A stretch of DNA of 64,000 nucleotides from Dehalococcoidia bacterium. Its GTDB lineage: Bacteria; Chloroflexota; Dehalococcoidia; Lucifugimonadales; UBA3495. A program made the position numbers and the translations under genes. The notes below the pieces were generated by a model that did not search any database, had not been told where the DNA came from, and saw only the letters and a program-made list of their open reading frames with translations. Below, piece after piece: positions 1 to 64,000 of this stretch (within the stretch, counting starts at the first letter, position 1; every line of letters begins with the position of its first letter). The stretch is taken from NCBI GenBank assembly GCA_965203195.1, contig OZ241860.1:1794334-1858333 (forward strand). Direction: 5' to 3'.

Positions 1-1
1 T

Positions 2-79
2 CTGGACACCTACGCCACGGTCAAGGCCGGCGCCGTGGCCTGGCGCGAGGGGCGCCTGACGCAGCTGGGCGAATGCTAG
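2..79 (+). CDS. 3' end of a gene entering from outside the window (product unknown)
   Basis: Frame open from the window edge to TAG at 77-79 with strong GC3 bias (ctg gac acc tac gcc acg gtc aag ...). Only 25 codons are visible. Confidence 0.3.
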   Translation: MDTYATVKAGAVAWREGRLTQLGEC

Positions 80-179
80 GCCGGCCGCGCGCCGTCAAAA
101 CACCCGCCACCAAAACAACCGCCATTGCCATTGCACCCGCCGTTATTTTCAACCCACCGCACACCGGAGTACAGCCCAT

Positions 180-983
180 ATGACCGACTATTCCTCCTAC
201 CAACACCTGCTTGTTGAGAAAGCCGACGGCGTGGTCAACCTGACGATGAACCGCCCCGAAACCCTCAACTCCACCAACTTTCGGCTGCACGGCGAGTTGA
301 GCCGCATCTGGCGGGACATCGCCGCCGACCCGGAGGCGCGGGTGGCCGTCATCACCGGCGCCGGCGAAGCCTTCTCCGCCGGCGGCGATTTTGAGATGAT
401 CCAGCAGGCCATCGACAACCCCGCCATCGTGGCGCAAAACACGCAGGAAGCCGCCGACATCGTCTATAACATCCTCAACCTGGACAAGCCGGTCATCGCC
501 GCCATCAACGGCGTGGCGGTGGGCGCCGGGCTGGCGGTGGCCCTGATGGCCGACATTTCCATCGCCGCCGAGGATGCCCGCATCACCGACGGCCATATCC
601 GGCTGGGGGTAGCCGCCGGCGACCACGCCGCCATCATCTGGCCGCTGCTCTGCGGCATGGCCAAGGCCAAGTATTACCTGCTGACCTGCGACTTTCTGGA
701 CGGCAAGGAGGCGGAACGCATCGGCCTGGTCAGTATGTCGGTGCCCCGGGCGGAGCTGATGGACACGGCGCAGCGCATCGCCCGCCGCCTGGCCGACGGC
801 CCCCAGCCGGCCATCCGCTACACCAAGCGCGCCCTCAACCAGTGGCTGCGGCAGGCGGGCCACACCGCCTTTGACTACTCCCTGCTGGCGGAGGCGCTGG
901 GCTTCTTTGGCGCGGACGTCAAAGAGGGTCTGGCCGCCCTGCAAGAACGCCGCCGCCCCCAATACCCGTCGGCCACGGCGTAG
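180..983 (+). CDS. enoyl-CoA hydratase/isomerase (crotonase) family protein
   Basis: 267-aa ORF. Crotonase-type N-terminus '[14 protein letters not shown]', oxyanion-hole region '[15 protein letters not shown]' and '[24 protein letters not shown]'. Confidence 0.85.
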
Positions 984-1046
984 CCCAACGCCCGCAATCC
1001 GACTCCCCTGCCACCGGAAAAGCGCGCCAGATGAACGAGGTTTGCT

Positions 1047-1427
1047 ATGGGAACTTTCAGCTATCCCCTGGAAGTAATAGCGGCGGACGGCAGCCGCTCC
1101 GCTACCGTGTCCACGCTGGTGGACACCGGCAGCACCTACACCTGCCTGCCGGCATCGTTGCTGCGGGAGCTGGGCATTGTCCCCTACCGGCGCATCCGGT
1201 CGGAGCTGGCCGACGGCAGCATAGTTGAGGATGACCTGGGGATAGTGAGTGTCCGGGTGCAGGGCGTCTATACGCCGACGCTGGCCATCTTTGCCGCGGA
1301 GGGCGCGCCGGCCTTGCTGGGCGCCTACACGCTGGAGGGCGCGCTGCTGGTCGTGGACCCGGTGCGGCAGCGCTTGCGCCCGACCCACGCGCTGCGGTAT
1401 CGTCGTTCCAATGACAACAACGACTAA
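1047..1427 (+). CDS. retropepsin-like (clan AA) single-lobe aspartic protease, type A
   Basis: 126 aa with catalytic-type 'LVDTGSTYTCLP' (D-T-G) and C-terminal 'LLGAYTLEGALLVVDP' typical of small bacterial or archaeal retropepsin-like proteins. Confidence 0.6.
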   Translation: MGTFSYPLEVIAADGSRSATVSTLVDTGSTYTCLPASLLRELGIVPYRRIRSELADGSIVEDDLGIVSVRVQGVYTPTLAIFAAEGAPALLGAYTLEGALLVVDPVRQRLRPTHALRYRRSNDNND

Positions 1428-1451
1428 CAACAATGACACGGAGGGTTCAGT

Positions 1452-1838
1452 ATGTCCCTATTCCAGGTAGATGTCGGCGTGGGCAACCTCGAGGGCGGCG
1501 ACCTGGCCCCGGTGCGGGCTGTGGTGGACACCGGAGCGGCGCACTCAATGCTGCCCGCCTCGCTGATGGCGCAGCTGCGGATCCAGCCGGATCAGGAGCT
1601 GGGCTTTATTCTGGCCGACGGCAGCCGGGTGCGCTACGGCTACGGGCTCGCCCGGTTCAGCATTGAGGGCCATGAACGCCCGGCGCCGGTCATCTTTGGG
1701 CCGGAGGACAACTGCCTGCTGGGTGCCTCCACCCTGGAGATTTTCAACCTGCTGGTGGACCCGGCCGGGGAACGCCTGTTGCCGGCCGAATGGGTGCCGC
1801 TGGGTTGGGGCGGCCCCCGGCGCGTGGCCGGGCTATAA
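1452..1838 (+). CDS. retropepsin-like (clan AA) single-lobe aspartic protease, type B, copy 1
   Basis: 128 aa with 'VVDTGAAHSMLP' and 'LLGASTLEIFNLLVDP'. An RBS-like 'ggaggg' lies upstream. It is a near-identical paralog of 2036-2422. Confidence 0.6.
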   Translation: MSLFQVDVGVGNLEGGDLAPVRAVVDTGAAHSMLPASLMAQLRIQPDQELGFILADGSRVRYGYGLARFSIEGHERPAPVIFGPEDNCLLGASTLEIFNLLVDPAGERLLPAEWVPLGWGGPRRVAGL

Positions 1839-1930
1839 TTATGGCAACCGCATCGGCATTGGCACCGGAAGCAACGCCGGTGCCAATCATCGACATGGCG
1901 CAATCGGCCGTCCTTGCGGGCGACGGCCGC

Positions 1931-2011
1931 GCGCTGCTGGTCGTTGACCCGGTGCGGCAGCGTTTGCGCCCGACCCACGCGCTGCGGTATCGTCATTCCA
2001 ACGACAACTAA
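1931..2011 (+). pseudogene. remnant 3' end of a type-A retropepsin-like gene, carried in repeat unit 2
   Basis: Encodes 'ALLVVDPVRQRLRPTHALRYRHSNDN*', nearly identical to the C-terminus of 1047-1427, but has no DTG-bearing body upstream. Confidence 0.5.
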
Positions 2012-2035
2012 CAACAATGACACGGAGGATTCAGT

Positions 2036-2422
2036 ATGTCTCTGTTCCAGGTAGATGTCGGCGTGGGCAACCTCGAGGGCGGCGACCTAGCCCCGGTGCG
2101 GCCCGTGGTGGACACCGGAGCGGCCCACTCGATGCTGCCCGCCTCGCTGATGGAGCACTTGCGGATCCGGCCGCACCGGGAGGTGGGCTTTATTCTGGCC
2201 GACGGCAGCCAGGTGCGCTACGACTACGGCTTCGCCCGGTTCAGCATTGACGGCGACGAAGGCCCGGCGCCGGTCATCTTTGGGCCGGAGGACAACTGCC
2301 TGCTGGGCGCCTCCACCCTGGAGGCTTTCAACCTGCTGGTGGATCCGGCCGGGGAAAGGCTGTTGCCGGCCGAATTGGTGCCGCTGGGCTGGGGCGGCCC
2401 CCGGCGCGCGGCCGGACTATGA
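2036..2422 (+). CDS. retropepsin-like (clan AA) single-lobe aspartic protease, type B, copy 2
   Basis: 128 aa, 'VVDTGAAHSMLP'. Collinear with 1452-1838, with scattered substitutions. Confidence 0.6.
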   Translation: MSLFQVDVGVGNLEGGDLAPVRPVVDTGAAHSMLPASLMEHLRIRPHREVGFILADGSQVRYDYGFARFSIDGDEGPAPVIFGPEDNCLLGASTLEAFNLLVDPAGERLLPAELVPLGWGGPRRAAGL

Positions 2423-2613
2423 TTATGGCAACCGATACCGCATCGGCATTGGCGTTGGTACCGGAAGCAACGCCGGCGCCGGGGATACCGGCACCAATCA
2501 TCGACGTGGCGCAATCGGCCGTCTTTGCGGGGGACTGCCGCGCGCTGCTGGTCGTGGACCCGGTATAGGGTTACTCAAAACTCGGGACGGCCCGGAGCGC
2601 GTTGCGAATTCCG

Positions 2614-3423
2614 TCACTTTCGTGAGCGATTTCCGCAGTGAACCCCCGGCGCGAATTTCGGCCGCGCCGCGCCGGAAATGGTGTACATTGCGCCCCGTCC
2701 GCCACAGAGCCGGTAGCCATGCGCGGCGGCGGTTTCAGGGCGGCAATTTCGCAGGCGAGGATATGGAAACGATGAAAACGATGGTCTTGGCATTGGGCTT
2801 GGCCGCGGTTCTGGCGGCCGTGGTCGGGTTAAGTTTGGCGCTGTCCCCAAGTGGGATGCCGGCGCAAGCGCAGGGACAGGCCAGCCCGGCGGCGCCGGCC
2901 AACGTCCGGTCGGAGAATGGCTCCGCCGTCGGGCAGGCGGTGGTGAGGTGGGATGCGGTGGCGGACGCGGCGTATTACCGCATCGGCTGAGCAGTTCGTT
3001 GGGCGGGACACCGGAGGTGTCGGCTTCGTCGAAAATGTCGAAAACGTCGGTGCTTTCCAGGAAGCGGGGCCGGCGCAGGTTGGCCAGGTCGCAGATGCGG
3101 CCGACCATCTTGCGTGCGTCGGTGATGGTGGCTTTGGCCCTCAGTTCGTCCTGCCCGGTTTTGAGTTCGGCGATGTCGGCGTCGTGACGGGCTTGCCCGG
3201 CCTGAAGGTCGGCGAGGATACGGTTGGTCTGGACCATGTATTCCTCGACCGTAGCGGCCAGTTGCCGGAAGGCGGCCGGCAGCTGCCGGAGTTCCTCGTC
3301 CAGCACGTGCTGGCGTACTGCTTTGGCGATGGCAGGGTCGTGCGCCATCGCGCGCAGGATGTCGGCTATGGTGTGCACCGGCGTCTGCTCGGCAGACGCC
3401 GGTATGCTGGCTGGCGTGGTCAT
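2614..3423 (-). CDS. coiled-coil protein, paralog of 43456-44196; distal part probably not native (truncated or fused reading)
   Basis: The N-terminal ~140 aa ('ILRAMAHDPAIAKAVRQHVLDEELRQLPAAFRQLA...') parallel 43456-44196. Beyond ~2990 the reading becomes a Pro/Arg-rich shadow of the opposite-strand fragment. Confidence 0.45.
   Translation of the reverse strand: MTTPASIPASAEQTPVHTIADILRAMAHDPAIAKAVRQHVLDEELRQLPAAFRQLAATVEEYMVQTNRILADLQAGQARHDADIAELKTGQDELRAKATITDARKMVGRICDLANLRRPRFLESTDVFDIFDEADTSGVPPNELLSRCGNTPRPPPHPTSPPPARRRSHSPTGRWPAPPGWPVPALAPASHLGTAPNLTRPRPPEPRPSPMPRPSFSSFPYPRLRNCRPETAAAHGYRLCGGRGAMYTISGAARPKFAPGVHCGNRSRK
2763..2990 (+). pseudogene. truncated secreted protein (signal peptide plus the start of an FN3-like module)
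   Basis: ATG at 2763 gives 'METMKTMVLALGLAAVLAAVVGLSLALS', then 'APANVRSENGSAVGQAVVRWDAVADAAYYRIG*'. The ORF stops abruptly just after an FN3-type 'W.AV..A..YRI' strand. Confidence 0.4.
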
Positions 3424-3528
3424 GGGGTGCTCCCGGTCGGGTCGGGCTATTGTATCACTCCCACAGGCCCCGGCGGTAGCGGCGACCCGATGGCAGAATG
3501 ACGCTGCCGCTCGGTTGGGTGCTACGGG

Positions 3529-4563
3529 TTACGCCAACGGTAGGTAGGGCAGAGCGTTGTCAGCCAGGAAAGTGTCGGCTATGCTGGCACCGTAGGTTGA
3601 GAGAGCTTGCTTGGCTTCACTGGGCAGAGAAGCGGATGCTTTGCGCCAGTCGTCGAGGCCGATGCGGCTGCCGGCTTCGGACGGTTCAATCCGGGTGATT
3701 TTGTCGCGTCCGATGAGCAGGCTGGCCTGTCCGATGGCATTCTGGGATTGAAAGTGCATGGCGGCAAAAATGACGTCCCACCAGAAGATGGCGCCGCCCA
3801 ACGTAGCTTGCCACGGCCGTATGGCGTATGGCGTTTCACCGCATCCTATGCTTAGGATGGAGATGTCCGCCCGGCGGGTACTGAAGGCGGACAGCGCTTC
3901 AACCAACCCGATCATTATCGGGTTGTTGGCCCAGACGCCGCCATCGGCGAAAATGTAGCCGTCGCGCCGCAGGGGTTTGAAATAAGTTGGCGCCGCAGAG
4001 GTAGCCGCGGCTACCTTCGTCATCGGCTCATCGCCGTCGCGCCTATAATCCGGGTGGTGCGGCGTTTTGAACACGTAAACGTCGCTATGGCGCCCGTCCA
4101 GCGAAGGTATGCATAGGCGACAGCGTGCGTCGCGCAGTTGGCGGTCGCCCAGAACGCCGGCCAGAATTCTGTCCAGGGGGCGCCTTTTGTAGGGGGCATG
4201 GAAGTAACGGCCTATTTTGCGCAGTTTCCGGAAGCGAGGTGGGAAAATCTCCCCGCCCTGGCTCTGGTACAAGGAGAGGAGGTCGGCAGCCGGTACGCCA
4301 GCCGCCAAACCCAAGGCGATGATGCCTCCGGTGGATGTGCCCACTACGAGGTCGAAGTAGTCGGCAACCGACGCGCCGGCCAAGCAATGCCGTTCCAGCC
4401 CGGCCAAAATCGCCGCTGTGAAAATGCCCCTGATACCGCCTCCATCCAGGGACAGAATGTGAAACGGCCGGCCGGGTGGCCATTCGTTTCTCTGGCGACG
4501 GTGTTGCAAGATGCCCGCCCTGCGCGGGGGCGGATCGGGTATAGCATTCATCCGCAGGTCCAT
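3529..4563 (-). CDS. patatin-like phospholipase (candidate CBASS effector, CapV/CapE-like)
   Basis: 'LDGGGIRG' oxyanion motif, 'GTSTGG' (GxSxG nucleophile) and 'ADGGVWANNP' (catalytic Asp). An alternative start at 4551 forms an ATGA overlap with the upstream gene. Confidence 0.8.
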   Translation of the reverse strand: MDLRMNAIPDPPPRRAGILQHRRQRNEWPPGRPFHILSLDGGGIRGIFTAAILAGLERHCLAGASVADYFDLVVGTSTGGIIALGLAAGVPAADLLSLYQSQGGEIFPPRFRKLRKIGRYFHAPYKRRPLDRILAGVLGDRQLRDARCRLCIPSLDGRHSDVYVFKTPHHPDYRRDGDEPMTKVAAATSAAPTYFKPLRRDGYIFADGGVWANNPIMIGLVEALSAFSTRRADISILSIGCGETPYAIRPWQATLGGAIFWWDVIFAAMHFQSQNAIGQASLLIGRDKITRIEPSEAGSRIGLDDWRKASASLPSEAKQALSTYGASIADTFLADNALPYLPLA

Positions 4564-4976
4564 TCTCCAATCGTGTGCCAGATTTCATAGCACAAGAGCC
4601 ATTCGCTGACCCACGGCACCATGTCGGCGATGGGGATGCCGGGGTGCCATTCGCCATTGCTGGCGTCGAACAGGCAGAGCGAGCGCAACCCCGGGCGTTC
4701 TGCGTATTCCAGGTGCGGAATAGGCTCGTTCGGCGCTTCGGGACGGCGGATAGGTGCTGGACACAGGATCTCCGCCTCAGGGCGTGTCACTATCGTGGTT
4801 ACGCCGCTTGGAACGGGACCTATGCGGCAGGAAATGCGAATGCGGTATCGCTTCCCGGCAGGGGTGATACAGCCTTCCCAAATGACCCGGTCGCCTTTCC
4901 GGGTCAAATTCAGGTCAGGGTATCTTCTGCGCATCCCTCGGGTGTGCTCTTGCATGGACAGCGGTGTTTCACGCAT
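4548..4976 (-). CDS. small E2/UBC-like protein (candidate E2-only Cap2-like accessory)
   Basis: 142 aa. 'IPHLEYAERPGLRSLCLFDASNGEWHPGIPIADMVPW' resembles the UBC 'HPN...G.ICL......W.P' flap with a Cys. It overlaps both neighbours. The call rests on this motif only. Confidence 0.4.
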   Translation of the reverse strand: MRETPLSMQEHTRGMRRRYPDLNLTRKGDRVIWEGCITPAGKRYRIRISCRIGPVPSGVTTIVTRPEAEILCPAPIRRPEAPNEPIPHLEYAERPGLRSLCLFDASNGEWHPGIPIADMVPWVSEWLLCYEIWHTIGEWTCG

Positions 4977-6201
4977 CTGATGGCCTGTGGAACTGGTGCC
5001 GGCGCGTGGACCGGGTGTTGCGAGGCCGCTGGGCAGTTGCGCCCGCCGGAATCACTACACTGGCCGTGCGATCGCGGTGTTCGGTCCGCCCCGATTTGAT
5101 TGCTTCGCCCAAGCGCTCGCCGTACCGTTTCAGAGCGTCTCTGGTGGGGTATTCACCAAACAGTTTGGCGAGGATTTTCCGCGTTTCGGCGGTGTCGGCG
5201 CCGGAGCGGATTTTCCGTACGTCGTCGGCGAAAGCGCGGATGTTGCTGACGAAGGTGCGCGCTTCCCGGCTGTCGACCGTCCAACGGTCGGTCAGGACAT
5301 CCTCATCGCATACCGGGTTGGTGATCGGTTGACGGTTGGCGATGTGCCGTTCGATAAATGTGGCGACCTTGCGAGTGGACGCTTCCAAGTCTGCGGACAG
5401 CGGCAGATTGGGATTCGATACCTCGGCCACAATGCGGGACAGCAGCACGGACGGCGGGCCGTTGTCCGTGCTGGACTGGTACTGGACATTGCGCCACTGC
5501 TTGATGAGCTGGAGCACAACCGTGGATTGCGATTTGTTCTCCACAACCTCGTGTTCCGGGACCGGCTCCTGGTCGGCAGCCATCTCGACTTGGTGCCGGT
5601 CGTAGTGCATGGCCAGCGACTTGAAGGCGGCCGCAAAGGGGTCGTCCTCCGTTTGGGTTTGCTTGTTGTACCATTCGGCGAGGCCGTGGGGGTTGGCAGT
5701 GAACCTCCGGTTTACGTGAGGCGTCTCCCTGCGGTTTTCGTATAGCCAGCTCTCCTTTTCCGGGGTTCCGGGTTTTCGGACCATGGGCGACAGGTCGAGG
5801 TGCATATCGGCGTACTCAATGGTGACGCAGCGGCTGCGGCGACGGGTCATGCCGAAATACCGGCTGCCCGTCGTGCCTTTGACGGCTTTGTACAGGGTGT
5901 CAAGCACGACTTTGGCCGGAGTTTCGCTCGGGATTTCCAACTCTACGACAACGTCGATGTCGTACCGGTCCTCGCTGTCGCGGGACAGGATGGTCGCGCC
6001 TATGGCCATGGACCCCTGTGGGTAAAGCAAACTGACGCGTCCCTGCAAGGGGCTGTCATCGCGTTCCAGCCACTCGGCTACCGTTCCGTAGCGCTGGGTG
6101 GCCTGATGATGCCGGGTAGGGCTGAGTTGAATCCGCGCGGCGATTTCGGCGAGCAGTTGGTCGGTCTGCCCCGTGAGGGGTTGGGCGCGTGGGGCAGGCA
6201 T
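4969..6201 (-). CDS. SMODS/CD-NTase-like nucleotidyltransferase (candidate CBASS cyclase)
   Basis: Pol-beta NTase signature 'QGSMAIGATILSRDSEDRYDIDVVVE' (GS...DxD) and a third acidic strand 'MHLDLSPMV'. A strong RBS 'aaggagg' lies upstream of the ATG at 6201. Confidence 0.65.
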   Translation of the reverse strand: MPAPRAQPLTGQTDQLLAEIAARIQLSPTRHHQATQRYGTVAEWLERDDSPLQGRVSLLYPQGSMAIGATILSRDSEDRYDIDVVVELEIPSETPAKVVLDTLYKAVKGTTGSRYFGMTRRRSRCVTIEYADMHLDLSPMVRKPGTPEKESWLYENRRETPHVNRRFTANPHGLAEWYNKQTQTEDDPFAAAFKSLAMHYDRHQVEMAADQEPVPEHEVVENKSQSTVVLQLIKQWRNVQYQSSTDNGPPSVLLSRIVAEVSNPNLPLSADLEASTRKVATFIERHIANRQPITNPVCDEDVLTDRWTVDSREARTFVSNIRAFADDVRKIRSGADTAETRKILAKLFGEYPTRDALKRYGERLGEAIKSGRTEHRDRTASVVIPAGATAQRPRNTRSTRRHQFHRPSDA

Positions 6202-6384
6202 TGAAGCCTCCTTGATTGTCTTGGCTTATTCCGATTGCGCGGCTTCGTAAGGGGAGGGAGGAATTTGGTGTCGTTCAGTGGCTTTGGCCAGCAGGCTGGC
6301 GCGTCCAGGGGGGCCCTGTAATGGGCTTCCGTTGAATTGCACGAGAGGTGCGCCTAGCGCGGGCGAGCGTTCGGCTGAGTACCG

Positions 6385-6858
6385 CTACCGGGTTCTGATT
6401 AGTAGTTTGATGGCCAGCTGTTTCCTTTCGTCAGGGGTGGCTTGGTTGAATTGGATGATCGCTGCTTCGGCCCGTAGGATCCACGTATCCGTTTCCGACG
6501 TGGTGAAATCCTTGTCGGGCGCATAATCGGCCAAATGCCGTTGGCTTTGCAGTTCCGAGAACGTGTCGGCAAAACGCCGGATTTGAGGCGGCAGCTGCCG
6601 TTTATTCTCGTTCATCCTGTTTTTGGCCGGCTGGTGGTCGATAGCCCGGTAAACGTGAACCCAGGCGGGTTCGTTGTTCTGGTTGCGGGGACCGGCCAGA
6701 CATTCGGCATTGCTGTGGGCCAAGGTGTGAAACATGGCGTAGTACGCGGTGCTGACGGCCCGCTTGAGTGCGGCTTGCGTGGGCTGTCTGTTGCCATCCG
6801 GGGTAGCCAGCCTGCGTGCGGCGGCGATCAGGTCTTCCCAGTTCACTGGTTTTTTCAC
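6385..6858 (-). CDS. HEPN-domain protein
   Basis: 157 aa with 'LKRAVSTAYYAMFHTLAHS' and 'QSQRHLADY', the classical HEPN helix pattern and R..ADY motif. Confidence 0.55.
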   Translation of the reverse strand: MKKPVNWEDLIAAARRLATPDGNRQPTQAALKRAVSTAYYAMFHTLAHSNAECLAGPRNQNNEPAWVHVYRAIDHQPAKNRMNENKRQLPPQIRRFADTFSELQSQRHLADYAPDKDFTTSETDTWILRAEAAIIQFNQATPDERKQLAIKLLIRTR

Positions 6859-6868
6859 CTCTTGGTAG

Positions 6869-7171
6869 CTAGCGTTGGCGGGCCTGCTCCCATTCGTGGT
6901 TCGGTATGTAGCCGATGGATGGCGCGTGGTCTACGCCGTTGTCCAGGAGCTGCGGGCTGATGTTGTGATAAACGGCGTTCAGCACCTCGGGGTTGAGTGC
7001 CTCGCGTTGGCCTTCGTAGATGACGGATACGTCCAGGAACTCCTCATCGTCTTGGCCGAACCGGGGGGATGACAGGACTTTGACGATACGCACTTGGCCG
7101 GTCAGTTCTTCGTTCAGGTAAGACCTGATGATGTCCTCGGCGGCGCTTTGTGCCGTGGGGCTGATTGGCAT
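6869..7171 (-). CDS. small protein upstream of the HEPN gene (possible degenerate MNT-like partner)
   Basis: ATG at 7171 preceded by 'aggagg'; 100 aa; 10-nt gap to the HEPN gene. 'VKVLSSPRFGQDDEEFLDVSVIYEG' loosely resembles a degraded 'GS...DxD' strand-turn. Confidence 0.4.
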   Translation of the reverse strand: MPISPTAQSAAEDIIRSYLNEELTGQVRIVKVLSSPRFGQDDEEFLDVSVIYEGQREALNPEVLNAVYHNISPQLLDNGVDHAPSIGYIPNHEWEQARQR

Positions 7172-7433
7172 ACTGCCTCCTGGTTTGTCGGGGGTGCTTC
7201 CTCCGATCTCTGGTGGTGGATGAATTGGCCCTGCGTCCGGGGGAATGCACAGGGATATGCTGGTGCGTGACTTGGCCGGCGGGGAGCCGTGGCCTTGATG
7301 GCCGGATGGCAAGCGGTGTTTGGTGGCAGTAGTGGGCCAGCCTGTGGCGGCGTGGTGTTGCGTTGGCGCGCCGGTGCGGGTTGCGGAAAAGGTACGCTTT
7401 CGGCAATCAGCTGTCAAGTCGGGGTAGCGTTTC

Positions 7434-8516
7434 GGTAGCGTTTCGTTTTAGGTGGTTTGGTTGATCAGGCCCTGCTCTTGCAGCAACGCCAGCAGGTTGT
7501 GCGCCGTCCACACCGTCCCCAACTTCTCCCGCCGCCGCAACTCCCGATTGTGCCGCTCCAAGCGCGACGTCGTCCGATGCGCCGCCTGCCCCGTCGCCAG
7601 ATGGCGCAGCCCTTTGGACAACGCTTTCTCGCACCAGTAACGCGCTACCCCATCCGTCGCCCGCATAATTCGCCGCGCCCATGCCCGACCTTCCGCCAGA
7701 CTGCCCGCATTCAACAACCGCCGCGCCGCCGCAAAACCCGCTACCCCAATGTTCCGCCGATACTCTCGCAGCAGGTGAAACGCGCACAGCTGATGCGGCG
7801 CTTCCACGCCATAAACCAGCTCAATCCCCGCCGCGATGGCCCCATCCCCATCGCTGACCAAATGCTGCGGATGCTGCGCCCCCTGCTGCCAGGCCAAGTC
7901 AATCACCTCGGCCCAAGGGCCAAAAGCCCACAGGGCTGTTCCCGCAGCAGCGTTGCGGATTACCTTCAATTCAGTACGTCCGCTACGGGTTCGCGTCCAC
8001 AGGCCATCCAGTTCCAGCGTTCCGTCCGGCGGCAATTGCGGCGCCGTCAAAGGCGCCTTCCGCAGCCACTGGCAAACCGTACTCTTGACGCAGCCCACCC
8101 AGTTTCCGGCGCGAGCGTAGCTCAATCCCCGCGCGGCCAGACTGATGGCGATGTCACGGTTTTTTTGGAAAACCGCTGGTGGCGCATTTCATCGCCCAGC
8201 AGCGTCATGCCGCCGGCCATACGCCGACACTGCCCGCAGCGGAACACCGGGATTTGCAGGCGGACTTCGCCGTAACTGGTGGCAATGGCGCGGGCATAAC
8301 GGTGGTGGCGATGCATGGCCAAACGGCAATGGTCGCAAAGGGGCTGGTAATCGTCCAGGGCTTGTTGGAGGGCGGTTTGGAGTTGGGCGGGGATTTGGCG
8401 TTCCAGTTGGGTTTCCAAGTGGTCCAGCAGTCCCATAGCGGCGTATCTCCGGCGGGGGCGGGGCGGGCATTGTACCTCCCATTTTATAACCAAACCACCT
8501 AAAACGAAACGCTACC
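7434..8516 (-). mobile_element. compact IS element (IS1-like organisation), apparently intact
   Basis: Perfect 27-bp terminal inverted repeats: 'ggtagcgtttcgttttaggtggtttgg' at 7434-7460 and its reverse complement at 8490-8516. It is flanked by a 9-bp direct repeat 'tagcgtttc' (7425-7433 and 8517-8525). Confidence 0.8.
7448..8493 (-). CDS. IS transposase, two frames joined by a putative programmed -1 frameshift
   Basis: OrfA (8493->8122) has a CxxC...CxxC zinc finger ('CDHC...CGQC') and contains the slippery run A7 ('tcc aaa aaa acc', 8160-8166). OrfB (8125->7448) lies in the -1 frame and carries 'HRTTSRLERHNRELRRREK'. Confidence 0.7.
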
Positions 8517-8627
8517 TAGCGTTTCCAATTAGGTGGTTTGGCTATCCGCCGTCATTCCAGCGCAAGCCGGAATCTGGCGTCGCCGGAGACCAGGCGCCGA
8601 CCAAACCACCTGAAAAGAAACGCTACC
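8517..8627. mobile_element. MITE-like non-autonomous derivative of the adjacent IS (its left IR is split by the IS insertion)
   Basis: 'tagcgtttccaattaggtggtttgg' (8517-8541) and 'ccaaaccacctgaaaagaaacgctacc' (8601-8627) are IR variants of the IS ends, enclosing ~60 bp with no ORF. Confidence 0.6.
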
Positions 8628-8716
8628 CACGTCGGCTGTCGGGGAATCCGGGATTGAGCCGTTGCCGGTGTTCCGGGTCATCGATAATCATACCTTGGCT
8701 CTGTAATCTGTAATAT

Positions 8717-8746
8717 GGGGGCACCGGGCTTTTAGCCGGTGCCCCC
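8717..8746 (-). terminator. GC-rich hairpin downstream of the 8809-9475 genes (possible terminator)
   Basis: 11-bp perfect stem 'gggggcaccgg'/'ccggtgccccc' with an 8-nt loop. There is no clear U-tract on either strand. Confidence 0.3.
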
Positions 8747-8808
8747 ATGCCACTTGTCCGCGCGTCCCGGGAAGGTTGCGGGGATCGCCTGTATGCCTTG
8801 ACCCGCGA

Positions 8809-8994
8809 CTACTGCTCGGCCTTGGCGGGTAAGGGTTTGTTGATGGGAGTGCCCCCCGGGGGGTTCCCGGGAGCCCAGGTTACTTGCGATGCGGGGTTCG
8901 GTCGGGGAGCGTTTTGCCCGTGAGTCAAAATGACGGAGTTGGACTCGGGCTTGGTCTCCGCGGCATTATTCGCCGGCTTGGCCTTGTTCGTCAT
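8809..8994 (-). CDS. hypothetical small protein
   Basis: 61-aa ORF that is Pro/Asn/Lys-rich, with no recognisable motif. Coding status is uncertain. Confidence 0.2.
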   Translation of the reverse strand: MTNKAKPANNAAETKPESNSVILTHGQNAPRPNPASQVTWAPGNPPGGTPINKPLPAKAEQ

Positions 8995-9475
8995 GCGGTG
9001 TACCTCCTGTGGTGAGCGCGTCGAAGCTCAAGTAGTCGTAAGCCATCCAGGCAAAATCGGTTTCGTCCTTGTGAACAGCCGTGAAGATGCGAATGCCTGA
9101 TGCGGCCCGGTCGATGATGAATTCGAAAGTTACGGGATGGCGTTCGTCGGGTTCAATAGCAAGTTCGCGTTGCAACCACGGCCTGATGATTTCGCCGAGG
9201 TTCCACCAGGCATGGTCGTAGGCATCCGTTGGGTTGTCCTCGATGCGTTCCCGGTACATGGCGATGACGGTTTCATCATCCATAGGGCTGGTTTGCTGTA
9301 GTAGGCATACCGCCCGATGGAGTCGTACCAGTACCTTGGAGTTGTTGTGCAACGTCGCTTTGACGGCAATCGGCCGGTAGCTTTCCCCTAGGTAGGGATT
9401 TCTAAAAGTCGAAACCGCCGGAACTGCCGTGACGGATTTCGGAATCCGGGGATTCGCCGGCCGCGGCTCTGGCAA
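8966..9475 (-). CDS. hypothetical protein
   Basis: ORF with a plausible globular C-terminal ~105 aa (from the internal Met at 9283: 'MDDETVIAMYRERIEDNPTDAYDHAWWNLGEIIRPW...'). No motif is recognised and the true start is unclear. Confidence 0.35.
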   Translation of the reverse strand: MPEPRPANPRIPKSVTAVPAVSTFRNPYLGESYRPIAVKATLHNNSKVLVRLHRAVCLLQQTSPMDDETVIAMYRERIEDNPTDAYDHAWWNLGEIIRPWLQRELAIEPDERHPVTFEFIIDRAASGIRIFTAVHKDETDFAWMAYDYLSFDALTTGGTPHDEQGQAGE

Positions 9476-9751
9476 GCAATCTATGGAAGCAAGGGACCAG
9501 GGGCATTGCCTGGCGGTTATTCAGGCCGGCCGGCATTGGACTGGTGCGGGGCGGTGCGATGTCGGCCGCGTCGTGCGGGATGGCCAGCCCCGTGCCAAAA
9601 TGATTTTGGGAGCGCCCCGATCCGCGGGCCGGGGCTGATTCGGTGCTGGGTCCGTGGGCTTTTCTTTTTGCACCGCGCGTCTTATCAGTGCGGCCCGGCT
9701 TATGCCGGCCATTTGGGTACGCGTTCAGTCCGGGTTCCAATCACTGCGTCA

Positions 9752-10081
9752 TTAAAATCCGAATTGGTCCAGTTCATCGGATTCCCGGTCGTGCCATTGC
9801 GCTTGGCGTTGATAGCTATCCGCGATGCGTTGCAACAAGGCCGCGGTATGCGGCCATTTGGAGGCCATCATGCTTGCCTGTTGCTGGTATTTATCAGCCA
9901 GCGCGCGCTCCTGATTGCCGCCAGCGAATATAGCGCGCGTGGTTACTCCCCTGAGGTTGTGTTTTCCGCTGACGAATCCGGTTCCAATGCGCTGTGCGCC
10001 GGTTGCGAGCAGCTGTTCCAGTAACTCGCGCACTGGCGCGCAAGGCCATAGGCCATCTTCGTCGTCAGGCGCGTTGATCAC
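9752..10081 (-). CDS. hypothetical protein, last gene of the Ubl/DUF2971 operon
   Basis: 109 aa, starting 18 nt after the stop of the DUF2971-type gene. It has a helical 'GGNQERALADKYQQQASMMASKWPHTAALLQRIADSYQRQAQWHDRE' segment. The family was not identified. Confidence 0.45.
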   Translation of the reverse strand: MINAPDDEDGLWPCAPVRELLEQLLATGAQRIGTGFVSGKHNLRGVTTRAIFAGGNQERALADKYQQQASMMASKWPHTAALLQRIADSYQRQAQWHDRESDELDQFGF

Positions 10082-10099
10082 CTTGCATGGTCGTCGATT

Positions 10100-11131
10100 C
10101 TATCGACTGTCGGATCCCCGGTAGGGGATTGTGGATGACCTGACCCATGTGTGTTGCAGTCCCGCTCTTTCGGCAAGGTTTGCGATGTGCTTTTGAGCAT
10201 CACTCTGGCGCCGGACCCGAGGCCCAACGATGATTCCGGATCCGGACCTGAAAATGCCGTCCTCATGGCTGGTGGACAGATGATTGTGCTTGTGGTAGGC
10301 GCGGAATTGCCCGTTCCTGTATTCCGTATGCTGATTCACCGTTCCGTTGTCGCCTTCGGGCAGGACGACGATCCTGGACTCTCTTTCGTAGTCGTAGGCT
10401 TCGCTCTTGTATAGGTAGCTGATCAGTCGCAACTGTTCCCGTATGACGCGCTTCGCTTCCTGCTCCGCCGCTTCGTTGCCCAGTTTCTGGATCGGCACCA
10501 GAATGCGTTGACAGTATTCCGCTATGATGGCGGCGGTTGCACGTGCCTCATCTTCACCGTACCGCACCTTGCGCAAATCGCTTTCAGGTATCGTCACAAC
10601 CAGCGATACGCCTTCTCCGTCGTTGCCGTAACTGCGCCAGAGGGGCAAGTTGTCGGCCGCTTTGCGTACGTCTCGGGGACCGCGTGGCGTGACAAAAGAT
10701 GCAATGTAGGCATAGTTTTCCTCGATGAATGGTCGCTGCGGCGGGAAAAATTCTCGTAGCGACTCTATCCTGTTCGGTCCGATCCTGGCTTCGTACAGGT
10801 ACAAGCCTTCACCCGGATCGTTGAACGCGTCGGATGCGTACATCCGAAGATGGGCGTATTTTTCCGCCGCGTCGTTGGTGTTCTCCAGCAGATGGATTGC
10901 GGTCTCTACTTTGGTGTAGTGGACGACTTGGAGGGTAGAGACAGATTCCTCGCCGGCCCGTATGTGCTTGGCGTCCATAATGTTGGACGCCACGTTGGCC
11001 GTTGCTTTCGCTATCGCAGGGTGGATTTCATTGGCGATGGCGCGAAGGTTGTAGCTGTAGGATGATTGGGTGATACGCGCTACGGCTTCTTCGAGCACCA
11101 TGATCTGCTGGTAGGTTTCGCTGAAGTCCAT
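10100..11131 (-). CDS. DUF2971-type protein (putative effector of the Ubl operon)
   Basis: Start taken at 'MDFSETYQQ' (11131), 28 nt after the E1 stop. 'LQVVHYTKVETAIHLLEN...LRMYASDAFNDPGEG' matches the DUF2971 'YHYT....L......NDP.E' signature, from memory of the family. Confidence 0.55.
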   Translation of the reverse strand: MDFSETYQQIMVLEEAVARITQSSYSYNLRAIANEIHPAIAKATANVASNIMDAKHIRAGEESVSTLQVVHYTKVETAIHLLENTNDAAEKYAHLRMYASDAFNDPGEGLYLYEARIGPNRIESLREFFPPQRPFIEENYAYIASFVTPRGPRDVRKAADNLPLWRSYGNDGEGVSLVVTIPESDLRKVRYGEDEARATAAIIAEYCQRILVPIQKLGNEAAEQEAKRVIREQLRLISYLYKSEAYDYERESRIVVLPEGDNGTVNQHTEYRNGQFRAYHKHNHLSTSHEDGIFRSGSGIIVGPRVRRQSDAQKHIANLAERAGLQHTWVRSSTIPYRGSDSR

Positions 11132-11159
11132 TTGTCCGCTTCTCCTGGCGCTTCTGCGC

Positions 11160-12539
11160 TCACTTCTCGATGTAGGATGGCTTGACCCTGTCGCCGCCGG
11201 CTTTGCGCGCCGGGAACGGGCAGTAGTCTTGGCAGCGCTCATTGATTACGCGGGTCTGCCCGGTGATGAATTGGCAGTCCTGCTGTTTTACTTCAGGCCA
11301 CCAGTCCGGGCTGAGCAGATACCGCAACATCAAGTTGACGGCCATGCCCGCCACGCCCAGACTGAACGGGAACACATTCTGGCCTTCCGGCCGGCTTGCC
11401 TTGGGCAACGCGCTGATGTAGGAAGGATTGTCCAGAGAGCCGTCCAGCTCCGCGCTCACCATGCCTGTATTGTACTGTCCGTTGCAACGCAGGCACTGGT
11501 GATACGGAGTTACGATGTGCGCCCGCCAGTGGGCGTGGCTGAACTGTCCGTGCCGGTTCAGCGGGCCGACGCTCACGCCGCAATCGATGACGGGCACCAG
11601 GTGGGCGTTGGCGATGTGATTCAGAACGTCCCGGGCTACGGGCCGGTCCACGCAACTGAAAATTATATCGCAGTCCAGCGCCGCTAGGTAGGCGTCATTG
11701 TCCTGTACCGGCAGAGGCAACGCGGTGATTTGGGGCCGGTCCGCGGTGGCGTGAAGTTCCATCCGGTCTTTCGCCAGTTCCACCTTCAGTCTGCCAACAT
11801 CGTTTGTAGTTCCGTAGAGCAGGCGGTCCAGGTTGTGCGTCTCCACGCGGTCCGGGTCGATGAGAGTCAGGTCGCGCACTCCGATGCGCGCCATGGCTTC
11901 AGCGACGATGCAACCGACGCTGCCTAGTCCTGCGATGCCGACGCGTAGCCGCGAGATGTCGTTCTGCGCCTGGTCGCCCCAGCTGTCATGGGTTCGCTTC
12001 AGAACCTCGCGCCGGGGGCTTGGCCTGGCTCGCCGGTCGTTGAAGCGTAGCACGTAGGATTTGGGGCCGGCGATGCGCACCTTGTCGCACCAGTCCGGCC
12101 GGCTTTGCCCCTTGCGCCAGAAGCGGGCGCTCCAGTAACCGTCATTGCCGACGGTCAGCCCAACCAGGGGCAACCCGGCGGCGCCGGCGACCGGGGCCAG
12201 AACTTTCTGTTCGGCCCTGGCGTCGGCAACACTCAACGGTTGCCATCCGTGGTGTGGATGACTGTGCATGAACGCCAGGCCGGAGCCGCGCCGACAGGCT
12301 TCCGCAACGGCTCTGGCCGCGTAGCGGGATTGGAAGCTGGCGTTGCCGTGTAGGTCGCGCTCGCCGGGTTCCGGTGTGATGATCCGGTCGATCAGAGCGG
12401 TGACGCGGCGCGCTCCGGTAGAGGGTTGCCACAGGGCAAAGCAGAGGTCCTCCTGCCGCTCTCCTTTTCGGATGTGTTGTAGGAGGTGGTCGGAAGCGGT
12501 TTCGTTGGCCTCTGCGGTGAGGGCGGCTTCGTATTTCAT
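11160..12539 (-). CDS. fused JAB/JAMM metallopeptidase and ThiF/E1-like adenylyltransferase
   Basis: N-terminal JAMM 'EDLCFAL...HSHPHHGWQPLSVAD'. The central E1 Rossmann is 'VGIAGLGSVGCIVAEAMARIGVRDLTLIDPDRVETHNLDRL', with Cys pairs 'CLRC' and 'CQDYC'. The start ATG at 12539 forms an ATGA overlap with the upstream stop. Confidence 0.8.
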   Translation of the reverse strand: MKYEAALTAEANETASDHLLQHIRKGERQEDLCFALWQPSTGARRVTALIDRIITPEPGERDLHGNASFQSRYAARAVAEACRRGSGLAFMHSHPHHGWQPLSVADARAEQKVLAPVAGAAGLPLVGLTVGNDGYWSARFWRKGQSRPDWCDKVRIAGPKSYVLRFNDRRARPSPRREVLKRTHDSWGDQAQNDISRLRVGIAGLGSVGCIVAEAMARIGVRDLTLIDPDRVETHNLDRLLYGTTNDVGRLKVELAKDRMELHATADRPQITALPLPVQDNDAYLAALDCDIIFSCVDRPVARDVLNHIANAHLVPVIDCGVSVGPLNRHGQFSHAHWRAHIVTPYHQCLRCNGQYNTGMVSAELDGSLDNPSYISALPKASRPEGQNVFPFSLGVAGMAVNLMLRYLLSPDWWPEVKQQDCQFITGQTRVINERCQDYCPFPARKAGGDRVKPSYIEK

Positions 12540-12907
12540 ACATCCTTCCAGATGCGGCCGATGTGTTCCTTCACGTACACGCTCATGTGTTTGGTGGGGC
12601 GGCGGTCCCAGAAATCGCTTGGCGGCCGGCTCATTGCCAGCCATTGTCGTCCTTCCGTATCCTGGTAGATTTCCTTGGCGCCGCCGCGTCCGTCGTCAAG
12701 CGGCGGAGATATGTGCACCCAGTGCGGCGGATATTCCGGGTACTCGCCGTCGGGGTTGCTGACGCCGATGTGGACGGTTTTGCCGGCGTGGGAACCGCAC
12801 TCCATTTGATATTCGAAAGCGATGACCGTGCCCTGATTCCATTCAAAGACCTGTGTGGGGTAGCCGGAACCTTCCAGTTCCATGCGGATGCGCTCCGTTT
12901 GGTTCAT
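12536..12907 (-). CDS. E2/UBC-fold or RWD/UEV-like protein (prokaryotic E2 family-E-like)
   Basis: 123 aa with 'GEYPEYPPHWVHISPPL...GRQWLAMSRPPSDFW'. The only Cys is C37 ('MECGSHAG'), not at the expected catalytic position. Confidence 0.5.
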   Translation of the reverse strand: MNQTERIRMELEGSGYPTQVFEWNQGTVIAFEYQMECGSHAGKTVHIGVSNPDGEYPEYPPHWVHISPPLDDGRGGAKEIYQDTEGRQWLAMSRPPSDFWDRRPTKHMSVYVKEHIGRIWKDV

Positions 12908-12978
12908 GGTGAAATAACCTCTTTGCGCGCGACCGCCAGCAGTTACGCGCTGGCGGTCACGGCTACGCAGTCTTGGCG

Positions 12979-13236
12979 TCAGGCTACTTGGGTCGGCGTG
13001 TTGGGAAGGGAGATGAAAACGTTGTCCTTCTCCAGGTCAACCTGTTCGTTCCGGCCGTATTCCCTGTCATCGACAAGGATGCTTTTCAGGATGTACTCAT
13101 CCGGCGCGCCTGTGATTGCATTGTGCTTTTCGGCCAGCTCCAGGATGTCGTGGGCTACCACGAAACGGAACGACATCTCCATCTCGTCCCCGTTGACCTT
13201 CAGCGTGTAGGTGGTGCCGTCGTTCTGAGCAGTCAT
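12979..13236 (-). CDS. single-domain ubiquitin-like beta-grasp protein (multiubiquitin-family-like)
   Basis: ATG at 13236 preceded by 'aaggagagg'; 85 aa. 'TYTLKVNGDEMEMSF..VVAHDILELA...EYILKS...EQVDLEKDNVFISLPNTPT' fits the multiubiquitin repeat pattern. The C-terminus '...TQVA' lacks Gly. Confidence 0.55.
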   Translation of the reverse strand: MTAQNDGTTYTLKVNGDEMEMSFRFVVAHDILELAEKHNAITGAPDEYILKSILVDDREYGRNEQVDLEKDNVFISLPNTPTQVA

Positions 13237-13549
13237 GGCAATTCCTCTCCTTCTTCGGTTGAGGCGTGGCGGCAATTGGCGAGGTTTCCGGTTCTCGTCG
13301 TAAGAATTTGGCATTCTGACGGTTCTGTCCGATACGTTCATTTTCCCTGTCGACGCAAGGGCAGGGTTGCCCCCAGCAGGCGTAACCAGACGCCATAAAC
13401 AACATCCATGTTACCACCCGATTTTGCCGAAGGGTAGGTATCGTCATATGATTAGGGTTATTCAAAAGTGGGCTACTTCCGCTTGGCGGCGGGATTGCGG
13501 TTCCGCCTGCTGCTTGCCTCCCTCGGGTGCTTGGGGCGACCCGTGGCGG

Positions 13550-16500
13550 TTAGGCTGCCGGCGTGCTGTGCCGCGGCAGTATAGCACGCGCCTGCTCGTC
13601 AATCAAGCCGCTTATGCCGTTGGCGCGTAGCTCCCGGCGGATGGCTTCGCATAGCTTGATTTGCCCCGTGTCGGACGGCAGCCGGTCCCGCACGCCGGCA
13701 GCCGCCTGTTCCGCAGCGGCGCACAGCGACGCCAGCTCCCGGTGCCGCCCGTTCCCCCCATCATAGCGCGGGATGGGCACGGCGCGCCAGATGTGGTGGG
13801 CAAAATGACGGTCGGATTTGCGGCTGTCCTGGTACGCAGGTTGCAGGCAATCCGCGTTAAGCACGGCGACGAGGTACGCTGCTTCATCTGGAGTCAGTAC
13901 CGCAAGGTGGAACGTGGAGTTGTCGGCAATGTGATTTGCCGTCGTCCGCGCCGCGCGCAATGTCTGCCCGGCCAAGTTGTAAATCACTTTGGTAGGCGCA
14001 TTGCCGGCCCGGTTGGGGCCAATCTGGGCGAGTAGCCCGCCCTGGTGGTTAATACGGTCCCAGAGGGTTTGGGGAGTGGCCTCCCCTTTGCCTCTATTAG
14101 GCTGGTAGGCCGTCATTTCCGCCCAGCTCCAGTATTCATCCGCATCCCGCCGGGCGTCCAAATCCCGTTGGGTTGTTAAGGGAATGATCACTTTGCTGAC
14201 TTCCCCTCGCAGCGTGTAGTTCAGCAGGTCTTGCGAATAGACGGCATCGCTGATGTAGCGTTCCGGCACACTGCCGGCCGTGCCATTGAATTGGGGCCAA
14301 GCGGCGTGCCGGGCGTCGTCGGTTATGAAACTGACACGACGTCCTTTCCGGCCAGTGACTTTGGCGATTTTGACCAGGCTGTGGGGGAACAGCGTAGCCC
14401 CGTTGCGGAAATCAGGTTTGCCGCCGGTGAAGTATTCCGACCGTTCCGCTATGAAGCCTGCCTGTTTGACTACGATTGCCGAATTGGCCTGCGCCGTGGC
14501 GGCATCGTCGGCGCGGCGCACCCGCCGGCCGTCCTTATTTATCATTCTGGTCTGCGCCGGGCCGCCGGCGGGGGCCGTCCCCTGGATCAGGGCGCAGGAC
14601 TTGGCGCCGGTAAAGGGGGCGTCTTTCAGTTCGCCGAAGTCCAGAAACTCCGCGTTCCAGTCCTGGCTCTGTTCCCGCACCCGCTGCCAGTTGCTGCCCT
14701 TGATAGCGGCGCTGTTCAGCGCCCAGGCCACGCGGTTGTCGGCGTCGTTGCGCAGGTACATTTCGCGGCAGCGGATGACGAACAGGCCGCCGATGTCAAA
14801 GCCGGTGTTGGCCTTGCCGCCGGGCCACAGGTTCATATTGCCGATGAGCTGCTCCAGTTCCCGCTTGCGGCTCGCCACCTGGATATTGCTCATCCGCACC
14901 CAGGGCGGGTTGGCCAGGATGCGGTCCACCTTGCGCTCCTTGAGAGCGGCGGGGGATACGCTGTTGAAAATGTACCAGGCCCAGACGCTGTTGCCTTCCT
15001 CCTGGATAACTTCCCGCAGGGTTTCGTAGGTGCGGGCCAGGGTTTGGCGGTCGGATTCCAGCAGTCCGTCCAGGGCGTCGGAGGGCAGGGGTTGGTCCAG
15101 GTTGGCGGCGGCCACGAAGCGCTGCACCTTGGCGCCGAAGCCGGGGCGGGCCGCCCACTGGGTAGGTATTTGCAGATAGCGCCCGGCGCGGGATTCCAGG
15201 GTGTGGTAGGGCAGCCCGGCGGTGTTGGCCAGTTCCATACCCCGGTGGGTGTAGATCAGGGAATCGCCCTGGTAGATTTGCAGGGCTTCACTGCCGCCGG
15301 CCGGCTCGGCGGGCAGGGCGCGCATCAGGGTGGCGCGGCTGATTTCGGCGGCAATAGGGTGGATGTCAATGCCGTTGACCATCCGGGCAATGAAGTCGGC
15401 CTGCTCGGTGGGCGTGGCGCCGGCCTGTTGCAGGGCGGCGCTGTTGCGGATACGCAAGGCGGCATGATAGAGGAAGGTTCCCGACCCGCAGGCCGGATCC
15501 AGGATGCCGACGCCGGCCGGGGCGTCGCCGCTGTGCAGATAGCGGGCCACGGCCCGTTCCAGCCAGGCGTCGTCAATGATGCGGTCGGCCAGCATTCCGG
15601 CCAGCCAGTCGGGGGTGTAGTACTCGCCGAAGGCTTTGCGCTGGGCGGCGGGTATCAGCTCCTGGTAGATGTTGCGCAGCACATCCCGGGTGCGGGGACG
15701 CCAGTCGTAGGCATTGGCAGTGCGAAACACCTCCCGCGTCCAGTCCACGCCGGGCTGGTAGGTGGGGCCGTTTTCGTCCCGGTTTTGAGGCCAGGAGGCG
15801 AAGCCTTCGGCCATCACGCTGGCCGGGTCCTCGGGGCGTTCCCAGTCGCTCATGGTAGCGATGACGGCGCGGGCAATGGTGACCAGCAGGGTGTGGCTGA
15901 GGAACAGGTCGGTTTCCTCGTCCGCGCTTTCCGGGGCGCAGCCCGAGCCGCGCAGCATATCCAGCCAGAGTTCGCGCTTGGTCTGCGTGGCGGGTTCATC
16001 CTGCAACCCGGAGTAAAGGCGGCGCAATGGTTCCAGATGGGGCGTGAAAATGTCGGTGGGATTGGCGGGAATGACGGGCCGGGTTGCGGCGGCGTCGGCA
16101 AAGATTTGGTGTAGGGCTTCGTGGATGCTGCCCGTTTCCTGCGTCCGGGCGTAGATGTCGGCCAGCAGCTCCGGTGCGGTGCGCTGGGGCAGATCCCGGC
16201 TGACGATGATGCGGCGGAGTTCCGTCCGGTCGCCGCCGGCCGGGAGGGGCCACACGAACTCCAGCCGGTCGTTGGGGCCGTTGCTGAATGCCAGCAGGGG
16301 GTCGGTGCCGACGCGGTCGGTCACGGCCCGGGCTGCCGCTGCGGCGGCGCTTTTGTTGATGCGGGTTCGTGTGGGGTCGGGGAGGGCAATGTAGGCTGCG
16401 GCAACGCCGTCATAGTCGGCAATGTGGTGGGCATCGGCCGGCAGGTTGTCGTGGGCGGGCAGCGGTATAACGCCGTGGGCCGGTTCAAAGTCCAGAGTTT

Positions 16501-16825
16501 CGGCGAACAGGGTACGCAGCCGGTTGGCGCGCTGGCCGGCGTCGGCCGCGGCAAAGATGCCGGCAATGGCGATGGCGACGCGGGCGGCGTCGGTGTCATT
16601 GGCGGCCTGGTCTGCGGTCGGTTCCGGGCGCATTGCTTCCCAATCCTCCATTTCTTGCTGTAGATCCTGTAGTACGCTTTTCGCCGCGTCCAGTTTGACC
16701 TGGCTTATGGCCGGCGACTCTCCGGGGATGCGTTGGGCTTCGCCGCTTTCCATCAAGGCGACCAGGCGGGCGAACTGGCGCGCCCGCTCTTGCGTCACCC
16801 GGTACTCGTTTTCGTTGGCAATCAT
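13550..16825 (-). CDS. large N6-adenine DNA methyltransferase (Eco57I/PglX-like gamma-class)
   Basis: 1091 aa. SAM motif I 'GILDPACGSGTFLYHA', motif IV 'ILANPPWVRMS', 'EYYTPDWLA', and an N-terminal 'RLRTLFAETLDFEP' as in defence-type methylases. Confidence 0.8.
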   Translation of the reverse strand: MIANENEYRVTQERARQFARLVALMESGEAQRIPGESPAISQVKLDAAKSVLQDLQQEMEDWEAMRPEPTADQAANDTDAARVAIAIAGIFAAADAGQRANRLRTLFAETLDFEPAHGVIPLPAHDNLPADAHHIADYDGVAAAYIALPDPTRTRINKSAAAAAARAVTDRVGTDPLLAFSNGPNDRLEFVWPLPAGGDRTELRRIIVSRDLPQRTAPELLADIYARTQETGSIHEALHQIFADAAATRPVIPANPTDIFTPHLEPLRRLYSGLQDEPATQTKRELWLDMLRGSGCAPESADEETDLFLSHTLLVTIARAVIATMSDWERPEDPASVMAEGFASWPQNRDENGPTYQPGVDWTREVFRTANAYDWRPRTRDVLRNIYQELIPAAQRKAFGEYYTPDWLAGMLADRIIDDAWLERAVARYLHSGDAPAGVGILDPACGSGTFLYHAALRIRNSAALQQAGATPTEQADFIARMVNGIDIHPIAAEISRATLMRALPAEPAGGSEALQIYQGDSLIYTHRGMELANTAGLPYHTLESRAGRYLQIPTQWAARPGFGAKVQRFVAAANLDQPLPSDALDGLLESDRQTLARTYETLREVIQEEGNSVWAWYIFNSVSPAALKERKVDRILANPPWVRMSNIQVASRKRELEQLIGNMNLWPGGKANTGFDIGGLFVIRCREMYLRNDADNRVAWALNSAAIKGSNWQRVREQSQDWNAEFLDFGELKDAPFTGAKSCALIQGTAPAGGPAQTRMINKDGRRVRRADDAATAQANSAIVVKQAGFIAERSEYFTGGKPDFRNGATLFPHSLVKIAKVTGRKGRRVSFITDDARHAAWPQFNGTAGSVPERYISDAVYSQDLLNYTLRGEVSKVIIPLTTQRDLDARRDADEYWSWAEMTAYQPNRGKGEATPQTLWDRINHQGGLLAQIGPNRAGNAPTKVIYNLAGQTLRAARTTANHIADNSTFHLAVLTPDEAAYLVAVLNADCLQPAYQDSRKSDRHFAHHIWRAVPIPRYDGGNGRHRELASLCAAAEQAAAGVRDRLPSDTGQIKLCEAIRRELRANGISGLIDEQARAILPRHSTPAA

Positions 16826-17259
16826 GGCAGTGTCCTCAAATCGATGGCGACGATTCCTTTGGGGTTGACCTGGCGGTCGGTTTGGAAAAATTCGAAAAAA
16901 GTGCGCCCCTGTTTATCGGCAACAGCGTCCGCAGGGAATAGTTCGCCACCGTAGGTTTGCTTCTGCGCCTGGCGTGAATTGCTGAAGTCCAGCAGCGCGG
17001 GATGCAGCAGGTCAAGGTTCACGCCGTAAATTTCCCAGGCGGCGTCGAAGTCGCCAGGGTGTTCTTTATCGGTTACGAAACTGCCATTGAGATAAACTCT
17101 GGCGCATCCGGCCTGCTTCAGGTTTTGCAGGGCTTGGAACAGGCCGTCCAACAGCGCCTGCCGATGCGGGTTGGTTCCAAAGCGATGAGCTACTTCCTGC
17201 CAGGTGGCTTCGTGAATGCCGGGCGGCAGGTTGCCGTTGGGGAGAAAGCGTGGAATCAT
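16822..17259 (-). CDS. minimal nucleotidyltransferase (MNT/DUF6932-like)
   Basis: 145 aa with 'RVYLNGSFVTDKEHPGDFDAAW' (GS...DxD). Its stop overlaps the methyltransferase start (ATGA at 16822-16825). Confidence 0.5.
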   Translation of the reverse strand: MIPRFLPNGNLPPGIHEATWQEVAHRFGTNPHRQALLDGLFQALQNLKQAGCARVYLNGSFVTDKEHPGDFDAAWEIYGVNLDLLHPALLDFSNSRQAQKQTYGGELFPADAVADKQGRTFFEFFQTDRQVNPKGIVAIDLRTLP

Positions 17260-17308
17260 CCGAACATCCCGGCGGCGGGATTAGGCGATTATAGGCAGGG
17301 CCAGCAGG

Positions 17309-20300
17309 CTAGGCAAGCCCGTCGGAGCAGACGATGCGGACGGGAGAGGGCAGTTCAGCGGCGGCGGTTTCAGTTTCACGGTTAGGACGCAGGGCGTACA
17401 ATTCGGCCAGTCGTTCGAGGCGTCGGGTCAGTTCCCGGCCGGCGATATGTTCCCGGCGCATGGCGGCAATGGCGGCGTCCACCGTAGCGGAGTAATCCCG
17501 GTTGGCGTAGATGCGGCGCATTCGCTCCACCGTGCGACGGTAGCTGGCGTCGTTGCCGGCCTCGCCCCGGGCCCGGTTCAGCTCCCGGTTGATGTAACGC
17601 TGGTTTTCGGTGCGCCGGGGCGCGTCAATCAACCGGGCGGGCGGAATGCTGCGGAAGGCGTGGTAGGCGGCCATCACCCGGTCGTTGGTGTTGGCCGGCA
17701 GCCGCCGGGGCGGCGTGTGCGGGTCGCACTGGGCCAGGGCCAGGAACTCGTCCGGCTCAACTGGCGCGGGTTGCAGGTCGTCGCCCACGGCGTAGCAGGC
17801 GTGTTCCGGGCCGCGCGCCAGCATCACTATGGTCTTGCCCTTGTGCGGGCCTTGCGGCGCGATAACGGCGGCGCGGATGCCGTCGGGCAGGCGGGATGCG
17901 TGGTCGTACAGATCGGGGTCGTCATCTCTGATGCGTTGCAGCAGGGCGATGTTGTTCTGCGTGGCGGCGCCGGCGTCCAGCAGGTCGTCGGTTGCGTCGT
18001 CCGGCAGCTCGCCCTGGGCATAGATGCGGTACATCGCCTCGGTGTTGAGTTTTTCGTCCGGGGACAGCACCGGACTGTCGGCGCCGATGACATTGTGGAA
18101 AGACCGGATGCGCGCGCCGATGCGGTCGGTCAGGGACAGGGTTTCGTCAATGCCGGCGTCGGGCCACATATTGTGCAGGTACACCGTGTCGGCCACAGCG
18201 CCGATGCGGTCCACGCGCCCGAAGCGCTGGATGAGCTTGACCGGGTTCCAGTGCAAATCGTAGTTGACGACCCGGTAGCAGTCTTGCAGGTTCTGGCCTT
18301 CGGACGCTACGTCGGTGGCGAGCAGGATGCGGATGGGGCGCTCCAGGATGTCGCGGCGGCTGGCCTGGTTGGACGCCGGCGAAAAGCGGGCAATGATGTC
18401 GGCCTGGCGGTCGTTGTTGCGGCTGGTCAGCATGGCGATTTCCGAGTTGTCGCCGCCGGGGTTCAGCTCCCGATACAGGTATTCCACCGTGTCGCGGGAT
18501 TCGGAAAACACCAGCGCCTTTTCGTTCCGCGCCGCCAGCGTGTCCAGAAAGGCGCGCAGTCGGGACAGCTTGTCATCGTCCGGGGCGCCAATGTCGTCGA
18601 TGCTGTCGCGGATGGCGGCCAGCAGATCGCAGTCGGACTTCAGGTCAGCCCGCCAGCGTCCGACGTTGAAATGACTCGCCGGGTGGGCGTTGTGGCGACC
18701 GCTCTCCGCCTCGTCGTCAGCCAGGTCGTCCAGCATCCGGTCGGGATCGAAGTCAGGGTCGTTGAGCAGGCGGGTCGCCAGCCGGCCGGTGGGAACATAG
18801 CCGTTCTCCAGCGCTTTGCGGAAATTTTCGTTGCTCTTGATCAGGGTGTCCAGCGTGCAACGAAAGGCGTGGACGCTGGACTCCAGCCGTTTCAGCGTCA
18901 GGGTTTTGATAAGGCCGGCGACGCGGCCCCGGCTACGCTTGAGGGCGTCGTAGCGCCGGTCGTCCCGATGGGCCGGCTTCAGGTAGTCCAGCGGCTGGTA
19001 GCGGGCGCCTTTGTGCCGCTTCAGCAATTTAAACAGGGCTGTGGAGCCGCCGGCGGCCGCATAAACCTGGTCCAGCCGGTAGGCCAGGTTCTCCAGTTGC
19101 GGAGTCGGAAACTTGACGGGCTGGCCGTTGACTTCGGCGCTGTCGCCGTAGATTTCAACGATGTCGCGGCGCCGGCGGCGGATAAAGATGGGCGTCAGCG
19201 CCCGCTGGATGGCGCGGCGGGCTGCTTCGCTGTCGGCGGCGTCTTTGCTGTGGGCGCGGAAGTAGCGTTGCAGGTTCGGCGGGTCAATGGGCAGGCCGTG
19301 GTCGTCATCGTCCATAAAGGCGCTGACCTGGTGGTAGATGTCCATAGACGACAGGTTCTGCGGCGTGGCGCTGAGCAGAATGACCTTGTGGTCGCCGTCC
19401 TGCAAGTAGTTTTTGACGCCGCGATAGCGGTTGTTGGAGCTGTTGCGGAAATGATGCGCTTCGTCAATCAGCACCGGGCCGTTGTGGGGGTATCGCTGCG
19501 ACAAGGACTGCCCGCGGACGGATATGTCGTTGAAAACCCAGTCCTCCTGTTCCTCGTCCCACTCCGCTTCGGCCGGCGCGGCGATGTTGCTTTGGGAAAC
19601 GATGTCCGCGCCCAGCTGGTAGATCTGGTTCACGTCTTGCCACATTGGAACCAGGGGCGCCGGGCAGATGATGAGCGGGTTGCCGGCCCTGGATTCAATG
19701 GACTTGAGTTGCTCCAGAATCTTGGCGCCCACGAAAGTTTTGCCCAGGCCGACCACGTCGCCGATGTAGCAGCCGCCGTGTTCGGCGATGATGTCCAGGC
19801 CGCGCCGCACGGCGTCCAGCTGGAAGTTGGCCAGTTGTGGACCGCGGCCGCCAGCCTCGATAATCGCGTCGCCGGTTTTGCCGTGGTGGAGTTCGTAGAG
19901 GGCTTTGAGATAAACATCGTAGGGCCGGGTTTCGGCTACCGCCCAGGAACGGTCCAGCTCCGCCAGGGCCAGCTCGGTGATGTCGGCGGCGTCCTGCCAG
20001 AGGTTTTCGAACCAGGCGTCCAGGTCGGCGACTTCGCGCCCGTCAAAGCGGACATTCAGCTCGGTGTTCCCCGCGAACCCGGCCAGGGAGAAGTTGGACG
20101 AGCCGACGATGGCCGAGCTCTGGACGGCCACGCGGTCGTAGTGGCAGATGTAGGCTTTGGCGTGCAGCCTCTCTTTGAGGTAGGCGCGGATTTCCAGCCG
20201 GCCGGCGGCGATGAGGTCGCGGATGCGGGTTATGCCCTGCTGTTCGCCGTCGATTTGCGGGGAGCTGCCGGCGGAGTTGCCTACCTGCCGGGCGGCTTCA

Positions 20301-20587
20301 CCCCGGAGCCGGTCGCTCTCGGAGCGGCGGATGGGGGTATGCGCCGCCAGATATTCGCCCAGGGTGTCGTGGTGGTTGATGGCGGCGGCTACGTCGTCCA
20401 GGACTGGCCGGTCGGTGCGTCCCACCAGGATGCGGATTTCAGCGACGCCGGATAGTTCGTGGGCCACTGCGGTGAAGCCGGACATAAAGAAATAGCCCAC
20501 GGCAATATCGGCCGACCTGGCCTCAGTGAGGATGGCCTTGAAATCCTCGGTGAAGGTGGGAACGCTGGTGGCGTGGATGATGTTCAT
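17309..20587 (-). CDS. PLD-family nuclease domain fused to an SNF2-family helicase/ATPase
   Basis: N-terminal HKD motif 'LHAKAYICH...IVGSSNFSLAG'. SNF2 motifs are 'GDVVGLGKTFVG', 'LIDEAHHFRN', 'LLSATPQN' and 'ATDVASEGQNLQ...NYDLHWNPVKLIQRFGRVDRIG'. Confidence 0.85.
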   Translation of the reverse strand: MNIIHATSVPTFTEDFKAILTEARSADIAVGYFFMSGFTAVAHELSGVAEIRILVGRTDRPVLDDVAAAINHHDTLGEYLAAHTPIRRSESDRLRGEAARQVGNSAGSSPQIDGEQQGITRIRDLIAAGRLEIRAYLKERLHAKAYICHYDRVAVQSSAIVGSSNFSLAGFAGNTELNVRFDGREVADLDAWFENLWQDAADITELALAELDRSWAVAETRPYDVYLKALYELHHGKTGDAIIEAGGRGPQLANFQLDAVRRGLDIIAEHGGCYIGDVVGLGKTFVGAKILEQLKSIESRAGNPLIICPAPLVPMWQDVNQIYQLGADIVSQSNIAAPAEAEWDEEQEDWVFNDISVRGQSLSQRYPHNGPVLIDEAHHFRNSSNNRYRGVKNYLQDGDHKVILLSATPQNLSSMDIYHQVSAFMDDDDHGLPIDPPNLQRYFRAHSKDAADSEAARRAIQRALTPIFIRRRRRDIVEIYGDSAEVNGQPVKFPTPQLENLAYRLDQVYAAAGGSTALFKLLKRHKGARYQPLDYLKPAHRDDRRYDALKRSRGRVAGLIKTLTLKRLESSVHAFRCTLDTLIKSNENFRKALENGYVPTGRLATRLLNDPDFDPDRMLDDLADDEAESGRHNAHPASHFNVGRWRADLKSDCDLLAAIRDSIDDIGAPDDDKLSRLRAFLDTLAARNEKALVFSESRDTVEYLYRELNPGGDNSEIAMLTSRNNDRQADIIARFSPASNQASRRDILERPIRILLATDVASEGQNLQDCYRVVNYDLHWNPVKLIQRFGRVDRIGAVADTVYLHNMWPDAGIDETLSLTDRIGARIRSFHNVIGADSPVLSPDEKLNTEAMYRIYAQGELPDDATDDLLDAGAATQNNIALLQRIRDDDPDLYDHASRLPDGIRAAVIAPQGPHKGKTIVMLARGPEHACYAVGDDLQPAPVEPDEFLALAQCDPHTPPRRLPANTNDRVMAAYHAFRSIPPARLIDAPRRTENQRYINRELNRARGEAGNDASYRRTVERMRRIYANRDYSATVDAAIAAMRREHIAGRELTRRLERLAELYALRPNRETETAAAELPSPVRIVCSDGLA

Positions 20588-21092
20588 ATTCGTCCCTTGG
20601 CTGGGCAGTCCCGGAAAGGCGTTGCGCCCCGGTTAAGGGCGACTTGCGGGCAGGGCGTGGTCGTTGCAATTGGACGGGCGAGGACTGACCGCTTTCGTGG
20701 CATATTGCGGTCGGATAGTAGCATGGCGTCGTGCTTGGGGAAACCGGTCGGGCGGCGTTGCCGATGGCCCAGTTTCCAAGCTGGTTCCGGGTGCGCTTCC
20801 GGGGTTGGGGCTGGAGTCTCGCGATTCGGCGCTGCCGGGCGGCGAATCGCGAAAATTCGCCTTGTGATTTGGGCGCGATTTTTCAGTGCTTGAGACAAGG
20901 GAAATCAAGGAATTTTCTGTACGGAGTTCTGGGCTTTCTTTGCTGCGGCCCCTGTGCCGATGGGATAGCGATGGGTTCCACGATGTTGTACGCTGGATGC
21001 GACGGCCCCCAATCGGGAGGGCACTGTGCAACATCGCCGGCCCCGGACGGGAACTGCCGGTTCAAGGAGTATAGCAGAGGGATAATGACGGG

Positions 21093-21317
21093 TTAGCGCG
21101 CGGCGGTCGTCGGTGTCCGCCCAGTCGGAGCAGCCCTGCGGGCCAGAGCCGGGTCGTTGCGGTAGGGGTCGGCTTTGGGCGGGCGCATTCGGGGCGAGTT
21201 CCACTGGCAGCTCTTGCACTTGGGACAGACCTTCGGTTCAGGCAGCGCCGGCTGTTTGGGTATCCAGCGGTGGGAACAGTGCTCGCACAGAAAGTCGTCA
21301 ATCTTGACATAAGCCAT
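21093..21317 (-). CDS. small zinc-ribbon protein
   Basis: ATG at 21317 preceded by 'ggagg'. 'MAYVKIDDFLCEHCSHRW...KVCPKCKSCQW' has CxxC...CxxC. Confidence 0.45.
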   Translation of the reverse strand: MAYVKIDDFLCEHCSHRWIPKQPALPEPKVCPKCKSCQWNSPRMRPPKADPYRNDPALARRAAPTGRTPTTAAR

Positions 21318-21730
21318 GGTTTCATTCCTCCGGGGGCGTGGCGGCCAGGCCAAAGCCTGCTGGTTTTTATCATACCACTATGGTTGCATTTCTGACAAAG
21401 CCTGCCGCACCGGTTCCCGAAGGCGAAATGAGGCATACCTACCCTGTGAGACTTGAGCGATTTGCCCCAAATCCTTTGCTATTGATACACTGATATAGTA
21501 TGATTGTTTAAGCGTTCTAACCACCGTGTCAGACGTTTTGAAACAGAGTGAGACCGCCGGAGTTGGCACCTCTGACGGCCTCGGTTGCACACCCGGACCG
21601 CGAAATCCAAGATGGGCATTTGGGATAGTATAGCATCGGCCAAGGCATTGCAACCCGTCCCGGAGTCGGGTTTCTCGGACTTGCAAGACTTGCGGGCCGC
21701 GTTGGGCCTGATTGACCTGGACGAGGTGTT

Positions 21731-22828
21731 GTGGCCTTGGAAGGCCCGCGCCGCGTCGGGCGCAGGGTATGTCCCCAGCGGCCCATGCTGCGGGCGTACC
21801 TGGCCGGCCGCCACCTCGGCATCGGTAGCCTGTCGGCTCTGATTGTCCGTTTGAACAATGACCCGGCGTTGCGCAGCGTGGCCGGCTTCACCGACAGCCT
21901 GCCGTCCTATGCGACCTTCTGGCGCGCGTTCGACCTGCTGGCCGGGGTGCCGGAACTGATTGCCCGCTGTTGCGATAACCTCCTGGACCGGCTTGCGGAA
22001 CTGGCGCCGGACCTGGGGTGGGAAGTGGCAGTGGACGCCACGACCATAGAGGCTTACGCCAATCCGAACCGGAAGCATACGGTGCGCAACCCGGACGGGC
22101 CGGCTGACCCGGACGCTACGTGGACGAAAAAGAACTCGGCCCGGGATCCTTCGAAGCAGGAATGGGTTTTCGGCTATAAAGCCCATGTGCTCGCCGATGC
22201 CAATCACGACGTGCCGCTGGGCATGGTCGTTACTACGGCCAGTCGGAACGATTCGCCGTTTTTGCCGTCGTTGCTTGCGAAATTGGAGACCGGTCATTCC
22301 TGGTTCAGCCTGGCGGCGAGCGCGGCGATCATTGCCGACCGGGGCTATGATTCCAGACGCAATAACGAGTTCGTGCATCGGAACGGCGGGGTTCCGGTTA
22401 TACACAAGCGCGGGTTGCCGGAGGGCAAGCTGCATGACGGCATCTACACTGCGGATAGCGTGCCGACCTGTTTGGGACAACGGGAGATGGCGTATGTCCG
22501 CACTGATCCCGATGCCGGGCATCATTTGTACCGCTGCCCAGCGGGCGGATGCGCCCGGCGTAATACAGCGCACGCTGTTTCCGCCTGCGATGACGAGTCT
22601 TGGGAGAACCCGGAGGATAACATCAGGCTGTTCGGCGGGGGCATCCGGCGGGGTAGCGCGGAGTGGAAGGCGATGGACGCCAAGCGGTGGAACGTGGAGC
22701 AGGTGTCCAGCAGGTGGAAGAAGCAGGGGCGTTTGGAGCGGCACTGCTATTTTGGTTTGCGGCGGGTATCGGCGCACGCGCGGTTGCAGATGCTGATGTC
22801 GCTGGCCGCGCAGCCGGATCAATTCCTA
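21731..22828 (+). pseudogene. IS4/IS5-superfamily DDE transposase gene, 3' end disrupted by a nested IS
   Basis: InsH-N-like 'RPMLRAYLAGRHLGIGSLSALIVRLNNDPALRSVAGF'. DDE region 'AVDATTIEAYAN...FGYKAHVLAD...IIADRGYDS'. The reading frame runs straight into the IS inserted at 22829. Confidence 0.65.
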
Positions 22829-23638
22829 GGTCGTGTTGACATTTTGGTGTTATCATTGCGGCATGGCAAACTTGGAACTGACATCCTACCAATGGGACAA
22901 AATCCTCACTTTCCTCCGCAGCCGCTCCGACCTCTACGTCGGCTGTGAAACCGATTGCCGACGCTTCATCACCGCCGTACTTTGGATTGCCCGCGCCGGC
23001 GCCCCCTGGCGAATGCTGCCTGCGGAATACGGCAAATGGAACTCCATCTACCGACGCTACGCCAACTGGTGCCACCGAGGCATCTGGACCGCGCTCCACC
23101 AACGCCTGGCCGATGACCCGGACACCGAATACCTCATCATTGACAGCACCATCGTCCGCGCCCATCCTGACGCCGCCGGCGCCCCTAAAAAGGGGGCGGT
23201 CAAGACGCTCAAGCGTTAGGGCGCAGCCGGGGCGGGTTCAGTACCAAAGTGCACATCACAGTGGACGGACTGGGCAATCCTTTGCGGTTCATCCTGACGG
23301 GAGGCCAGGAGAACGACATCACCCAGGCCGAAGCGTTGCTGTCCGGCTACGCCGGCGAGTATGTGATTGCGGACAAGGGGTACGATGCCCAGTGGTTGCG
23401 GGAGTGGATTGCGGAGTTGGGGATGACGCCGGTGATACCGGGCCGTTCCAACCGGAAGGTAGTGGTGGTGTATGACCCGGACCTGTACGGCGAGCGTCAT
23501 TTGGTGGAGTGCTTTATTGGCAAGGTGAAGCGCTACCGGCGGGTGTTCACCCGGTTTGAGAAATTGAGCCGGCGCTACTTGGGGTTTTGGCATTTTGCGG
23601 CGGCCCTCATCTGGCTACGCTGAAATGTCAACACGGCC
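22829..23638 (+). mobile_element. IS5-family (IS427/IS1031-group-like) insertion sequence, apparently intact
   Basis: 16-bp IRs with one mismatch: 'ggtcgtgttgacattt' at 22829 versus the reverse complement of 23623-23638, 'ggccgtgttgacattt'. It is flanked by TA/TA within a reconstructed CTAG target. Confidence 0.8.
22863..23623 (+). CDS. IS5-family transposase with a programmed -1 frameshift
   Basis: OrfA is 'MANLELTSYQWDKILTFL...'. The slippery 'aaaaag' at 23187-23192 would, after a -1 shift, read '...KKGGGQDAQALGRSRGGFSTKVH...', continuing into OrfB ('IADKGYDAQWLRE...'). Confidence 0.8.
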
Positions 23639-23707
23639 TAGACTATCGGCGGCAAAAGTGGTATCGTTGCCCCCAACCAATCCCCCGTTGCATCAGGAGG
23701 CGCCCAA

Positions 23708-24133
23708 ATGCCGCAGATTAAGCACATCGCCATTGCCACCAACGACGCCGCCAAAACCGCCGCGTTCTACCGGGAAGTCTTTGGCCTGCGCCAGGTGGCC
23801 GAGCTGGACGGCGAAAACGCCCGGGGCTTTATGCTCAGCGACGGCAATGTCAATATGGCCATCCTGGACTTCCAGAACGACACCGTGGCCGGGGAAGTCG
23901 GCAAGGACTGGCAGGGCATCCACCACATCGGCTTTGAGGTGGAGGATCTGGAGGAAACGGAACGCCGGCTGTCGGCCGCCAACTCCAAGCCTATGGACGA
24001 AGTGAACCACGCCCTGCACGCCGGGATGACCGGCCCCCGCACGCAGAATGTGGAAACCAAGTACGCCGGCCCCAACGGGGAGATGATCGACGTCTCCGAA
24101 ACGGGCTGGGTCGGCACCCGGGGCCTGGACTAA
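23708..24133 (+). CDS. VOC/glyoxalase-family protein
   Basis: 141 aa. 'IKHIAIATNDAAKTAAFYREVFGL' and 'IHHIGFEVEDLEE' are typical paired beta-alpha-beta-beta-beta modules. RBS 'caggagg'. Confidence 0.75.
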   Translation: MPQIKHIAIATNDAAKTAAFYREVFGLRQVAELDGENARGFMLSDGNVNMAILDFQNDTVAGEVGKDWQGIHHIGFEVEDLEETERRLSAANSKPMDEVNHALHAGMTGPRTQNVETKYAGPNGEMIDVSETGWVGTRGLD

Positions 24134-24262
24134 CCGCAGCCGAGCCGGTTCCGGTCCGAATCGGAAACCCGAAACAGGCCGGGGGAATGCTCCTCGCATC
24201 TCCCGGCGAACAATCCGGCGGCAAACCAACCCGGCGGCGAACACTTTTCGGAGAGTAGCGCG

Positions 24263-24730
24263 ATGACCCCGCAACCGCAGCGACTGACCTGCTATGTCAA
24301 GAAAACCGGCTCCGACCCCGACCAGTGGGAAGGCTTCTGCGCGCAGATTGATATACCCGCCATCGGCGACACCTACGAGGAAGTGGCGCGGATGATGGGC
24401 GAGGCCGTGGACAATTACATTGAGTATATCCACGAGCGCCAGCCCGATGACGAGCAGCGGCTGCTTTTCCGGCCCCTGCCCGGCGGAAAGGTGTGGCAGC
24501 TGTGGTTTGAGGAGCGCATCCTGCAACGCCTGCCCTTCTCCGGACGGCAGATACGCAAGTTTCACATCACGGCGGCGCGGGGCATCCCCGCCCAGCTGGA
24601 CCCGAACCAGACGCAGCTGTGCTTCAACTGCAAAAAGTACCGCGGCGTCGGCGAGTTTGAGGTCTTTCACTCGCCCAATTCCGCCTATGTCTGGTACGAC
24701 AAGACCTGCGACGTGTGCAAGTCGGGTTAG
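24263..24730 (+). CDS. HicB-like (UPF0150-fold) domain protein with a C-terminal zinc ribbon
   Basis: 'WEGFCAQIDIPAIGDTYEEVARMMGEAVDNYIEY' resembles the HicB N-domain pattern. The C-terminus 'CFNCKKY...CDVCKSG' has CxxC...CxxC. Confidence 0.4.
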   Translation: MTPQPQRLTCYVKKTGSDPDQWEGFCAQIDIPAIGDTYEEVARMMGEAVDNYIEYIHERQPDDEQRLLFRPLPGGKVWQLWFEERILQRLPFSGRQIRKFHITAARGIPAQLDPNQTQLCFNCKKYRGVGEFEVFHSPNSAYVWYDKTCDVCKSG

Positions 24731-24829
24731 CCGGGCTCGCCGGGCTGGGCCGGCCGGCCTAAAGCCCGGCGTTTGATGCGACAGCATGGGTGGGGATGGC
24801 GCGGCGGCGCGCCATCTCCGCGCGGTCGC

Positions 24830-25270
24830 TTATTCCGCCGGCCGGAACACCAGCCCCGGCTCGTCGGGGTCAATTTCGTCAAAGGCCAGGGTCAGCGCCA
24901 TCCCGGTGCGGATGTCCTGCGGGTTGGCGGCGTCCACGCCGGCAATGCGCGCGCTGATGCGCGGCCCTTCCGCCAGGGTCACGATGCCCGTGCAGTAGGG
25001 GTTGCGCCGCCCGTAGCCCTTGGCCTCCAGAGACGCCGGGGCCACGGATATGCAGGTAAAAGCGCTCAACGCCCCCTTGCCACTGAACTCGTGCCACTCC
25101 ATATTGCGGCTGTGGCTGGCCGGGTCAATGGGCCGCGCTTCGGCGTAAATGTTGCCGTTGTCCCGGCAGCGGACGCCCATAAAGCGGCCCTCCTTGAGGA
25201 AAGCGTAGAAAGACGCCGCGTTGAAAGGCCGGCGGGCGGTTTCGCTTTCGGTTCCGTTTTCCGTTGCCAT
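24830..25270 (-). CDS. DUF35-type OB-fold protein (partner of the SCP-x-type thiolase)
   Basis: 146 aa. Immediately downstream of, and co-directional with, the thiolase-like gene. An OB-like 'GKGALSAFTCISVAP...GIVTLAEGPRISARI' segment is present. Confidence 0.6.
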   Translation of the reverse strand: MATENGTESETARRPFNAASFYAFLKEGRFMGVRCRDNGNIYAEARPIDPASHSRNMEWHEFSGKGALSAFTCISVAPASLEAKGYGRRNPYCTGIVTLAEGPRISARIAGVDAANPQDIRTGMALTLAFDEIDPDEPGLVFRPAE

Positions 25271-25282
25271 TATGCCCTCCCG

Positions 25283-26557
25283 TTACCCGCGTTGCAGCAC
25301 ATTGACCACGCAGGTGCCACCGGTGCCGCCCACATTGTGGGTCAGCCCGAATTCCAGGTTGGGGTTGTCCACCTGGCGGGCGCCGGCTTCGCCGCGCAGC
25401 TGCTTGTACACCTCAATGACCTGGGCCACGCCGCTGGCGCCCACCGGGTGGCCTTTGGCCTTGAGGCCGCCGCTGGTGTTGACCGGACGGTCGCCCGCCC
25501 GGGCCGTGCGGCCCTCGTCCACCGCGTGCGGGCCTTCGCCGGGGGCAAAGAAGCCCAGATCCTCGGTGGCTACGATTTCGGCAATGGTAAAGCAGTCGTG
25601 GACTTCGGCCACGCCCACCTGCTCCGGCCCGATGCCCGCCATGGCGTAAGCCTGGGCGGCGGCGGTTTTGGCGGCGGACAGCGAAGTCAGCTCCTCGGCA
25701 TCATGCAGGGGACGCCCGGTAGCCTGCCCGATGCCGGCGATATGCACCGGCCGGTCGGTGAACTGGCCCGCGATTTCACTGGCCACCAGCAGCACGCAGG
25801 AAGCGCCGTCGGTGATGGGGGCGCAGTCGTACAGCCGCAGCGGCCAGGCAATCCAGGGATTGGCGCGGGCGTCGTTGAGGAAATCCAGCTCGTCATCCCA
25901 CTCGGGAATGGGTTCGCCCCGCTGTTCGGCGCGGGCCTGCCGCCGTTCCATCATATCCCGGATGGTGACCTGGAACTGGGCCTTGGGGTTGAGCTTGCCG
26001 TTTTCGTGGTTTTTGACGCCAACCTTCAGCAGATGGTTGAGGTTGGTTTCGTAGCGATCCATATGGGCTTTGGCGATAGCGCCGAATATGCCGGGGAAAG
26101 TGAGGCCGGCCGGCACTTCATACAGCCCGTCGGCGGCGGATGCCAGCACGTCGGTGACGCCTTCCGTGGGCAGGGAAGTCATCTTTTCCACGCCGCCCAC
26201 CAGCACGACATCGTACATCCCGCTGGCGATAGCCATTGCGCCCTCCCGCAGGGCGGAACCGCTGCTGGCGCAGGCATTTTCCACCCGGGTAATGGGCGTA
26301 GGCGTCATCCCCAGCCAGTCGGCGATAATGGGGGCGGTATGCCCCTGATGCTCAAACAGGTCGGCGGAGTAGTTGCCCAGGTAGCCCGCCTCAATGTCGG
26401 CGGCGGAAATGCCGGTGTCAATGTTGTCCTGCAAGTCGTGAAAGGCTTCCACGAACAGGTCGCGGGATGACTTGTCGGGGTAGGCCCCGAAGTTGGATAG
26501 GCCGGCGCCCACGATGGCAACGGGGCGCGCCAGTCGGCGGGAACGGGTAGCGGTCAT
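25283..26557 (-). CDS. thiolase-like (SCP-x/lipid-transfer-type) acetyl-CoA acyltransferase
   Basis: 424 aa with 'RVENACASSGSALREG' (active-site Cys region) and C-terminal 'GLTHNVGGTGGTCVV'. Confidence 0.8.
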   Translation of the reverse strand: MTATRSRRLARPVAIVGAGLSNFGAYPDKSSRDLFVEAFHDLQDNIDTGISAADIEAGYLGNYSADLFEHQGHTAPIIADWLGMTPTPITRVENACASSGSALREGAMAIASGMYDVVLVGGVEKMTSLPTEGVTDVLASAADGLYEVPAGLTFPGIFGAIAKAHMDRYETNLNHLLKVGVKNHENGKLNPKAQFQVTIRDMMERRQARAEQRGEPIPEWDDELDFLNDARANPWIAWPLRLYDCAPITDGASCVLLVASEIAGQFTDRPVHIAGIGQATGRPLHDAEELTSLSAAKTAAAQAYAMAGIGPEQVGVAEVHDCFTIAEIVATEDLGFFAPGEGPHAVDEGRTARAGDRPVNTSGGLKAKGHPVGASGVAQVIEVYKQLRGEAGARQVDNPNLEFGLTHNVGGTGGTCVVNVLQRG

Positions 26558-26780
26558 TTTGGCAATGCTCCTTTTGGGCCCGGCGCCACTTTGGACGGAA
26601 CCGGGTTGCGGTACTGCGGAACGAAATGACAGGCTGACAAGATGACAAGATGACAGGATGGCGGGATTATAGCATAACCGCCGGGCCGGTCCGATAGCCA
26701 GTCAGTAGAATGAAGTAGCGCGGCAAAGAAAGCCGGGCAAGCGCCAAAATCGGGGAATCCCGGATTGGCCGGGATTTTAG

Positions 26781-26809
26781 TTGCCTAATGCGCCGGGGCG
26801 TGTTAGGAT
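26781..26809 (+). promoter_or_regulatory. candidate sigma-70-type promoter of rpsO
   Basis: 'ttgcct' (26781-26786), a 17-nt spacer, then 'taggat' (26804-26809), ~95 nt upstream of the rpsO ATG. Confidence 0.35.
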
Positions 26810-26903
26810 GTTCGCCACAAACGGTCATTTGACTCTGACGCAGCAGAATGCCGGAACGAAACCGGGGAAACCGGGCCGGAAAGGAAGGGTAGAACAGCAA
26901 CTG

Positions 26904-27170
26904 ATGTTGGACGCCGAAGTCAAGCAGAATATCATCGCCGAGTACCGCACCCACGCCATGGACACGGGCTCCACGGAACTACAGGTAGCCCTGCTCACCG
27001 AGCGGATTCGCCAGGTGACCGATCATCTCCGCACCCACCGCAAGGACGTGCACTCCCGGAGGGGGCTGGTCACTATGGTGTCCAAGCGCCGTCGCCTGCT
27101 CAACTATTTGAGCAAGGAGGACGTCGGACGCTACCAGCGGCTCATCAGCCGGCTCGGGTTGCGCCGGTAA
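26904..27170 (+). CDS. rpsO: 30S ribosomal protein S15
   Basis: 88 aa: '[55 protein letters not shown]...'. Classic rpsO-pnp synteny. Confidence 0.95.
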
Positions 27171-27180
27171 CGCCGCCGGT

Positions 27181-27210
27181 GCCGGCCTTTCTTGCGGCCG
27201 GCCCGTTTTA
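27181..27210 (+). terminator. hairpin plus short T-tract after rpsO (terminator/attenuator before pnp)
   Basis: 'gccggcc' / 'ggccggc' stem with an 8-nt loop, followed by 'ccgtttta'. Confidence 0.45.
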
Positions 27211-27486
27211 CTGCCCGCCGCCGGCTTGGCGACAACTCCGCCGGCAGCCGGAGGCTATCCCCGCGCCCGCCTGGGCGGGAAACGCCGTGGCAACCCCGTC
27301 CCGCCGTCGGACGGGCAAGCCGGCCTGAACCCGGCCGCAAATCCGAATAATCATGCCAAACGTTGCCGTTGAGGGAGCAACCGGGGGGGAGCAACGCAAC
27401 GCCGGCCGCGCCGTACTGAAATAAGCGACCGGGCAGCAGCAGCAACACATCACGCCGCGCACGCGAGAGGTTGAAAACACTTCCGT

Positions 27487-29997
27487 ATGACCACTACTAA
27501 TTCTACTGACGCCACTGGCGCACTGATGACCCCCTTTGCCGTATCGGGTGAAATCGGCGGCAACCCCGTTACCCTGGAAACCGGACGCCTGGCGCAGCAG
27601 GCCCACGGCGCCGTGGCCATTACCTGCGGGGACACCGTCCTGCTGGCTACCGCCGTAATGGCCGAACAGGCCCGGGATGTGGACTTTCTGCCCCTGACCG
27701 TGGAGTTTGAGGAACGCCTCTACTCGGTGGGCAAAATCCCCGGCAGCTTTTTCCGGCGGGAAGGACGCCCCGGCACCGAAGCCATCCTCTCTGCCCGACT
27801 CACCGACCGCAGCATCCGCCCCCTGTTCCCCAAGGGGCTGCACAACGAAATACAGGTCATCGTCACCGTCCTCTCCGTGGACGAAATGCACCCCCCGGAA
27901 ACTCTGGGCATGGTGGCGGCCTCGGCGGCGCTGTCCCTCAGCCAAATTCCCTTTGACGGGCCCATTGGAGCCTGCCGGGTCACTTGGGACGGCTACGATT
28001 ACAGCATCAACCCCGGCTTCGCCCGCAGCAGCGCCGCCGCCCTCAATATGGTGGTCGCCAGCAGCCGGGACGCCATTATGATGGTGGAATCCGGCTCCGT
28101 GGCAGTCGCCGAGGATGTCATCTTGGAAGGCATCCGGCTGGCCCACGAAAGCAACGCCCAGACCATTGCCCTGATTGACGAGCTGGTGGCGGCGCGCGGC
28201 CTGCCCAAAGTGGCAGCGCATTACGATGCCGCCGCCGGCGAGGAACGCCAGCAGCGGGTGGACGCCCTGGTCAACGGGCGCATCGCCGAAGTCCTGGAGC
28301 GCAATTCGTTCAAGAGCGAGCGGGACGCCAGCCTGGACGCCGTGGAAGCGGAAATCGCCGCGCAGCTGGCCGAGGATTATGCGGCCCCCGAAATCGCCGA
28401 AGCTTTCAAAAACCTGGTCAAAAAGGAAGTGCGCGCCCGCATCCTCAACCACGGCGTCCGTCCGGACGGCCGCCGCCCGGACGAAATCCGGCCCATCGCG
28501 TGCAGCGTGGGCGAACTCCCCCGGGCCCACGGCAGCGGGCTGTTCACCAGGGGGCAGACGCAGGTCTTGTCCGTGGCCACCCTGGCCTCCCTGTCAATGA
28601 AGCAGACGCTGGACACCGTGGGGCCGGACAACACCAAGCAGTTTATGCATCACTACAACTTCCCGCCGTACAGCGTGGGCGAAGCCCGGCGGGTAGGCTC
28701 CCCCGGCCGCCGGGAAATCGGCCACGGCGCCCTGGCGGAACGCGCCATACTGGCGGCAATGCCCTCGGAGGTGGAGTTCCCCTACACCGTGCGGGTGGTC
28801 AGCGAAGTGCTGGCCTCCAACGGCTCCACTTCAATGGGCAGCGTGTGCGGCTCTTCCCTGGCCCTGATGGACGCCGGCGTCCCCCTGACGGCGCCTGTGG
28901 CCGGCATCGCCATGGGCCTGATCACCGACGAAGCCGACGGGCAGTACGCCATCCTCAGCGACATACAGGGGATCGAGGATTTCCTGGGGGATATGGACTT
29001 CAAGGTGGCCGGCACCGAACAGGGCATCAACGCCCTGCAAATGGACGTCAAGATCGACGGCCTGACCCAGGAACTGCTGAGCGAAGCGCTGGAACAGGCC
29101 CGCGTCGGCCGGCTGCACATCCTCAGCCGTATGTCGGAAGCCATCAGCGAACCCCGCAGCCAGATGAGCCGCTACGCGCCCAAGCTGGTGCGAATGCAGA
29201 TACCCGTGGAGAAAATCGGCGCCCTCATCGGCCCCGGCGGGCGGGTCATCCGCGCCATCCAGGAGGAAACGGGCTGCAACATTGATGTGGCCGACGACGG
29301 TTCCGTCACCATCGCCTCCAGCGACCAGGGAATGATCGATCTGGCGCAAAGCCGGGTGGATGGCCTGACCCGCGACCCCGAAGTGGGCGACATCATCACC
29401 GGCAAGATTACCCGCACCACGAATTTCGGGGTGTTCGTGGAATTGACCCCCGGCGGCAAGGACGGCCTGGTTCGCAACGAGGAACTGGGCGACCTGGCCT
29501 ACGAGGACATTGACATCGGCCAGGAAATCACCGTGATGATTCACGAGATTGACCACATCGGCCGCATCAATATGTCCCGCCGGGCGCTGATGGGGGACAC
29601 GGCCCCGCCCGCGCCGCGCCCGGAGCGCCCCCCCTTCGGCGACCGTGACCGCGGGCCGCGCGGCGGTGGCGGCGGGTACGGCGGCCGGGGCGGCGGCGGT
29701 TTTGACCGCGGACCGCGCGGCGGTGGTGGGTACGGCGGCGGCCGGGGCGGCCCCGGCGGCGGTGGCGGCCGCGGTGGCCCCGGCGGCGGCCGGGGCGGTT
29801 TTGACCGCGACCGGGGGCCGCGCCCCGGCGGCGGGTACGGCGACCGCCCCGGCGGCCGGGACCGGAACTCCATGCTGGGTAGCGAGCCCGGCGACCGCCC
29901 GCCCCGGCGACCGCAGCAGGGCCGACCGCCCGGCCGCAGCCCGGCCGACCGCCGCTTCCTGGGCGGCGGTGGCGGCGGCGGCGGCCCCCGCCGCTAG
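27487..29997 (+). CDS. pnp: polyribonucleotide nucleotidyltransferase (PNPase) with a long Arg/Gly-rich C-terminal extension
   Basis: 836 aa. RNase PH domains, KH ('IGALIGPGGRVIRAIQEETG'), S1 ('GDIITGKITRTTNFGVFVEL'), then a ~135-aa RGG/GGY low-complexity tail. Confidence 0.95.
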   Translation: MTTTNSTDATGALMTPFAVSGEIGGNPVTLETGRLAQQAHGAVAITCGDTVLLATAVMAEQARDVDFLPLTVEFEERLYSVGKIPGSFFRREGRPGTEAILSARLTDRSIRPLFPKGLHNEIQVIVTVLSVDEMHPPETLGMVAASAALSLSQIPFDGPIGACRVTWDGYDYSINPGFARSSAAALNMVVASSRDAIMMVESGSVAVAEDVILEGIRLAHESNAQTIALIDELVAARGLPKVAAHYDAAAGEERQQRVDALVNGRIAEVLERNSFKSERDASLDAVEAEIAAQLAEDYAAPEIAEAFKNLVKKEVRARILNHGVRPDGRRPDEIRPIACSVGELPRAHGSGLFTRGQTQVLSVATLASLSMKQTLDTVGPDNTKQFMHHYNFPPYSVGEARRVGSPGRREIGHGALAERAILAAMPSEVEFPYTVRVVSEVLASNGSTSMGSVCGSSLALMDAGVPLTAPVAGIAMGLITDEADGQYAILSDIQGIEDFLGDMDFKVAGTEQGINALQMDVKIDGLTQELLSEALEQARVGRLHILSRMSEAISEPRSQMSRYAPKLVRMQIPVEKIGALIGPGGRVIRAIQEETGCNIDVADDGSVTIASSDQGMIDLAQSRVDGLTRDPEVGDIITGKITRTTNFGVFVELTPGGKDGLVRNEELGDLAYEDIDIGQEITVMIHEIDHIGRINMSRRALMGDTAPPAPRPERPPFGDRDRGPRGGGGGYGGRGGGGFDRGPRGGGGYGGGRGGPGGGGGRGGPGGGRGGFDRDRGPRPGGGYGDRPGGRDRNSMLGSEPGDRPPRRPQQGRPPGRSPADRRFLGGGGGGGGPRR

Positions 29998-30144
29998 AAA
30001 CACGTCGCGCCTCTCCGCGCAATCCCGGCGCGCAAGCCTTCATCCTGCCCAGGATGGGGGCTTGCGCCTTGCCCACGCCACCGGCAAATGTGTTACGATA
30101 GGCACACGACAGCGATCGGAAACCGGCCGGATTAGGAGCGTCCG

Positions 30145-30537
30145 ATGACCACCTCTAGGCGCGATTTGGCGACTACGGAACCGCCAACGCCGGCGGCAGC
30201 GCCGGAACGCCCCCAAAGCAAGGGGTGGTTCCCGGAACTGGCCGACGTGCTTTTTGAGCTGTCCGGCACGCTGAGCCGAACCTTCATCGTCATCGGCGTC
30301 ATTGCCCTGGGGGCCATGGTGATGGCCTATGGGGGCGCCTCTACCGGACATTACCGTATCGCAATGGGGGCTCTGGCGGTTTTCGGGCTGGCGATGCTGG
30401 CCTGGTGCGCCGCCGGCTTCTATTTCCTCTGGGTAAACGTCAGGGTAATCGGCAAATGGCTGATCGCGCGACGGCGCAACGCTGCCGGAGAACCGGCGGA
30501 CAACGCGTCGGCTATTAGAGCAGCCGGTACAGAGTAA
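30145..30537 (+). CDS. hypothetical membrane protein
   Basis: 130 aa with three predicted hydrophobic helices ('FIVIGVIALGAMVMAYG', 'IAMGALAVFGLAMLAWCAAGFYFLWV'). Confidence 0.5.
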   Translation: MTTSRRDLATTEPPTPAAAPERPQSKGWFPELADVLFELSGTLSRTFIVIGVIALGAMVMAYGGASTGHYRIAMGALAVFGLAMLAWCAAGFYFLWVNVRVIGKWLIARRRNAAGEPADNASAIRAAGTE

Positions 30538-30754
30538 GTCCCATCAAGAATATGATGCCGACCACCGTGCTCACTACGAATACCCAGTAGGCATATCGCA
30601 CGACCCTCAGCAAAGGCATCCGGTCGTCGTGCACTGCCGATTGGAGCCTGGGGAAAATCGTTCTGAAAACCAACGCCAGTACCAATGCCGTCACCAGTGG
30701 GGCCACCAACGATAAGGGCAGCAACGCGATAATTTCCGAAGCTAAACCTGCCAT
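30515..30754 (-). CDS. hypothetical small membrane protein
   Basis: ATG at 30754 preceded by 'ggagaggag'; 79 aa with two hydrophobic helices. Confidence 0.45.
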   Translation of the reverse strand: MAGLASEIIALLPLSLVAPLVTALVLALVFRTIFPRLQSAVHDDRMPLLRVVRYAYWVFVVSTVVGIIFLMGLTLYRLL

Positions 30755-30947
30755 TATTCTCCTCTCCTGGTACAAAGTGCGGTATTTTGAGCGGTATAGT
30801 ACCGCCCTCGGCAGGCGTCTGGCAAGCCAAGACGCAAGGCAACGCCGCCGGCGGTATGGTATCATATCGTCAGGTTGCTTGACCTGCCCGGCGCGCGTTG
30901 CGTCCTGTACCTGTTGCCTGCCGAGATAATAGAAAGGAGATGCCGGT

Positions 30948-31637
30948 ATGCCAGTGATTACCGTCAACGGCCCCATTGGCGCCGGCTCCATCGCCGTGGG
31001 GCAGCAGGTGGCCCACGACCTGCACCTGAACTATGTCGACCGCATGGTGTTCGCCGAGGCGGCCCGCATCATCGGCTCGCCCGTGTCCAACCTGATTGCC
31101 AAAGAACAGCGCGTGGAACGCTTCGGCGACCGGGTGGCCGCCCTGCTCGGCCGGGTTCTGGAACGCGCCGCCGTTTCCGGCGACTACGACCTGGGCGTGG
31201 GCATTGAAACCCTGCCCGAAACCTACCACGAACTGGCCGGCGAAACCTCATCGCGCGTGCAGCGCGTCAACGACCAGGTGTTTATTGACACCACCCGCGA
31301 GGTAATCGCCAACCTGGCCCAGGCCGGCCATGTGGTCATCATCGGGCGCGGGGCCAATGTTATCCTGGGGGACACGCCGGGCGTTCTCCATGTGGGTATG
31401 CTGGCGCCAATGTCCCGCCGGGTCGCCACGATTATGGAACGGGAACATCTGGACGAAGCGCAGGCCCGTTCCTATCTGACCGGCCTGGAGGAAGCGCGGG
31501 TCAAGTTCTTTCAGAAATTTTTCAAAGTGTCGCCCCAGGATCCGACCCTGTACCATATAATGCTGGATATGGGCCATATGAGCGACGACACGGCGGCGAA
31601 AATCATCGCCCACGCCGCCGGGGATCTGGAACACTAG
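30948..31637 (+). CDS. cytidylate-kinase-like family protein (P-loop-like)
   Basis: 'MPVITVNGPIGAGSIAVGQQVAHDLHLNYVDR' and '..VIIGRGANVIL' are typical of this family. Confidence 0.6.
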   Translation: MPVITVNGPIGAGSIAVGQQVAHDLHLNYVDRMVFAEAARIIGSPVSNLIAKEQRVERFGDRVAALLGRVLERAAVSGDYDLGVGIETLPETYHELAGETSSRVQRVNDQVFIDTTREVIANLAQAGHVVIIGRGANVILGDTPGVLHVGMLAPMSRRVATIMEREHLDEAQARSYLTGLEEARVKFFQKFFKVSPQDPTLYHIMLDMGHMSDDTAAKIIAHAAGDLEH

Positions 31638-31733
31638 CCGGCAGCCAGCCCGGCCCATCCGCCACCCGTTGCGCCAGCCGCCAACGCTGGCGGTAATGCC
31701 ACTTTCGTGCCACTTCAAGGAGGTCACAGGGAT

Positions 31734-32027
31734 ATGTTCATCCGAATGGTCTGGGGGAAACTCCGCGCCGGTTCCTGGGAGGAATTCGAGCGCCATTACC
31801 ACGAGCGGGTCACCGCCGGCTCCGCCCCCAAGGGCCTCAAGGAGCGGCAGCTCATCCGCAGCACCGAGGACCCGGACGAGGGCATCAGCGTGAGCATCTG
31901 GGAAACCCTGGGCGACCTGCGCGCCTACGAAACCAGCGAGTTCCGCGCCAACATCGCCCGCGAGGTGGAGCACCTGTACCGGGGGGAATACTGGGTCAAG
32001 CACTTCGAGATTGCGTCCAGGGACTGA
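31734..32027 (+). CDS. ABM-fold (antibiotic-biosynthesis-monooxygenase-like) small protein
   Basis: ATG at 31734 preceded by 'aaggagg'; 97 aa. 'MFIRMVWGKLRAGSWEEFERHY...ISVSIWETLGDLRAYETSE'. Confidence 0.5.
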   Translation: MFIRMVWGKLRAGSWEEFERHYHERVTAGSAPKGLKERQLIRSTEDPDEGISVSIWETLGDLRAYETSEFRANIAREVEHLYRGEYWVKHFEIASRD

Positions 32028-32174
32028 CCCCCGGCTCCGGCGGACGCCGGCAAAAAAGGGGCCGGGGCGAATTATAATTCGCCCCGGCCGATTGCTTTAG
32101 GGATCAGCCGCCGCCCGTAGCCACCGCTTGCGGCCACTGCCGGCGGCTTACGGGCGGCGGCCCCCGCCCGTCGT

Positions 32175-32594
32175 TCAGCGGCTGGCGCTGGCCCCCGCCA
32201 GGCGGCCAATGCCGGCGCGGGAACAGTCCTCGTCCTCCTGCGCCGTGCCGCCGCTGCCGCCCACAGCGCCAATGAGCGCCCCGTTCAGATAGATGGGCAG
32301 CGCCCCCTGGCCGGGCACGAACTCGCCGCGCTCCACTTCCATAACGGCGCGCATAATGGGCGTGGTGGAGCGTTCCGTCAGGTCGCCGCTGGGTTCCCCG
32401 AAGCACGCCGAGGCGCGGGCCTTGCCCCGGGATACATAGGGCGTGCGCCAGGCGGAGCCGTCCATCTTGCACATCGTAATGAGGTCGCCCCGCGCGTCCA
32501 CTACGGAAAAGCTGAAGGCTTTCCCCAGTTCCAACGCGGCGGCTTTGGCGCCGGCCAGCACCTGCTCGGCCTGTTCCAGTGTGATGTTGGGCAT
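32175..32594 (-). CDS. GlcG/HbpS-like (DUF336) heme-binding-type protein
   Basis: 139 aa with 'FSVVDARGDLI', 'GALPIYLNGALIGAVGGSGGTAQEDEDC'. Confidence 0.7.
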   Translation of the reverse strand: MPNITLEQAEQVLAGAKAAALELGKAFSFSVVDARGDLITMCKMDGSAWRTPYVSRGKARASACFGEPSGDLTERSTTPIMRAVMEVERGEFVPGQGALPIYLNGALIGAVGGSGGTAQEDEDCSRAGIGRLAGASASR

Positions 32595-32835
32595 CGTTGC
32601 TATCTCCTTTCGGTTGCGTGACTGGCGTTTGCCTGATTGACGCTTGATTTGGTGATTGGATTGACCCTTGATTGCCGCTGATCGGCGGCCGGCGCGGGTT
32701 GGCGCGCCCGCCCGCCGGTGCTATTATAACACTCAGCCGGCGGCGCGTTGACCGCAGGAAACCCGGCGGGAATGCCCCTTGGGAAAACCCGATGGCAATA
32801 AGCGCGCCCCAATAAAGTGGAGGCCATAGCCCCCG

Positions 32836-32949
32836 ATGTTCGGATTTTTTGAAGGCTTGGGCAAAGGCTGCGGATGCGTGATCGGCGTCATCATTGTCGT
32901 GATTGTCCTCATCGCCATCGCCGCCGTCTGCATCGGGATTACGCCCTAG
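32836..32949 (+). CDS. possible 37-aa hydrophobic Cys-rich peptide
   Basis: 'gtggagg' RBS 12 nt upstream. 'MFGFFEGLGKGCGCVIGVIIVVIVLIAIAAVCIGITP*'. It is below the ORF-track length cut-off and coding is unproven. Confidence 0.3.
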   Translation: MFGFFEGLGKGCGCVIGVIIVVIVLIAIAAVCIGITP

Positions 32950-32994
32950 CGCGCGTCCCGGTCGCCCCCGTTTTTGCCCCAAGGAGCAACGCCG

Positions 32995-33945
32995 ATGCAG
33001 TTCGGATTCTACCTGCCCAACCACGGCCCCAACGCCCAACCCGGCCCGCTGGCGCAGATTGCCCGGACGGGCGACCGCTTGGGCTTTTATTGCATGGTGG
33101 CCGGCGACCACATCCTGGTGCCGGAGCGCATTGAATCGCCCTACCCCTACACCGTGGGCGGCGAGTTCCCCACCGGCGAAAGCGGCGAGTACTTTGAGCA
33201 GCTGACCCTGCTGACCTACCTGGCCGGCATCACGGAGCGCATCCGGCTGGCGCCCAGCGTGATGATTGTTCCCTACCGCCCGCCCATCCTGGCCGCCAAA
33301 ATGCTGGCCACGCTGGATGTGCTGTCGCAGGGCCGCCTGATACTGGGCGTAGGCGTGGGCTGGATGGAGGAGGAATTCGCCGCCTTGGACACGCCGCCCT
33401 TTGCGGAACGGGGCGCGGTGACCGACGAATACCTGCGCGCCTACAAAGAGCTGTGGACCAGCCCCAAGCCCGAATTTGATGGCCGGTATGTGCGGTTTTC
33501 AGGCCTCCGGTTTCTGCCCAAACCGGCGCAGCGCCCCCACCCGCCCATCTGGGTAGGCGGGCAGAGCCGGCCGGCCATCCGGCGGGCGGCCACCCTGGGC
33601 GACGGCTGGCATCCCGTGGGCGCCATTCCGGCGGCCACGCTGGAACCGGAGGAACTGGCCGGCGATCTGGCCTCCCTCTACCGCTTCGCCGAGCAGGCGG
33701 GCCGCGACCCGGCCACCCTGGCGGTGTCACTGAAAGCGCCGCTGTACGACCCGGCGACCATGCAGAGCGGGCCGCGCCGCCGTTTCTCCGGCCCGGTGGA
33801 CGCCATCCTGGAGGATGTGCATACCTACGCCGCAGTGGGCGTGTCCCACATCATTTTTGACATCCGGGGCAACGACCTGAACCGGGCGCTGGAGCGGCTG
33901 GAGTGGTTCGCCGGGGATGTGATGGCGCCGGCGCAGGGGCGCTGA
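32995..33945 (+). CDS. LLM-class (luciferase-like) F420-dependent oxidoreductase
   Basis: ATG at 32995 after 'aaggag'. 'MQFGFYLPNHGP', 'LDVLSQGRLILGVGVGWMEEEF', 'PPIWVGG'. Confidence 0.75.
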   Translation: MQFGFYLPNHGPNAQPGPLAQIARTGDRLGFYCMVAGDHILVPERIESPYPYTVGGEFPTGESGEYFEQLTLLTYLAGITERIRLAPSVMIVPYRPPILAAKMLATLDVLSQGRLILGVGVGWMEEEFAALDTPPFAERGAVTDEYLRAYKELWTSPKPEFDGRYVRFSGLRFLPKPAQRPHPPIWVGGQSRPAIRRAATLGDGWHPVGAIPAATLEPEELAGDLASLYRFAEQAGRDPATLAVSLKAPLYDPATMQSGPRRRFSGPVDAILEDVHTYAAVGVSHIIFDIRGNDLNRALERLEWFAGDVMAPAQGR

Positions 33946-35036
33946 TACGCCCGCCGGGAAACCCGCTCGGTTTGCCCCCTGGCCGCCGGAGCGTGTCGCT
34001 AACGGCATTTTTCGTCATCCCGGCCTCCGCCGGCGCCCGACACGCCCTGATCCGGCGCCGCGCCCAATCCGACCGCCAAAATCCAAAATTCGCCCCGAAT
34101 CAGCGCCATTTACCCCTTGCGCCCCAAACATAAGTACGCTATGCTGATGCACGGGTAAAGCAGCCCCGGCCGCCGGCAAAGCTTTCTAGCGCGCTACACC
34201 GGACGGCCACCGCCACAAAACCCGGCGTACGACAGGCATCGCGGCGGCATAAGGCCCGCTTTTGTGTGAACCCAACCGGACATCCCTGTCCACCGACCGA
34301 CGGCTCAACCAACCGCGTCACGCTATCAAATGGCTGCGTGGGTGCCGCTGGTCAGCGGCACCCACCGGCCTACCAACCGCATCACGCCCACACCGGGGGA
34401 AAGTTTCGGGCTGGCCGGCCCGTCAGGAAACGGCCTAACCCTTGTCGGAATTCACTATGCAGCTGGTCCTGCTTCGTCGCTATACGCATCGTATGGCCCG
34501 TGTAGTTCTGTGCCAGCCAGCGGGTGTCACCACCGTGCCGTGCCGGATGAGCCAACCGGCGTGCCGGAGCAGGCCCTGAACCTGCTTTTGCTTGCTGTAA
34601 GTCCGTCCGGGACACGGAAAACTAGGACGAAACTCACGCGTTACGCTCTCAGGCCGTAGCGCCGACAACCTGGAATCCGGCCGCCCGGACAACCCCCGGT
34701 GTCCCTTATCAATCATCCGTCAACTGCCAATTGCCAACCGTCAATCATCAACCGCCCAACCCGCCGGAAAGGAGCCGCCTTCCAATGACAACTGCCCTAT
34801 CGCCACCTGCCCGCCGCCGCCCGCCGCGATGTCCCCACCCGCCGGAACCCCCTTCGTAACCGGAGCCTCCTCGCGCATCAAGGCGCGTCGTCAAACGAAC
34901 TTTTGCGTCGCTCCGGCGGCGCAGCATTATCACCCGTCGCTCCGGCGCGCGCCGGAATCCGGGCATCCCGACCGTCTGCTCCGCAACAGTCGGCGCCGGC
35001 CCCGGATTCCGGTGTCCGCCTGAACGAAGGGTGACT

Positions 35037-35291
35037 TCACGACGCGCCCTGGGTGGCGTCCGATTGCGCCGCCCGCCCGCCGTTCCGCGACCCCAAGCGC
35101 GCCCCGGCGAACCCCAAAATCGCCCCCAACGCGCCCTTGACCATCGTATCCGCCAGATCGATCATATTGAGCTGCGCGGGCGTCAACTCACCGGCCGGCA
35201 CCGGCGTCAGCCAGGCCAGAATCCCGCCCCCGGCTCCAATCAGTCCGACGAGTACAACCAGGACGACAATCGTGTTGAATCGGTCCGTCAT
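35037..35291 (-). CDS. small membrane protein, cassette gene 2 (paralog of 59911-60141)
   Basis: 84 aa: 'IVVLVVLVGLIGAGGGILAWLTPVPAGELTPAQLNMIDLADTMVKGALGAILGFAG'. The start overlaps the upstream stop (ATGA, 35288-35291). Confidence 0.6.
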   Translation of the reverse strand: MTDRFNTIVVLVVLVGLIGAGGGILAWLTPVPAGELTPAQLNMIDLADTMVKGALGAILGFAGARLGSRNGGRAAQSDATQGAS

Positions 35292-35467
35292 GCCGTCGCG
35301 TCCCCGGACTGCTGGTCGGAAGCCGGGCCGGGCTGCCCGCCCGGGGCACCCTTTTTGCGCCTCACCCAGAAAAGGTTGTAGTAGATCAGCGCCCCGATGC
35401 CGACGACCACCGTCAGCGTCCCCAGCACCATCAGCGTCATCCCGAAAATCTGCGCGAACAAGTCCAT
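35288..35467 (-). CDS. small membrane protein, cassette gene 1 (paralog of 59738-59914)
   Basis: ATG at 35467 preceded by 'gggagg'; 59 aa: 'MDLFAQIFGMTLMVLGTLTVVVGIGALIYYNLFWVRRKKG...'. Confidence 0.55.
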   Translation of the reverse strand: MDLFAQIFGMTLMVLGTLTVVVGIGALIYYNLFWVRRKKGAPGGQPGPASDQQSGDATA

Positions 35468-35751
35468 CGTCCTTGCCTCCCGTCTGTGTTGGCGGCTGTT
35501 CCGCGACGACGCCATTCTACCACATCCACATTGCGCTGGCGCCAGTCCGGGAAAACCCGGCGCCCCACCTCGCCCCGCCCATCCCCAACGCCGCACAAGG
35601 CCAGGGCTTACGCGTGGCGTTTATGCGACACGGGGCTTATGCCATACGATGCTTATGCTATAATCGGGTTGCGCTTTACGGGCCGTCAAGCCGTGGCGCC
35701 GTTGTCAATACCCCCAGCCCAGCCCCAGCCCAGCTTGAGGAGGATACCGCC

Positions 35752-36546
35752 TTGACTACCCCCGATGACCGCTTGCAGGCCGGCCGCAATATGCGCGGGA
35801 TGATGGCGAAAGGAGACATCACCCACTACGCCCTGCCCGGCGTTGACCAGCTGGCCCCCGACCTGAAACGGATTATTGACGAAGCCCTGTTCGGCGCCAT
35901 CTGGACGCGTCCCGGCCTGGACTTGAAACAGCGCTGCCTGGCTACCATCTCCGCCCTGATGACCCAGGGCGAGCTGAACCTGCTGCGCCGCCACATCGTC
36001 CGCGCCCTGAATGTGGGCGTGACCCCTAACCAGGTGGTGGAGATTTTCATACAATCCACCTTCTACATCGGCGTGCCGGCGGTGGAATCGGCGCTGCGGC
36101 TGACCAAGGACATCTTTGAGGAAATGGGCATTGACTTCGAGCCGGCGCTGGAATACGACCCCAATCGCCACGTCGACGAACTGCACGCCCTGGGACAGGA
36201 AATCCACCGCCATCATATGGGCGGCTCGCCGGAAACCGCCTACGCCCCCGATTCCCCCGAAGCCCAGCTGGAACGCATCATCGACGAATACAACTGGGGG
36301 GCGATTTACAGCCGCTCGCTGCTGAACGACAAGGAACGCGCCATCATTTCCCTGGCCGCCCTGACTACTATGGGCGTGTATGACGCCCAGATGCGGCGGC
36401 GCATCCGGGGCGCCCTCGGCGTGGGAATGACGCCGGACGAGGTTATGGAGATTTTCATCCACCTCTCAATGTACGGCGGCTATACCAACGCCCGCACTTC
36501 AATGCGTATCGCGCGGTCGGTGTTCACCGAACTGGGGGTCGCGTAA
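35752..36546 (+). CDS. carboxymuconolactone-decarboxylase (CMD/AhpD-like) family protein, two tandem domains
   Basis: TTG at 35752 after 'gaggagga'. The two domains read 'LFGAIWTRPGLDLKQRCLATISALM...TPNQVVEIFIQSTFYIGVP' and 'NWGAIYSRSLLNDKERAIISLAAL...TPDEVMEIFIHLSMYGG'. Confidence 0.7.
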   Translation: MTTPDDRLQAGRNMRGMMAKGDITHYALPGVDQLAPDLKRIIDEALFGAIWTRPGLDLKQRCLATISALMTQGELNLLRRHIVRALNVGVTPNQVVEIFIQSTFYIGVPAVESALRLTKDIFEEMGIDFEPALEYDPNRHVDELHALGQEIHRHHMGGSPETAYAPDSPEAQLERIIDEYNWGAIYSRSLLNDKERAIISLAALTTMGVYDAQMRRRIRGALGVGMTPDEVMEIFIHLSMYGGYTNARTSMRIARSVFTELGVA

Positions 36547-36699
36547 GGCCGCCGGGCCCTGGCTCGCTTATGCCGGCGCGCCTGATGCCGTCAGCCTTGT
36601 GCCGGGGCCACGCCAAAGCGGGAATGACGGCAACCGGCAACCGGAACTCCCCAACCGGAAACGCGGCCAAATGACATCACGGAGGTTGGCAGCAATCTG

Positions 36700-37494
36700 A
36701 TGAAACTGCGCTTGGACGACGGCTGCGAGCTGTTCTACACCATTGACGATTTCACCGACCCGTGGACGGAGCCGGAAACCGTGGTGATGCATCACGGAAT
36801 GGCCAAGAACCACCGGATGTGGTTCGGCTGGGTGCCAATCATCGCCCGCCACTACCGGGTCATCCGGCTGGATATGCGCGGCATGGGACAGTCGGACGTG
36901 CCCGCGCCGGGCTACCCCTGGTCGGTGGACAACTTCGCCAACGACCTGGCGGAGTTTGTGGACAAACTGGGCCTGGAAAAGTTCCACCTCATCGGCGAAA
37001 CGGTGGGCGGCAGCATCTCAATGCGCTACGCCGCGATGCGCCAGGAACGCCTGCTTTCCCTGACCGCCTGCACTTCGCCCACCAGCTTTAACGACGCCCA
37101 TCACGCCCAGTCCGCCGTGCAGATTGAGCAGGAGGGCATCGGCGCCTGGGTGGAAAGCAGCATCGGACGCCGCCTGGATCCGCAGATTGTGGATCCGGCC
37201 TACACCCGCTGGTACGCCGACCAGATGAAAGCCACCGCGCCTCATGTGGTGGCCGGCTTTCAGGCGCAGGCATCCGGGGATTTGCGTCCCCTGTTGCGCG
37301 AAGTGCAGACGCCGGTTCTGATCATTGCCGCCGCATCCCTGCGGGAGGAAGTGCTGGGGGATTTCCGCGCCGCCGCGGAGGTGTTCCCCAACGGTCGGGC
37401 GGTGGTATTCCCCGGCGTGTCGGGCTTTGTGCAGCACATCCTGCCGACGCCTTGCGCCCGCGTGTGGCTGGACTTTGCCCGCAGTTTGGGATAA
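36700..37494 (+). CDS. alpha/beta-fold hydrolase
   Basis: 264 aa with 'VVMHHGMAKNHRMW' and the nucleophile elbow 'HLIGETVGG' (G-x-nucleophile-x-G position; Thr here). Confidence 0.7.
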   Translation: MKLRLDDGCELFYTIDDFTDPWTEPETVVMHHGMAKNHRMWFGWVPIIARHYRVIRLDMRGMGQSDVPAPGYPWSVDNFANDLAEFVDKLGLEKFHLIGETVGGSISMRYAAMRQERLLSLTACTSPTSFNDAHHAQSAVQIEQEGIGAWVESSIGRRLDPQIVDPAYTRWYADQMKATAPHVVAGFQAQASGDLRPLLREVQTPVLIIAAASLREEVLGDFRAAAEVFPNGRAVVFPGVSGFVQHILPTPCARVWLDFARSLG

Positions 37495-38124
37495 CGGGAA
37501 CGGCGGCGCGCGGCTATGCCGGAGAACGCCGGCGCCAACCCCGGCGGCGTCCCCGAGCGGCGTCCCCGCCGTGCCGATGGGAAAGCGCCGGCGCCGGAAC
37601 GCCGCTGCCCAGCCGGGCCGGTCGGCAGAGTGGGCGCCACTGTCGGGGACAGCGGTTTTGCCGGCGCCGCATCCGCGCCCGGCGGGGCCGTTGCTATTCC
37701 GGCCCCCTGGCCCGGCTGGTGGCGCGGGCGGAATTGCCGACGTTGCCCGCAAGGTCAGCCGCCGCCAGCATCTGCCTTTGTCCGCAGAGCCTTACGACGT
37801 CCGCTTTTGCCGGCGCCGGACGATTTATCCCACCGGGCAACCGATGTGGTGGGCGCCGGCGCTATGGGCTTCGTGATAATGTGATAATGCTGATGGCGAT
37901 AACGGACACGGAACACCCGCCGGCAGCGGCCACCGCGCCGGGGTTTTCACTGCCCAGCCTGGACTGGCTACAAGTAGGGCTGTTCGCTGGAGCGGAGCTG
38001 CTGCCGGCCGTCGCCAAAGCCCTGGCCCGACGGCGGCTCCAGGATTTGATTGACCGATTGATTTGCTGACCGACTGACTGATTCTGATTGCCTCTCGCCG
38101 ATTGACTGCCCTAAGAGGTGCCTG

Positions 38125-39537
38125 ATGCCTGACTCCATTTCTCGCCAGCTGGCCCGCTGGGTCGTGAACCTGGACGCCGCCGACCTGCCCCCGGCGGTGA
38201 TTGACAAGGTGCAGACTTCGCTGCTGCACGCCACCGTGGTCGCCATCATTGGCGCCGGCTCTCATCACGGCCGCGCGGCAGTGGCCTTGGCCTTGGCGGA
38301 GGAAAGCGCGCCCGGCGGCGCCGTCATCCTCGCCAACGGCGGCCGGGCCACCCGCTGCGGGGCGGCTTTCGCCAACAGCAAGCTGATGCACGCCACCAAC
38401 CAGGCCGATTCCTACCGGATGCTGACCCACCCCGGGCCCTGCGTAATACCGGCGGCGCTGGCCTCGGCGGAACTGGGCGGCGCCACGGGGGCGCAGCTGG
38501 TCACTGCGCTGGCCGCCGGCTACGAAGCCGAATCCCGCATCGCCGGCGACTTCATCGCCTCTACCCAGGCGCGGGGCTTCCGCTCCAGCCCCGTGTACGG
38601 AACCTTCGGCGCCGCCGTGGCCACGGGCAAGCTGCTGGGCCTCACCGAGGACCAGATGGTCACCGCCATTGCCCTGGCCGCCACCTTTACGGCCGGCACC
38701 AACGAAGGCCCCCGTTCCGGCGGGCGGGAAATGATGTTCCACGAACCCCAGGCCACCCGCAGCGGGATTATGGCGGCGCTGCTGGCCCGGGAGGACGTGC
38801 GCGGCTCCGAGGAAGCCCTGGAAGGGCCGGCGGGTTTCTACAACGCCTTTACCGGCAACAACCGGGGCGAACTGTCCTATGTATTCACCGGCCCGCAGCA
38901 GGTTTCCTTCGCCCCGGTGACCGCAGACCTGGGAACGCGCTGGGAACTGCTGCACACCGTTCTGAAAATGTACCCCACCGCCGGCTACAACTGCCCGGTC
39001 ATTGACCTGATGACGGACATCCGGCGCGCCCATCAACTGGATGCCGACGAAATTGAGCGCATCGTAATTGACCTGAACTGGCTGGAGACGCTGTATCCCT
39101 CGCCCGCGTTTCCCAACCCGTCGCGGGGGCAGGCGATTGTGGGCAGCACGCATTACTTTGCCGCTTATGTGACCGTCAACGGGGCCTACCCGCCGCTGCG
39201 GACGCGCATTGACCCCGGCGACGACGCCACCGCCGCCCGCGCCGAAAACCACGATGCCGTGTTGCGGCTGATGCATAAAGTCGAGACCGTGGGCCACAAA
39301 GACCGCCCGGCTTTCGCCCCGCGCATCACCATTGCGATGGCCGGCGGCACCGAGTACCAGGGCGAATACCAGGGCCACGAACTGGAGTGGGGCCTGGACA
39401 CCGAAGTGGCCCGGCTGCGTCCCCTGTTCCCCGGCATTGACTGGCCTGATGAAAGGCTGGAGGCGATAGTCGCCGCGGTGCGGGAACTGCCGGAAGCGCC
39501 CGACGCCGGCGCGCTGCTGGCCGCCGCCACGCCGTAG
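38125..39537 (+). CDS. MmgE/PrpD-family protein (2-methylcitrate-dehydratase-like)
   Basis: 470 aa. An N-terminal 'LARWVVNLDAADLPPAVIDKV' and 'YPTAGYNCPVIDL' are typical of the family. Confidence 0.75.
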   Translation: MPDSISRQLARWVVNLDAADLPPAVIDKVQTSLLHATVVAIIGAGSHHGRAAVALALAEESAPGGAVILANGGRATRCGAAFANSKLMHATNQADSYRMLTHPGPCVIPAALASAELGGATGAQLVTALAAGYEAESRIAGDFIASTQARGFRSSPVYGTFGAAVATGKLLGLTEDQMVTAIALAATFTAGTNEGPRSGGREMMFHEPQATRSGIMAALLAREDVRGSEEALEGPAGFYNAFTGNNRGELSYVFTGPQQVSFAPVTADLGTRWELLHTVLKMYPTAGYNCPVIDLMTDIRRAHQLDADEIERIVIDLNWLETLYPSPAFPNPSRGQAIVGSTHYFAAYVTVNGAYPPLRTRIDPGDDATAARAENHDAVLRLMHKVETVGHKDRPAFAPRITIAMAGGTEYQGEYQGHELEWGLDTEVARLRPLFPGIDWPDERLEAIVAAVRELPEAPDAGALLAAATP

Positions 39538-39631
39538 CCGCCGCCGACGCGCTACAATGCCGGTGGCCTCGCCGGATGGAAACGCACCCGGCCACGCCGC
39601 AAGAACCTTAAATATGCAGGAGAGTGAAACT

Positions 39632-40426
39632 ATGCTGCCAGGACTGGAAGGCAAAGCCGCCCTCGTTACCGGCGGGAGCAAGGGCATCGGCAAGGCCATC
39701 GCTTATGCGCTGGCGCGGGAAGGCTGCTCCGTGGCCATCTGCGCGCGCGGCGCGGACGACTTGCGGGCCGCCGCCGCCGAAATCGGCGATGCGACCGGCG
39801 CCCGGGTTATCCCTATCTGCGCCGATATGACCGCGCCGGAGGACATCATCAACCTGGTGCGGCAAGCGGTTGACGGCCTGGGCCGCCTGGACATCCTGGT
39901 CAACAACGCCGTCAACAGCACCAGCGACCGGGCCAGCCGGATCCCGGACGAGGTAATCCTGAACCACATCACCACCAAAGTGATGGGCTACATTCGCTGC
40001 GCCCGCGAGTGCGTGCCCCACATAGCCGCCGCCGGGGGCGGGCGCATCATCAACATCGGCGGCATGGCGGCGCGCAATTCCAGCCCCACCAACCCCGGCT
40101 CCGGCGTGACCAACTCGGCGATGTCCAACTATGCCAAGGCGCTGGCCGACGATGTCGCCGCCGACGGCATCCTGGTGAACTGCATCCATCCGGGCAGCAC
40201 CCGCACCGAGCGGTATATGGGGCTGGTGGCGGAACGGGCGGCCCGCAGCGGAATTACGCCGGAGGCGGAGCTGGCGGAGTCGGTCGCCGAAATCCCCATC
40301 GGGCGGATGATCGAACCGGAGGACATCGCCAACCTGGCCGCGTTCCTGTGTTCCGACCTGGCCTCGGCGATTACCGGGCAGACCATCGCTGTGGATGGCG
40401 GCGGCGGGCGGGGCGTCCATTTTTAG
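39632..40426 (+). CDS. short-chain dehydrogenase/reductase (SDR)
   Basis: ATG at 39632 after 'aggagag'. 'KAALVTGGSKGIGKAIA', 'NNAV' and a 'S...Y..AK' catalytic pattern ('NYAKALA'). Confidence 0.85.
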   Translation: MLPGLEGKAALVTGGSKGIGKAIAYALAREGCSVAICARGADDLRAAAAEIGDATGARVIPICADMTAPEDIINLVRQAVDGLGRLDILVNNAVNSTSDRASRIPDEVILNHITTKVMGYIRCARECVPHIAAAGGGRIINIGGMAARNSSPTNPGSGVTNSAMSNYAKALADDVAADGILVNCIHPGSTRTERYMGLVAERAARSGITPEAELAESVAEIPIGRMIEPEDIANLAAFLCSDLASAITGQTIAVDGGGGRGVHF

Positions 40427-40592
40427 GGGACTGCGCCGAGTTTCAGGGGTTTGCGCCGGGCGTATGCCGGCTTTTGGCGCAGGTCGATACGCCCGGCGCG
40501 AAGCGACGGCGTTTCTTTGGCAACGGGTCCGTCCGGTCGCAAACCCGCAATTCCGGCGCCAGTCGGAATTGCGGGTAAAGTGCCAACGGGGT

Positions 40593-41147
40593 TTAACTCA
40601 TCCCGAGCTCGCGCATCCCGTTGGCGAAACCGGGGTCCAGGATGTACACATCCTCAACCTTGTCGTAGGTCAGCGGGCGCGGCAGCCGGATATTGAACCG
40701 CTTCTCCACCCGGTTGCGGCTGTGTCCCTGGCTGGACAAGGAACCGGAGAGGCCCCGCTGGGATAGGTTGAGGGTATGCATCAGCTGGACGCGACGCTGG
40801 GTATGGTTGGGGGAGCGGGAGACGCGTATCATAGCCTCCCGCGCGTTGTCCGACAGGCCGCTCCAGAAGGAATTGACATAGTTGGCGTCCCAGTCCGCGG
40901 CGGGGCGTTCCGGCTCCTCCGGCTCGGCCGGCGGCTCCGGTTCCGGCGCGGCTTCAACCGGCGCCGCCTCAGCCGGCGCGGCCACGGCGGCGCGGGATTC
41001 GGCCAGTTCCTCCATGTCGTCCCCGGCCGGCGCCGGGGCCGGCTCGTTCGTCGCCACGCTGATTACGGCCGCGCCGGCCGCCATCCCGCGCAGCGTTGCT
41101 ACCACTTCGTTGATGTCGCCTTCGATGGTTACGCTGACGTTAGCCAA
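40593..41147 (-). CDS. hypothetical protein with an acidic Ala/Pro/Glu-rich linker
   Basis: 184-aa ORF with 'aaggag' upstream. N-terminus 'MANVSVTIEGDINEVVATLRG', then a low-complexity 'APAEAAPVEAAPEPEPPAEPEEPE' and a C-terminal globular part. The family was not recognised. Confidence 0.5.
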   Translation of the reverse strand: MANVSVTIEGDINEVVATLRGMAAGAAVISVATNEPAPAPAGDDMEELAESRAAVAAPAEAAPVEAAPEPEPPAEPEEPERPAADWDANYVNSFWSGLSDNAREAMIRVSRSPNHTQRRVQLMHTLNLSQRGLSGSLSSQGHSRNRVEKRFNIRLPRPLTYDKVEDVYILDPGFANGMRELGMS

Positions 41148-41271
41148 AACGTCACTCCTTGGTATAGGGTTCAGGGGTATCGGGGTAACAGCCGGTCATT
41201 ATTCCGGCGGGCGGCTAGGCGTCGCCGCCGGAATCGGCCCAAGCGCATATACCATAGCACATAATCGGCGT

Positions 41272-42285
41272 CTATGGTGTCAATACGGCGCGCAATGCCG
41301 ATTCCAGGGCCACCGGCGGCACATACTGCTCAAAGCGGGCGGCAATGCGCCCGTCGGCGGCGACTACGAAAGTCCAGGGTTCCGTGGCCAGTCCCCATTC
41401 GGCTACGGCCGGTACCAGCTCGCGGGCCGGATTGGCCGGGTCGATTTCGTGGGGGTTGCGGTACACCTCAATATGAACGAAATTGGCCCGGCCCCGGTAG
41501 CGCTGCGCCAGCTGCGACAGGTCGGACACCTGGGGGCCGCAGGTTGCGGATACGCAGAAAGCCGGCGTGGCAAAGGTGATAACCGCCGGCTGGCCGGCTC
41601 GGACGGCATCGGCTACGGACAGGCGGTAGAGCGCCGGGTCGGGTTCCGGGCTGCTGCTGATGGCGCGCAGGTCGGCGACATCAGCGGCGGTAGGCGTATC
41701 GGACAGTGGGGCGGCGTCTCCGATGGCCGGGGCGCTGTGCTCCGGCGCAACGGACACCGCCGCCCCGATGGTGAGGCTTTCCCCGGCGCCGTCATAGTCA
41801 AAAGTGGCGTGCAGTTCCCAGATGCCGGGCGCTTCGGCGGTGGCCGCGCCGGCCTGGTCAAAATTGATGTTGGCGATAAAGACGCCGCGCCGTCCGTCAA
41901 AATCCCAGGGCAGAAAGGCGGCCTCGGCGCGGTGGCGCACCTGCCCGCGGGCCGCCCCCGGTTCGTAATAGATGGCGCGCAGCGCCACCGCATCGGGGTG
42001 AACGGGCATATATTCCCGGTCCCTCAGGCCAAAGGATACCCGGTTGTCGCCCACGGCCAGGTCCAAGTTGAGAATCACCAGGCTGACCGGCGGGCCGCCC
42101 GGCGGCTGCGCCAGCACATCGTAGGGAGACGCCGGAGCGGAGCAGGAGACGCTGGCGATGACGGCCAGCGCCAAAGCTATTATCCATAGGATCCGGAACC
42201 GGAGGGTATGGAACCGGCCGAGCGTCTGGATCCGCCCGGTCATAGCGGCCGGCCCGGCATCGTTAGGATGCCCGTTAAGCGCCAC
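41272..42285 (-). CDS. secreted or lipid-anchored thioredoxin-fold protein (TlpA/SCO-like) with an N-terminal beta-sandwich region
   Basis: A TM/signal segment 'ILWIIALALAVIASVSCSAP' is followed by 'VITFATPAFCVSATCGPQVSDL' (Cys pair in a thioredoxin-like context). Confidence 0.45.
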   Translation of the reverse strand: MALNGHPNDAGPAAMTGRIQTLGRFHTLRFRILWIIALALAVIASVSCSAPASPYDVLAQPPGGPPVSLVILNLDLAVGDNRVSFGLRDREYMPVHPDAVALRAIYYEPGAARGQVRHRAEAAFLPWDFDGRRGVFIANINFDQAGAATAEAPGIWELHATFDYDGAGESLTIGAAVSVAPEHSAPAIGDAAPLSDTPTAADVADLRAISSSPEPDPALYRLSVADAVRAGQPAVITFATPAFCVSATCGPQVSDLSQLAQRYRGRANFVHIEVYRNPHEIDPANPARELVPAVAEWGLATEPWTFVVAADGRIAARFEQYVPPVALESALRAVLTP

Positions 42286-42297
42286 GGCCCGCCACCG

Positions 42298-43158
42298 CTA
42301 CAGCCCGCCGAACCATCGCCCCAGATTGCGGAGAGCGACCTGGGCTATGGTGTCCGCGCTTTGGGACACCCGCACGCGTCCGGCGCGCTTGGCCGCGTTC
42401 CAGTCCAGCCTGTTGTAGAGGCAAAGCAGGTAGGTATTGGCGTCGCCGCGCACCGTCAGCTGCGGCTGCCGTTCCGGGGACGATGCGGTTACGGCAAAAG
42501 TGTCGCCGGTTACCGTGACATCGTGTTGCAGAGTGGCGCCTTCGCCGCCACCGCCGATGTCAAAGCGGTACACGGCCGGGGCCGTAAGGGGCGCGGAAGG
42601 CCGGAAGCAGAGCTGATACCACATTTCCGATGCCGGCAGCAGCGCCATAATGCCTTCGCCGTCCAGGTCGCCGGCGCCGGCGCCGCCGGAGCGAATGTCC
42701 CAGTCGTGGATAACCAGCTCCTGGATACGCAGGTCCACGTAGCTGCCGGCGGAAATCGTTCCCCGGCGGCGGTGCCAGCAGCCGACCGACCAGTCCGTCC
42801 AGCCGCGCAGGGTTTCGTCCAGGGCTTCGTAGCCTTCCCGGAAGTTGTGGAGCAGGGCATCGCCCCATTCCTGGCGCATCCGGGCGTTGTTGACGGCGTT
42901 GGACTGCTGCACCTGGTCGGGGGTAGGCTGGGTTTCCTCGCCCGGCGGCGGGCCGCCGTTTCCGCCCCGGCCGCGGAGCATGGCGTCGCGCTGCCGGACG
43001 GCGCCGGCGGCCAGGTGGGCGGCTACGGTTCCCACATCCCACTGGGCGCAGGCGGTGGGCCCGTTGAGGGCGGCCGCCGGCTCTTGCGACAGCCGACGGT
43101 GAATATCGCCGGACAACCGCCGGATCAACGCAACCTTCGCGGTTTCGTCCATTGCCAT
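42298..43158 (-). CDS. DinB/MDMPI-like (maleylpyruvate-isomerase N-terminal domain) family protein
   Basis: ATG at 43158 after 'ggagg'. 'LNGPTACAQWDVGTVAAHLAAG' and 'LVIHDWD' are typical of the mycothiol-dependent-enzyme-type N-domain. Confidence 0.55.
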   Translation of the reverse strand: MAMDETAKVALIRRLSGDIHRRLSQEPAAALNGPTACAQWDVGTVAAHLAAGAVRQRDAMLRGRGGNGGPPPGEETQPTPDQVQQSNAVNNARMRQEWGDALLHNFREGYEALDETLRGWTDWSVGCWHRRRGTISAGSYVDLRIQELVIHDWDIRSGGAGAGDLDGEGIMALLPASEMWYQLCFRPSAPLTAPAVYRFDIGGGGEGATLQHDVTVTGDTFAVTASSPERQPQLTVRGDANTYLLCLYNRLDWNAAKRAGRVRVSQSADTIAQVALRNLGRWFGGL

Positions 43159-43455
43159 GGCCGTTTGCCTCCATACTGGGGGTTGCTGATGGTGTTGTTG
43201 TTCGCCAGGTTCCGCTGACATTCTACCCTAATTCCGGCGGGCGGCGGGCCGGGATGATGCTGAATTATTTCCGCTCCGGCTACATATAAAGCGGCTATGC
43301 GGGCGGTTTCAAAGGCAAGCCGGCGTCGCGGCGTAGATCAGCGCCGCGGCGTTTTCCGCATAAAACCGGGCCGGCGCCGGAGGGCGGCAACCGTCCCGGC
43401 CGGGCCGCAATGCGCTATAATGAGGAGCACAAACTACGGGAGCGTCAACACCGCA

Positions 43456-44196
43456 ATGACAACGGCATCCCAGACCCCAATCCTCACCTTCCAGGATATT
43501 CTGGATACTATGGCGGCGAACCCGGAGCTGCGGGCGTCTATGCGCCAGCACGTCCTTGACGAGGAAGTGCGGCAGCTGCCGGCCGCGTACCAGAGGCTGG
43601 CCGAAAGCCAGACGGTGATGCAGGAAGCCATCAATCGGCTTACTGCGGAGATGGCGGAGCTGCGGGAAATTGTGACCCGGCTGGTGGAGACGGTGAGTCA
43701 CATTGTCGCCAGGCAGGACCGCATGGAACGCCGGGCTGCCGTCACCGCCGGCCACCTGGCCCGCATCGCCGGCTCCCGGTACGAGCAGGCCATCGCCACC
43801 ATCGCGCCCCGCATTGCCCGCGAGGAACTGAACTTCATCGCCCCGGCCGTAACCCACCGCGCCTGGCAAACCGGCGCCTTTGTGGCCGACGCCGTCAACT
43901 CGCCGAGCATTACCACCCGGCAGGCGGCGGATCTGAACCGGGCTGACCTGGTCATCAGCGGCAGGACGCCCAACAACCAGCCGATTCACGCCCTGGCGGA
44001 GGTATCCATTACCATCCACGAGGGGGACATCCAGCGCGCCCACCGCCGCGCCCAAATCCTGCGCGCGGCTCTGGACGACCAGGCCCCGGTCATTCCCGTA
44101 GCGTTTGGCGACCATCTGGACACGGAGGTTGAGGCGGCCGCCCGGGTTATGGGCGTACAGGTTCTCATCGTTCCCGCCGAGGATGACGAGGTGTGA
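43456..44196 (+). CDS. coiled-coil protein with a restriction-endonuclease-fold-like C-terminal region (full-length paralog of 2614-3423)
   Basis: 'ILDTMAANPELRASMRQHVLDEEVRQLPAAYQRLAE' plus a coiled coil. The C-terminus 'ADLVISGR...ALAEVSITIHEGDIQRAHRRAQIL' has a D...E-V-x pattern. The start was chosen by homology to the paralog. Confidence 0.5.
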   Translation: MTTASQTPILTFQDILDTMAANPELRASMRQHVLDEEVRQLPAAYQRLAESQTVMQEAINRLTAEMAELREIVTRLVETVSHIVARQDRMERRAAVTAGHLARIAGSRYEQAIATIAPRIAREELNFIAPAVTHRAWQTGAFVADAVNSPSITTRQAADLNRADLVISGRTPNNQPIHALAEVSITIHEGDIQRAHRRAQILRAALDDQAPVIPVAFGDHLDTEVEAAARVMGVQVLIVPAEDDEV

Positions 44197-44310
44197 GCCC
44201 CGCGACGGCCCAATGACGGCGCTCCGGCATCCGGCGGCCCGGCATCCGGGCGCGGCGGCGCGCCGTTCCCGGACGCTGTTGGCCCGGTGACGGGGATACG
44301 ACCGGCGAAA

Positions 44311-45675
44311 CTAGGCGCCCTCTCCGATGCCGAAGCGCTGCCGCACCCGCTCCGCATAATCGGTGTCATACCGTTGCATCCGGCCTTGTCGCACCTGCTC
44401 GTCCAGCGACGGGCGCCGCAAGCCGCGCGGCGTCAGGGGGGCGTAGCCGATGATGTTATCATCCTCCAGGGCGGCGATGGCGGCCTCGGATTTGCCCAGC
44501 AGGTTCGCCAGTATCTGCCGGTTGTGCTGCCCCATTATGGGCGCCGCCTGCGGGGGAACGGCCGGCGTGCCCGACAGCTTCCAGGGGCGACCGGCGTAGG
44601 GCAGCGGCGGCATCCCGGTATCGGGGTGGTGGGATACCACTTCGTAGAATTGCCGGGCGTTCAGGTGTTCGTTGAACAGGAGATTTTCGCTGTCCAGCAC
44701 GGCGCCGGCGGCAACGCCGGCGTCTTGCAGACGGCGCATCAGCTCGTGGTTGTCGTGGCTGCGGGTCTCCAAGGCCAGCATCCGGTCCAGCTCGTCGCGG
44801 CGCCGGAGGCGGCTTAAGACATCGGCGTAGCGGTCGTCGGCCCCCCAGTCGGCGCGTCCCATTACGCGGCAGAGGCCCTGCCAGGCGGCGTCGCTGTCCA
44901 CGGCGATGGCGATCCAGCGGTCGTCGCCGGCGCAGGGATAGCAGCCGTGAGGTGACATTGCCGGGTCGGAGTTGCCCATCCGTTCCGGGATGCGCCCGTT
45001 CACCGTCCAATCCAGCAGGGCCTCGGGTATGGTGGCACTACAGGTTTGGGTCTGGGATACGTCAATGAACTGGCCGCGCCCGGTGCTGAGGCGATGCATC
45101 AGCGCCAGCATTACGGCGGCCACGGTATGTTCGCAGGCGGTGTAATCGGTATAGGGGATTTCGGACATTGCCGGGCCGCCATCGCGGTAGCCGGTGATGT
45201 AGGCCAGGCCGGCGGCGCCCTCGGTGGCCGGCCCGGTGGCGCCGAAGTTGGCCCACGGCCCCTCAAACCCGTAGCCGGTGGACGACACCATAATGATGTC
45301 CGGGCGGATTTGACGCAGGTCGCGGTATTCCAGCCCGAAGTTGCGGATGACGCGGGGGGTGAAATTTTCGGCGAATATGTCCGCAATGGCGATCAGTTCC
45401 CGCAGCACGGCGCGGCCTTCCGCGCGGCTCAAATCCAGGGTCAGGCCCAGTTTGTTGCGGTTCTGCTCGTAGAAATTGGCGCCCCGGTTCCAGAAATCGC
45501 CCGTCACTTCGTTCTGATACAGGGAATCGGTGCGGTAGCTTTCCAGCCGCTGCACCGATTCCAGGCGGATGACCTGCGCGCCCATATCGGCCAGCCATTT
45601 CATTGCCGAGGGGATGGCAATGAGCTGCCCCATTTCGATGATGCGGATGCCCTGCAACGGCCCGGCCATAGCCAT
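44311..45675 (-). CDS. family III CoA-transferase (CaiB/BaiF)
   Basis: 454 aa with 'GIRIIEMGQLIAIPSAMKWLADMGAQVIRLE' and 'VSSTGYGFEGPW'. Confidence 0.8.
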   Translation of the reverse strand: MAMAGPLQGIRIIEMGQLIAIPSAMKWLADMGAQVIRLESVQRLESYRTDSLYQNEVTGDFWNRGANFYEQNRNKLGLTLDLSRAEGRAVLRELIAIADIFAENFTPRVIRNFGLEYRDLRQIRPDIIMVSSTGYGFEGPWANFGATGPATEGAAGLAYITGYRDGGPAMSEIPYTDYTACEHTVAAVMLALMHRLSTGRGQFIDVSQTQTCSATIPEALLDWTVNGRIPERMGNSDPAMSPHGCYPCAGDDRWIAIAVDSDAAWQGLCRVMGRADWGADDRYADVLSRLRRRDELDRMLALETRSHDNHELMRRLQDAGVAAGAVLDSENLLFNEHLNARQFYEVVSHHPDTGMPPLPYAGRPWKLSGTPAVPPQAAPIMGQHNRQILANLLGKSEAAIAALEDDNIIGYAPLTPRGLRRPSLDEQVRQGRMQRYDTDYAERVRQRFGIGEGA

Positions 45676-45676
45676 A

Positions 45677-46873
45677 TCAGATAACCTCCGATGCCCGCAG
45701 GTAGGCCAGGTCCTGGGGGGTGTAACCCAGGGCGGCCAGGGTGCCGGCGTTGTGTTCGCCCAGACGGGGCGCCGGCGCGCGCGCTTGCCAGGGGGAGTCG
45801 CTCATCAGAAAGGGCGCGCCGGGGAAAGTGACTTCGCCCAGGTCGGGGTGTTCCAAGGGGACATAGTAGCCCCGCGCGCGGATTTGCGGGTTGTCCAGGG
45901 TTTCGGCGGGGGAGTCGATGACGCCGTAGATAAACCGCTTTTCGTGAGCGGCGTAGAAAATCTCCCGTTTCTGTCGGGCGGCGAAAATCCGGTCCAGGAT
46001 TTCCCCCAGGGCGGCGGCGTTTTCCAGCCGCGCCGAGGGATTGTCAAAGCGCGGGTCGTCCAGCTCCGGCGCGTCCAGAAAGTCCACCAGAACCCGCCAG
46101 TCGACCGATGCGCCCAGTCCCGGGTTGGGCAGTACGTAGCCGTCGGATACGGCGCGGAGGCGGGTCAGGTCGCCGGTGTGATTGGGCTGGCGGCGGCGCA
46201 CGGCGCCGGTGTAGGTGTAGTTGTTGGTCACATCCCGCAGGGCGGAGGCGATGCTTTCCTGTATGGAAACATCCACCCGCTGGCCCTCTCCGGTGAGGCG
46301 CTGGTGGTAAAGGGCCAGCAAGGTTGCCGAAGCCAGGTTGGAGCCGGCTTTGAACTGGGCCTGGTGGAGGGCGTGTTTCAGCGGTTCCCGGTCGTACCCG
46401 CCGAAAATGTACATCAGCCCGCCGAGGGCGTAGGCCACGATTTCGGTGGCGCGGTAGTCCCGCCAGGGGCCGGTGTGGCCGAAGTTGGAAACGGATGCGA
46501 CCACCAGCCGGGGGTTATGCGCCCGCAGGACGGCGTAGTCCAGACCCAGGGACGGCAGTACACGGGGCGCGAAGTTTTCCACCAGCGCATCGGCGTCGGT
46601 GAGCAGCTCCAGCAGGATGGCGCGCCCGGTTTCCGATTTGAGGTTGAGGGTGACGCTGCGCTTGCTGCTGTTGAGGTAAAGGAAGGGCAGGCTCTTTTCG
46701 GGGTGCGGTTCGTCGTGGTGAAAGGGCGGCAGCCGGCGGGCCGGGTCGCCGCCGGGCCGTTCAATTTTGAGGACGTCCGCGCCGAAATCGGCCAGCAGTT
46801 TGGTGGCGTAGGGGCCGGCGATGTGGTGAGTCAGGTCGATGACCTTGACGCCGGCCAGGGCTGCGCTAGTCAA
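45677..46873 (-). CDS. family III CoA-transferase (CaiB/BaiF)
   Basis: 398 aa with 'GVKVIDLTHHIAGPYATKLLADFGADVLKIERP' and 'ASVSNFGHTGPW'. There is a 1-nt gap to the downstream paralog. Confidence 0.85.
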   Translation of the reverse strand: MTSAALAGVKVIDLTHHIAGPYATKLLADFGADVLKIERPGGDPARRLPPFHHDEPHPEKSLPFLYLNSSKRSVTLNLKSETGRAILLELLTDADALVENFAPRVLPSLGLDYAVLRAHNPRLVVASVSNFGHTGPWRDYRATEIVAYALGGLMYIFGGYDREPLKHALHQAQFKAGSNLASATLLALYHQRLTGEGQRVDVSIQESIASALRDVTNNYTYTGAVRRRQPNHTGDLTRLRAVSDGYVLPNPGLGASVDWRVLVDFLDAPELDDPRFDNPSARLENAAALGEILDRIFAARQKREIFYAAHEKRFIYGVIDSPAETLDNPQIRARGYYVPLEHPDLGEVTFPGAPFLMSDSPWQARAPAPRLGEHNAGTLAALGYTPQDLAYLRASEVI

Positions 46874-47093
46874 GGCGATAATGCTCCGGGTGGGAAATGC
46901 TCCGGGTAGGATAATGCTCCGGGCAGGCGGATTGGCGGCCGCGTTCCCTACCTTCCTTATTTTCAGGATGCCAGCGGGAACGCGGCCCGGAACGGGTTGT
47001 TGATTTTAGCCGGCCGGCGCGGAGGGTACAACGACGGCCGGTTGAGCGGGCGGTGGCGGTGGATGAAACTAGGCCGTCGCGCCGGGCCGGCGG

Positions 47094-47942
47094 TTAGACA
47101 TCGCGGGCAATGGGCGCGCCGACGATGCTGCCCCATTCCGTCCAGGAGCCGTCGTAGTTGCGGACATTTTCGTAGCCCAGCAGCTGGCTCAATACGAACC
47201 AGGTGTGGGAGGAGCGTTCCCCGATGCGGCAGTAGGCGATGGTTTCCCGGCTGCCGTCAATGCCGCGACTGCCGTAAAGTTCGGCCAGTTCGTCGGCCGA
47301 TTTGAAGGCGCCATCCTCCCTGACGGCCTGCCCCCAGGGTATGTTGGCGGCGCCGGGAATATGGCCGTTGCGCTGAGAACCCTCTTGCGGCATATTGGGC
47401 GGGGCGTTGAGGGCGCCGGAGAATTCGTCAGGAGAGCGGACATCCACCAGGGCATGGCTGCCGCTGTCGACGGCCTCCAGCACATAATCCCGCCGGGCGC
47501 GCAGCTCGGTGTTTTCGGCGGCGATGCGGTACTGCGTGGCGGGGTACTGGGGAACCTCGGTGACCAGGGGCCGGTTCTCGGCCAGCCACAGCACGCGCCC
47601 TCCGTTCATCAGGCGGACATCCTGGTGGCCGTAGTAACGAAGCTGCCAGAAGGCCCAGGCGGCGAACCAGTTGTTGTTGTCGCCATACAGGATGATGGCA
47701 GTGTCCGGCGCGATGCCGCTGCGGCTGAGCAGCGCTTCCATTTCGTCGCGGGAAGCGATGTCGCGGACGACGTTATGCTGCAACTGGCTTTGCCAGTTCC
47801 AGGTGACGGCGCCGGCGATGTGGCCCTGCTCGTAGGCGGAAGTGTCCACGTCCACCTCCACCAGCCGGACGCCGGGATCGCCGCCGTGTTCGGCCACCCA
47901 CTGGGTGGATACCAGGGATTCGGGATGCGCGTATTCGGCCAT
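47094..47942 (-). CDS. two-domain rhodanese sulfurtransferase (thiosulfate/3-mercaptopyruvate type)
   Basis: 282 aa with the active-site loop 'AYCRIGERSS' and 'GHIPGA' in both halves. Confidence 0.85.
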   Translation of the reverse strand: MAEYAHPESLVSTQWVAEHGGDPGVRLVEVDVDTSAYEQGHIAGAVTWNWQSQLQHNVVRDIASRDEMEALLSRSGIAPDTAIILYGDNNNWFAAWAFWQLRYYGHQDVRLMNGGRVLWLAENRPLVTEVPQYPATQYRIAAENTELRARRDYVLEAVDSGSHALVDVRSPDEFSGALNAPPNMPQEGSQRNGHIPGAANIPWGQAVREDGAFKSADELAELYGSRGIDGSRETIAYCRIGERSSHTWFVLSQLLGYENVRNYDGSWTEWGSIVGAPIARDV

Positions 47943-48132
47943 TGCTGTACCTCGCTAGAATTGGGGGATTGCGGCAGGCGCTAACCTGCGGCATTATACA
48001 CTACCGGGCGGGGGCGTAACGGGCCGGAATAAGGGGGAACGGCGGCGCCCGTGGGTGCCTTCATCGGCGTCCTGGGGGATTGGGGGGGCTGGTATGCCGG
48101 AAAATTGGCGCCAAAATCCTAGCCCCAGCCCC

Positions 48133-48161
48133 TTGACGGGGGGAAAAACAGCCCCTATACT
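48133..48161 (+). promoter_or_regulatory. strong sigma-70-type promoter upstream of the 23S rRNA gene
   Basis: 'ttgacg' (48133-48138), exactly 17 nt, then 'tatact' (48156-48161), ~160 nt upstream of the mature 23S 5' end. Confidence 0.6.
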
Positions 48162-48322
48162 GCCTGCTTACCAATCGGCCTGACGCTGGTTCCTGCGCGG
48201 GACCGGATGCGCCCACGGCGGAAACGCCGCAGCGGCCGCGGGCGGTTGGGGCAGATTAAAAACCGAATAGGAAGTCTGAATTGTCTTGAACCGAGTCTAG
48301 GGAATTGGAAGTTCCTAGCGTG

Positions 48323-51379
<3,057 letters not shown>

Positions 51380-51487
51380 CACGCCAGGAGCTTCCAATCC
51401 TCTTGGCTCGGTTCAGGTCAGCGCATTTTCAGACTTCCTATTTCGGTTCCGGCCGCGCCAACCGGCGCCGGCCGACCGCGCATACAA

Positions 51488-51562
51488 TGCGGGATGGAGC
51501 AGTGGCAGCTCGTCGGGCTCATAACCCGAAGGTCGTTGGTTCGAGTCCAACTCCCGCTACCA
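51488..51562 (+). tRNA. initiator tRNA-Met (CAT), CCA encoded
   Basis: The cloverleaf folds by hand: D stem gagc/gctc, anticodon stem tcggg/cccga with three consecutive G:C pairs, loop ctCATaa, T arm gttgg-ttcgagt-ccaac. Position 1:72 is unpaired (U/U). It is nearly collinear with E. coli tRNA-fMet. Confidence 0.9.
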
Positions 51563-51572
51563 ATCGCAAACT

Positions 51573-51600
51573 AAAGCCCCGGCAGGAATGCCGGGGCTTT
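51573..51600 (+). terminator. hairpin terminator after the rRNA-tRNA unit
   Basis: 11-bp stem 'aaagccccggc'/'gccggggcttt' with the 6-nt loop 'aggaat'. The T residues form the end of the stem. Confidence 0.55.
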
Positions 51601-51720
51601 GTCATACTAGCGCGCTGAAAAGTGGCCAGCTTGGCCAAGAGGCGAGGCGATGCGCGCCGGGTGATGCGTTAGGGCTTTTCGCATTGTCCAACGCCCACTG
51701 ACTGAGCAAAGGAGGACGAT

Positions 51721-52557
51721 ATGAAACGGGACGCTTACCTGTCCCAACGGGATGTGGCCGGGTTTGTCGAATGGGCCGGCCACCTGGTGCGCGGTGAATG
51801 GGGTCTGGAACATAGCTGGAAGGGCAAAGGGCCTGCCTTTCAGTGTCACACCCTGTACGAGGCTTTCCAAAACTATCGCTGGCCGAATTCCACTCGTCAC
51901 GGCAAAAACGCCGTCGACACCATGACAAGGTTCGCCAAATTTCGCCGGTCTCTGGATGAGATCGGGGTCATCTCAACCTCAGCGCAACGCGACTTGTTCG
52001 TCAGCATATCCCGGGAAATTGCGGCATGGGGCGGTATCAGAAACCTGGCGCGTCTGGACGAATGGGAGCGCATGGAACCGCATCAGCTGCAATGCCACAT
52101 CGCAAAGGTCAGACAACAACTCAACCCGGTCACCGGCGATACCGCCGCTCTGGGCGGGTTCCGCTATATGGGCTCGGCGTTCAGCAAGATTTACTCGGCG
52201 TTGATACCCGGACTGCCCATCTACGACAGCCGGGTAGCCTGCGCCCTGCTCTGCTTGGTCAGGCTGTACTGCCAGGACGCCGGCTTGGCCAGCACTCCGG
52301 AGTGCCTGGCTTTGGGCATACCGTCCTGGCGCGCTCCCCTTACTGAAAGGTGCCGCTCGCCCCAGATTTACGCATCGCAAGAGACGAAATACGCCCAAGC
52401 CAACCTGCGCTTCGCCTGGCTGATGCAAGCGTTGACCGCAGACCCCGGCGAATTCGGCAACCTGCCGGAAGGTCAGTATGTGGACGCGTTAGAGTCAGCG
52501 CTGTTTATGCTGGGGTACGCCCGGCTCCGCGACGATGCGATAGTCAAGGGGTGTTAG
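51721..52557 (+). CDS. hypothetical protein
   Basis: 278-aa ORF with 'aaaggagga' upstream and visibly lower GC than its neighbours. No family was recognised ('...GSAFSKIYSALIPGLPIYDSRVACALL...'). Confidence 0.55.
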   Translation: MKRDAYLSQRDVAGFVEWAGHLVRGEWGLEHSWKGKGPAFQCHTLYEAFQNYRWPNSTRHGKNAVDTMTRFAKFRRSLDEIGVISTSAQRDLFVSISREIAAWGGIRNLARLDEWERMEPHQLQCHIAKVRQQLNPVTGDTAALGGFRYMGSAFSKIYSALIPGLPIYDSRVACALLCLVRLYCQDAGLASTPECLALGIPSWRAPLTERCRSPQIYASQETKYAQANLRFAWLMQALTADPGEFGNLPEGQYVDALESALFMLGYARLRDDAIVKGC

Positions 52558-52602
52558 TCCGGTCAAAATAGCGTACCGCCGCTCGCGCCTCTGCCCATTC
52601 CC

Positions 52603-53127
52603 CTAACCATCGCTCTGGCGCCTGTCCGGCCTAAAAGGCGCCCCGTCAACCAGCACCCGCTTGATGACGGCGTTGCCCCCCTCGTCCAGCGCGATGACTA
52701 CTTTGACATCCCTGGCCTGCTCGATGATATGCCCCGTTCCTTCCGGCACAAAGTAGGCGCCGATGCCGAAATCCAGCCGCCGGCCCGGGCTCACCCGCCC
52801 GCGTATGTAGATAACGCTGTCATCGCCATCGCTGGCGGGACGCTGCCGGGTGTAGTCAACAGCGCGCCATACTTCGCCGCCATCTTCAATGATGACATAC
52901 ACGCTGGCGCCGGGCGGCAAATCGGCCAGGCGTGGCGGCAGGCTGGCGATTTCGTAGTCCAGTATGGCGTAATCGCCCTGCAACAGCGAGCGCGGGTCAA
53001 CGGGGGCGGTCTGTAGGATTACTTCCGTCCCCCGCAGCGCCGCTTCCCGCGCGCCGGCAAAGGCCAGCAGGCCGATAACCTGCGCCGCCACCACGGCGAA
53101 AAACACAATGGCAACCCGCCGCGACAT
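52603..53127 (-). CDS. GDYXXLXY-domain protein
   Basis: An N-terminal TM segment, then 'LLQGDYAILDYEI', the literal GDYxxLxY motif. Its start shares one nt with the upstream stop (TAATG). Confidence 0.75.
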   Translation of the reverse strand: MSRRVAIVFFAVVAAQVIGLLAFAGAREAALRGTEVILQTAPVDPRSLLQGDYAILDYEIASLPPRLADLPPGASVYVIIEDGGEVWRAVDYTRQRPASDGDDSVIYIRGRVSPGRRLDFGIGAYFVPEGTGHIIEQARDVKVVIALDEGGNAVIKRVLVDGAPFRPDRRQSDG

Positions 53128-56100
53128 TATGCTCCCTCCGGCTCCGCGTCCGGCATCCTGTCCGTGGCCGCCGGCATTCCGTCCGCGGCCCGCATACCGC
53201 GCATTATGCGCCGGCGCAGGAACTCCAGGCCGACCCCCAGGGCCAGCATAACCGCCCCGGCGGTGATAAAGGCCAGCGACTGCCCCAGCAGGCCGAACCC
53301 GAACTCAAAGTAGCGGGTGAAAATGGCGATGGCAAAGATGGCAATTGCCAGATTAATCAGCCCGGCCCGGTTCCAGCGGTAGCCCGCGGCGACCATCCCC
53401 AGCACGGCCAGCAGCAGGGCGATGTTCAACGCCAGCCAGGTTAGCGTCCAGCTGTAGGCCAGCCCCAGCCACATTGCGCCGGCCACCGCCAGCATCGCGG
53501 CCAGGGCGCCGGCCTCCCACCTTGCCCGCGCCCGCCGCCGCGCCGCATCCGCCGGCGGTTCGGAGCCGCCGGCGCCCGCCGGCAGATGCCGGGCGGCAAT
53601 GGTCATCGCCACGCCGGCGGCGCACCAGGGGATGGCCGCCGTCAGCCAGTATTCGGCGGCCGCCAGCGCCGATGCGCCCCGGGGCCATAGATTCCCGCCG
53701 TCCCAGAATCCGCTGAAGCTCATCAGATAGGTTGCGAACACCGCCAGCGCCAGGCCGGCCGTATCCGCAAGGCGCGCTCCGGTTGGCGCGTTGCTCAATC
53801 GAGACGGCAGGCGGGCCGACAAACGGGCCGGCATTGACGCTGCGAAGGGGACGCCGTAGGGCGGCGCCGGCGTCGCGCCGAACTGGCGGGCGGGCGGCCG
53901 GCGCGCCATCAGACGGCCGGCGGCGAAAATGAGAGCGGCGATACCCAAAACGGCGGGAGGCAGCAGGTGCAGGCTGTCGCCCTGGTACAAGCCCACGCCC
54001 AGCGCCGGGTAGCGGGTGGCCAGCGCAATGATAAAGACGGCGACGGCCAGATTGACCGGATACGCCGGCCCGGCCCGGCGGCCGGCTATGACCGCTACGG
54101 CCACGCCGGCCAGCAGCGCCACGCCGAAAAACAGCCACATCGCCTCAACCCGGTACGCCAGGCCCAGCCATGCCACCGCCGCCACTGCGCCTAGCGTCGC
54201 AACGGCGCCCGTTTCCCATAGCAGCCCGTCCCACCGCCGGCGGCCGCCGCGCCACCAAGCGATGGCCAGCCCGGCCCCGACCAGGCCCCAGCCGGCGCCG
54301 GCCGCAAACCAGTATTCGGCGCCGACTGCTGCCCAGTCGGGCCACGCCCCGGACGGCCAGATGGCGCGAAAGCTGATGATATGCAGGATGGCGGCCGCCA
54401 GCAGGATCCCGGCCAGCCGGCAGACGCCGGCCGGGATGCGGCTCCATTCCGTCAGGGCGTACAGGCTGCCCGCCGCCACCAGCAGCGCCGCCAAGGTAAT
54501 GCCCGCCGGCGCCAGCAGCAGCAGAGTGTCATCGGGGATGATGGGCAGCCAGGCCAGCGCCCGCAGCGCGGCGGCGAGGGCAAACAGCCCCGTTGCCGCC
54601 GCCAAGATGTAGCCGGACGCCAGGATGCTGGCGATGACCAGGACGCCGGCCAGCCACACCAGGTTGAGCGTCCACCACAGCCCCGGCGTGGGGTAGGCCA
54701 GCCACAGCCCCATAACCAGCGCCGCCGCCGCCATCGTAACCGCCGCCGTTGTCTCCCACCAGTTTTGCCGCCGCCCGCTTCGGCCGCGCCACCATATGGC
54801 TCCCATGGCGCCGGCGACCAGGCACCAGCCAATGCCCGTTGCCGTCCAGTACTCAACCGCGGCTGCCGACCAGATTGCCGAAGGAGCTGGCAGGGCCGGC
54901 GCCCAGATGCCGTATTGCGCTATGCCGTACACGGCGCCGGCGGCGATGACGGCGCCGGCGATGGCAATCAGGCGGGCGGCGGTTTGCATCCCCATCCGCG
55001 CCCCCGTACCCGTATCCGTACCCGTACCCGTACCGGAGAAGCGGGCTAACAGCCGGCCGGCGGCGAAAAGCGCCGCGCCCAGTCCTACGGCGGCCGGCGC
55101 CAGCAGCAGGGCCGTTTCCTCGTCAATAAGGTCCACCCACCGGAACGACCGCAGGACCAGGGCGACCACAAATAGCGCCGTTGCCGTCGCCAGCAGCCGG
55201 CCGGATTGCCGAATCCAGCCTATTGCCGCCAGGCCGAGGAACCACGCCAGGGCCAGCAACCACCACGAGCCGGGCACAGACCAGGCCAGCAGCCGGAGCC
55301 ACATTGCCAGGGTCACCGCAGCCATCGTGGCCAAAGTCGCCGCTTCCCACGGCAACAGCGGGGCGTTCCATCGACTGCCGTGGCGACCATCGTGGCGACC
55401 GCCGTAGCGCCAGCAGAAGGCCAGGGCGCCGGCGGCGGCGCACCAGACCAGCGCCATCGTTACCCAGTACTCGGCGGTAACCGATGCCCATTCTATGGTC
55501 AGATCATCGGTCAGGATGCCGGTCAGAGTTATTATGCCAACGGTCAGGCTGGCCATTGCGATGCCCGGAATAACAGTCAAGCGGACAAAGGGGCGCGTCC
55601 AGTCAAAGCGCGCCTGCAACCGCCCGGCGGCAAACAGCAGCGTCGCCAGGGTGAGGGCCGCCGGCAGCAACAGCAGCGCCGTGTCCTCCCCGAAGCCATC
55701 CGACCACCGCTGGGCCCGGAAGCCGGCCGCCGCCAGCAGCAGGATTAATGCCAGCGTCAGCAGCGACCGGGCGCGGACGATATAGGCGATGGGGGCAACG
55801 CCCAGAAACCACGCCGCAGTCAAACCGGGATGGCTGACCGGCAGGTGATAAATCTGGGCGATCAGGTGAATGGCGGCGCCATAGGCCAGCGCGCCGGTCA
55901 GAATCACCGCCGCGCCGGCGCGCCGCAGCCCGAATCGGGCCAGCAAGGCCCAGCCGCCGGCATAGATGGCCGCCGTTACCGCCACCAGCAGCACCACCCG
56001 CGCCAGTGGCGGAATTGCGCTCCAGTTGGCTGCGACATAGGTGATGATGCCCAGCCCTACCAGGGTGGCGCCCATTATGGCGATGACCGATATAACCCGC

Positions 56101-56612
56101 CCGCCCAGGGGACTGCCGGCGGCGGGGGTAGCGGCGTCCGAGGCAGCGTCAACACCGGGCGGCGCGGCGGCACCAAGAGCTTCCTCTGTAACCCGCCCGC
56201 CCAGAGCGCTACCGGCGGCGGGGGCAGCGGCGTCCGCGGCAGCGTCAACGCCGGCCGGCGCGGCGGCACGAAGAACTTCCTCCGTAACCTGCCCGTCCGG
56301 GGGGCTGCCGGCGGCGGGGGTGGCGGCGGCCGCGGCAGCGTCAACGCAGGGCGGCACCGTTGCGGCGCCGCCGGGAACTTCCTCTGTAACCCGCCCGACC
56401 AAGGGGCTACCGGCGGTCGGGGCGGCGGCGTCCGCGGCATCGTCAACGCCGGCCAGTGGCGGCGGCGCGGCGGGGCCGGCGGCGGGAACTTCGTCCGGGG
56501 GCGGAGAGTAGCGGCGCAGGATTGCGGCTGCCTGGGCGGCGGAAATCAGGCCCTCGTCCTGCCAGCGCGCTATTTCGAGGCGCAACCGGCGCGTAAAATC
56601 GCCGTCCGGCAT
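53127..56612 (-). CDS. giant polytopic membrane protein (DUF2157 N-terminus plus repeated DUF4401-like transmembrane modules)
   Basis: ATG at 56612 after 'ggagg'. N-terminus 'FTRRLRLEIARWQDEGLISAAQAAAILRRY'. Several dozen hydrophobic segments (not counted) lie in 4-5 similar blocks, each ending in 'WWRG(R/G)..RW...E..A'. Confidence 0.65.
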   Translation of the reverse strand: MPDGDFTRRLRLEIARWQDEGLISAAQAAAILRRYSPPPDEVPAAGPAAPPPLAGVDDAADAAAPTAGSPLVGRVTEEVPGGAATVPPCVDAAAAAATPAAGSPPDGQVTEEVLRAAAPAGVDAAADAAAPAAGSALGGRVTEEALGAAAPPGVDAASDAATPAAGSPLGGRVISVIAIMGATLVGLGIITYVAANWSAIPPLARVVLLVAVTAAIYAGGWALLARFGLRRAGAAVILTGALAYGAAIHLIAQIYHLPVSHPGLTAAWFLGVAPIAYIVRARSLLTLALILLLAAAGFRAQRWSDGFGEDTALLLLPAALTLATLLFAAGRLQARFDWTRPFVRLTVIPGIAMASLTVGIITLTGILTDDLTIEWASVTAEYWVTMALVWCAAAGALAFCWRYGGRHDGRHGSRWNAPLLPWEAATLATMAAVTLAMWLRLLAWSVPGSWWLLALAWFLGLAAIGWIRQSGRLLATATALFVVALVLRSFRWVDLIDEETALLLAPAAVGLGAALFAAGRLLARFSGTGTGTDTGTGARMGMQTAARLIAIAGAVIAAGAVYGIAQYGIWAPALPAPSAIWSAAAVEYWTATGIGWCLVAGAMGAIWWRGRSGRRQNWWETTAAVTMAAAALVMGLWLAYPTPGLWWTLNLVWLAGVLVIASILASGYILAAATGLFALAAALRALAWLPIIPDDTLLLLAPAGITLAALLVAAGSLYALTEWSRIPAGVCRLAGILLAAAILHIISFRAIWPSGAWPDWAAVGAEYWFAAGAGWGLVGAGLAIAWWRGGRRRWDGLLWETGAVATLGAVAAVAWLGLAYRVEAMWLFFGVALLAGVAVAVIAGRRAGPAYPVNLAVAVFIIALATRYPALGVGLYQGDSLHLLPPAVLGIAALIFAAGRLMARRPPARQFGATPAPPYGVPFAASMPARLSARLPSRLSNAPTGARLADTAGLALAVFATYLMSFSGFWDGGNLWPRGASALAAAEYWLTAAIPWCAAGVAMTIAARHLPAGAGGSEPPADAARRRARARWEAGALAAMLAVAGAMWLGLAYSWTLTWLALNIALLLAVLGMVAAGYRWNRAGLINLAIAIFAIAIFTRYFEFGFGLLGQSLAFITAGAVMLALGVGLEFLRRRIMRGMRAADGMPAATDRMPDAEPEGA
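56095..56480 (-). repeat. in-frame tandem repeat (4 units of ~96-102 nt) inside the giant membrane-protein gene
   Basis: Units start at 56095, 56191, 56287 and 56389 ('acccgcccgcccag...gtcaac...ttcctctgta'). They encode 'AAPxAGSPLGGRVTEExLGAAAPPGVDAAxDA'-type 32-34-aa repeats. Confidence 0.85.
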
Positions 56613-56669
56613 CAGACCCGCCTCCGCAGAATGCCCCCCGCAGGAGCCGCTCCGCAAGTTGCAGGGCGG

Positions 56670-57539
56670 CTAGGCGGCGGCGGCATAGCCGGCGTCCCGC
56701 CCCAGCATTTCCGACAAGCCCACCAGCTCAAAGGCGTCGGTGAGGGAAGTCATTTCGGCGGTGAGATGGGCGGTGGTGCCGTAGGCTTTCAGTTCGGCCA
56801 TTACCCGGCTGACGGTGTGGGCCACGGCCATAAAGGCGCTGCCGGGGAAAATGACCATTTTGAAGCCGAGGCACTCCAGTTCGGCCACATTGAGCAGGGG
56901 CGACTTGCCCGTTTCCACGAAGTTGTAGAGCAGAGGCAAGGGGGCGCGGGCGACAAGCGCGGCGGCTTCCTCGGGCGAGCGGATGGCTTCCACAAAGAGG
57001 GCGTCGGCGCCGGCTTCGGCAAAGGCGTCGCAACGGCGCAGGGTGTCGTCCCACCCGGTTACGGCCAGGGCGTCGGTGCGGACGATGATGGTGAAGTCAT
57101 CGTCGGAGCGGGCGTCCACGGCGGCGCGGATTTTCGGGGTCATTTCGCCGATGGGAACGACGCGCTTGTCGTCCAGATGGCCGCAGCGTTTGGGGAACTG
57201 CTGGTCCTCGATGTGGATGGCGGCCACGCCGGCGCGCTCGTATTCGCGGATGGTGCGGCGCACGTTCATAGTGCCGCCGTAGCCGGTATCGGCGTCGGCG
57301 ATGACGGGGATGGGCACGGCGGCGGCGATGGCGGCGGCGTTGGCCAGCATTTCCGTGGCCGTGGCCAGGGCCAGGTCGGGGTAGCCGATGCGGGCCACGG
57401 AGGTTCCGGCCCCGGTCATATAGACGGCCTGGAAGCCGGTTCGGGCGATGATGGCGGCGGTGAGGCAGTCGTAGGCGCCGGGGGCGGCAATGATGCCCGG
57501 CGCGTTCAGCAGCCGGCGAAAACGGGTGGTGGCGCGCAT
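56670..57539 (-). CDS. isocitrate lyase/PEP mutase superfamily enzyme (2-methylisocitrate-lyase-like)
   Basis: 289 aa with 'APGAYDCLTAAIIARTGFQAVYMTGAG', 'DADTGYGG' and 'IHIEDQQFPKRCGHL'. Confidence 0.8.
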   Translation of the reverse strand: MRATTRFRRLLNAPGIIAAPGAYDCLTAAIIARTGFQAVYMTGAGTSVARIGYPDLALATATEMLANAAAIAAAVPIPVIADADTGYGGTMNVRRTIREYERAGVAAIHIEDQQFPKRCGHLDDKRVVPIGEMTPKIRAAVDARSDDDFTIIVRTDALAVTGWDDTLRRCDAFAEAGADALFVEAIRSPEEAAALVARAPLPLLYNFVETGKSPLLNVAELECLGFKMVIFPGSAFMAVAHTVSRVMAELKAYGTTAHLTAEMTSLTDAFELVGLSEMLGRDAGYAAAA

Positions 57540-57854
57540 AGCAGGTATCTCCTCAATTCAACAATTCAATTCCGGGACGCGATGCGATGAGACGGCGGAA
57601 CGGATTGCCGGCGTCCTTACGAGCCGTTGTCCTTCCGCGCCGGCGCCGGAACCGGCCGGCGCGCGGGAACCGGAGTGTACCAAAAGACGCGCGCCGGGTT
57701 GGGCCGGCGAGGCGTATGGTCGCACTCCCGCAGCGACAGAGCCCGATATGCCTTTGCGCCATGGGGGCCGGGCGGGAACGGCAGCGCCGAATCGGAACCG
57801 GGAAGATCGGATTTTAAGGAGAGCCGCCGGGCAGTCGCTGGCGGCAGAAGGCGC

Positions 57855-58676
<822 letters not shown>

Positions 58677-58682
58677 CAGCGG

Positions 58683-59081
58683 TCAGCCGGGGGTTGGGAT
58701 GCGCCAGTCGTCGGGGTTGCGGTTGAGGACGGGGCCGTCGTCCGGGCCGGCGCCGGCGACGATGTTGACCTCAGCGCCGGTGTCCAGGGCGTCGGCGCCG
58801 GTTTCCCGGTGGGTGATGACGCCGATGGGCAGGGCGGCCAGGGTTTCGATGTTGATGCCCGCCAGGCCGCCGAGGTCCAGGGAGAGGCGGAGGGCGGACT
58901 GGTTGTCGGCGGCCTCGGCGATGATGACGAAATCGTAGCGGCCGAGGACGGCGTATTGGGTGAGGATGCGACCGGAGGGGGTTTCGACGCGGGCGGCGGC
59001 TTCGGTAAGGAGGTTGGGGTTGGTGCGGCCCATACGCCGGCCGCGCTCGGTGTAGTGGGCGAGCATTATGTAGTTGGGCAT
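58683..59081 (-). CDS. GYD-domain protein
   Basis: Start at '[11 protein letters not shown]...' (59081). '[25 protein letters not shown]' matches the GYD-family pattern. Confidence 0.55.
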
Positions 59082-59286
59082 CAGCGGACACCTTTGGCGA
59101 GGCGCAGGATTGCCGGGGCGGGCCGGCGCCGCCCCGGCCGGACGCCAGTATAACACCGCCGGCGGCCGGTTTGACGGGCGGGCGGCGGCGCATTTGCGGA
59201 AATGGGGATTACAGGGGGAATGAACGAGGGCGCGTCGTGAAATCGCCAGTCAGGCCGGGTGGGGCCGGCATCCGGGGCAAGCGCCT

Positions 59287-59568
59287 GTGGCCCCGGCCCA
59301 GTCCGGCGGCCCCCCGTGCATCATCATCGGCAAAGTAACCAAGGGCGGAAGTACCGCGCAGGAAGGCACCATCGTTCTGGCGCGCATCAAGAACGCGGAC
59401 GATGCCTATAGTGTGCAGGACCAGACCGATGAGGATGGCAAATATATCCTGACCATCTCCCGGTTTGACGCGGTGTTTGACCTGCTTGTTGACAGTGAGG
59501 ACACCGACGTGGACACGCCGAGGACCACACGCGGCTGCCGGGTGCTCTTGAACCTGACGGTCAACTAG
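59287..59568 (+). CDS. small carboxypeptidase-regulatory-like (beta-sandwich) domain protein or fragment
   Basis: 'IIGKVTKGGSTAQEGTIVLARIKN....VQDQTDEDGKYIL' resembles the 'G.V.d..G.P...A.V......tD..G.Y' pattern. GTG start, no signal peptide. Confidence 0.3.
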   Translation: MAPAQSGGPPCIIIGKVTKGGSTAQEGTIVLARIKNADDAYSVQDQTDEDGKYILTISRFDAVFDLLVDSEDTDVDTPRTTRGCRVLLNLTVN

Positions 59569-59737
59569 CCGCCGGCCCGGCCCGTTCTCACGGACGCCTG
59601 ATACTGCGGCCCCGGAGCGCAACGCTCCGGGGCTTTCGCATCCGTGCGCGCCGCCCCGCCCACGGCAAGCGTTAGGTTATGCTATACTGGTAGCAGGCGG
59701 CACTTGGCGGCGGCGCCAACCGGAGGAGGCGACGGCA

Positions 59738-59914
59738 ATGGAACATTTTGCGCCCGTTTTGGGAATGACGATGATGGTGGTTGGACTGATTGGGTCCATG
59801 GCCGGCATCAGCTTGCTGATTTACTTCATCTGGCAAGCCGAAAAAGAGGAGCCGGCGGAGCAAACGGACACGGCGCCCGCTGCCGACGTCAGTTCCGGTG
59901 TGCCACAATCGTGA
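59738..59914 (+). CDS. small membrane protein, cassette gene 1 (paralog of 35288-35467)
   Basis: ATG at 59738 after 'ggaggagg'; 58 aa: 'MEHFAPVLGMTMMVVGLIGSMAGISLLIYFIWQAEKEE...'. Not in the ORF track because it is under 60 aa. Confidence 0.55.
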   Translation: MEHFAPVLGMTMMVVGLIGSMAGISLLIYFIWQAEKEEPAEQTDTAPAADVSSGVPQS

Positions 59915-60141
59915 GCGACTTCAAGCTTACAGTCACCGTGCTGGTAACCCTGTCCCACCTGATTTTGCTGGGCGGCGGCGTACTGGTCTGGCTGGCGCCG
60001 GTGCCTGCCGAGCAGCTGACGCCGGCCCAGACCAACCTGATCTACCTGGGCGATACGATGGTGAAAGGCGCTATCGGCGCGATTTTCGGGTTCGCCGGTT
60101 CCCGTCTGGCTTCAGCGCGCGGACGCCGCCGGGCGCGATGA
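59911..60141 (+). CDS. small membrane protein, cassette gene 2 (paralog of 35037-35291)
   Basis: GTG at 59911 overlapping the upstream stop (GTGA). 'LTVTVLVTLSHLILLGGGVLVWLAPVPAEQLTPAQTNLIYLGDTMVKGAIGAIFGFAG'. Confidence 0.55.
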   Translation: MSDFKLTVTVLVTLSHLILLGGGVLVWLAPVPAEQLTPAQTNLIYLGDTMVKGAIGAIFGFAGSRLASARGRRRAR

Positions 60142-60181
60142 GGCCAGCGCAGCGGCGGCGCAACCCGGCCGGCCGGGCCGG

Positions 60182-60805
60182 CTAGTAATGGCGCACCACG
60201 CCGCTGATGTGCGAGGTATCGTTGTATAGATGCAGCACGGCGTTGTCCGGGTAGGTATGGATTACCGTTAGCGAGCAGTTGTGCATGGCGAATTTCCAGT
60301 TGGCCTCCGGGGGCAGTTCCAGCAGGGATACGATGGCGGCGCGCAGGCTGCCCCCATGCCCCACAATCAGGGCGCTTTCGTCATAATGCGCCCGGCGCAC
60401 CCGGCTGACCGCTGCGTGCAGGCGTGCCCCGGTTTCCCGGATGCTCTCGCCGCCGGGCGGGGCGAAATCCAGGTCGTTGACCAGGGAAGCGGCGTACAAT
60501 TCGGGGTGCTGCGCCTCACATTCCGCCGGCGTCAACCCCTCAAAGATGCCCTTGTTGTATTCCCGCAGCTCCGGCGTCAGGGCGAGGGGCGTATCCCGGC
60601 CGGCGATGACGGCGCGGGCCGTGTCGGCGGCGCGTTGCAAGTCGGAAGCGTAGGCGGCGTCAATGGGCAAGCCGGCCAGCCGGTGCGCCAGCATCTGCGC
60701 CTGCTCCATGCCCCGCGCGGACAGCGGCACATCGGTATGCCCCTGGATGCGCTGCTGCGCGTTCCACTCCGTTTCCCCGTGCCTGGCTATGTAGATGATG
60801 CCCAT
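60182..60805 (-). CDS. histidine phosphatase family protein (phosphoglycerate-mutase-like; possibly CobC-type)
   Basis: 'IYIARHGETEWNAQQRIQGHTDVPLSARG' (RHG catalytic motif) and 'VGHGG'. Confidence 0.8.
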   Translation of the reverse strand: MGIIYIARHGETEWNAQQRIQGHTDVPLSARGMEQAQMLAHRLAGLPIDAAYASDLQRAADTARAVIAGRDTPLALTPELREYNKGIFEGLTPAECEAQHPELYAASLVNDLDFAPPGGESIRETGARLHAAVSRVRRAHYDESALIVGHGGSLRAAIVSLLELPPEANWKFAMHNCSLTVIHTYPDNAVLHLYNDTSHISGVVRHY

Positions 60806-60824
60806 ACTGCGCTGCGGTTCCTTG

Positions 60825-61250
60825 CTAGTGGTCGTTTTCTATCATACGCATAACCTGCTCCAGCTGACGTATCGCCAAATTGATAGCCGCGATGAAGCCG
60901 CGCGCTTTGTCGGCCAGCTTGCGGTTGCCTGATTCGGCATAGATCTCCAGCCCGGCGGCGATTATAGCAAGGTATGATATGGCATCCGATAGTCTGTCAG
61001 CGCGTTTTTCGGGGCCGTGCCGCACTACCTTGGACATAGCCACTGAAGCGCGCGCCGACTCCATCCGCGTGTCCATAGCCCTCTTTTCGTCGGGCGTCAC
61101 GCCGCCGGCGCGCCAGCGGCGCATAGAAGTCTGCAACTTGGCCAACTCGCCGACAACTGCGTCGGTAGTGTCAAGTATGGCGCGGCGTTGCGGGTTTATA
61201 TGCGAGTAAGGGGTGGCGAGTGCCTTGCGCCGCCGGCCACTACGGTACAT
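60825..61250 (-). CDS. hypothetical helical protein
   Basis: 141-aa ORF, co-directional with its neighbours. No motif was recognised. Confidence 0.4.
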   Translation of the reverse strand: MYRSGRRRKALATPYSHINPQRRAILDTTDAVVGELAKLQTSMRRWRAGGVTPDEKRAMDTRMESARASVAMSKVVRHGPEKRADRLSDAISYLAIIAAGLEIYAESGNRKLADKARGFIAAINLAIRQLEQVMRMIENDH

Positions 61251-61368
61251 ACAGAACCTCCTGTGACGCTATTGTGGCATGGGCGGCATAACGGCTATAT
61301 CACTGGGCGGTTTATTTGACCGGCGGGGGCACCAGTTCCTTTTCCGGCAATGCGACTGTGATGTGGCG

Positions 61369-62595
61369 TTACCGGCCCGGCGTTTCCGACGGCGCGCTAT
61401 TCAATGCCGCTGCGCCGGCGTCATTCCAAAGGGATGCGATGGCGGCGACGAGACGCCGGCAGTCGGGGGCCGGCCGCAGCCCGATGCGGATGCAGTCCGG
61501 CAGTCCGAAAGAGGCGCAGTCGCGGACGAACAGCCCCTGCCGCGCCAGGGCGGCGCGCAGGCCGGCGGCGTCGCCTACTGGCGCCAGCGCGAAGTTGGCC
61601 GCCGCAGGATAGACCTTTATGCCCAGCCGGCCCAGTCCGGCCACGAGGCAATCCCTGGACTGCGCCACCGCCGCCCGCGCCCGGGGCAGATATTCGGCAT
61701 CGGACAAGGCCGCCACGCCCGCCGCCTGCGCCAGCCCGTTCACGCTCCAGTCGGGCTGCAAGGCGGCCAGCCGGTCCACTACCGGGGGCGCGGCCACGGC
61801 GTAGCCCAGACGCAGGGCGGTCAGGGCGTAATCTTTGGTCATTGAACGCAGGGCCACCACCGAGGGCAGGCGCGTGGCCAGCCGGACGATGCCGGCGGCG
61901 GCGTAATGTTCCGACAGGTTGATGTAGGCTTCGTCCACCACCAGCAGGGCGCCGGCGCTGCTGGCGGCGGACGCCAAAACCCGCAGTTCCGCCGCGGCCA
62001 GCAGCGCGCCCGTGGGATTGTTGGGGTTGCAGACGAACGCCAGCGCCGGCCGCCGGGCGGCGATGATGGCGGCGGCGGCGGCCAGATCCCAGTGGAAGCC
62101 GTCGGCGCTGCGGGTGGCGTCCAGCGTAATCACCGGCGCGCCGGCGATGCGCGTCGCGCCATCATACTCGCCATAGGTGGGCGTGAGCAGTAGTGCCGGC
62201 CCGCCATAGGCGCGCGCCAGCAGGTGGATCAGCTCCGTAGAACCGTTGCCCACGATGATGTTCTCCGGCGCGGCGCCGTCGCTGTGATGCCAGCCGGCGA
62301 TGGCCTCGCGCAGGGCCAGGCAGTGGGGGTCGGGGTAGGCGGCCAGGTCAACGGCAGCAATGGCGGCGGGCACGGCGGCGGGCGGCCCGAGGGGGCTGAC
62401 GCTGGCGGAAAAGTCCAGGCAATCCTCAGGGCGCAGGCCCAGGGCGCGCAGTTCCGCCGGCTTGATGCCGCCATGCACCGGGCGGGGCGACGTCCAGTTA
62501 GTCGCCCGGTCGGCCGGCCGGCGGGCGTAGGGGCGGGAGGCCGTATCGGAGCCGGGATTGGGGGCAGAGGAGCCGGGATTGAGGCGGGCAGTCAT
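61369..62595 (-). CDS. PLP-dependent class I/II aminotransferase-fold enzyme, CobD-like (threonine-phosphate decarboxylase)
   Basis: Start at 62595 ('MTARLNPG...'). 'VHGGIKPAELRALGLRPEDCLDFSASVSPLGPP' resembles the CobD 'HGG...DFS.N.NPLG.P' opening, and 'NPNNPTG' is present. Confidence 0.6.
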   Translation of the reverse strand: MTARLNPGSSAPNPGSDTASRPYARRPADRATNWTSPRPVHGGIKPAELRALGLRPEDCLDFSASVSPLGPPAAVPAAIAAVDLAAYPDPHCLALREAIAGWHHSDGAAPENIIVGNGSTELIHLLARAYGGPALLLTPTYGEYDGATRIAGAPVITLDATRSADGFHWDLAAAAAIIAARRPALAFVCNPNNPTGALLAAAELRVLASAASSAGALLVVDEAYINLSEHYAAAGIVRLATRLPSVVALRSMTKDYALTALRLGYAVAAPPVVDRLAALQPDWSVNGLAQAAGVAALSDAEYLPRARAAVAQSRDCLVAGLGRLGIKVYPAAANFALAPVGDAAGLRAALARQGLFVRDCASFGLPDCIRIGLRPAPDCRRLVAAIASLWNDAGAAALNSAPSETPGR

Positions 62596-62778
62596 AAATG
62601 GCGGCGGTGGGTGTCGCTGGCGGCGGTTGCTGGAGAGGATGGCGGGGACGGGGCTATTATAATCCGCATTGCGGCGCAACGGGAGGCTAATGCGCCGGCA
62701 ATGGCGCATTGACCGGAGTGCGGTTGCCGCCGAAACCGGGGCTGCCCGTCCCGCAACCGCCCGTCCGCAGCTGTCCCG

Positions 62779-63138
62779 TTACAGATACAGTTCCGTCATT
62801 GGAACCAGACGCGGGTTGGGTGAGACCGGGTCAACCGCCAAGCCGAAAATCTCCAGCGTGGTGGCGCCCAGCAGATACTGGTCGTCCGGCCCGAAAACGA
62901 CCGGGCAAGTCCATTCCTGGCCTTCAACCCGGAAACGCGCTTCGCCGACCCCGTATTCGGCGCGCTCCCCGTTTGCCATCCTGAACCCCATGCTTTTGGC
63001 CGGCGCCAGCCGCAGGGCGGCCAGCAGCTCTGCCGGCATCATAGAGTGGGTCGCCCCGGTATCCACCAGCGCCGACACCGGACTCAAGTCGCCGCCCATA
63101 GGATTGCCAACCCCGATTTCGACCTGGAAAGCGCCCAT
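62779..63138 (-). CDS. retropepsin-like (clan AA) single-lobe aspartic protease, type B paralog
   Basis: 119 aa: 'MGAFQVEIGVGNPMGGDLSPVSALVDTGATHSMMPAELL...LLGATTLEIFGLAVDP', collinear with 1452-1838 and 2036-2422. Confidence 0.6.
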   Translation of the reverse strand: MGAFQVEIGVGNPMGGDLSPVSALVDTGATHSMMPAELLAALRLAPAKSMGFRMANGERAEYGVGEARFRVEGQEWTCPVVFGPDDQYLLGATTLEIFGLAVDPVSPNPRLVPMTELYL

Positions 63139-63445
63139 TGTCCTCTCCTTTCTAACCTATGTTCCTTTTTTGCCGGGACGGCGCAGGCGCGCGCCGGGCG
63201 TACCCGTTCATCATACCATCATTCATTCGTCCCGGCATATTCGTCGTCAGCCGGGCCGGCGGCGAGGGCGCGATTGCCTGGCCGGTTAGGTGGGCAGTGT
63301 CTTGTAAAAAAGCCGGATTCCCATCATAATGCCGTCCGGCGGCGGGGCGGGCTGCTGTTGGCCCGGCGACTCCACTCTCCGTTTTTCCGTTTATCCGCGC
63401 TCCGTGTGCCGCCCGCCCTCTGTCACTGCCCCCGCGAGGCCAGCC

Positions 63446-64000
63446 ATGAACACCGCGCGCAACCGCATCAGCGCCGAAAGGCGCCCTTCGTTCCTGACCC
63501 GGATCCGGCGGGTGGAGGGGCACCTGCAACGCAAAACCCTGGACGGGCTGCTGGCGCTGATCCCCCTGCTGGTCACCATATTCGTGCTGGGGTTCATCAT
63601 CAGCTACGCGGACGGGTTTGTGACCAGCATCCCCTACCTGGCCGGCCAGCCCTGGCTTTTCCCCGGCATTGGCCTCATCGCCATGATAGTGGTTTTCTAC
63701 ATCTTTGGCGTGCTGGTGGACACCAGGGCCGGGCGGCGCGTAATGGACTGGAAGAGCCTGGTGCTCAACCATATTCCCATCATCAAGACCGTTTTCGGCG
63801 CCACCGAGCAGGCCACTACCACCATTGCTGGCGCGGGCTACAACTTCAGCCGCGTGGTCTTTCTGGAGTGGCCCCGGGAGGGGATGGTCGCCATCGGCTT
63901 CGTAACCGGACGCGCCTATTCCAGATCCGAGAAACATTCCCTGGCCATCGTCTATATTCCTACCGTCCCCAATCCGACTTCCGGCAACCTGGCCATCGTC
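63446..64000 (+). CDS. DUF502-family membrane protein (5' part; runs off the window)
   Basis: ATG at 63446, frame open to the window end. 'LDGLLALIPLLVTIFVLGFII', 'IPIIKTVFGA', 'VVFLEWPREGMVAIGFVTG', 'IPTVPNPTSGNLAIV' are typical of DUF502. Confidence 0.65.
   Translation, partial: MNTARNRISAERRPSFLTRIRRVEGHLQRKTLDGLLALIPLLVTIFVLGFIISYADGFVTSIPYLAGQPWLFPGIGLIAMIVVFYIFGVLVDTRAGRRVMDWKSLVLNHIPIIKTVFGATEQATTTIAGAGYNFSRVVFLEWPREGMVAIGFVTGRAYSRSEKHSLAIVYIPTVPNPTSGNLAIV

Follow-up and report, generated by a model that had tools for sequence, protein, structure and literature searches.

A Bub-related ubiquitin-like cassette with a co-inherited DUF2971 gene in a Dehalococcoidia bacterium

Organization of the locus

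Five minus-strand open reading frames were confirmed at positions 9752-13236 of the window, the whole 64,000-nucleotide stretch of Dehalococcoidia DNA that was analyzed, in the tightly packed order proposed in the initial annotation. The first (12979-13236) encodes an 85-aa ubiquitin-like (Ubl) protein and is preceded by a ribosome-binding site (GAAGGAGAGG). It is followed by the genes of a 123-aa E2-like protein (12536-12907) and of a 459-aa JAB-E1 fusion (11160-12539), whose ATG start codon overlaps the stop codon of the E2-like gene in the sequence ATGA, and then by a 343-aa DUF2971 gene (10100-11131) and a 109-aa ORF with a GTG start (9752-10081). The intergenic gaps are 71, 28, and 18 nt, and the shorter start codons chosen in the initial annotation match the homologues in three relatives (L002, L065, and L088).

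A gap of 314 nt lies upstream of the Ubl gene. The cassette promoter is probably located, as a tentative assignment from sequence, in the region 13237-13606 of the minus strand, which comprises non-coding upstream DNA and the 3' end of the RM-like neighbor; one sigma-70-like match, a consensus match only, was detected at 13606-13578 on the same strand (9 of 12 positions plus a TG extension). A strong RNA hairpin with a stem of 14-16 bp (12925-12963, minus strand) was also predicted within the 71-nt spacer that follows the Ubl stop codon and precedes the ribosome-binding site of the E2-like gene. Its folding energy was -37.7 kcal/mol (z = -3.9), and none of 200 shuffled sequences was equally stable. 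The hairpin possibly sets the ratio of Ubl to E2/E1 expression. Since this spacer measures just 15-30 nt in most relatives, the hairpin is restricted to the sub-lineage of the window.

The 109-aa ORF, first described as a helical fifth partner, was rejected as a member of the system. Its sequence shares 41-43% identity with the very C-terminal end of HTH/HigA-family plasmid proteins longer than 1,300 aa, and no counterpart was present at any of the 80 genome loci or in the L088 cassette, which is 98% identical to that of the window. The Ubl, E2-like, JAB-E1, and DUF2971 genes constitute a conserved four-gene cassette, and this part of the original parts list was upheld.

The conjugation proteins compared with Bub

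The locus had been related to the '6E' and Bil ubiquitin-like systems. The '6E' family was characterized in 2024 as Bub, with Type I (formerly '6E.1') made up of BubAB, BubCD, and BubE (PDB 9ea4, 9ea8, and 9eae; Ye, Gong, Chambers, and Corbett; 10.1101/2024.11.21.623953). Structural and sequence matches to BubA, BubB, and BubCD bore out the kinship with 6E, and Bil was set aside as the comparator. The Bil systems (BilABCD, Type I/II; ISG15-like) share with the cassette a Ubl, an E2, a JAB, and an E1, a location in defense islands and the lack of an E3, and the duplication and diversification of the E2 in relatives of the cassette hints that the E2 picks the targets, as proposed for BilB. By contrast, the JAB of Bil is encoded by its own gene, the multidomain E1 (IAD-AAD-CYS) has a catalytic Cys, the E2 is Cys-dependent, the Ubl terminates in Gly, and an ART partner is absent.

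The best match of the JAB-E1 protein among solved structures was BubCD of Citrobacter (9ea4; E = 4e-19 with the single sequence, 7e-28 with the profile), a protein of nearly the same length (458 aa). The fusion of E1 and JAB in one polypeptide had been taken as a departure from the 6E design; it is none, because this fusion defines Type I Bub. The ThiF domain was detected with E = 6.5e-30, and the PADLOC Cap2 models matched only this ThiF core. The Pfam match to Prok-JAB was weak; nonetheless, the JAMM motif is complete (E30, H92xH94, S103, and D106), and the peptidase site is complete in every relative. The adenylation residues (the GLGSVG motif, R239, K252, and D298) are invariant, and C349, C352, and C440 are conserved and compatible with a zinc site of the CxxC type. 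In the crossover loop, Tyr374 is the sole invariant residue in relatives down to 28% identity and no Cys is conserved; the E1, like that of Bub, carries no catalytic Cys. Tyr374 is the proposed catalytic residue and is taken to correspond to Tyr370 of BubCD on the basis of this conservation, the HMM alignments ending at about residue 329. The identity of the JAB-E1 proteins was 36-75% within the clade, as opposed to 28% to the fusion of a DUF6527-carrying Bub operon (Bradyrhizobium p1).

The AlphaFold2 model of the E2-like protein (pLDDT 92.7) returned BubB of Citrobacter (9eae_C) as the top Foldseek match (probability 0.91, E 0.11, TM 0.44), followed by UbcH7, Ubc12, UBE2H, and UbcH8, which corroborates the UBC-like fold. 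The kinship with BubB is weak by sequence: no match of the E2-like profile to PDB sequences was obtained, and the hhalign comparison of the family with the E2-like ORF of one canonical Bub operon (L085) was not significant. Support for the module identity came from Pfam: Prok-E2_E did not match the protein of the window itself, but it was hit by 18 of the 75 relatives, with a best E of 3.7e-4. The invariant positions of the family include Y33, G38, P61-H62-W63, D72, W89, S93-R94, and W100-D101, and the W...HSR motif is retained in the actinobacterial relatives.

The only Cys of this protein (C37) is not conserved among relatives, and the family has no conserved Cys at all. A non-catalytic UEV/RWD-type variant had been suggested from this residue. 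However, the Bub E2s are themselves Cys-less and use an invariant Ser, and their BubCD partners have the invariant Y370 in the crossover loop (10.1101/2024.11.21.623953). Since Ser93 is invariant and C37 is variable, a catalytic Ser-E2 is likelier than an inert protein, and Ser93 is proposed from this pattern as the catalytic residue. The constellation of the Bub E2s, Ser-x-His plus Asp, was not found in the E2-like protein, which has Ser-Arg and His62 instead. In a statistically non-significant alignment, His62 is placed opposite the Asp of the PDCFW motif of L085, presumed to be the Bub Asp.

The Ubl is a single domain ending in ...NTPTQVA, with Ala85 at the C-terminus. The best Foldseek matches of its AlphaFold2 model (pLDDT 82) were the bacterial multi-ubiquitin proteins 8u38, 9cd2, and 9d59 and BubA (9ea8_B), with TMq of 0.64-0.69 and rmsd of 2.1-2.9 Å. 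The model thus supports a beta-grasp fold of the BubA/multiubiquitin type, as first annotated. The Pfam family Multi_ubiq matched the Ubl of the window weakly and was found in 29 of 69 relatives. The lack of a C-terminal Gly proved to be real and a true difference from Bub, explained by an invariant C-terminal Val-Ala that is extended in some relatives: the sequence ends in [VI]A in 56 of the 72 Ubls, and in 8 (~11%) VA is followed by 2-9 residues. C-terminal extensions were also present in 8 of 60 database relatives. The residues after Val-Ala suggest pro-peptides that could be removed. A C-terminal Ala is conjugated in some Type II CBASS systems (PMC10097602), in which, as may be the case here, E1-type conjugation regulates an immune effector pathway and a JAB peptidase reverses it. 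Type II CBASS differs in that Cap2 is an E2-E1 fusion acting through Cys thioesters, the CD-NTase itself is conjugated with no beta-grasp Ubl, and the effectors are switched on by cyclic nucleotides.

The cassette differs from Bub in further respects. Its Ubl and E2 are encoded by separate genes, with one in-frame Ubl-E2 fusion across VA among the 72 Ubls (relative L005), and its Ubl has one domain, whereas that of Bub has three filament-forming domains. It also lacks DUF6527/BubE, a component that every Bub operon is said to contain and by which these operons were catalogued (10.1101/2024.11.21.623953), and it carries the co-inherited DUF2971 gene.

The DUF2971 gene and its linkage to the trio

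The assignment of the fourth gene to DUF2971 was sustained by a Pfam score of 26.2 bits (cut-off 22), and 38 of 60 relatives of the protein also matched the family. The PADLOC model PDC-S31 matched with E = 1.3e-6, and the similarity to plasmid DUF2971 proteins was low (25.7%). The conserved motifs are H71-Y72-T73, N104-D105-P106-x-E108-G109, W165..Y168-G169..G174-C175-S176, K242..Y246..E249-x-E251-x-R253, and a C-terminal S-x-I-P-Y-R tail. The family has been predicted to consist of DarT-like ADP-ribosyltransferases (ARTs), and one of its members, Aristaios from a Lactococcus plasmid, is a single-gene antiphage system that acts alone (PMC12522546, PMC11381338). By analogy with this literature, the protein is predicted to be an ART-like effector, and its HYT and ExE motifs fit the predicted ART core. 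The DUF2971 profile found no match among PDB sequences, nor did hhalign against one DarT sequence.

The conservation of the cassette was surveyed in 80 genomes representing at least 12 phyla, in which 82 loci were counted. The Ubl/E2/JAB-E1 trio was present in 77-82 of the 82 loci, and a DUF2971 gene adjoined the E1 gene, directly 3' of it, in 67 of the 82 (~80%), again across at least 12 phyla. This arrangement recurs far more often than chance allows. Mirror-tree analysis gave r = 0.85 for E1 and DUF2971 (Mantel p = 0.001) and r = 0.75 for E1 and E2, and in a reverse search from DUF2971 the trio was found in all five informative loci, a small sample. The appended DUF2971 gene of the initial annotation is therefore co-inherited with the E1-JAB gene, while the small 109-aa gene beside it is not part of the system. 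Of 64 loci, 52 have the DUF2971 gene convergent with E1, and in 27 of these the two genes overlap by exactly 35 bp; the other 12, the window included, are co-directional. Where it lies on the opposite strand, as in most loci, the gene is not co-transcribed with the trio.

The defense-island context was also substantiated. The cassette of the window is flanked by CBASS, a Type IIG RM-like gene, DUF6932/PDC-M63A, and an HKD-Snf2 helicase, and RM, DarT, CBASS, TIR, transposase, and integrase genes were found in the flanks of relatives. Pairs of an XRE-HTH gene and an M78 peptidase gene (CapH/CapP-like) lie directly upstream in at least six loci. The setting is again Bub-like, as regulators of this class accompany 31% of Bub operons (10.1101/2024.11.21.623953).

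Alternative readings and proposed mechanism

These results probably describe a mobile defense-island cassette in which a Type I Bub-related Ubl conjugation module is joined to a DUF2971 ART-like effector. Less probably, the same genes could form two linked but independent units, a self-sufficient Bil/Bub-like trio tagging proteins of the phage or the host and a single-gene, Aristaios-like abortive-infection toxin, carried along together as a small defense island with no biochemical crosstalk. The opposite strand of DUF2971 in most loci agrees with it, as do the solitary action of the Lactococcus protein and the general tendency of defense genes to cluster. Moreover, 15 of the 80 loci (~19%) and actinobacterial plasmids carry the trio with no DUF2971 gene, and the trio thus does not require it. 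However, the frequency of adjacency, the 35-bp 3' overlap, the phylum range, and the mirror-tree correlation go beyond ordinary defense-island clustering, and the adjacency survives the switch to the co-directional orientation. The reverse search, small as it was, placed this DUF2971 subfamily only beside the trio.

It is rather improbable that DUF2971 acts as a constitutive ART toxin which the trio, as an enzymatic antitoxin of a type VII-like kind, neutralizes by attaching Ubl to it, the toxin being freed during infection by JAB removal of Ubl or by decay of the Ubl supply. No macro or NADAR ADP-ribose hydrolase antidote gene was found at the cassette, the genes are tightly linked, and their convergent overlap permits transcriptional interference; Lys242 is invariant beside the ExE motif, and the JAB is kept though most Ubls need no trimming. 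Against this, the toxin-free trio forms a whole clade, including the actinobacterial plasmids (36-42% identity), which would be unexpected for a dedicated antitoxin, and Aristaios needs none.

It is very improbable that the set serves sulfur transfer or the biosynthesis of small molecules as a ThiS/MoaD/CysO/QbsE-type carrier-protein system, or C-terminal peptide modification of the MccB/PaaA kind, with the E2-like protein as a non-catalytic adaptor. The E1 domain is closest by sequence, after BubCD, to MoeB, ThiF, and MccB, the E2-like protein has neither a conserved Cys nor a significant sequence match to any E2, and JAB trims the carrier proteins in the CysO/Mec+ and QbsE/QbsD systems, but neither the cassette nor the conserved DNA on either side of it has a rhodanese, sulfurtransferase, or biosynthetic partner, the Ubl lacks the Gly-Gly terminus of carriers, the invariant Tyr and Ser fit the demonstrated Bub conjugation chemistry, and the setting is one of defense islands, mobile elements, and CapH/CapP-like regulators.

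The initial annotation knew of no characterized Ubl system with a DUF2971 partner, and none was found in a literature search; the combination of a Bub-type cassette, an Ala-ending Ubl, a missing BubE, and a DUF2971 partner likewise appears not to have been described. No phage protection by canonical Bub operons has been shown to date. In contrast to Aristaios, which acts alone, and to DarT, which is paired with a macro-domain antitoxin, the DUF2971 protein of this defense-associated locus has a Ubl-conjugation trio as its partner.

In the favored conjugation-effector cassette, the Ubl would be made with a free C-terminal Val-Ala or trimmed to it by the JAB domain, and the ThiF-type E1 domain would adenylate Ala85. 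By analogy with Bub, Tyr374 would then accept the Ubl as an oxyester and hand it to Ser93 of the E2-like protein, which would move it onto a target, possibly a protein of the phage or DUF2971 itself. The JAB domain may also strip conjugates, thereby replacing the missing BubE protease. The DUF2971 protein would serve as the arm that kills or blocks, being active or licensed in dependence on the conjugation module, and infection would lead to the ADP-ribosylation of DNA or protein and to the arrest of phage replication.

Gene layout and genomic setting of the cassette

Five minus-strand ORFs were confirmed at the positions given by the initial annotation: a gene for a ubiquitin-like protein (Ubl; 12979-13236, 85 aa), an E2-like gene (12536-12907, 123 aa), a gene for a JAB peptidase fused to an E1 (JAB-E1; 11160-12539, 459 aa), a DUF2971 gene (10100-11131, 343 aa) and a GTG-started ORF (9752-10081, 109 aa). 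The start codons chosen there, not those of the longest ORFs, match the close homologues in the near-identical contig L002, the Dehalococcoidia MAG locus L065 and L088, a locus with a 98%-identical cassette. The E2-like stop codon is overlapped by the ATG of JAB-E1 (ATGA), and the intergenic spacers are 71, 28 and 18 nt. The 71-nt spacer between the Ubl and E2-like genes is unusually long, compared with 15-30 nt in most relatives. A very stable hairpin at 12925-12963 on the minus strand, located between the Ubl stop codon and the E2 ribosome-binding site (dG -37.7 kcal/mol, z = -3.9), may set the expression of the Ubl differentially from that of the enzymes.

Of the families anticipated for these proteins, Pfam profiles recovered ThiF (6.5e-30) and DUF2971 (PF11185; 26.2 bits against a cut-off of 22, and matched by 38 of 60 relatives) with confidence and Multi_ubiq and Prok-JAB weakly, and no profile matched the E2-like and 109-aa proteins. 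NCBIfam returned no specific family for the five proteins beyond generic ThiF/MoeB. A PRTRC identity for JAB-E1 was rejected, the PRTRC ThiF model scoring far below its cut-off.

The first four genes are referred to here as the cassette and the first three as the trio. The 109-aa ORF, initially counted as a member of the system, was rejected as a fifth component, as it is not conserved with the cassette and is absent from that of L088, where a GMC oxidoreductase follows the DUF2971 gene. It occurs only in the window and in L002. Its identity to the C-terminal ~100 residues of plasmid "HTH/HigA family" proteins (Arthrobacter, Shewanella, Rhizobium), which are longer than 1,300 aa, is 41-43%. 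Most probably a rearrangement left it behind as the remnant of a gene; otherwise it is an unrelated neighbour.

The window is a defence island, as had been proposed, with several defence genes around the cassette, all on the minus strand. A patatin-like phospholipase effector (3529-4563; PADLOC E = 1.9e-107) and a CD-NTase (4969-6201; E = 9.4e-122) belong to a separate, neighbouring CBASS, and neither Cap2 nor Cap3 was found among the window genes scanned. Two adjacent ORFs between this CBASS and the cassette (7448-8493; 225 and 123 aa), weakly matching MULE transposases, look like a split or degraded IS transposase. On the other side lie a Type IIG RM-like methylase/nuclease (13550-16825, 1091 aa), a DUF6932/PDC-M63A gene identified by PADLOC (16822-17259) and an HKD(PLD)+Snf2 helicase (17309-20587, 1092 aa). 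The RM-like, DUF6932 and HKD-Snf2 genes also flank the cassette in L002 and L088, the RM-like protein there having 836 aa.

A pair of regulators, an XRE-HTH protein and an M78 peptidase, is found directly upstream of the cassette in at least six relatives and is absent from the window. The XRE-type HTH and Peptidase_M78 (IrrE/CapP-like) genes are co-directional with and ahead of the Ubl gene, as pairs in the five genome loci L003 (4989-6127), L019 (5211-6166), L052 (5049-6271), L070 (5210-6296) and L072 (4948-5942), and in L063 (5501-6229), where only the M78 gene was scanned individually. They are of the CapH/CapP type known from CBASS and Bub, which accompanies 31% of Bub operons (10.1101/2024.11.21.623953).

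The trio and its relation to Bub operons

To our knowledge, the Bub pathways are the only ubiquitin-like cascades run through oxyesters. Bub is the present name of the ubiquitination-like operons formerly called "6E/DUF6527" (10.1101/2024.11.21.623953). In Type I Bub, Ubl and E2 are fused in BubAB, JAB and E1 are fused in BubCD, and the third protein, BubE, is a DUF6527 serine protease whose gene is said to occur in all Bub operons. There is no catalytic cysteine in either the E1 or the E2: the E1 uses Y370, a tyrosine that is invariant in the crossover loop, the E2 uses the invariant serine S333 together with H335 and D299, and the intermediates are oxyesters. No phage protection by Bub has been reported (10.1101/2024.11.21.623953).

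The best PDB match of JAB-E1 was the Citrobacter BubCD 9ea4 (458 aa), with E = 4e-19 for the single sequence and 7e-28 for the family profile. The JAB/JAMM peptidase lies N-terminal to the ThiF-type E1 in one polypeptide and both sites are intact: in relatives down to 28% identity, the JAMM residues E30, H92, H94, S103 and D106 are invariant, as are the adenylation residues R239 (aligned to BubCD R227), K252 and D298. The crossover loop has no conserved Cys, and in the same relatives Tyr374 is its sole invariant residue, which by its conservation would be the positional equivalent of BubCD Y370. The conserved C349, C352 and C440 fit a CxxC-type zinc site. JAB-E1 relatives form 392 clusters at 50% identity (E <= 1e-30).

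In the AlphaFold2 model of the E2-like protein (pLDDT 92.7), a meander of four strands is framed by helices at the N- and C-termini. With Foldseek its top match was BubB (9eae_C, prob 0.91, E 0.11), followed by UbcH7, Ubc12, UBE2H and UbcH8, the E-values of these matches being weak (0.1-1). Prok-E2_E was matched by 18 of 75 relatives. The cysteine scarcity that had been pointed out is real, the sole cysteine (C37) not being conserved, and Bub E2s are likewise Cys-less. Ser93-Arg94 is invariant, within the motif (A/T)MSRPP just ahead of a short helix and Trp100. Actinobacterial relatives whose E1 identity is 36-42% keep it as W..HSR. In the motif (A/T)MS93-R94-PP there is no His at +2 from Ser93, so that the His of the Bub S333/H335/D299 set has no counterpart at this position.

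The Ubl (AlphaFold2 model, pLDDT 82) gave multi-ubiquitin/BubA structures as its best Foldseek matches (8u38, 9cd2, 9d59 and 9ea8_B; TMq 0.64-0.69, rmsd 2.1-2.9 A), and Multi_ubiq was matched by 29 of 69 relatives. Searches of PDB sequences, in which the E2-like protein and the Ubl served as single queries and as family profiles and DUF2971 as a profile, yielded nothing meaningful, so the link of the first two to BubB and BubA came only from structure prediction and Foldseek.

The missing terminal Gly of the Ubl, noticed at the outset, is genuine: the protein ends in an invariant Ala85, within the motif T-P/Q-V-A. Among the 72 unique Ubls of the genome loci, 56 have [VI]A as their last two residues, eight carry 2-9 variable residues past it, and one (L005, 6366-7004) reads in frame into the E2 across Val-Ala (…TPVA followed by TIPEMSDNINRIK…), like BubAB. 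In a second set of 60 Ubls, consisting of that of the window and 59 database relatives, 3-6 extra residues were found in eight relatives. Since such C-terminal extensions are the classic signature of a Ubl precursor that is trimmed to expose its reactive end, this pattern argues that Ala85 would be the activated residue and the JAB domain the trimming enzyme. In Type II CBASS, conjugation through a C-terminal Ala has been proven (PMC10097602).

Variations in the number of Ubl and E2 modules were also observed. The Ubl of the genome locus L053 (6122-6595) has two beta-grasp domains (157 aa). The Ubl-E2 pair is tandemly duplicated ahead of one JAB-E1 in L014 (5512-7001), L018 (768-2257) and L032 (5501-7001). 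In a group of co-directional cassettes (L050, L058, L062, L067, L070 and L081; about 9670-12110, minus strand), an extra stand-alone E2-like paralogue, 51-56% identical to the E2-like protein of the window, lies just past the DUF2971 gene and convergent to it. This recurrent duplication hints that the E2 sets target specificity.

The trio therefore resembles Type I Bub in its JAB-E1 fusion, its crossover loop with a Tyr and without Cys, its Cys-less UBC-fold E2 with an invariant Ser and its multiubiquitin-type Ubl. Two of the four departures from 6E/Bil design that had been claimed, the JAB-E1 fusion and the Cys-poor E2, are thus the norm in Bub (BubCD in the case of the fusion). In contrast to Type I Bub, the Ubl and E2 genes are split instead of encoding one pre-protein, the Ubl ends in Val-Ala instead of the conserved Gly, the E2 Ser is followed by Arg instead of forming Ser-x-His with an Asp, a DUF2971 gene is attached, and no DUF6527/BubE was found. 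Neither the Pfam scan of window genes nor the precomputed Pfam calls around L001 (a convergent relative), L002 and L088 contained DUF6527; it was not in the top 25 families listed for 118 flanking ORFs, and a tblastn search of 1.3 Mb of loci and the window with a single Bradyrhizobium BubE query gave no match, the sensitivity of these searches being limited. Of the defining Bub features looked for, three (BubE, a Ubl ending in Gly and fusion of the Ubl to the E2) did not turn up, and the core is still of the Bub kind.

A Bub operon with DUF6527 was found on a Bradyrhizobium plasmid at 28% E1 identity. In this operon (L085, Bradyrhizobium sp. 62B plasmid p1), an unannotated E2-like ORF (4534-4944; motifs PPGYP…PDCFW…WFSWH) separates the genes annotated as multiubiquitin and ThiF, and there is also a 529-aa protein in which an HGDLHxxN kinase-like motif was spotted by eye. 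The hhalign comparison of our E2 profile with this ORF was not significant, just the YPxxP region being aligned. This non-significant alignment pairs His62 with the Asp of PDCFW, which was taken as the D299 equivalent.

In a representative-library search the best 150 matches all fell within the JAB-E1 clade of the window, with no BubCD among them. Operons that contain DUF6527 were the basis of the published Bub catalogue. The absence of this clade from the catalogue would be explained by its lack of DUF6527, and the catalogue likely misses a large family.

Two other systems differ in design. In Bil (BilABCD), JAB has a gene of its own, the multidomain E1 carries a mobile Cys domain and the E2 is of the Cys type, whereas here JAB is fused to a single-domain E1 with no Cys in a loop or domain and the E2 has no conserved Cys. 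In Type II CBASS (Cap2/Cap3) the E2-E1 fusion Cap2 shares an operon with a CD-NTase that is conjugated at its C-terminus; PADLOC Cap2 models match just the ThiF core of JAB-E1 (residues 179-339).

The DUF2971 gene and the spread of the cassette

The DUF2971 protein also matches the PADLOC candidate family PDC-S31. In its subfamily the motifs HYT (71-73), NDPxEG (104-109), WxxYG…GCS (165-176) and K242…Y246…E249xE251xR253 are invariant or nearly so, as are Y168 and the C-terminal tail S-x-I-P-Y-R. Proteins of the DUF2971 family, described as DarT/AbiGi-like, have been placed in the ADP-ribosyltransferase (ART) superfamily and share a conserved Tyr and an ExE motif (PMC12522546). One of them, from Lactococcus, makes up the single-gene antiphage system Aristaios (PMC11381338). 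The DUF2971 profile gave no link to solved ARTs among PDB sequences, and hhalign found no relation to one DarT sequence (from L015), a single-sequence template being uninformative. As the sequence links to solved ARTs failed, the protein is described here as a putative ART.

A scan of one genome per species yielded 80 loci, from Chloroflexota (mostly Dehalococcoidia), Latescibacterota, Binatia, Nitrospirales, Thermodesulfobacteriota, Tectimicrobiota/Entotheonella, Gamma- and Alphaproteobacteria, Acidobacteriota, Spirochaetia, Gemmatimonadota, Bdellovibrionales and Acidimicrobiia. Most of their E1s are 52-66% identical to the window protein, and that of L065 is 93% identical. With two metagenome contigs added, tblastn detected the E2-like gene in 82/82 loci, the Ubl in 77/82 and DUF2971 in 67/82; the co-conservation of DUF2971 with the E1-JAB gene, on which the first proposal depended, was thus observed. 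The DUF2971 gene lies directly 3' of E1 in all the loci that have it except L050, where a degenerate partial E1 copy intervenes. In L065, the closest genome relative (4230-5254), DUF2971 matches were found in two frames, indicating a frameshift (pseudogene) or an assembly error.

When orientation was counted in 64 loci, the two genes were convergent in 52 and co-directional, as in the window, in 12. Among the convergent pairs, 27 of 52 overlap by exactly 35 bp at their 3' ends, which could permit transcriptional interference between the trio and DUF2971. The E1 of these loci (about 27, e.g. L001 9436-9473) has a C-terminal extension of ~30 aa missing from the window protein.

Pairwise identities of E1 and DUF2971 across 50 loci were strongly correlated (r = 0.85, Mantel p = 0.001), at least as strongly as those of E1 with E2 (0.75) or Ubl (0.71), and DUF2971 evolves faster (mean identity 36% vs 64%). 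The reverse search of JGI metagenomes, with a narrower alignment of the DUF2971 subfamily, gave 7 loci, and the trio was present in 5/5 loci with enough flank, representing 2-3 distinct sequences. The neighbours in the 15 loci without DUF2971 were other defence genes (RM, CBASS, TIR, QueC/TGT-like and HNH). A TIR gene in one of these loci, L015, may be a swapped effector replacing DUF2971; a patatin in L033 was rejected in that role, as it is part of a neighbouring CBASS that has a SMODS cyclase. On actinobacterial plasmids (Clavibacter, Mycobacterium avium, Rhodococcus), trios of more remote kinship have neither DUF2971 nor DUF6527, and their Ubls end in …GGVA or …ADVA. Given the trios without DUF2971 elsewhere and the tight co-inheritance, the trio is an autonomous core and DUF2971 a tightly co-inherited, clade-specific accessory.

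Nearly all the 80 loci (L003-L082) come from MAGs, and together they span at least 12 phyla. Sponge-associated names or lineages are numerous among them (Candidatus Spongiihabitans, Spongiisociaceae, Entotheonella/Tectimicrobiota, Gammaproteobacteria AqS3, Langseth_MAG, APA_bin and SB06xx Acidimicrobiaceae), and these names suggest heavy horizontal exchange of the cassette within sponge-type microbiomes. No cassette relatives were found among IMG/VR viral contigs, and hence no sign that the cassette is phage-borne.

Proposed function and significance

Sequence, structure prediction and comparison show that the parts are of Bub type and keep their catalytic residues, that the Ubl terminus has the signature of processing to Ala, that the four genes are inherited as a unit and that they lie in a defence context. 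The trio is very probably a Bub-family conjugation module. Ala85 would be adenylated by the E1 and passed to form Ubl~Tyr374, then Ubl~Ser93, before transfer to a target; JAB would serve as maturase and, with no BubE, as deconjugase, and DUF2971, as an ART effector, would need the conjugation module for its activity.

A functional coupling of the module to DUF2971 is probable. The rival view, that two systems are merely linked, has to be set both against the correlated identities of E1 and DUF2971 and beside the loci in which the trio stands without it. Another rival, in which the components form a modification-type toxin/antitoxin pair, would keep the putative ART as toxin. A third rival is a non-conjugating carrier system; from the ThiS/MoaD-type sulfur carriers the Ubl is set apart by Val-Ala in place of their Gly-Gly terminus, and no rhodanese or biosynthetic genes are conserved nearby in cassette loci. 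Returning to the coupled conjugation module, an anti-phage role is somewhat favoured, and any specific mechanism of coupling is doubtful at best.

One such mechanism, in which Ubl conjugation and ADP-ribosylation are coupled chemically or regulatorily in one immune cassette, is rather unlikely in either of two forms. In the first, the oxyester cascade would attach the Ala-terminated Ubl onto ADP-ribose marks laid by DUF2971 on phage DNA or protein, or the two steps would occur in reverse order; its eukaryotic counterpart would be the DELTEX/PARP ubiquitin-ADP-ribose hybrid modification. In the second, the ART itself would receive the Ubl, and this reversible attachment would switch it on or off in a ubiquitin-like "type VII" control of a toxin. 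If true, either form would in addition show that a natural Ubl can be activated at its C-terminal alanine.

The core is of an already known kind, and it adds to Bub an ART-like partner that was found described nowhere in the literature searched. The statement of the initial annotation that no characterised Ubl system has a DUF2971 partner held in this search, and no description of the cassette architecture was found in literature on DUF2971, PDC-S31, Prok-E2, DUF6527 or ubiquitin-like proteins with ART and anti-phage functions. The bacteria that carry the cassette are mostly uncultured, belong to at least 12 phyla and in many cases have sponge-associated names, which suggests that it has been exchanged intensely and horizontally within a single type of community. 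The clade is a natural experiment, in which a Bub-like core without BubE and with Ala C-terminus chemistry is tied to an effector-type gene, and a toxin read-out could let the function of Bub-type conjugation be tested directly.

Follow-up and report, generated by a model that had tools for sequence, protein, structure and literature searches.

A probable restriction-modification-like motor–methylase module with an inserted toxin-antitoxin-like cassette in a Dehalococcoidia bacterium

Genes and features of the locus

The window analysed here is a stretch of 64,000 nucleotides from a Dehalococcoidia bacterium. Three co-directional ORFs lie on its minus strand, exactly as described in an earlier sequence-only reading and with the motifs given there. 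They encode a nuclease/ATPase fusion (hereafter the motor), a small DUF6932 protein and a methylase. Long opposite-strand ORFs (e.g. 17447–20455, plus) were rejected as antisense shadows; the G+C content of the region is 62–65%. The features are as follows.

17309–20587, minus: HKD(PLD)-nuclease/SNF2 ATPase fusion, 1092 aa (ORF, Pfam, PADLOC)
19997–20440, minus: PLD domain of the motor, approximately residues 50–197 (Pfam)
18056–19852, minus: SNF2 part of the motor, approximately residues 246–844 (Pfam)
17288–17316, minus: promoter-like site TTGCCT-17-TATAAT (consensus scan, 10/12 matches)
16822–17259, minus: DUF6932 protein, 145 aa (ORF, Pfam PF22014, PADLOC PDC-M63A)
13550–16825, minus: gamma-class methylase, 1091 aa (ORF, motifs, structure model)
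16628–16825, minus: N-module of the methylase, residues 1–66, predicted helical hairpin (partner-gene homology, AF2)
16076–16600, minus: N-domain of the methylase, residues 76–250, lacking the D..ExK nuclease residues
13550–16075, minus: methylase body, comprising a helical domain, the gamma-class N6-adenine methyltransferase core, the target-recognition domain and a C-terminal helical domain (PADLOC, Foldseek)
13856–14425, minus: variable target-recognition domain, approximately residues 801–990 (divergence from locus L001)

The motor–methylase pair

The N-terminal PLD domain and SNF2 ATPase proposed for the 1092-aa protein were both found in Pfam, as PLDc_2 (residues 50–197, 1.3e-10), SNF2-rel_dom/ResIII (residues 255–476) and Helicase_C (residues 673–796, 2.1e-17), and its best PADLOC model is 'HKD+Snf2' (PDLC01075; 2.8e-50, residues 13–844). 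Each chain contains one HKD-type motif ('LHAKAY..GSSN'). Among 38 homologues of 49–92% identity, the nuclease residues (H142, K144 and G162–N165), the Walker A motif (G280–T284), the DEAH motif (D375–H378) and the motif VI residues Q787, R788, G790 and R791 are all invariant. The C-terminal region is also conserved and ends in an invariant 'R..CSDGL' tail. The dN/dS of the motor was found to be 0.16–0.23. No target-recognition or modified-base reader domain was recognisable in the motor with Pfam.

The methylase carries motif I (DPACGSG, 443–449) ahead of motif IV (NPPW, 639–642) and a C-terminal target-recognition domain, which is the order of the gamma class to which it had been assigned. 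Its structure model was observed to resemble CamA, PglX, MmeI, DrdV and LlaBIII (Foldseek, each about 1e-13), and PADLOC REase_MTase_IIG matches the protein (4.8e-37). Assignment to the single-chain MmeI/PglX/Type ISP kind is supported by the fold class of this predicted structure. The claim of a PglX-like N-terminus found no support in profile searches, where PglX profiles match the catalytic core alone (residues 380–526). Nucleotide homology between the window and L001 is interrupted at 13888–14363; the two methylases are 85% identical in the core and 52% in the target-recognition domain. This much faster divergence of the target-recognition domain resembles that of specificity-switching restriction-modification enzymes, judging from sequence comparison. 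With invariant catalytic and ATPase residues and dN/dS of 0.14–0.23, motor and methylase both look active.

The N-domain is 36–41% identical to the methylase N-termini of L005, L006 and L013 and to that of a methylase in the L007 genome, and is common to methylases accompanying the motor, despite very different bodies: the catalytic bodies of these four are only ~27% identical to that of the window. A search with the N-domain returned only 108 representatives among 1.84 billion proteins; the match starts within the first ~30 residues in nearly all of them, and the full-length ones have ~950–1080 aa. Stand-alone relatives of the window methylase (44–48% identity), which sit solo amid housekeeping genes, contain a D..IETK nuclease domain where the window clade has the N-domain, and are complete Type IIG enzymes with an N-terminal PD-(D/E)xK nuclease. 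The ETK positions read AAA/AVA in the window clade. Profile-profile comparison of the N-domain with the relatives' nuclease domain gave a probability of 1%, no support for a decayed nuclease. The nuclease of the window clade may have been replaced or may have decayed.

How stable is the pairing of the two genes? In each of the 14 close loci the motor gene is immediately followed by the methylase gene, and the flanking genes vary from locus to locus; motor identity was 71–95% in the 11 close loci measured. Motor and methylase are also adjacent in three of the six distant plasmid loci inspected (Halorussus, Rhodococcus and Microcystis), and in a Thermococcus plasmid locus the methylase is present with genes inserted between it and the motor. 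The conserved unit is the motor–methylase pair, and plasmids of both bacteria and archaea carry the same pairing. No methylase was found within 10 kb of some distant motors (46–48% identity; e.g. L007, L008 and L011), and thus the coupling is not universal in the wider motor family. The L007 motor is flanked by purL and prpD, with the matching methylase ~14 kb off in that genome.

The DUF6932–hairpin cassette

The 145-aa protein belongs to DUF6932 (PF22014; 1.5e-41; score 142.6 bits, cut-off 27) and is matched by PADLOC PDC-M63A (6.6e-14). The GS..DxD motif reported for it was recovered in 42 homologues, with G59, D70 and D72 invariant and S60 at least 90% conserved; K100, E106 and K134 are also invariant. 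The top Foldseek matches of its AF2 model (pLDDT 96) are MNT/Pol-beta-type nucleotidyltransferases, none of them significant, and together with the motifs they point to a predicted minimal nucleotidyltransferase-like fold. The dN/dS against L050 is 0.22. The promoter-like site, a consensus match only, overlaps the motor stop codon and lies upstream of the DUF6932 and methylase genes; its position is kept in L049 (identical) and L050 (TACAAT).

The ATGA overlap between the DUF6932 stop and the methylase start was located at 16822–16825, and is kept in the three other loci with DUF6932. In the AF2 model, the N-module that follows is a two-helix hairpin (H5–27 and H38–65), joined to the rest of the methylase by a disordered linker (67–75, pLDDT <50). 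The suggestion that the first ~65 residues are an antitoxin-like partner gained strong support: the N-module is homologous to the stand-alone DUF6932 partner protein, sharing 58% identity with the 78-aa partner that stands alone in L058, and a profile of the fused N-modules matched the ORF immediately following DUF6932 in 10 of 34 loci (E 1e-31 to 3.5e-4). Free-standing partners are either 76–78-aa hairpin proteins or hairpin-plus-HTH proteins, those of L020 and L021 running on into HTH_3. The N-module thus appears to derive from a DUF6932 partner (antitoxin-like) gene, now in frame with the methylase and without its own stop codon. The hairpin–methylase fusion is under purifying selection (N-module dN/dS 0.17–0.22).

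The closest known pairs are the PADLOC candidate PDC-M63AB and HigA-type (hairpin plus HTH) toxin-antitoxin pairs. The usual partner of DUF6932 is small and helical, often has an Xre-type HTH and is translationally coupled to it, whereas the partner in the window has neither an HTH nor its own stop codon and makes up the N-terminal end of the 1091-aa methylase. PDC-M63B gave no match.

The small gene had been regarded as an integral part of the operon, but this view was contradicted by its distribution. Among the 14 close loci, DUF6932 was seen in four only, namely the window itself, L049, L050 and L065; the fused hairpin occurs without it in L001 and L066, and both are missing from the other eight. 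The ten loci without DUF6932 include L004 and L055, whose motors are 95% identical to that of the window. The L001 genome retains the fused hairpin, though no DUF6932 was found anywhere in it, and pairs of DUF6932 with a hairpin or hairpin–HTH protein are free-standing in unrelated contexts. The cassette is facultative and foreign, and is probably an optional add-on in one subclade that the core system does not require. Within that subclade it has been stably retained, is coupled in translation and evolves under purifying selection, and is thus more than a fresh hitch-hiker.

Alternatively, DUF6932 might be a working part of an integrated three-component system in the window's subclade, either as a guard or addiction partner kept inactive by the methylase hairpin, or as an enzyme nucleotidylating the hairpin to tune methylation. 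Retention of the cassette in four diverged loci (motor or methylase 83–100% identical), the conserved overlap, a cassette dN/dS of ~0.2, physical joining of the hairpin to the methylase in six loci and the recurrence of nucleotidyltransferase-type Abi/toxin-antitoxin cassettes between methylase and motor (AbiEii in the Thermococcus plasmid; a nucleotidyltransferase with SLATT in the Microcystis plasmid) all favour such integration. It is nevertheless rather unlikely, given the ten close loci without DUF6932, the hairpin left alone in the L001 genome and the frequency of the cassette as an independent unit; the related candidate PDC-M63AB also did not confer defence on E. coli NILS69 (bioRxiv 10.1101/2024.12.20.629700). 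For the guard idea, PrrC/EcoprrI offers an analogy only: there too an accessory toxic enzyme gene lies between restriction-modification genes (Type Ic), but PrrC is an anticodon nuclease, whereas DUF6932 is nucleotidyltransferase-like with a candidate physical link via the fused hairpin.

Relation to known systems and proposed mechanism

The locus is probably a two-gene, ATP-dependent, restriction-modification-like defence module, with a toxin-antitoxin-like cassette inserted between the genes. Its placement outside the canonical classes by the sequence-only reading was borne out. DISARM and BREX were rejected, as the whole 3.78-Mb genome contains no DUF1998 (DrmB) gene and no PglZ gene, and the DrmD and PglX family models scored far below their cut-offs (160 bits against 610 and 41 against 400, respectively). 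Canonical MANTIS (formerly Gao_RL/Gao_29; Type-2 BREX-related, MtsA–MtsD) was also rejected, with no DUF499 or DUF3780 gene adjacent and a methylase of the wrong class. MtsD has the domain plan of the window motor, an N-terminal PLD(HKD) nuclease plus an SF2 ATPase, and MANTIS marks self by adenine methylation at short asymmetric sites, as is proposed for the present module. However, the DUF499 AAA+ ATPase MtsA and the DUF3780 protein MtsB load the alpha-class MtsC, whereas the window has neither adjacent and its gamma-class MmeI/PglX-like methylase has its own C-terminal target-recognition domain.

Could the locus be a degenerate MANTIS/Type-2 BREX-related system that lost DUF499 (MtsA) and DUF3780 (MtsB) and is non-functional as a unit? 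An HKD + SF2/SNF2 effector has been described for MANTIS and Type-2 BR systems (PMC12839542; bioRxiv 10.64898/2026.09.23.753747), and the MtsD architecture and best PADLOC model of the motor agree with this origin. It is nonetheless highly improbable: DUF499 or DUF3780 lies beside the pair in none of the 14 close loci, the three DUF499 matches of the genome are at least 0.64 Mb distant, MtsC has a central rather than a C-terminal target-recognition domain, and neither gene of the window pair is disrupted, both evolving under purifying selection. Equally hard to credit is a modification-dependent (Type IV, SauUSI-like) or repair/remodelling motor with a coincidentally adjacent methylase, since the structural similarity of MtsD to SauUSI (bioRxiv 10.64898/2026.09.23.753747) and the distant motors without an adjacent methylase are outweighed by an adjacency that is invariable in close loci and recurs across phyla, the special N-domain common to the accompanying methylases and the lack of a recognisable reader domain in the motor.

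For the restriction-modification-like module, Type IIG/IIL enzymes (MmeI, DrdV) belong to the same structural family as the methylase body, and the 44–48% relatives are complete such enzymes; unlike them, the window methylase lacks the N-terminal D..ExK residues, and cleavage is presumably by the separate ATP-driven PLD motor. The closest functional analogue is Type ISP (LlaGI, LlaBIII), in which nuclease, ATP motor, gamma methylase and target-recognition domain likewise come together. In Type ISP, however, all of them sit on a single polypeptide, the nuclease is of the Mrr type and the motor is Type I-like; here they are divided between two genes, the nuclease is of the PLD type and the motor is SNF2. 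Type ISP enzymes hemimethylate asymmetric sites, and cleavage follows translocation and collision.

By the proposed mechanism, the methylase would read a short asymmetric site and methylate one adenine, so marking host DNA. Cleavage would come from the adjacent motor instead of a nuclease at the methylase N-terminus: at an unmethylated site, the methylase would recruit or license the motor, which would track along DNA using ATP and cut as a dimer sharing a single PLD active site. A dimer is proposed because each chain has one HKD motif. SauUSI and BfiI are likewise dimers that form a single PLD active site. In its cryo-EM structure, MtsD too is a PLD-SF2 dimer that has a single active site (bioRxiv 10.64898/2026.09.23.753747). 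In MANTIS restriction, loading of the methylase needs two extra proteins and cleavage was not reconstituted in vitro (same source); thus, the two-protein mechanism here stays a proposal. The cassette would be transcribed from its own promoter-like site, with the DUF6932 gene translationally coupled to its hairpin partner, now methylase residues 1–66, and would act through toxicity and its neutralisation.

The conserved motor-methylase unit

The three co-directional open reading frames (ORFs) described in the sequence-only reading were recovered as claimed, and lie in the following order on the minus strand:

17309-20587, minus strand: motor, an HKD (PLD) nuclease/SNF2 ATPase fusion of 1092 aa, with Pfam matches to one PLD/HKD domain (PLDc_2, residues 50-197), a SNF2/ResIII N-lobe and a Helicase_C lobe
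16822-17259, minus strand: DUF6932 gene, 145 aa
13550-16825, minus strand: gamma-class N6-adenine methyltransferase (the methylase), 1091 aa

Alignment of the motor with 38 homologues (49-92% identity) showed H142, K144 and G162-N165 of the HxK..GSSN motif to be invariant, together with Walker A (G280-T284), the DEAH box (D375-H378) and motif VI. The PADLOC 'HKD+Snf2' model matches the protein at 2.8e-50, and fusions of HKD and SF2 domains have long been recognised as restriction components (PMC2292703, PMC10853773). The extreme C-terminus, 'R..CSDGL' (window 17312-17335, minus strand), is also invariant in the 38 homologues, down to 49% identity, and may be a docking peptide.

Relatives of the motor were collected from Dehalococcoidia and from other Chloroflexota genomes and metagenomes. 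Including the window, the set contains 14 close loci, and motor identity was measured to be 71-95% for 11 of the others. In all 14 the motor gene is followed directly by the methylase gene, and the genes around the two vary among loci, so the pair travels as a unit. The small DUF6932 gene had been thought integral to the operon, a view that is not borne out, since homologous loci without it exist: among the 14, DUF6932 is found only in the window and in the comparison loci L049, L050 and L065. Two further loci (L001 and L066) carry a methylase with the N-terminal extension and no DUF6932, and eight have neither, their methylase starting at about window residue 75. One cassette-free locus, L004, encodes a motor 95% identical to that of the window, and its methylase begins LTTANDTDAVRV; L055 is another locus with neither DUF6932 nor extension. 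What is conserved is therefore the motor-methylase pair, without the third gene. In the motor-protein tree the window pairs with the cassette-less L055, and the cassette-bearing L049 is sister to both; inside this clade, the cassette (the DUF6932 gene and its hairpin partner, described below) was therefore either lost or swapped through recombination. The L049 methylase (11763-15100 of that locus, a long-read contig at 5x coverage) is frameshifted in its C-terminal third, probably by assembly error rather than decay.

Halorussus, Rhodococcus and Microcystis plasmids also carry the motor-methylase pairing, and some members of a distant motor subfamily have no methylase nearby. PLD-SNF2 motors combined with a Type IIG-like methylase are widespread in bacteria and archaea and plasmid-borne, and neither a name nor an experimental test for the combination was found in the literature searched.

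Methylase class and relation to known systems

The methylase has the gamma order: motif I (DPACGSG, residues 443-449) precedes motif IV (NPPW, 639-642), and a C-terminal target-recognition domain follows. Among PADLOC models, REase_MTase_IIG fits it best (4.8e-37), and defence-finder tools will probably list it as an isolated 'Type IIG' enzyme and overlook the two-gene unit. The structure model (pLDDT 85) retrieved CamA, PglX/BrxX, MmeI, DrdV and the Type ISP enzymes LlaBIII and LlaGI in Foldseek at about 1e-13 (MmeI 5HR4, 3e-13; DrdV 7LO5, 9e-13). Compared with L001, the target-recognition region is 52% and the core 85% identical, and nucleotide homology is interrupted at 13888-14363; such faster divergence of the target-recognition region is expected when specificity changes.

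As in the Type IIG/IIL enzymes of the MmeI family, gamma methyltransferase and target-recognition domain share one chain, whereas the N-terminal PD-(D/E)xK nuclease of those enzymes, with its catalytic D..ExK, is missing from the window methylase. Database relatives 44-48% identical over residues ~245-1087 retain an N-terminal PD-(D/E)xK motif, 'aDlYLP..IETK', and look like complete Type IIG enzymes; the two that were inspected stand alone among housekeeping genes. At the nuclease position the window clade has a 175-residue N-domain (76-250), with AAA/AVA there and no conserved D. A MAFFT alignment suggested that this N-domain may be a decayed MmeI-type nuclease, the alternative being a replacement; hhalign of the N-domain against the relatives' nuclease domain gave a probability of 1%. 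N-domains 36-41% identical to it occur at the N-termini of methylases in three comparison loci (L005, L006 and L013) and in the genome of a fourth (L007). These methylases adjoin distant motor genes or lie 14 kb off, and their catalytic bodies are only about 27% identical to that of the window. Such domains are rare, with 108 representatives among 1.84 billion proteins, and nearly all representatives start to match within their first ~30 residues. In our reading, the domain links the methylase to the motor.

In 'Type-2 BREX-related' systems, the effector is an N-terminal HKD domain joined to a Swi2/Snf2 helicase (PMC12839542); these systems are now MANTIS, whose effector MtsD forms a dimer that has one PLD site (bioRxiv 10.64898/2026.09.23.753747). 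The window motor has this same plan of N-terminal HKD and SF2/SNF2 domains. MANTIS requires a DUF499 ATPase and a DUF3780 protein, and its methylase is alpha-class (bioRxiv 10.64898/2026.09.23.753747), unlike the gamma-class window methylase with its C-terminal target-recognition domain. DUF499 (PF04465) has three matches in the genome (132407-133600, 2498627-2499205 and 2808378-2808881), the nearest at least 0.64 Mb from the window at 1.79-1.86 Mb, and none in the 14 related loci. DUF3780 (PF12635) gave no match in the genome, in a search in which the control genomes were likewise silent, and none among the called genes of the related loci. Canonical MANTIS is rejected on the non-adjacent DUF499 and the different methylase class. 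Taken together, the distant DUF499, the absence of a DUF3780 match and the gamma-class methylase make the module a distinct two-gene variant, in which an MtsD-architecture motor serves a methylase of Type IIG-like kind. In function, a split Type ISP enzyme is its nearest counterpart. The three distant DUF499-type ATPase matches may belong to separate BREX-related systems of the same genome.

BREX is rejected, despite a methylase fold similar to that of PglX in Foldseek: the NCBIfam BREX_2_MTaseX score is 41 bits against a cut-off of 400, and the PADLOC PglX model covers only core residues 382-504. The absence of BREX partner genes that had been noted from the sequence extends to the whole genome, in which PglZ (PF08665) has no match and the controls were positive. 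DISARM is rejected as well, because DUF1998/MZB (PF09369) has no match in the whole 3.78-Mb, 97%-complete genome, with control genomes positive, and the motor scores 160 bits against the NCBIfam DISARM_DrmD cut-off of 610; the reported lack of DrmB therefore held genome-wide, no DrmB/DrmA-type gene was found in the related loci inspected, and the PLD protein that is separate (DrmC) in class 1 DISARM is here fused to the motor.

The DUF6932 gene and the hairpin fusion

The 145-aa protein belongs to Pfam DUF6932 (PF22014; 1.5e-41, 142.6 bits against a cut-off of 27), with the whole model covered. In the GS..DxD motif, G59, D70 and D72 are invariant among 42 homologues and S60 is at least 90% conserved. 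Its structure model is confident (pLDDT 96) and had no significant Foldseek match in the PDB (best E 0.44); the non-significant hits at the top of the list are mostly MNT antitoxins, Pol-beta-family enzymes and AadA. The nucleotidyltransferase assignment rests, therefore, mainly on the invariant motif. A literature search for 'DUF6932' found nothing. The PADLOC candidate component PDC-M63A matches the protein at 6.6e-14, whereas the second component, M63B, matched neither the hairpin (methylase residues 1-66) nor the free-standing DUF6932 partners; no defence phenotype was seen for PDC-M63 (bioRxiv 10.1101/2024.12.20.629700). A sample of 301 Chloroflexota genomes showed DUF6932 genes in 31. 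The genome of the window has a second one, of 196 aa (locus L016, 3655962-3656453 and downstream), with a different partner of 319 aa that matches no family.

The overlap of the DUF6932 stop with the methylase start (ATGA) was confirmed. A promoter-like site (TTGCCT-17-TATAAT) lies ahead of the cassette and overlaps the motor-gene stop, a position conserved in L049 and L050; the final codons and stop of the motor gene overlap its -35 element.

In many DUF6932 loci the next ORF starts 'MI.NE..Y..T......F', and its start often overlaps the DUF6932 stop in a similar way. A profile built from fused methylase N-termini and searched against 1589 ORFs matched, in 10 of 34 loci, the ORF that directly follows DUF6932 (E from 1e-31 to 3.5e-4). 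The closest free-standing partners are complete proteins of 76-78 aa (loci L058 and L061, in a genome that also holds locus L002), and that of L058 is 58% identical to window methylase residues 1-66. Other partners extend into an Xre-type HTH (HTH_3 at 2e-11) or into longer C-terminal regions. By architecture, DUF6932 and its partner are a toxin-antitoxin-like pair. The window partner has no stop codon and reads through in frame into the methylase.

The structure model agrees with the earlier view of the first ~65 residues of the methylase as a separate helical module, giving a two-helix hairpin (5-65) and a disordered linker, and the suggested antitoxin/toxin-type pairing gains support from the sequence resemblance of residues 1-66 to free-standing DUF6932 partners. 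The fused frame is open and conserved in six loci and in further database entries, so the fusion is no one-sequence accident. The dN/dS was 0.22 for DUF6932 and 0.17-0.22 for the hairpin, in which Tyr8 and Thr11 are nearly invariant. By itself, the 77-aa hairpin matched no family in Pfam or PADLOC. An MNT-HEPN toxin-antitoxin pair is rejected, because the partner lacks the Rx4-6H HEPN motif (residues 1-66 contain no histidine and have no HEPN match) and the structural likeness of DUF6932 to MNT is non-significant. In the L001 genome the hairpin is fused to the methylase, yet DUF6932 was found nowhere; a few codons of its 3' end ('KTLP*') are retained there, and the loss may therefore be recent. 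The window offers a natural case of an antitoxin-like gene fused onto a restriction-modification methylase, so that a possible connection of a toxin-antitoxin pair with restriction-modification, as guard or addiction module, can be tested directly.

Proposed mechanism and surroundings of the module

In the proposed scheme, the methylase would hemimethylate an asymmetric site. At an unmethylated site its N-domain would recruit or license the motor, which would translocate with ATP and, as a dimer, cleave through one shared PLD site. The cassette is an optional add-on. The module pairs an effector built like MtsD with a self-contained methylase needing no DUF499/DUF3780 loader and, being self-contained in this way, would be a minimal system for studying motor recruitment to unmethylated sites; it would also offer a way to ask what licenses a single-HKD dimer to cut.

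Other small cassettes, of defence or toxin-antitoxin type, were found between the methylase and HKD-SNF2 genes of unrelated hosts, at the following loci:

L067, Thermococcus profundus plasmid NZ_CP014863, 3265-4894: AbiEi-like gene with an AbiEii nucleotidyltransferase toxin
L064, Microcystis plasmid NZ_CP025929, 6244-7882: nucleotidyltransferase with SLATT
L006, 7862-9802: ORF whose RelB-like match is weak and below threshold

This recurrence may reflect a functional association, or the space between the two genes may be a mere landing site. It seems unlikely, though worth stating, that the hairpin tethers DUF6932 as a toxin with the methylase as antitoxin, or else that DUF6932 nucleotidylates Tyr8/Thr11 and so switches methylation on or off. 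If the tether were real, DUF6932 would be set free whenever the methylase was lost, degraded by proteases or blocked by a phage-encoded inhibitor, with abortive infection or post-segregational killing as the outcome; the arrangement would be a guard in the style of PrrC/EcoprrI built by gene fusion, and the nucleotidyltransferase-type cassettes of Thermococcus and Microcystis would reflect a second line of defence general to this kind of restriction-modification system.

Downstream of the methylase, at 37 nt, L050 (15062-18847) and L065 (4564-8352) carry a gene encoding 1261-1262 aa, which has no Pfam, PADLOC or PDB match; PDB sequence searches also gave none for the methylase, for DUF6932 or for the partner at locus L020. 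In the window, a ubiquitin-like (Bub-type) operon (~10100-13465) stands in place of the first ~1150 codons of this gene. A 109-aa ORF (9752-10081, minus strand) is its 3' remnant, 73-77% identical over the last 107 codons, and is therefore probably no member of the Bub-type operon. Just upstream of the module lies an IS5-family transposase gene (DDE_Tnp_1, DUF772; 21731-22948, plus strand), and the same IS-like sequence, 83-85% identical, was observed upstream of the module in the related loci L003 and L004.
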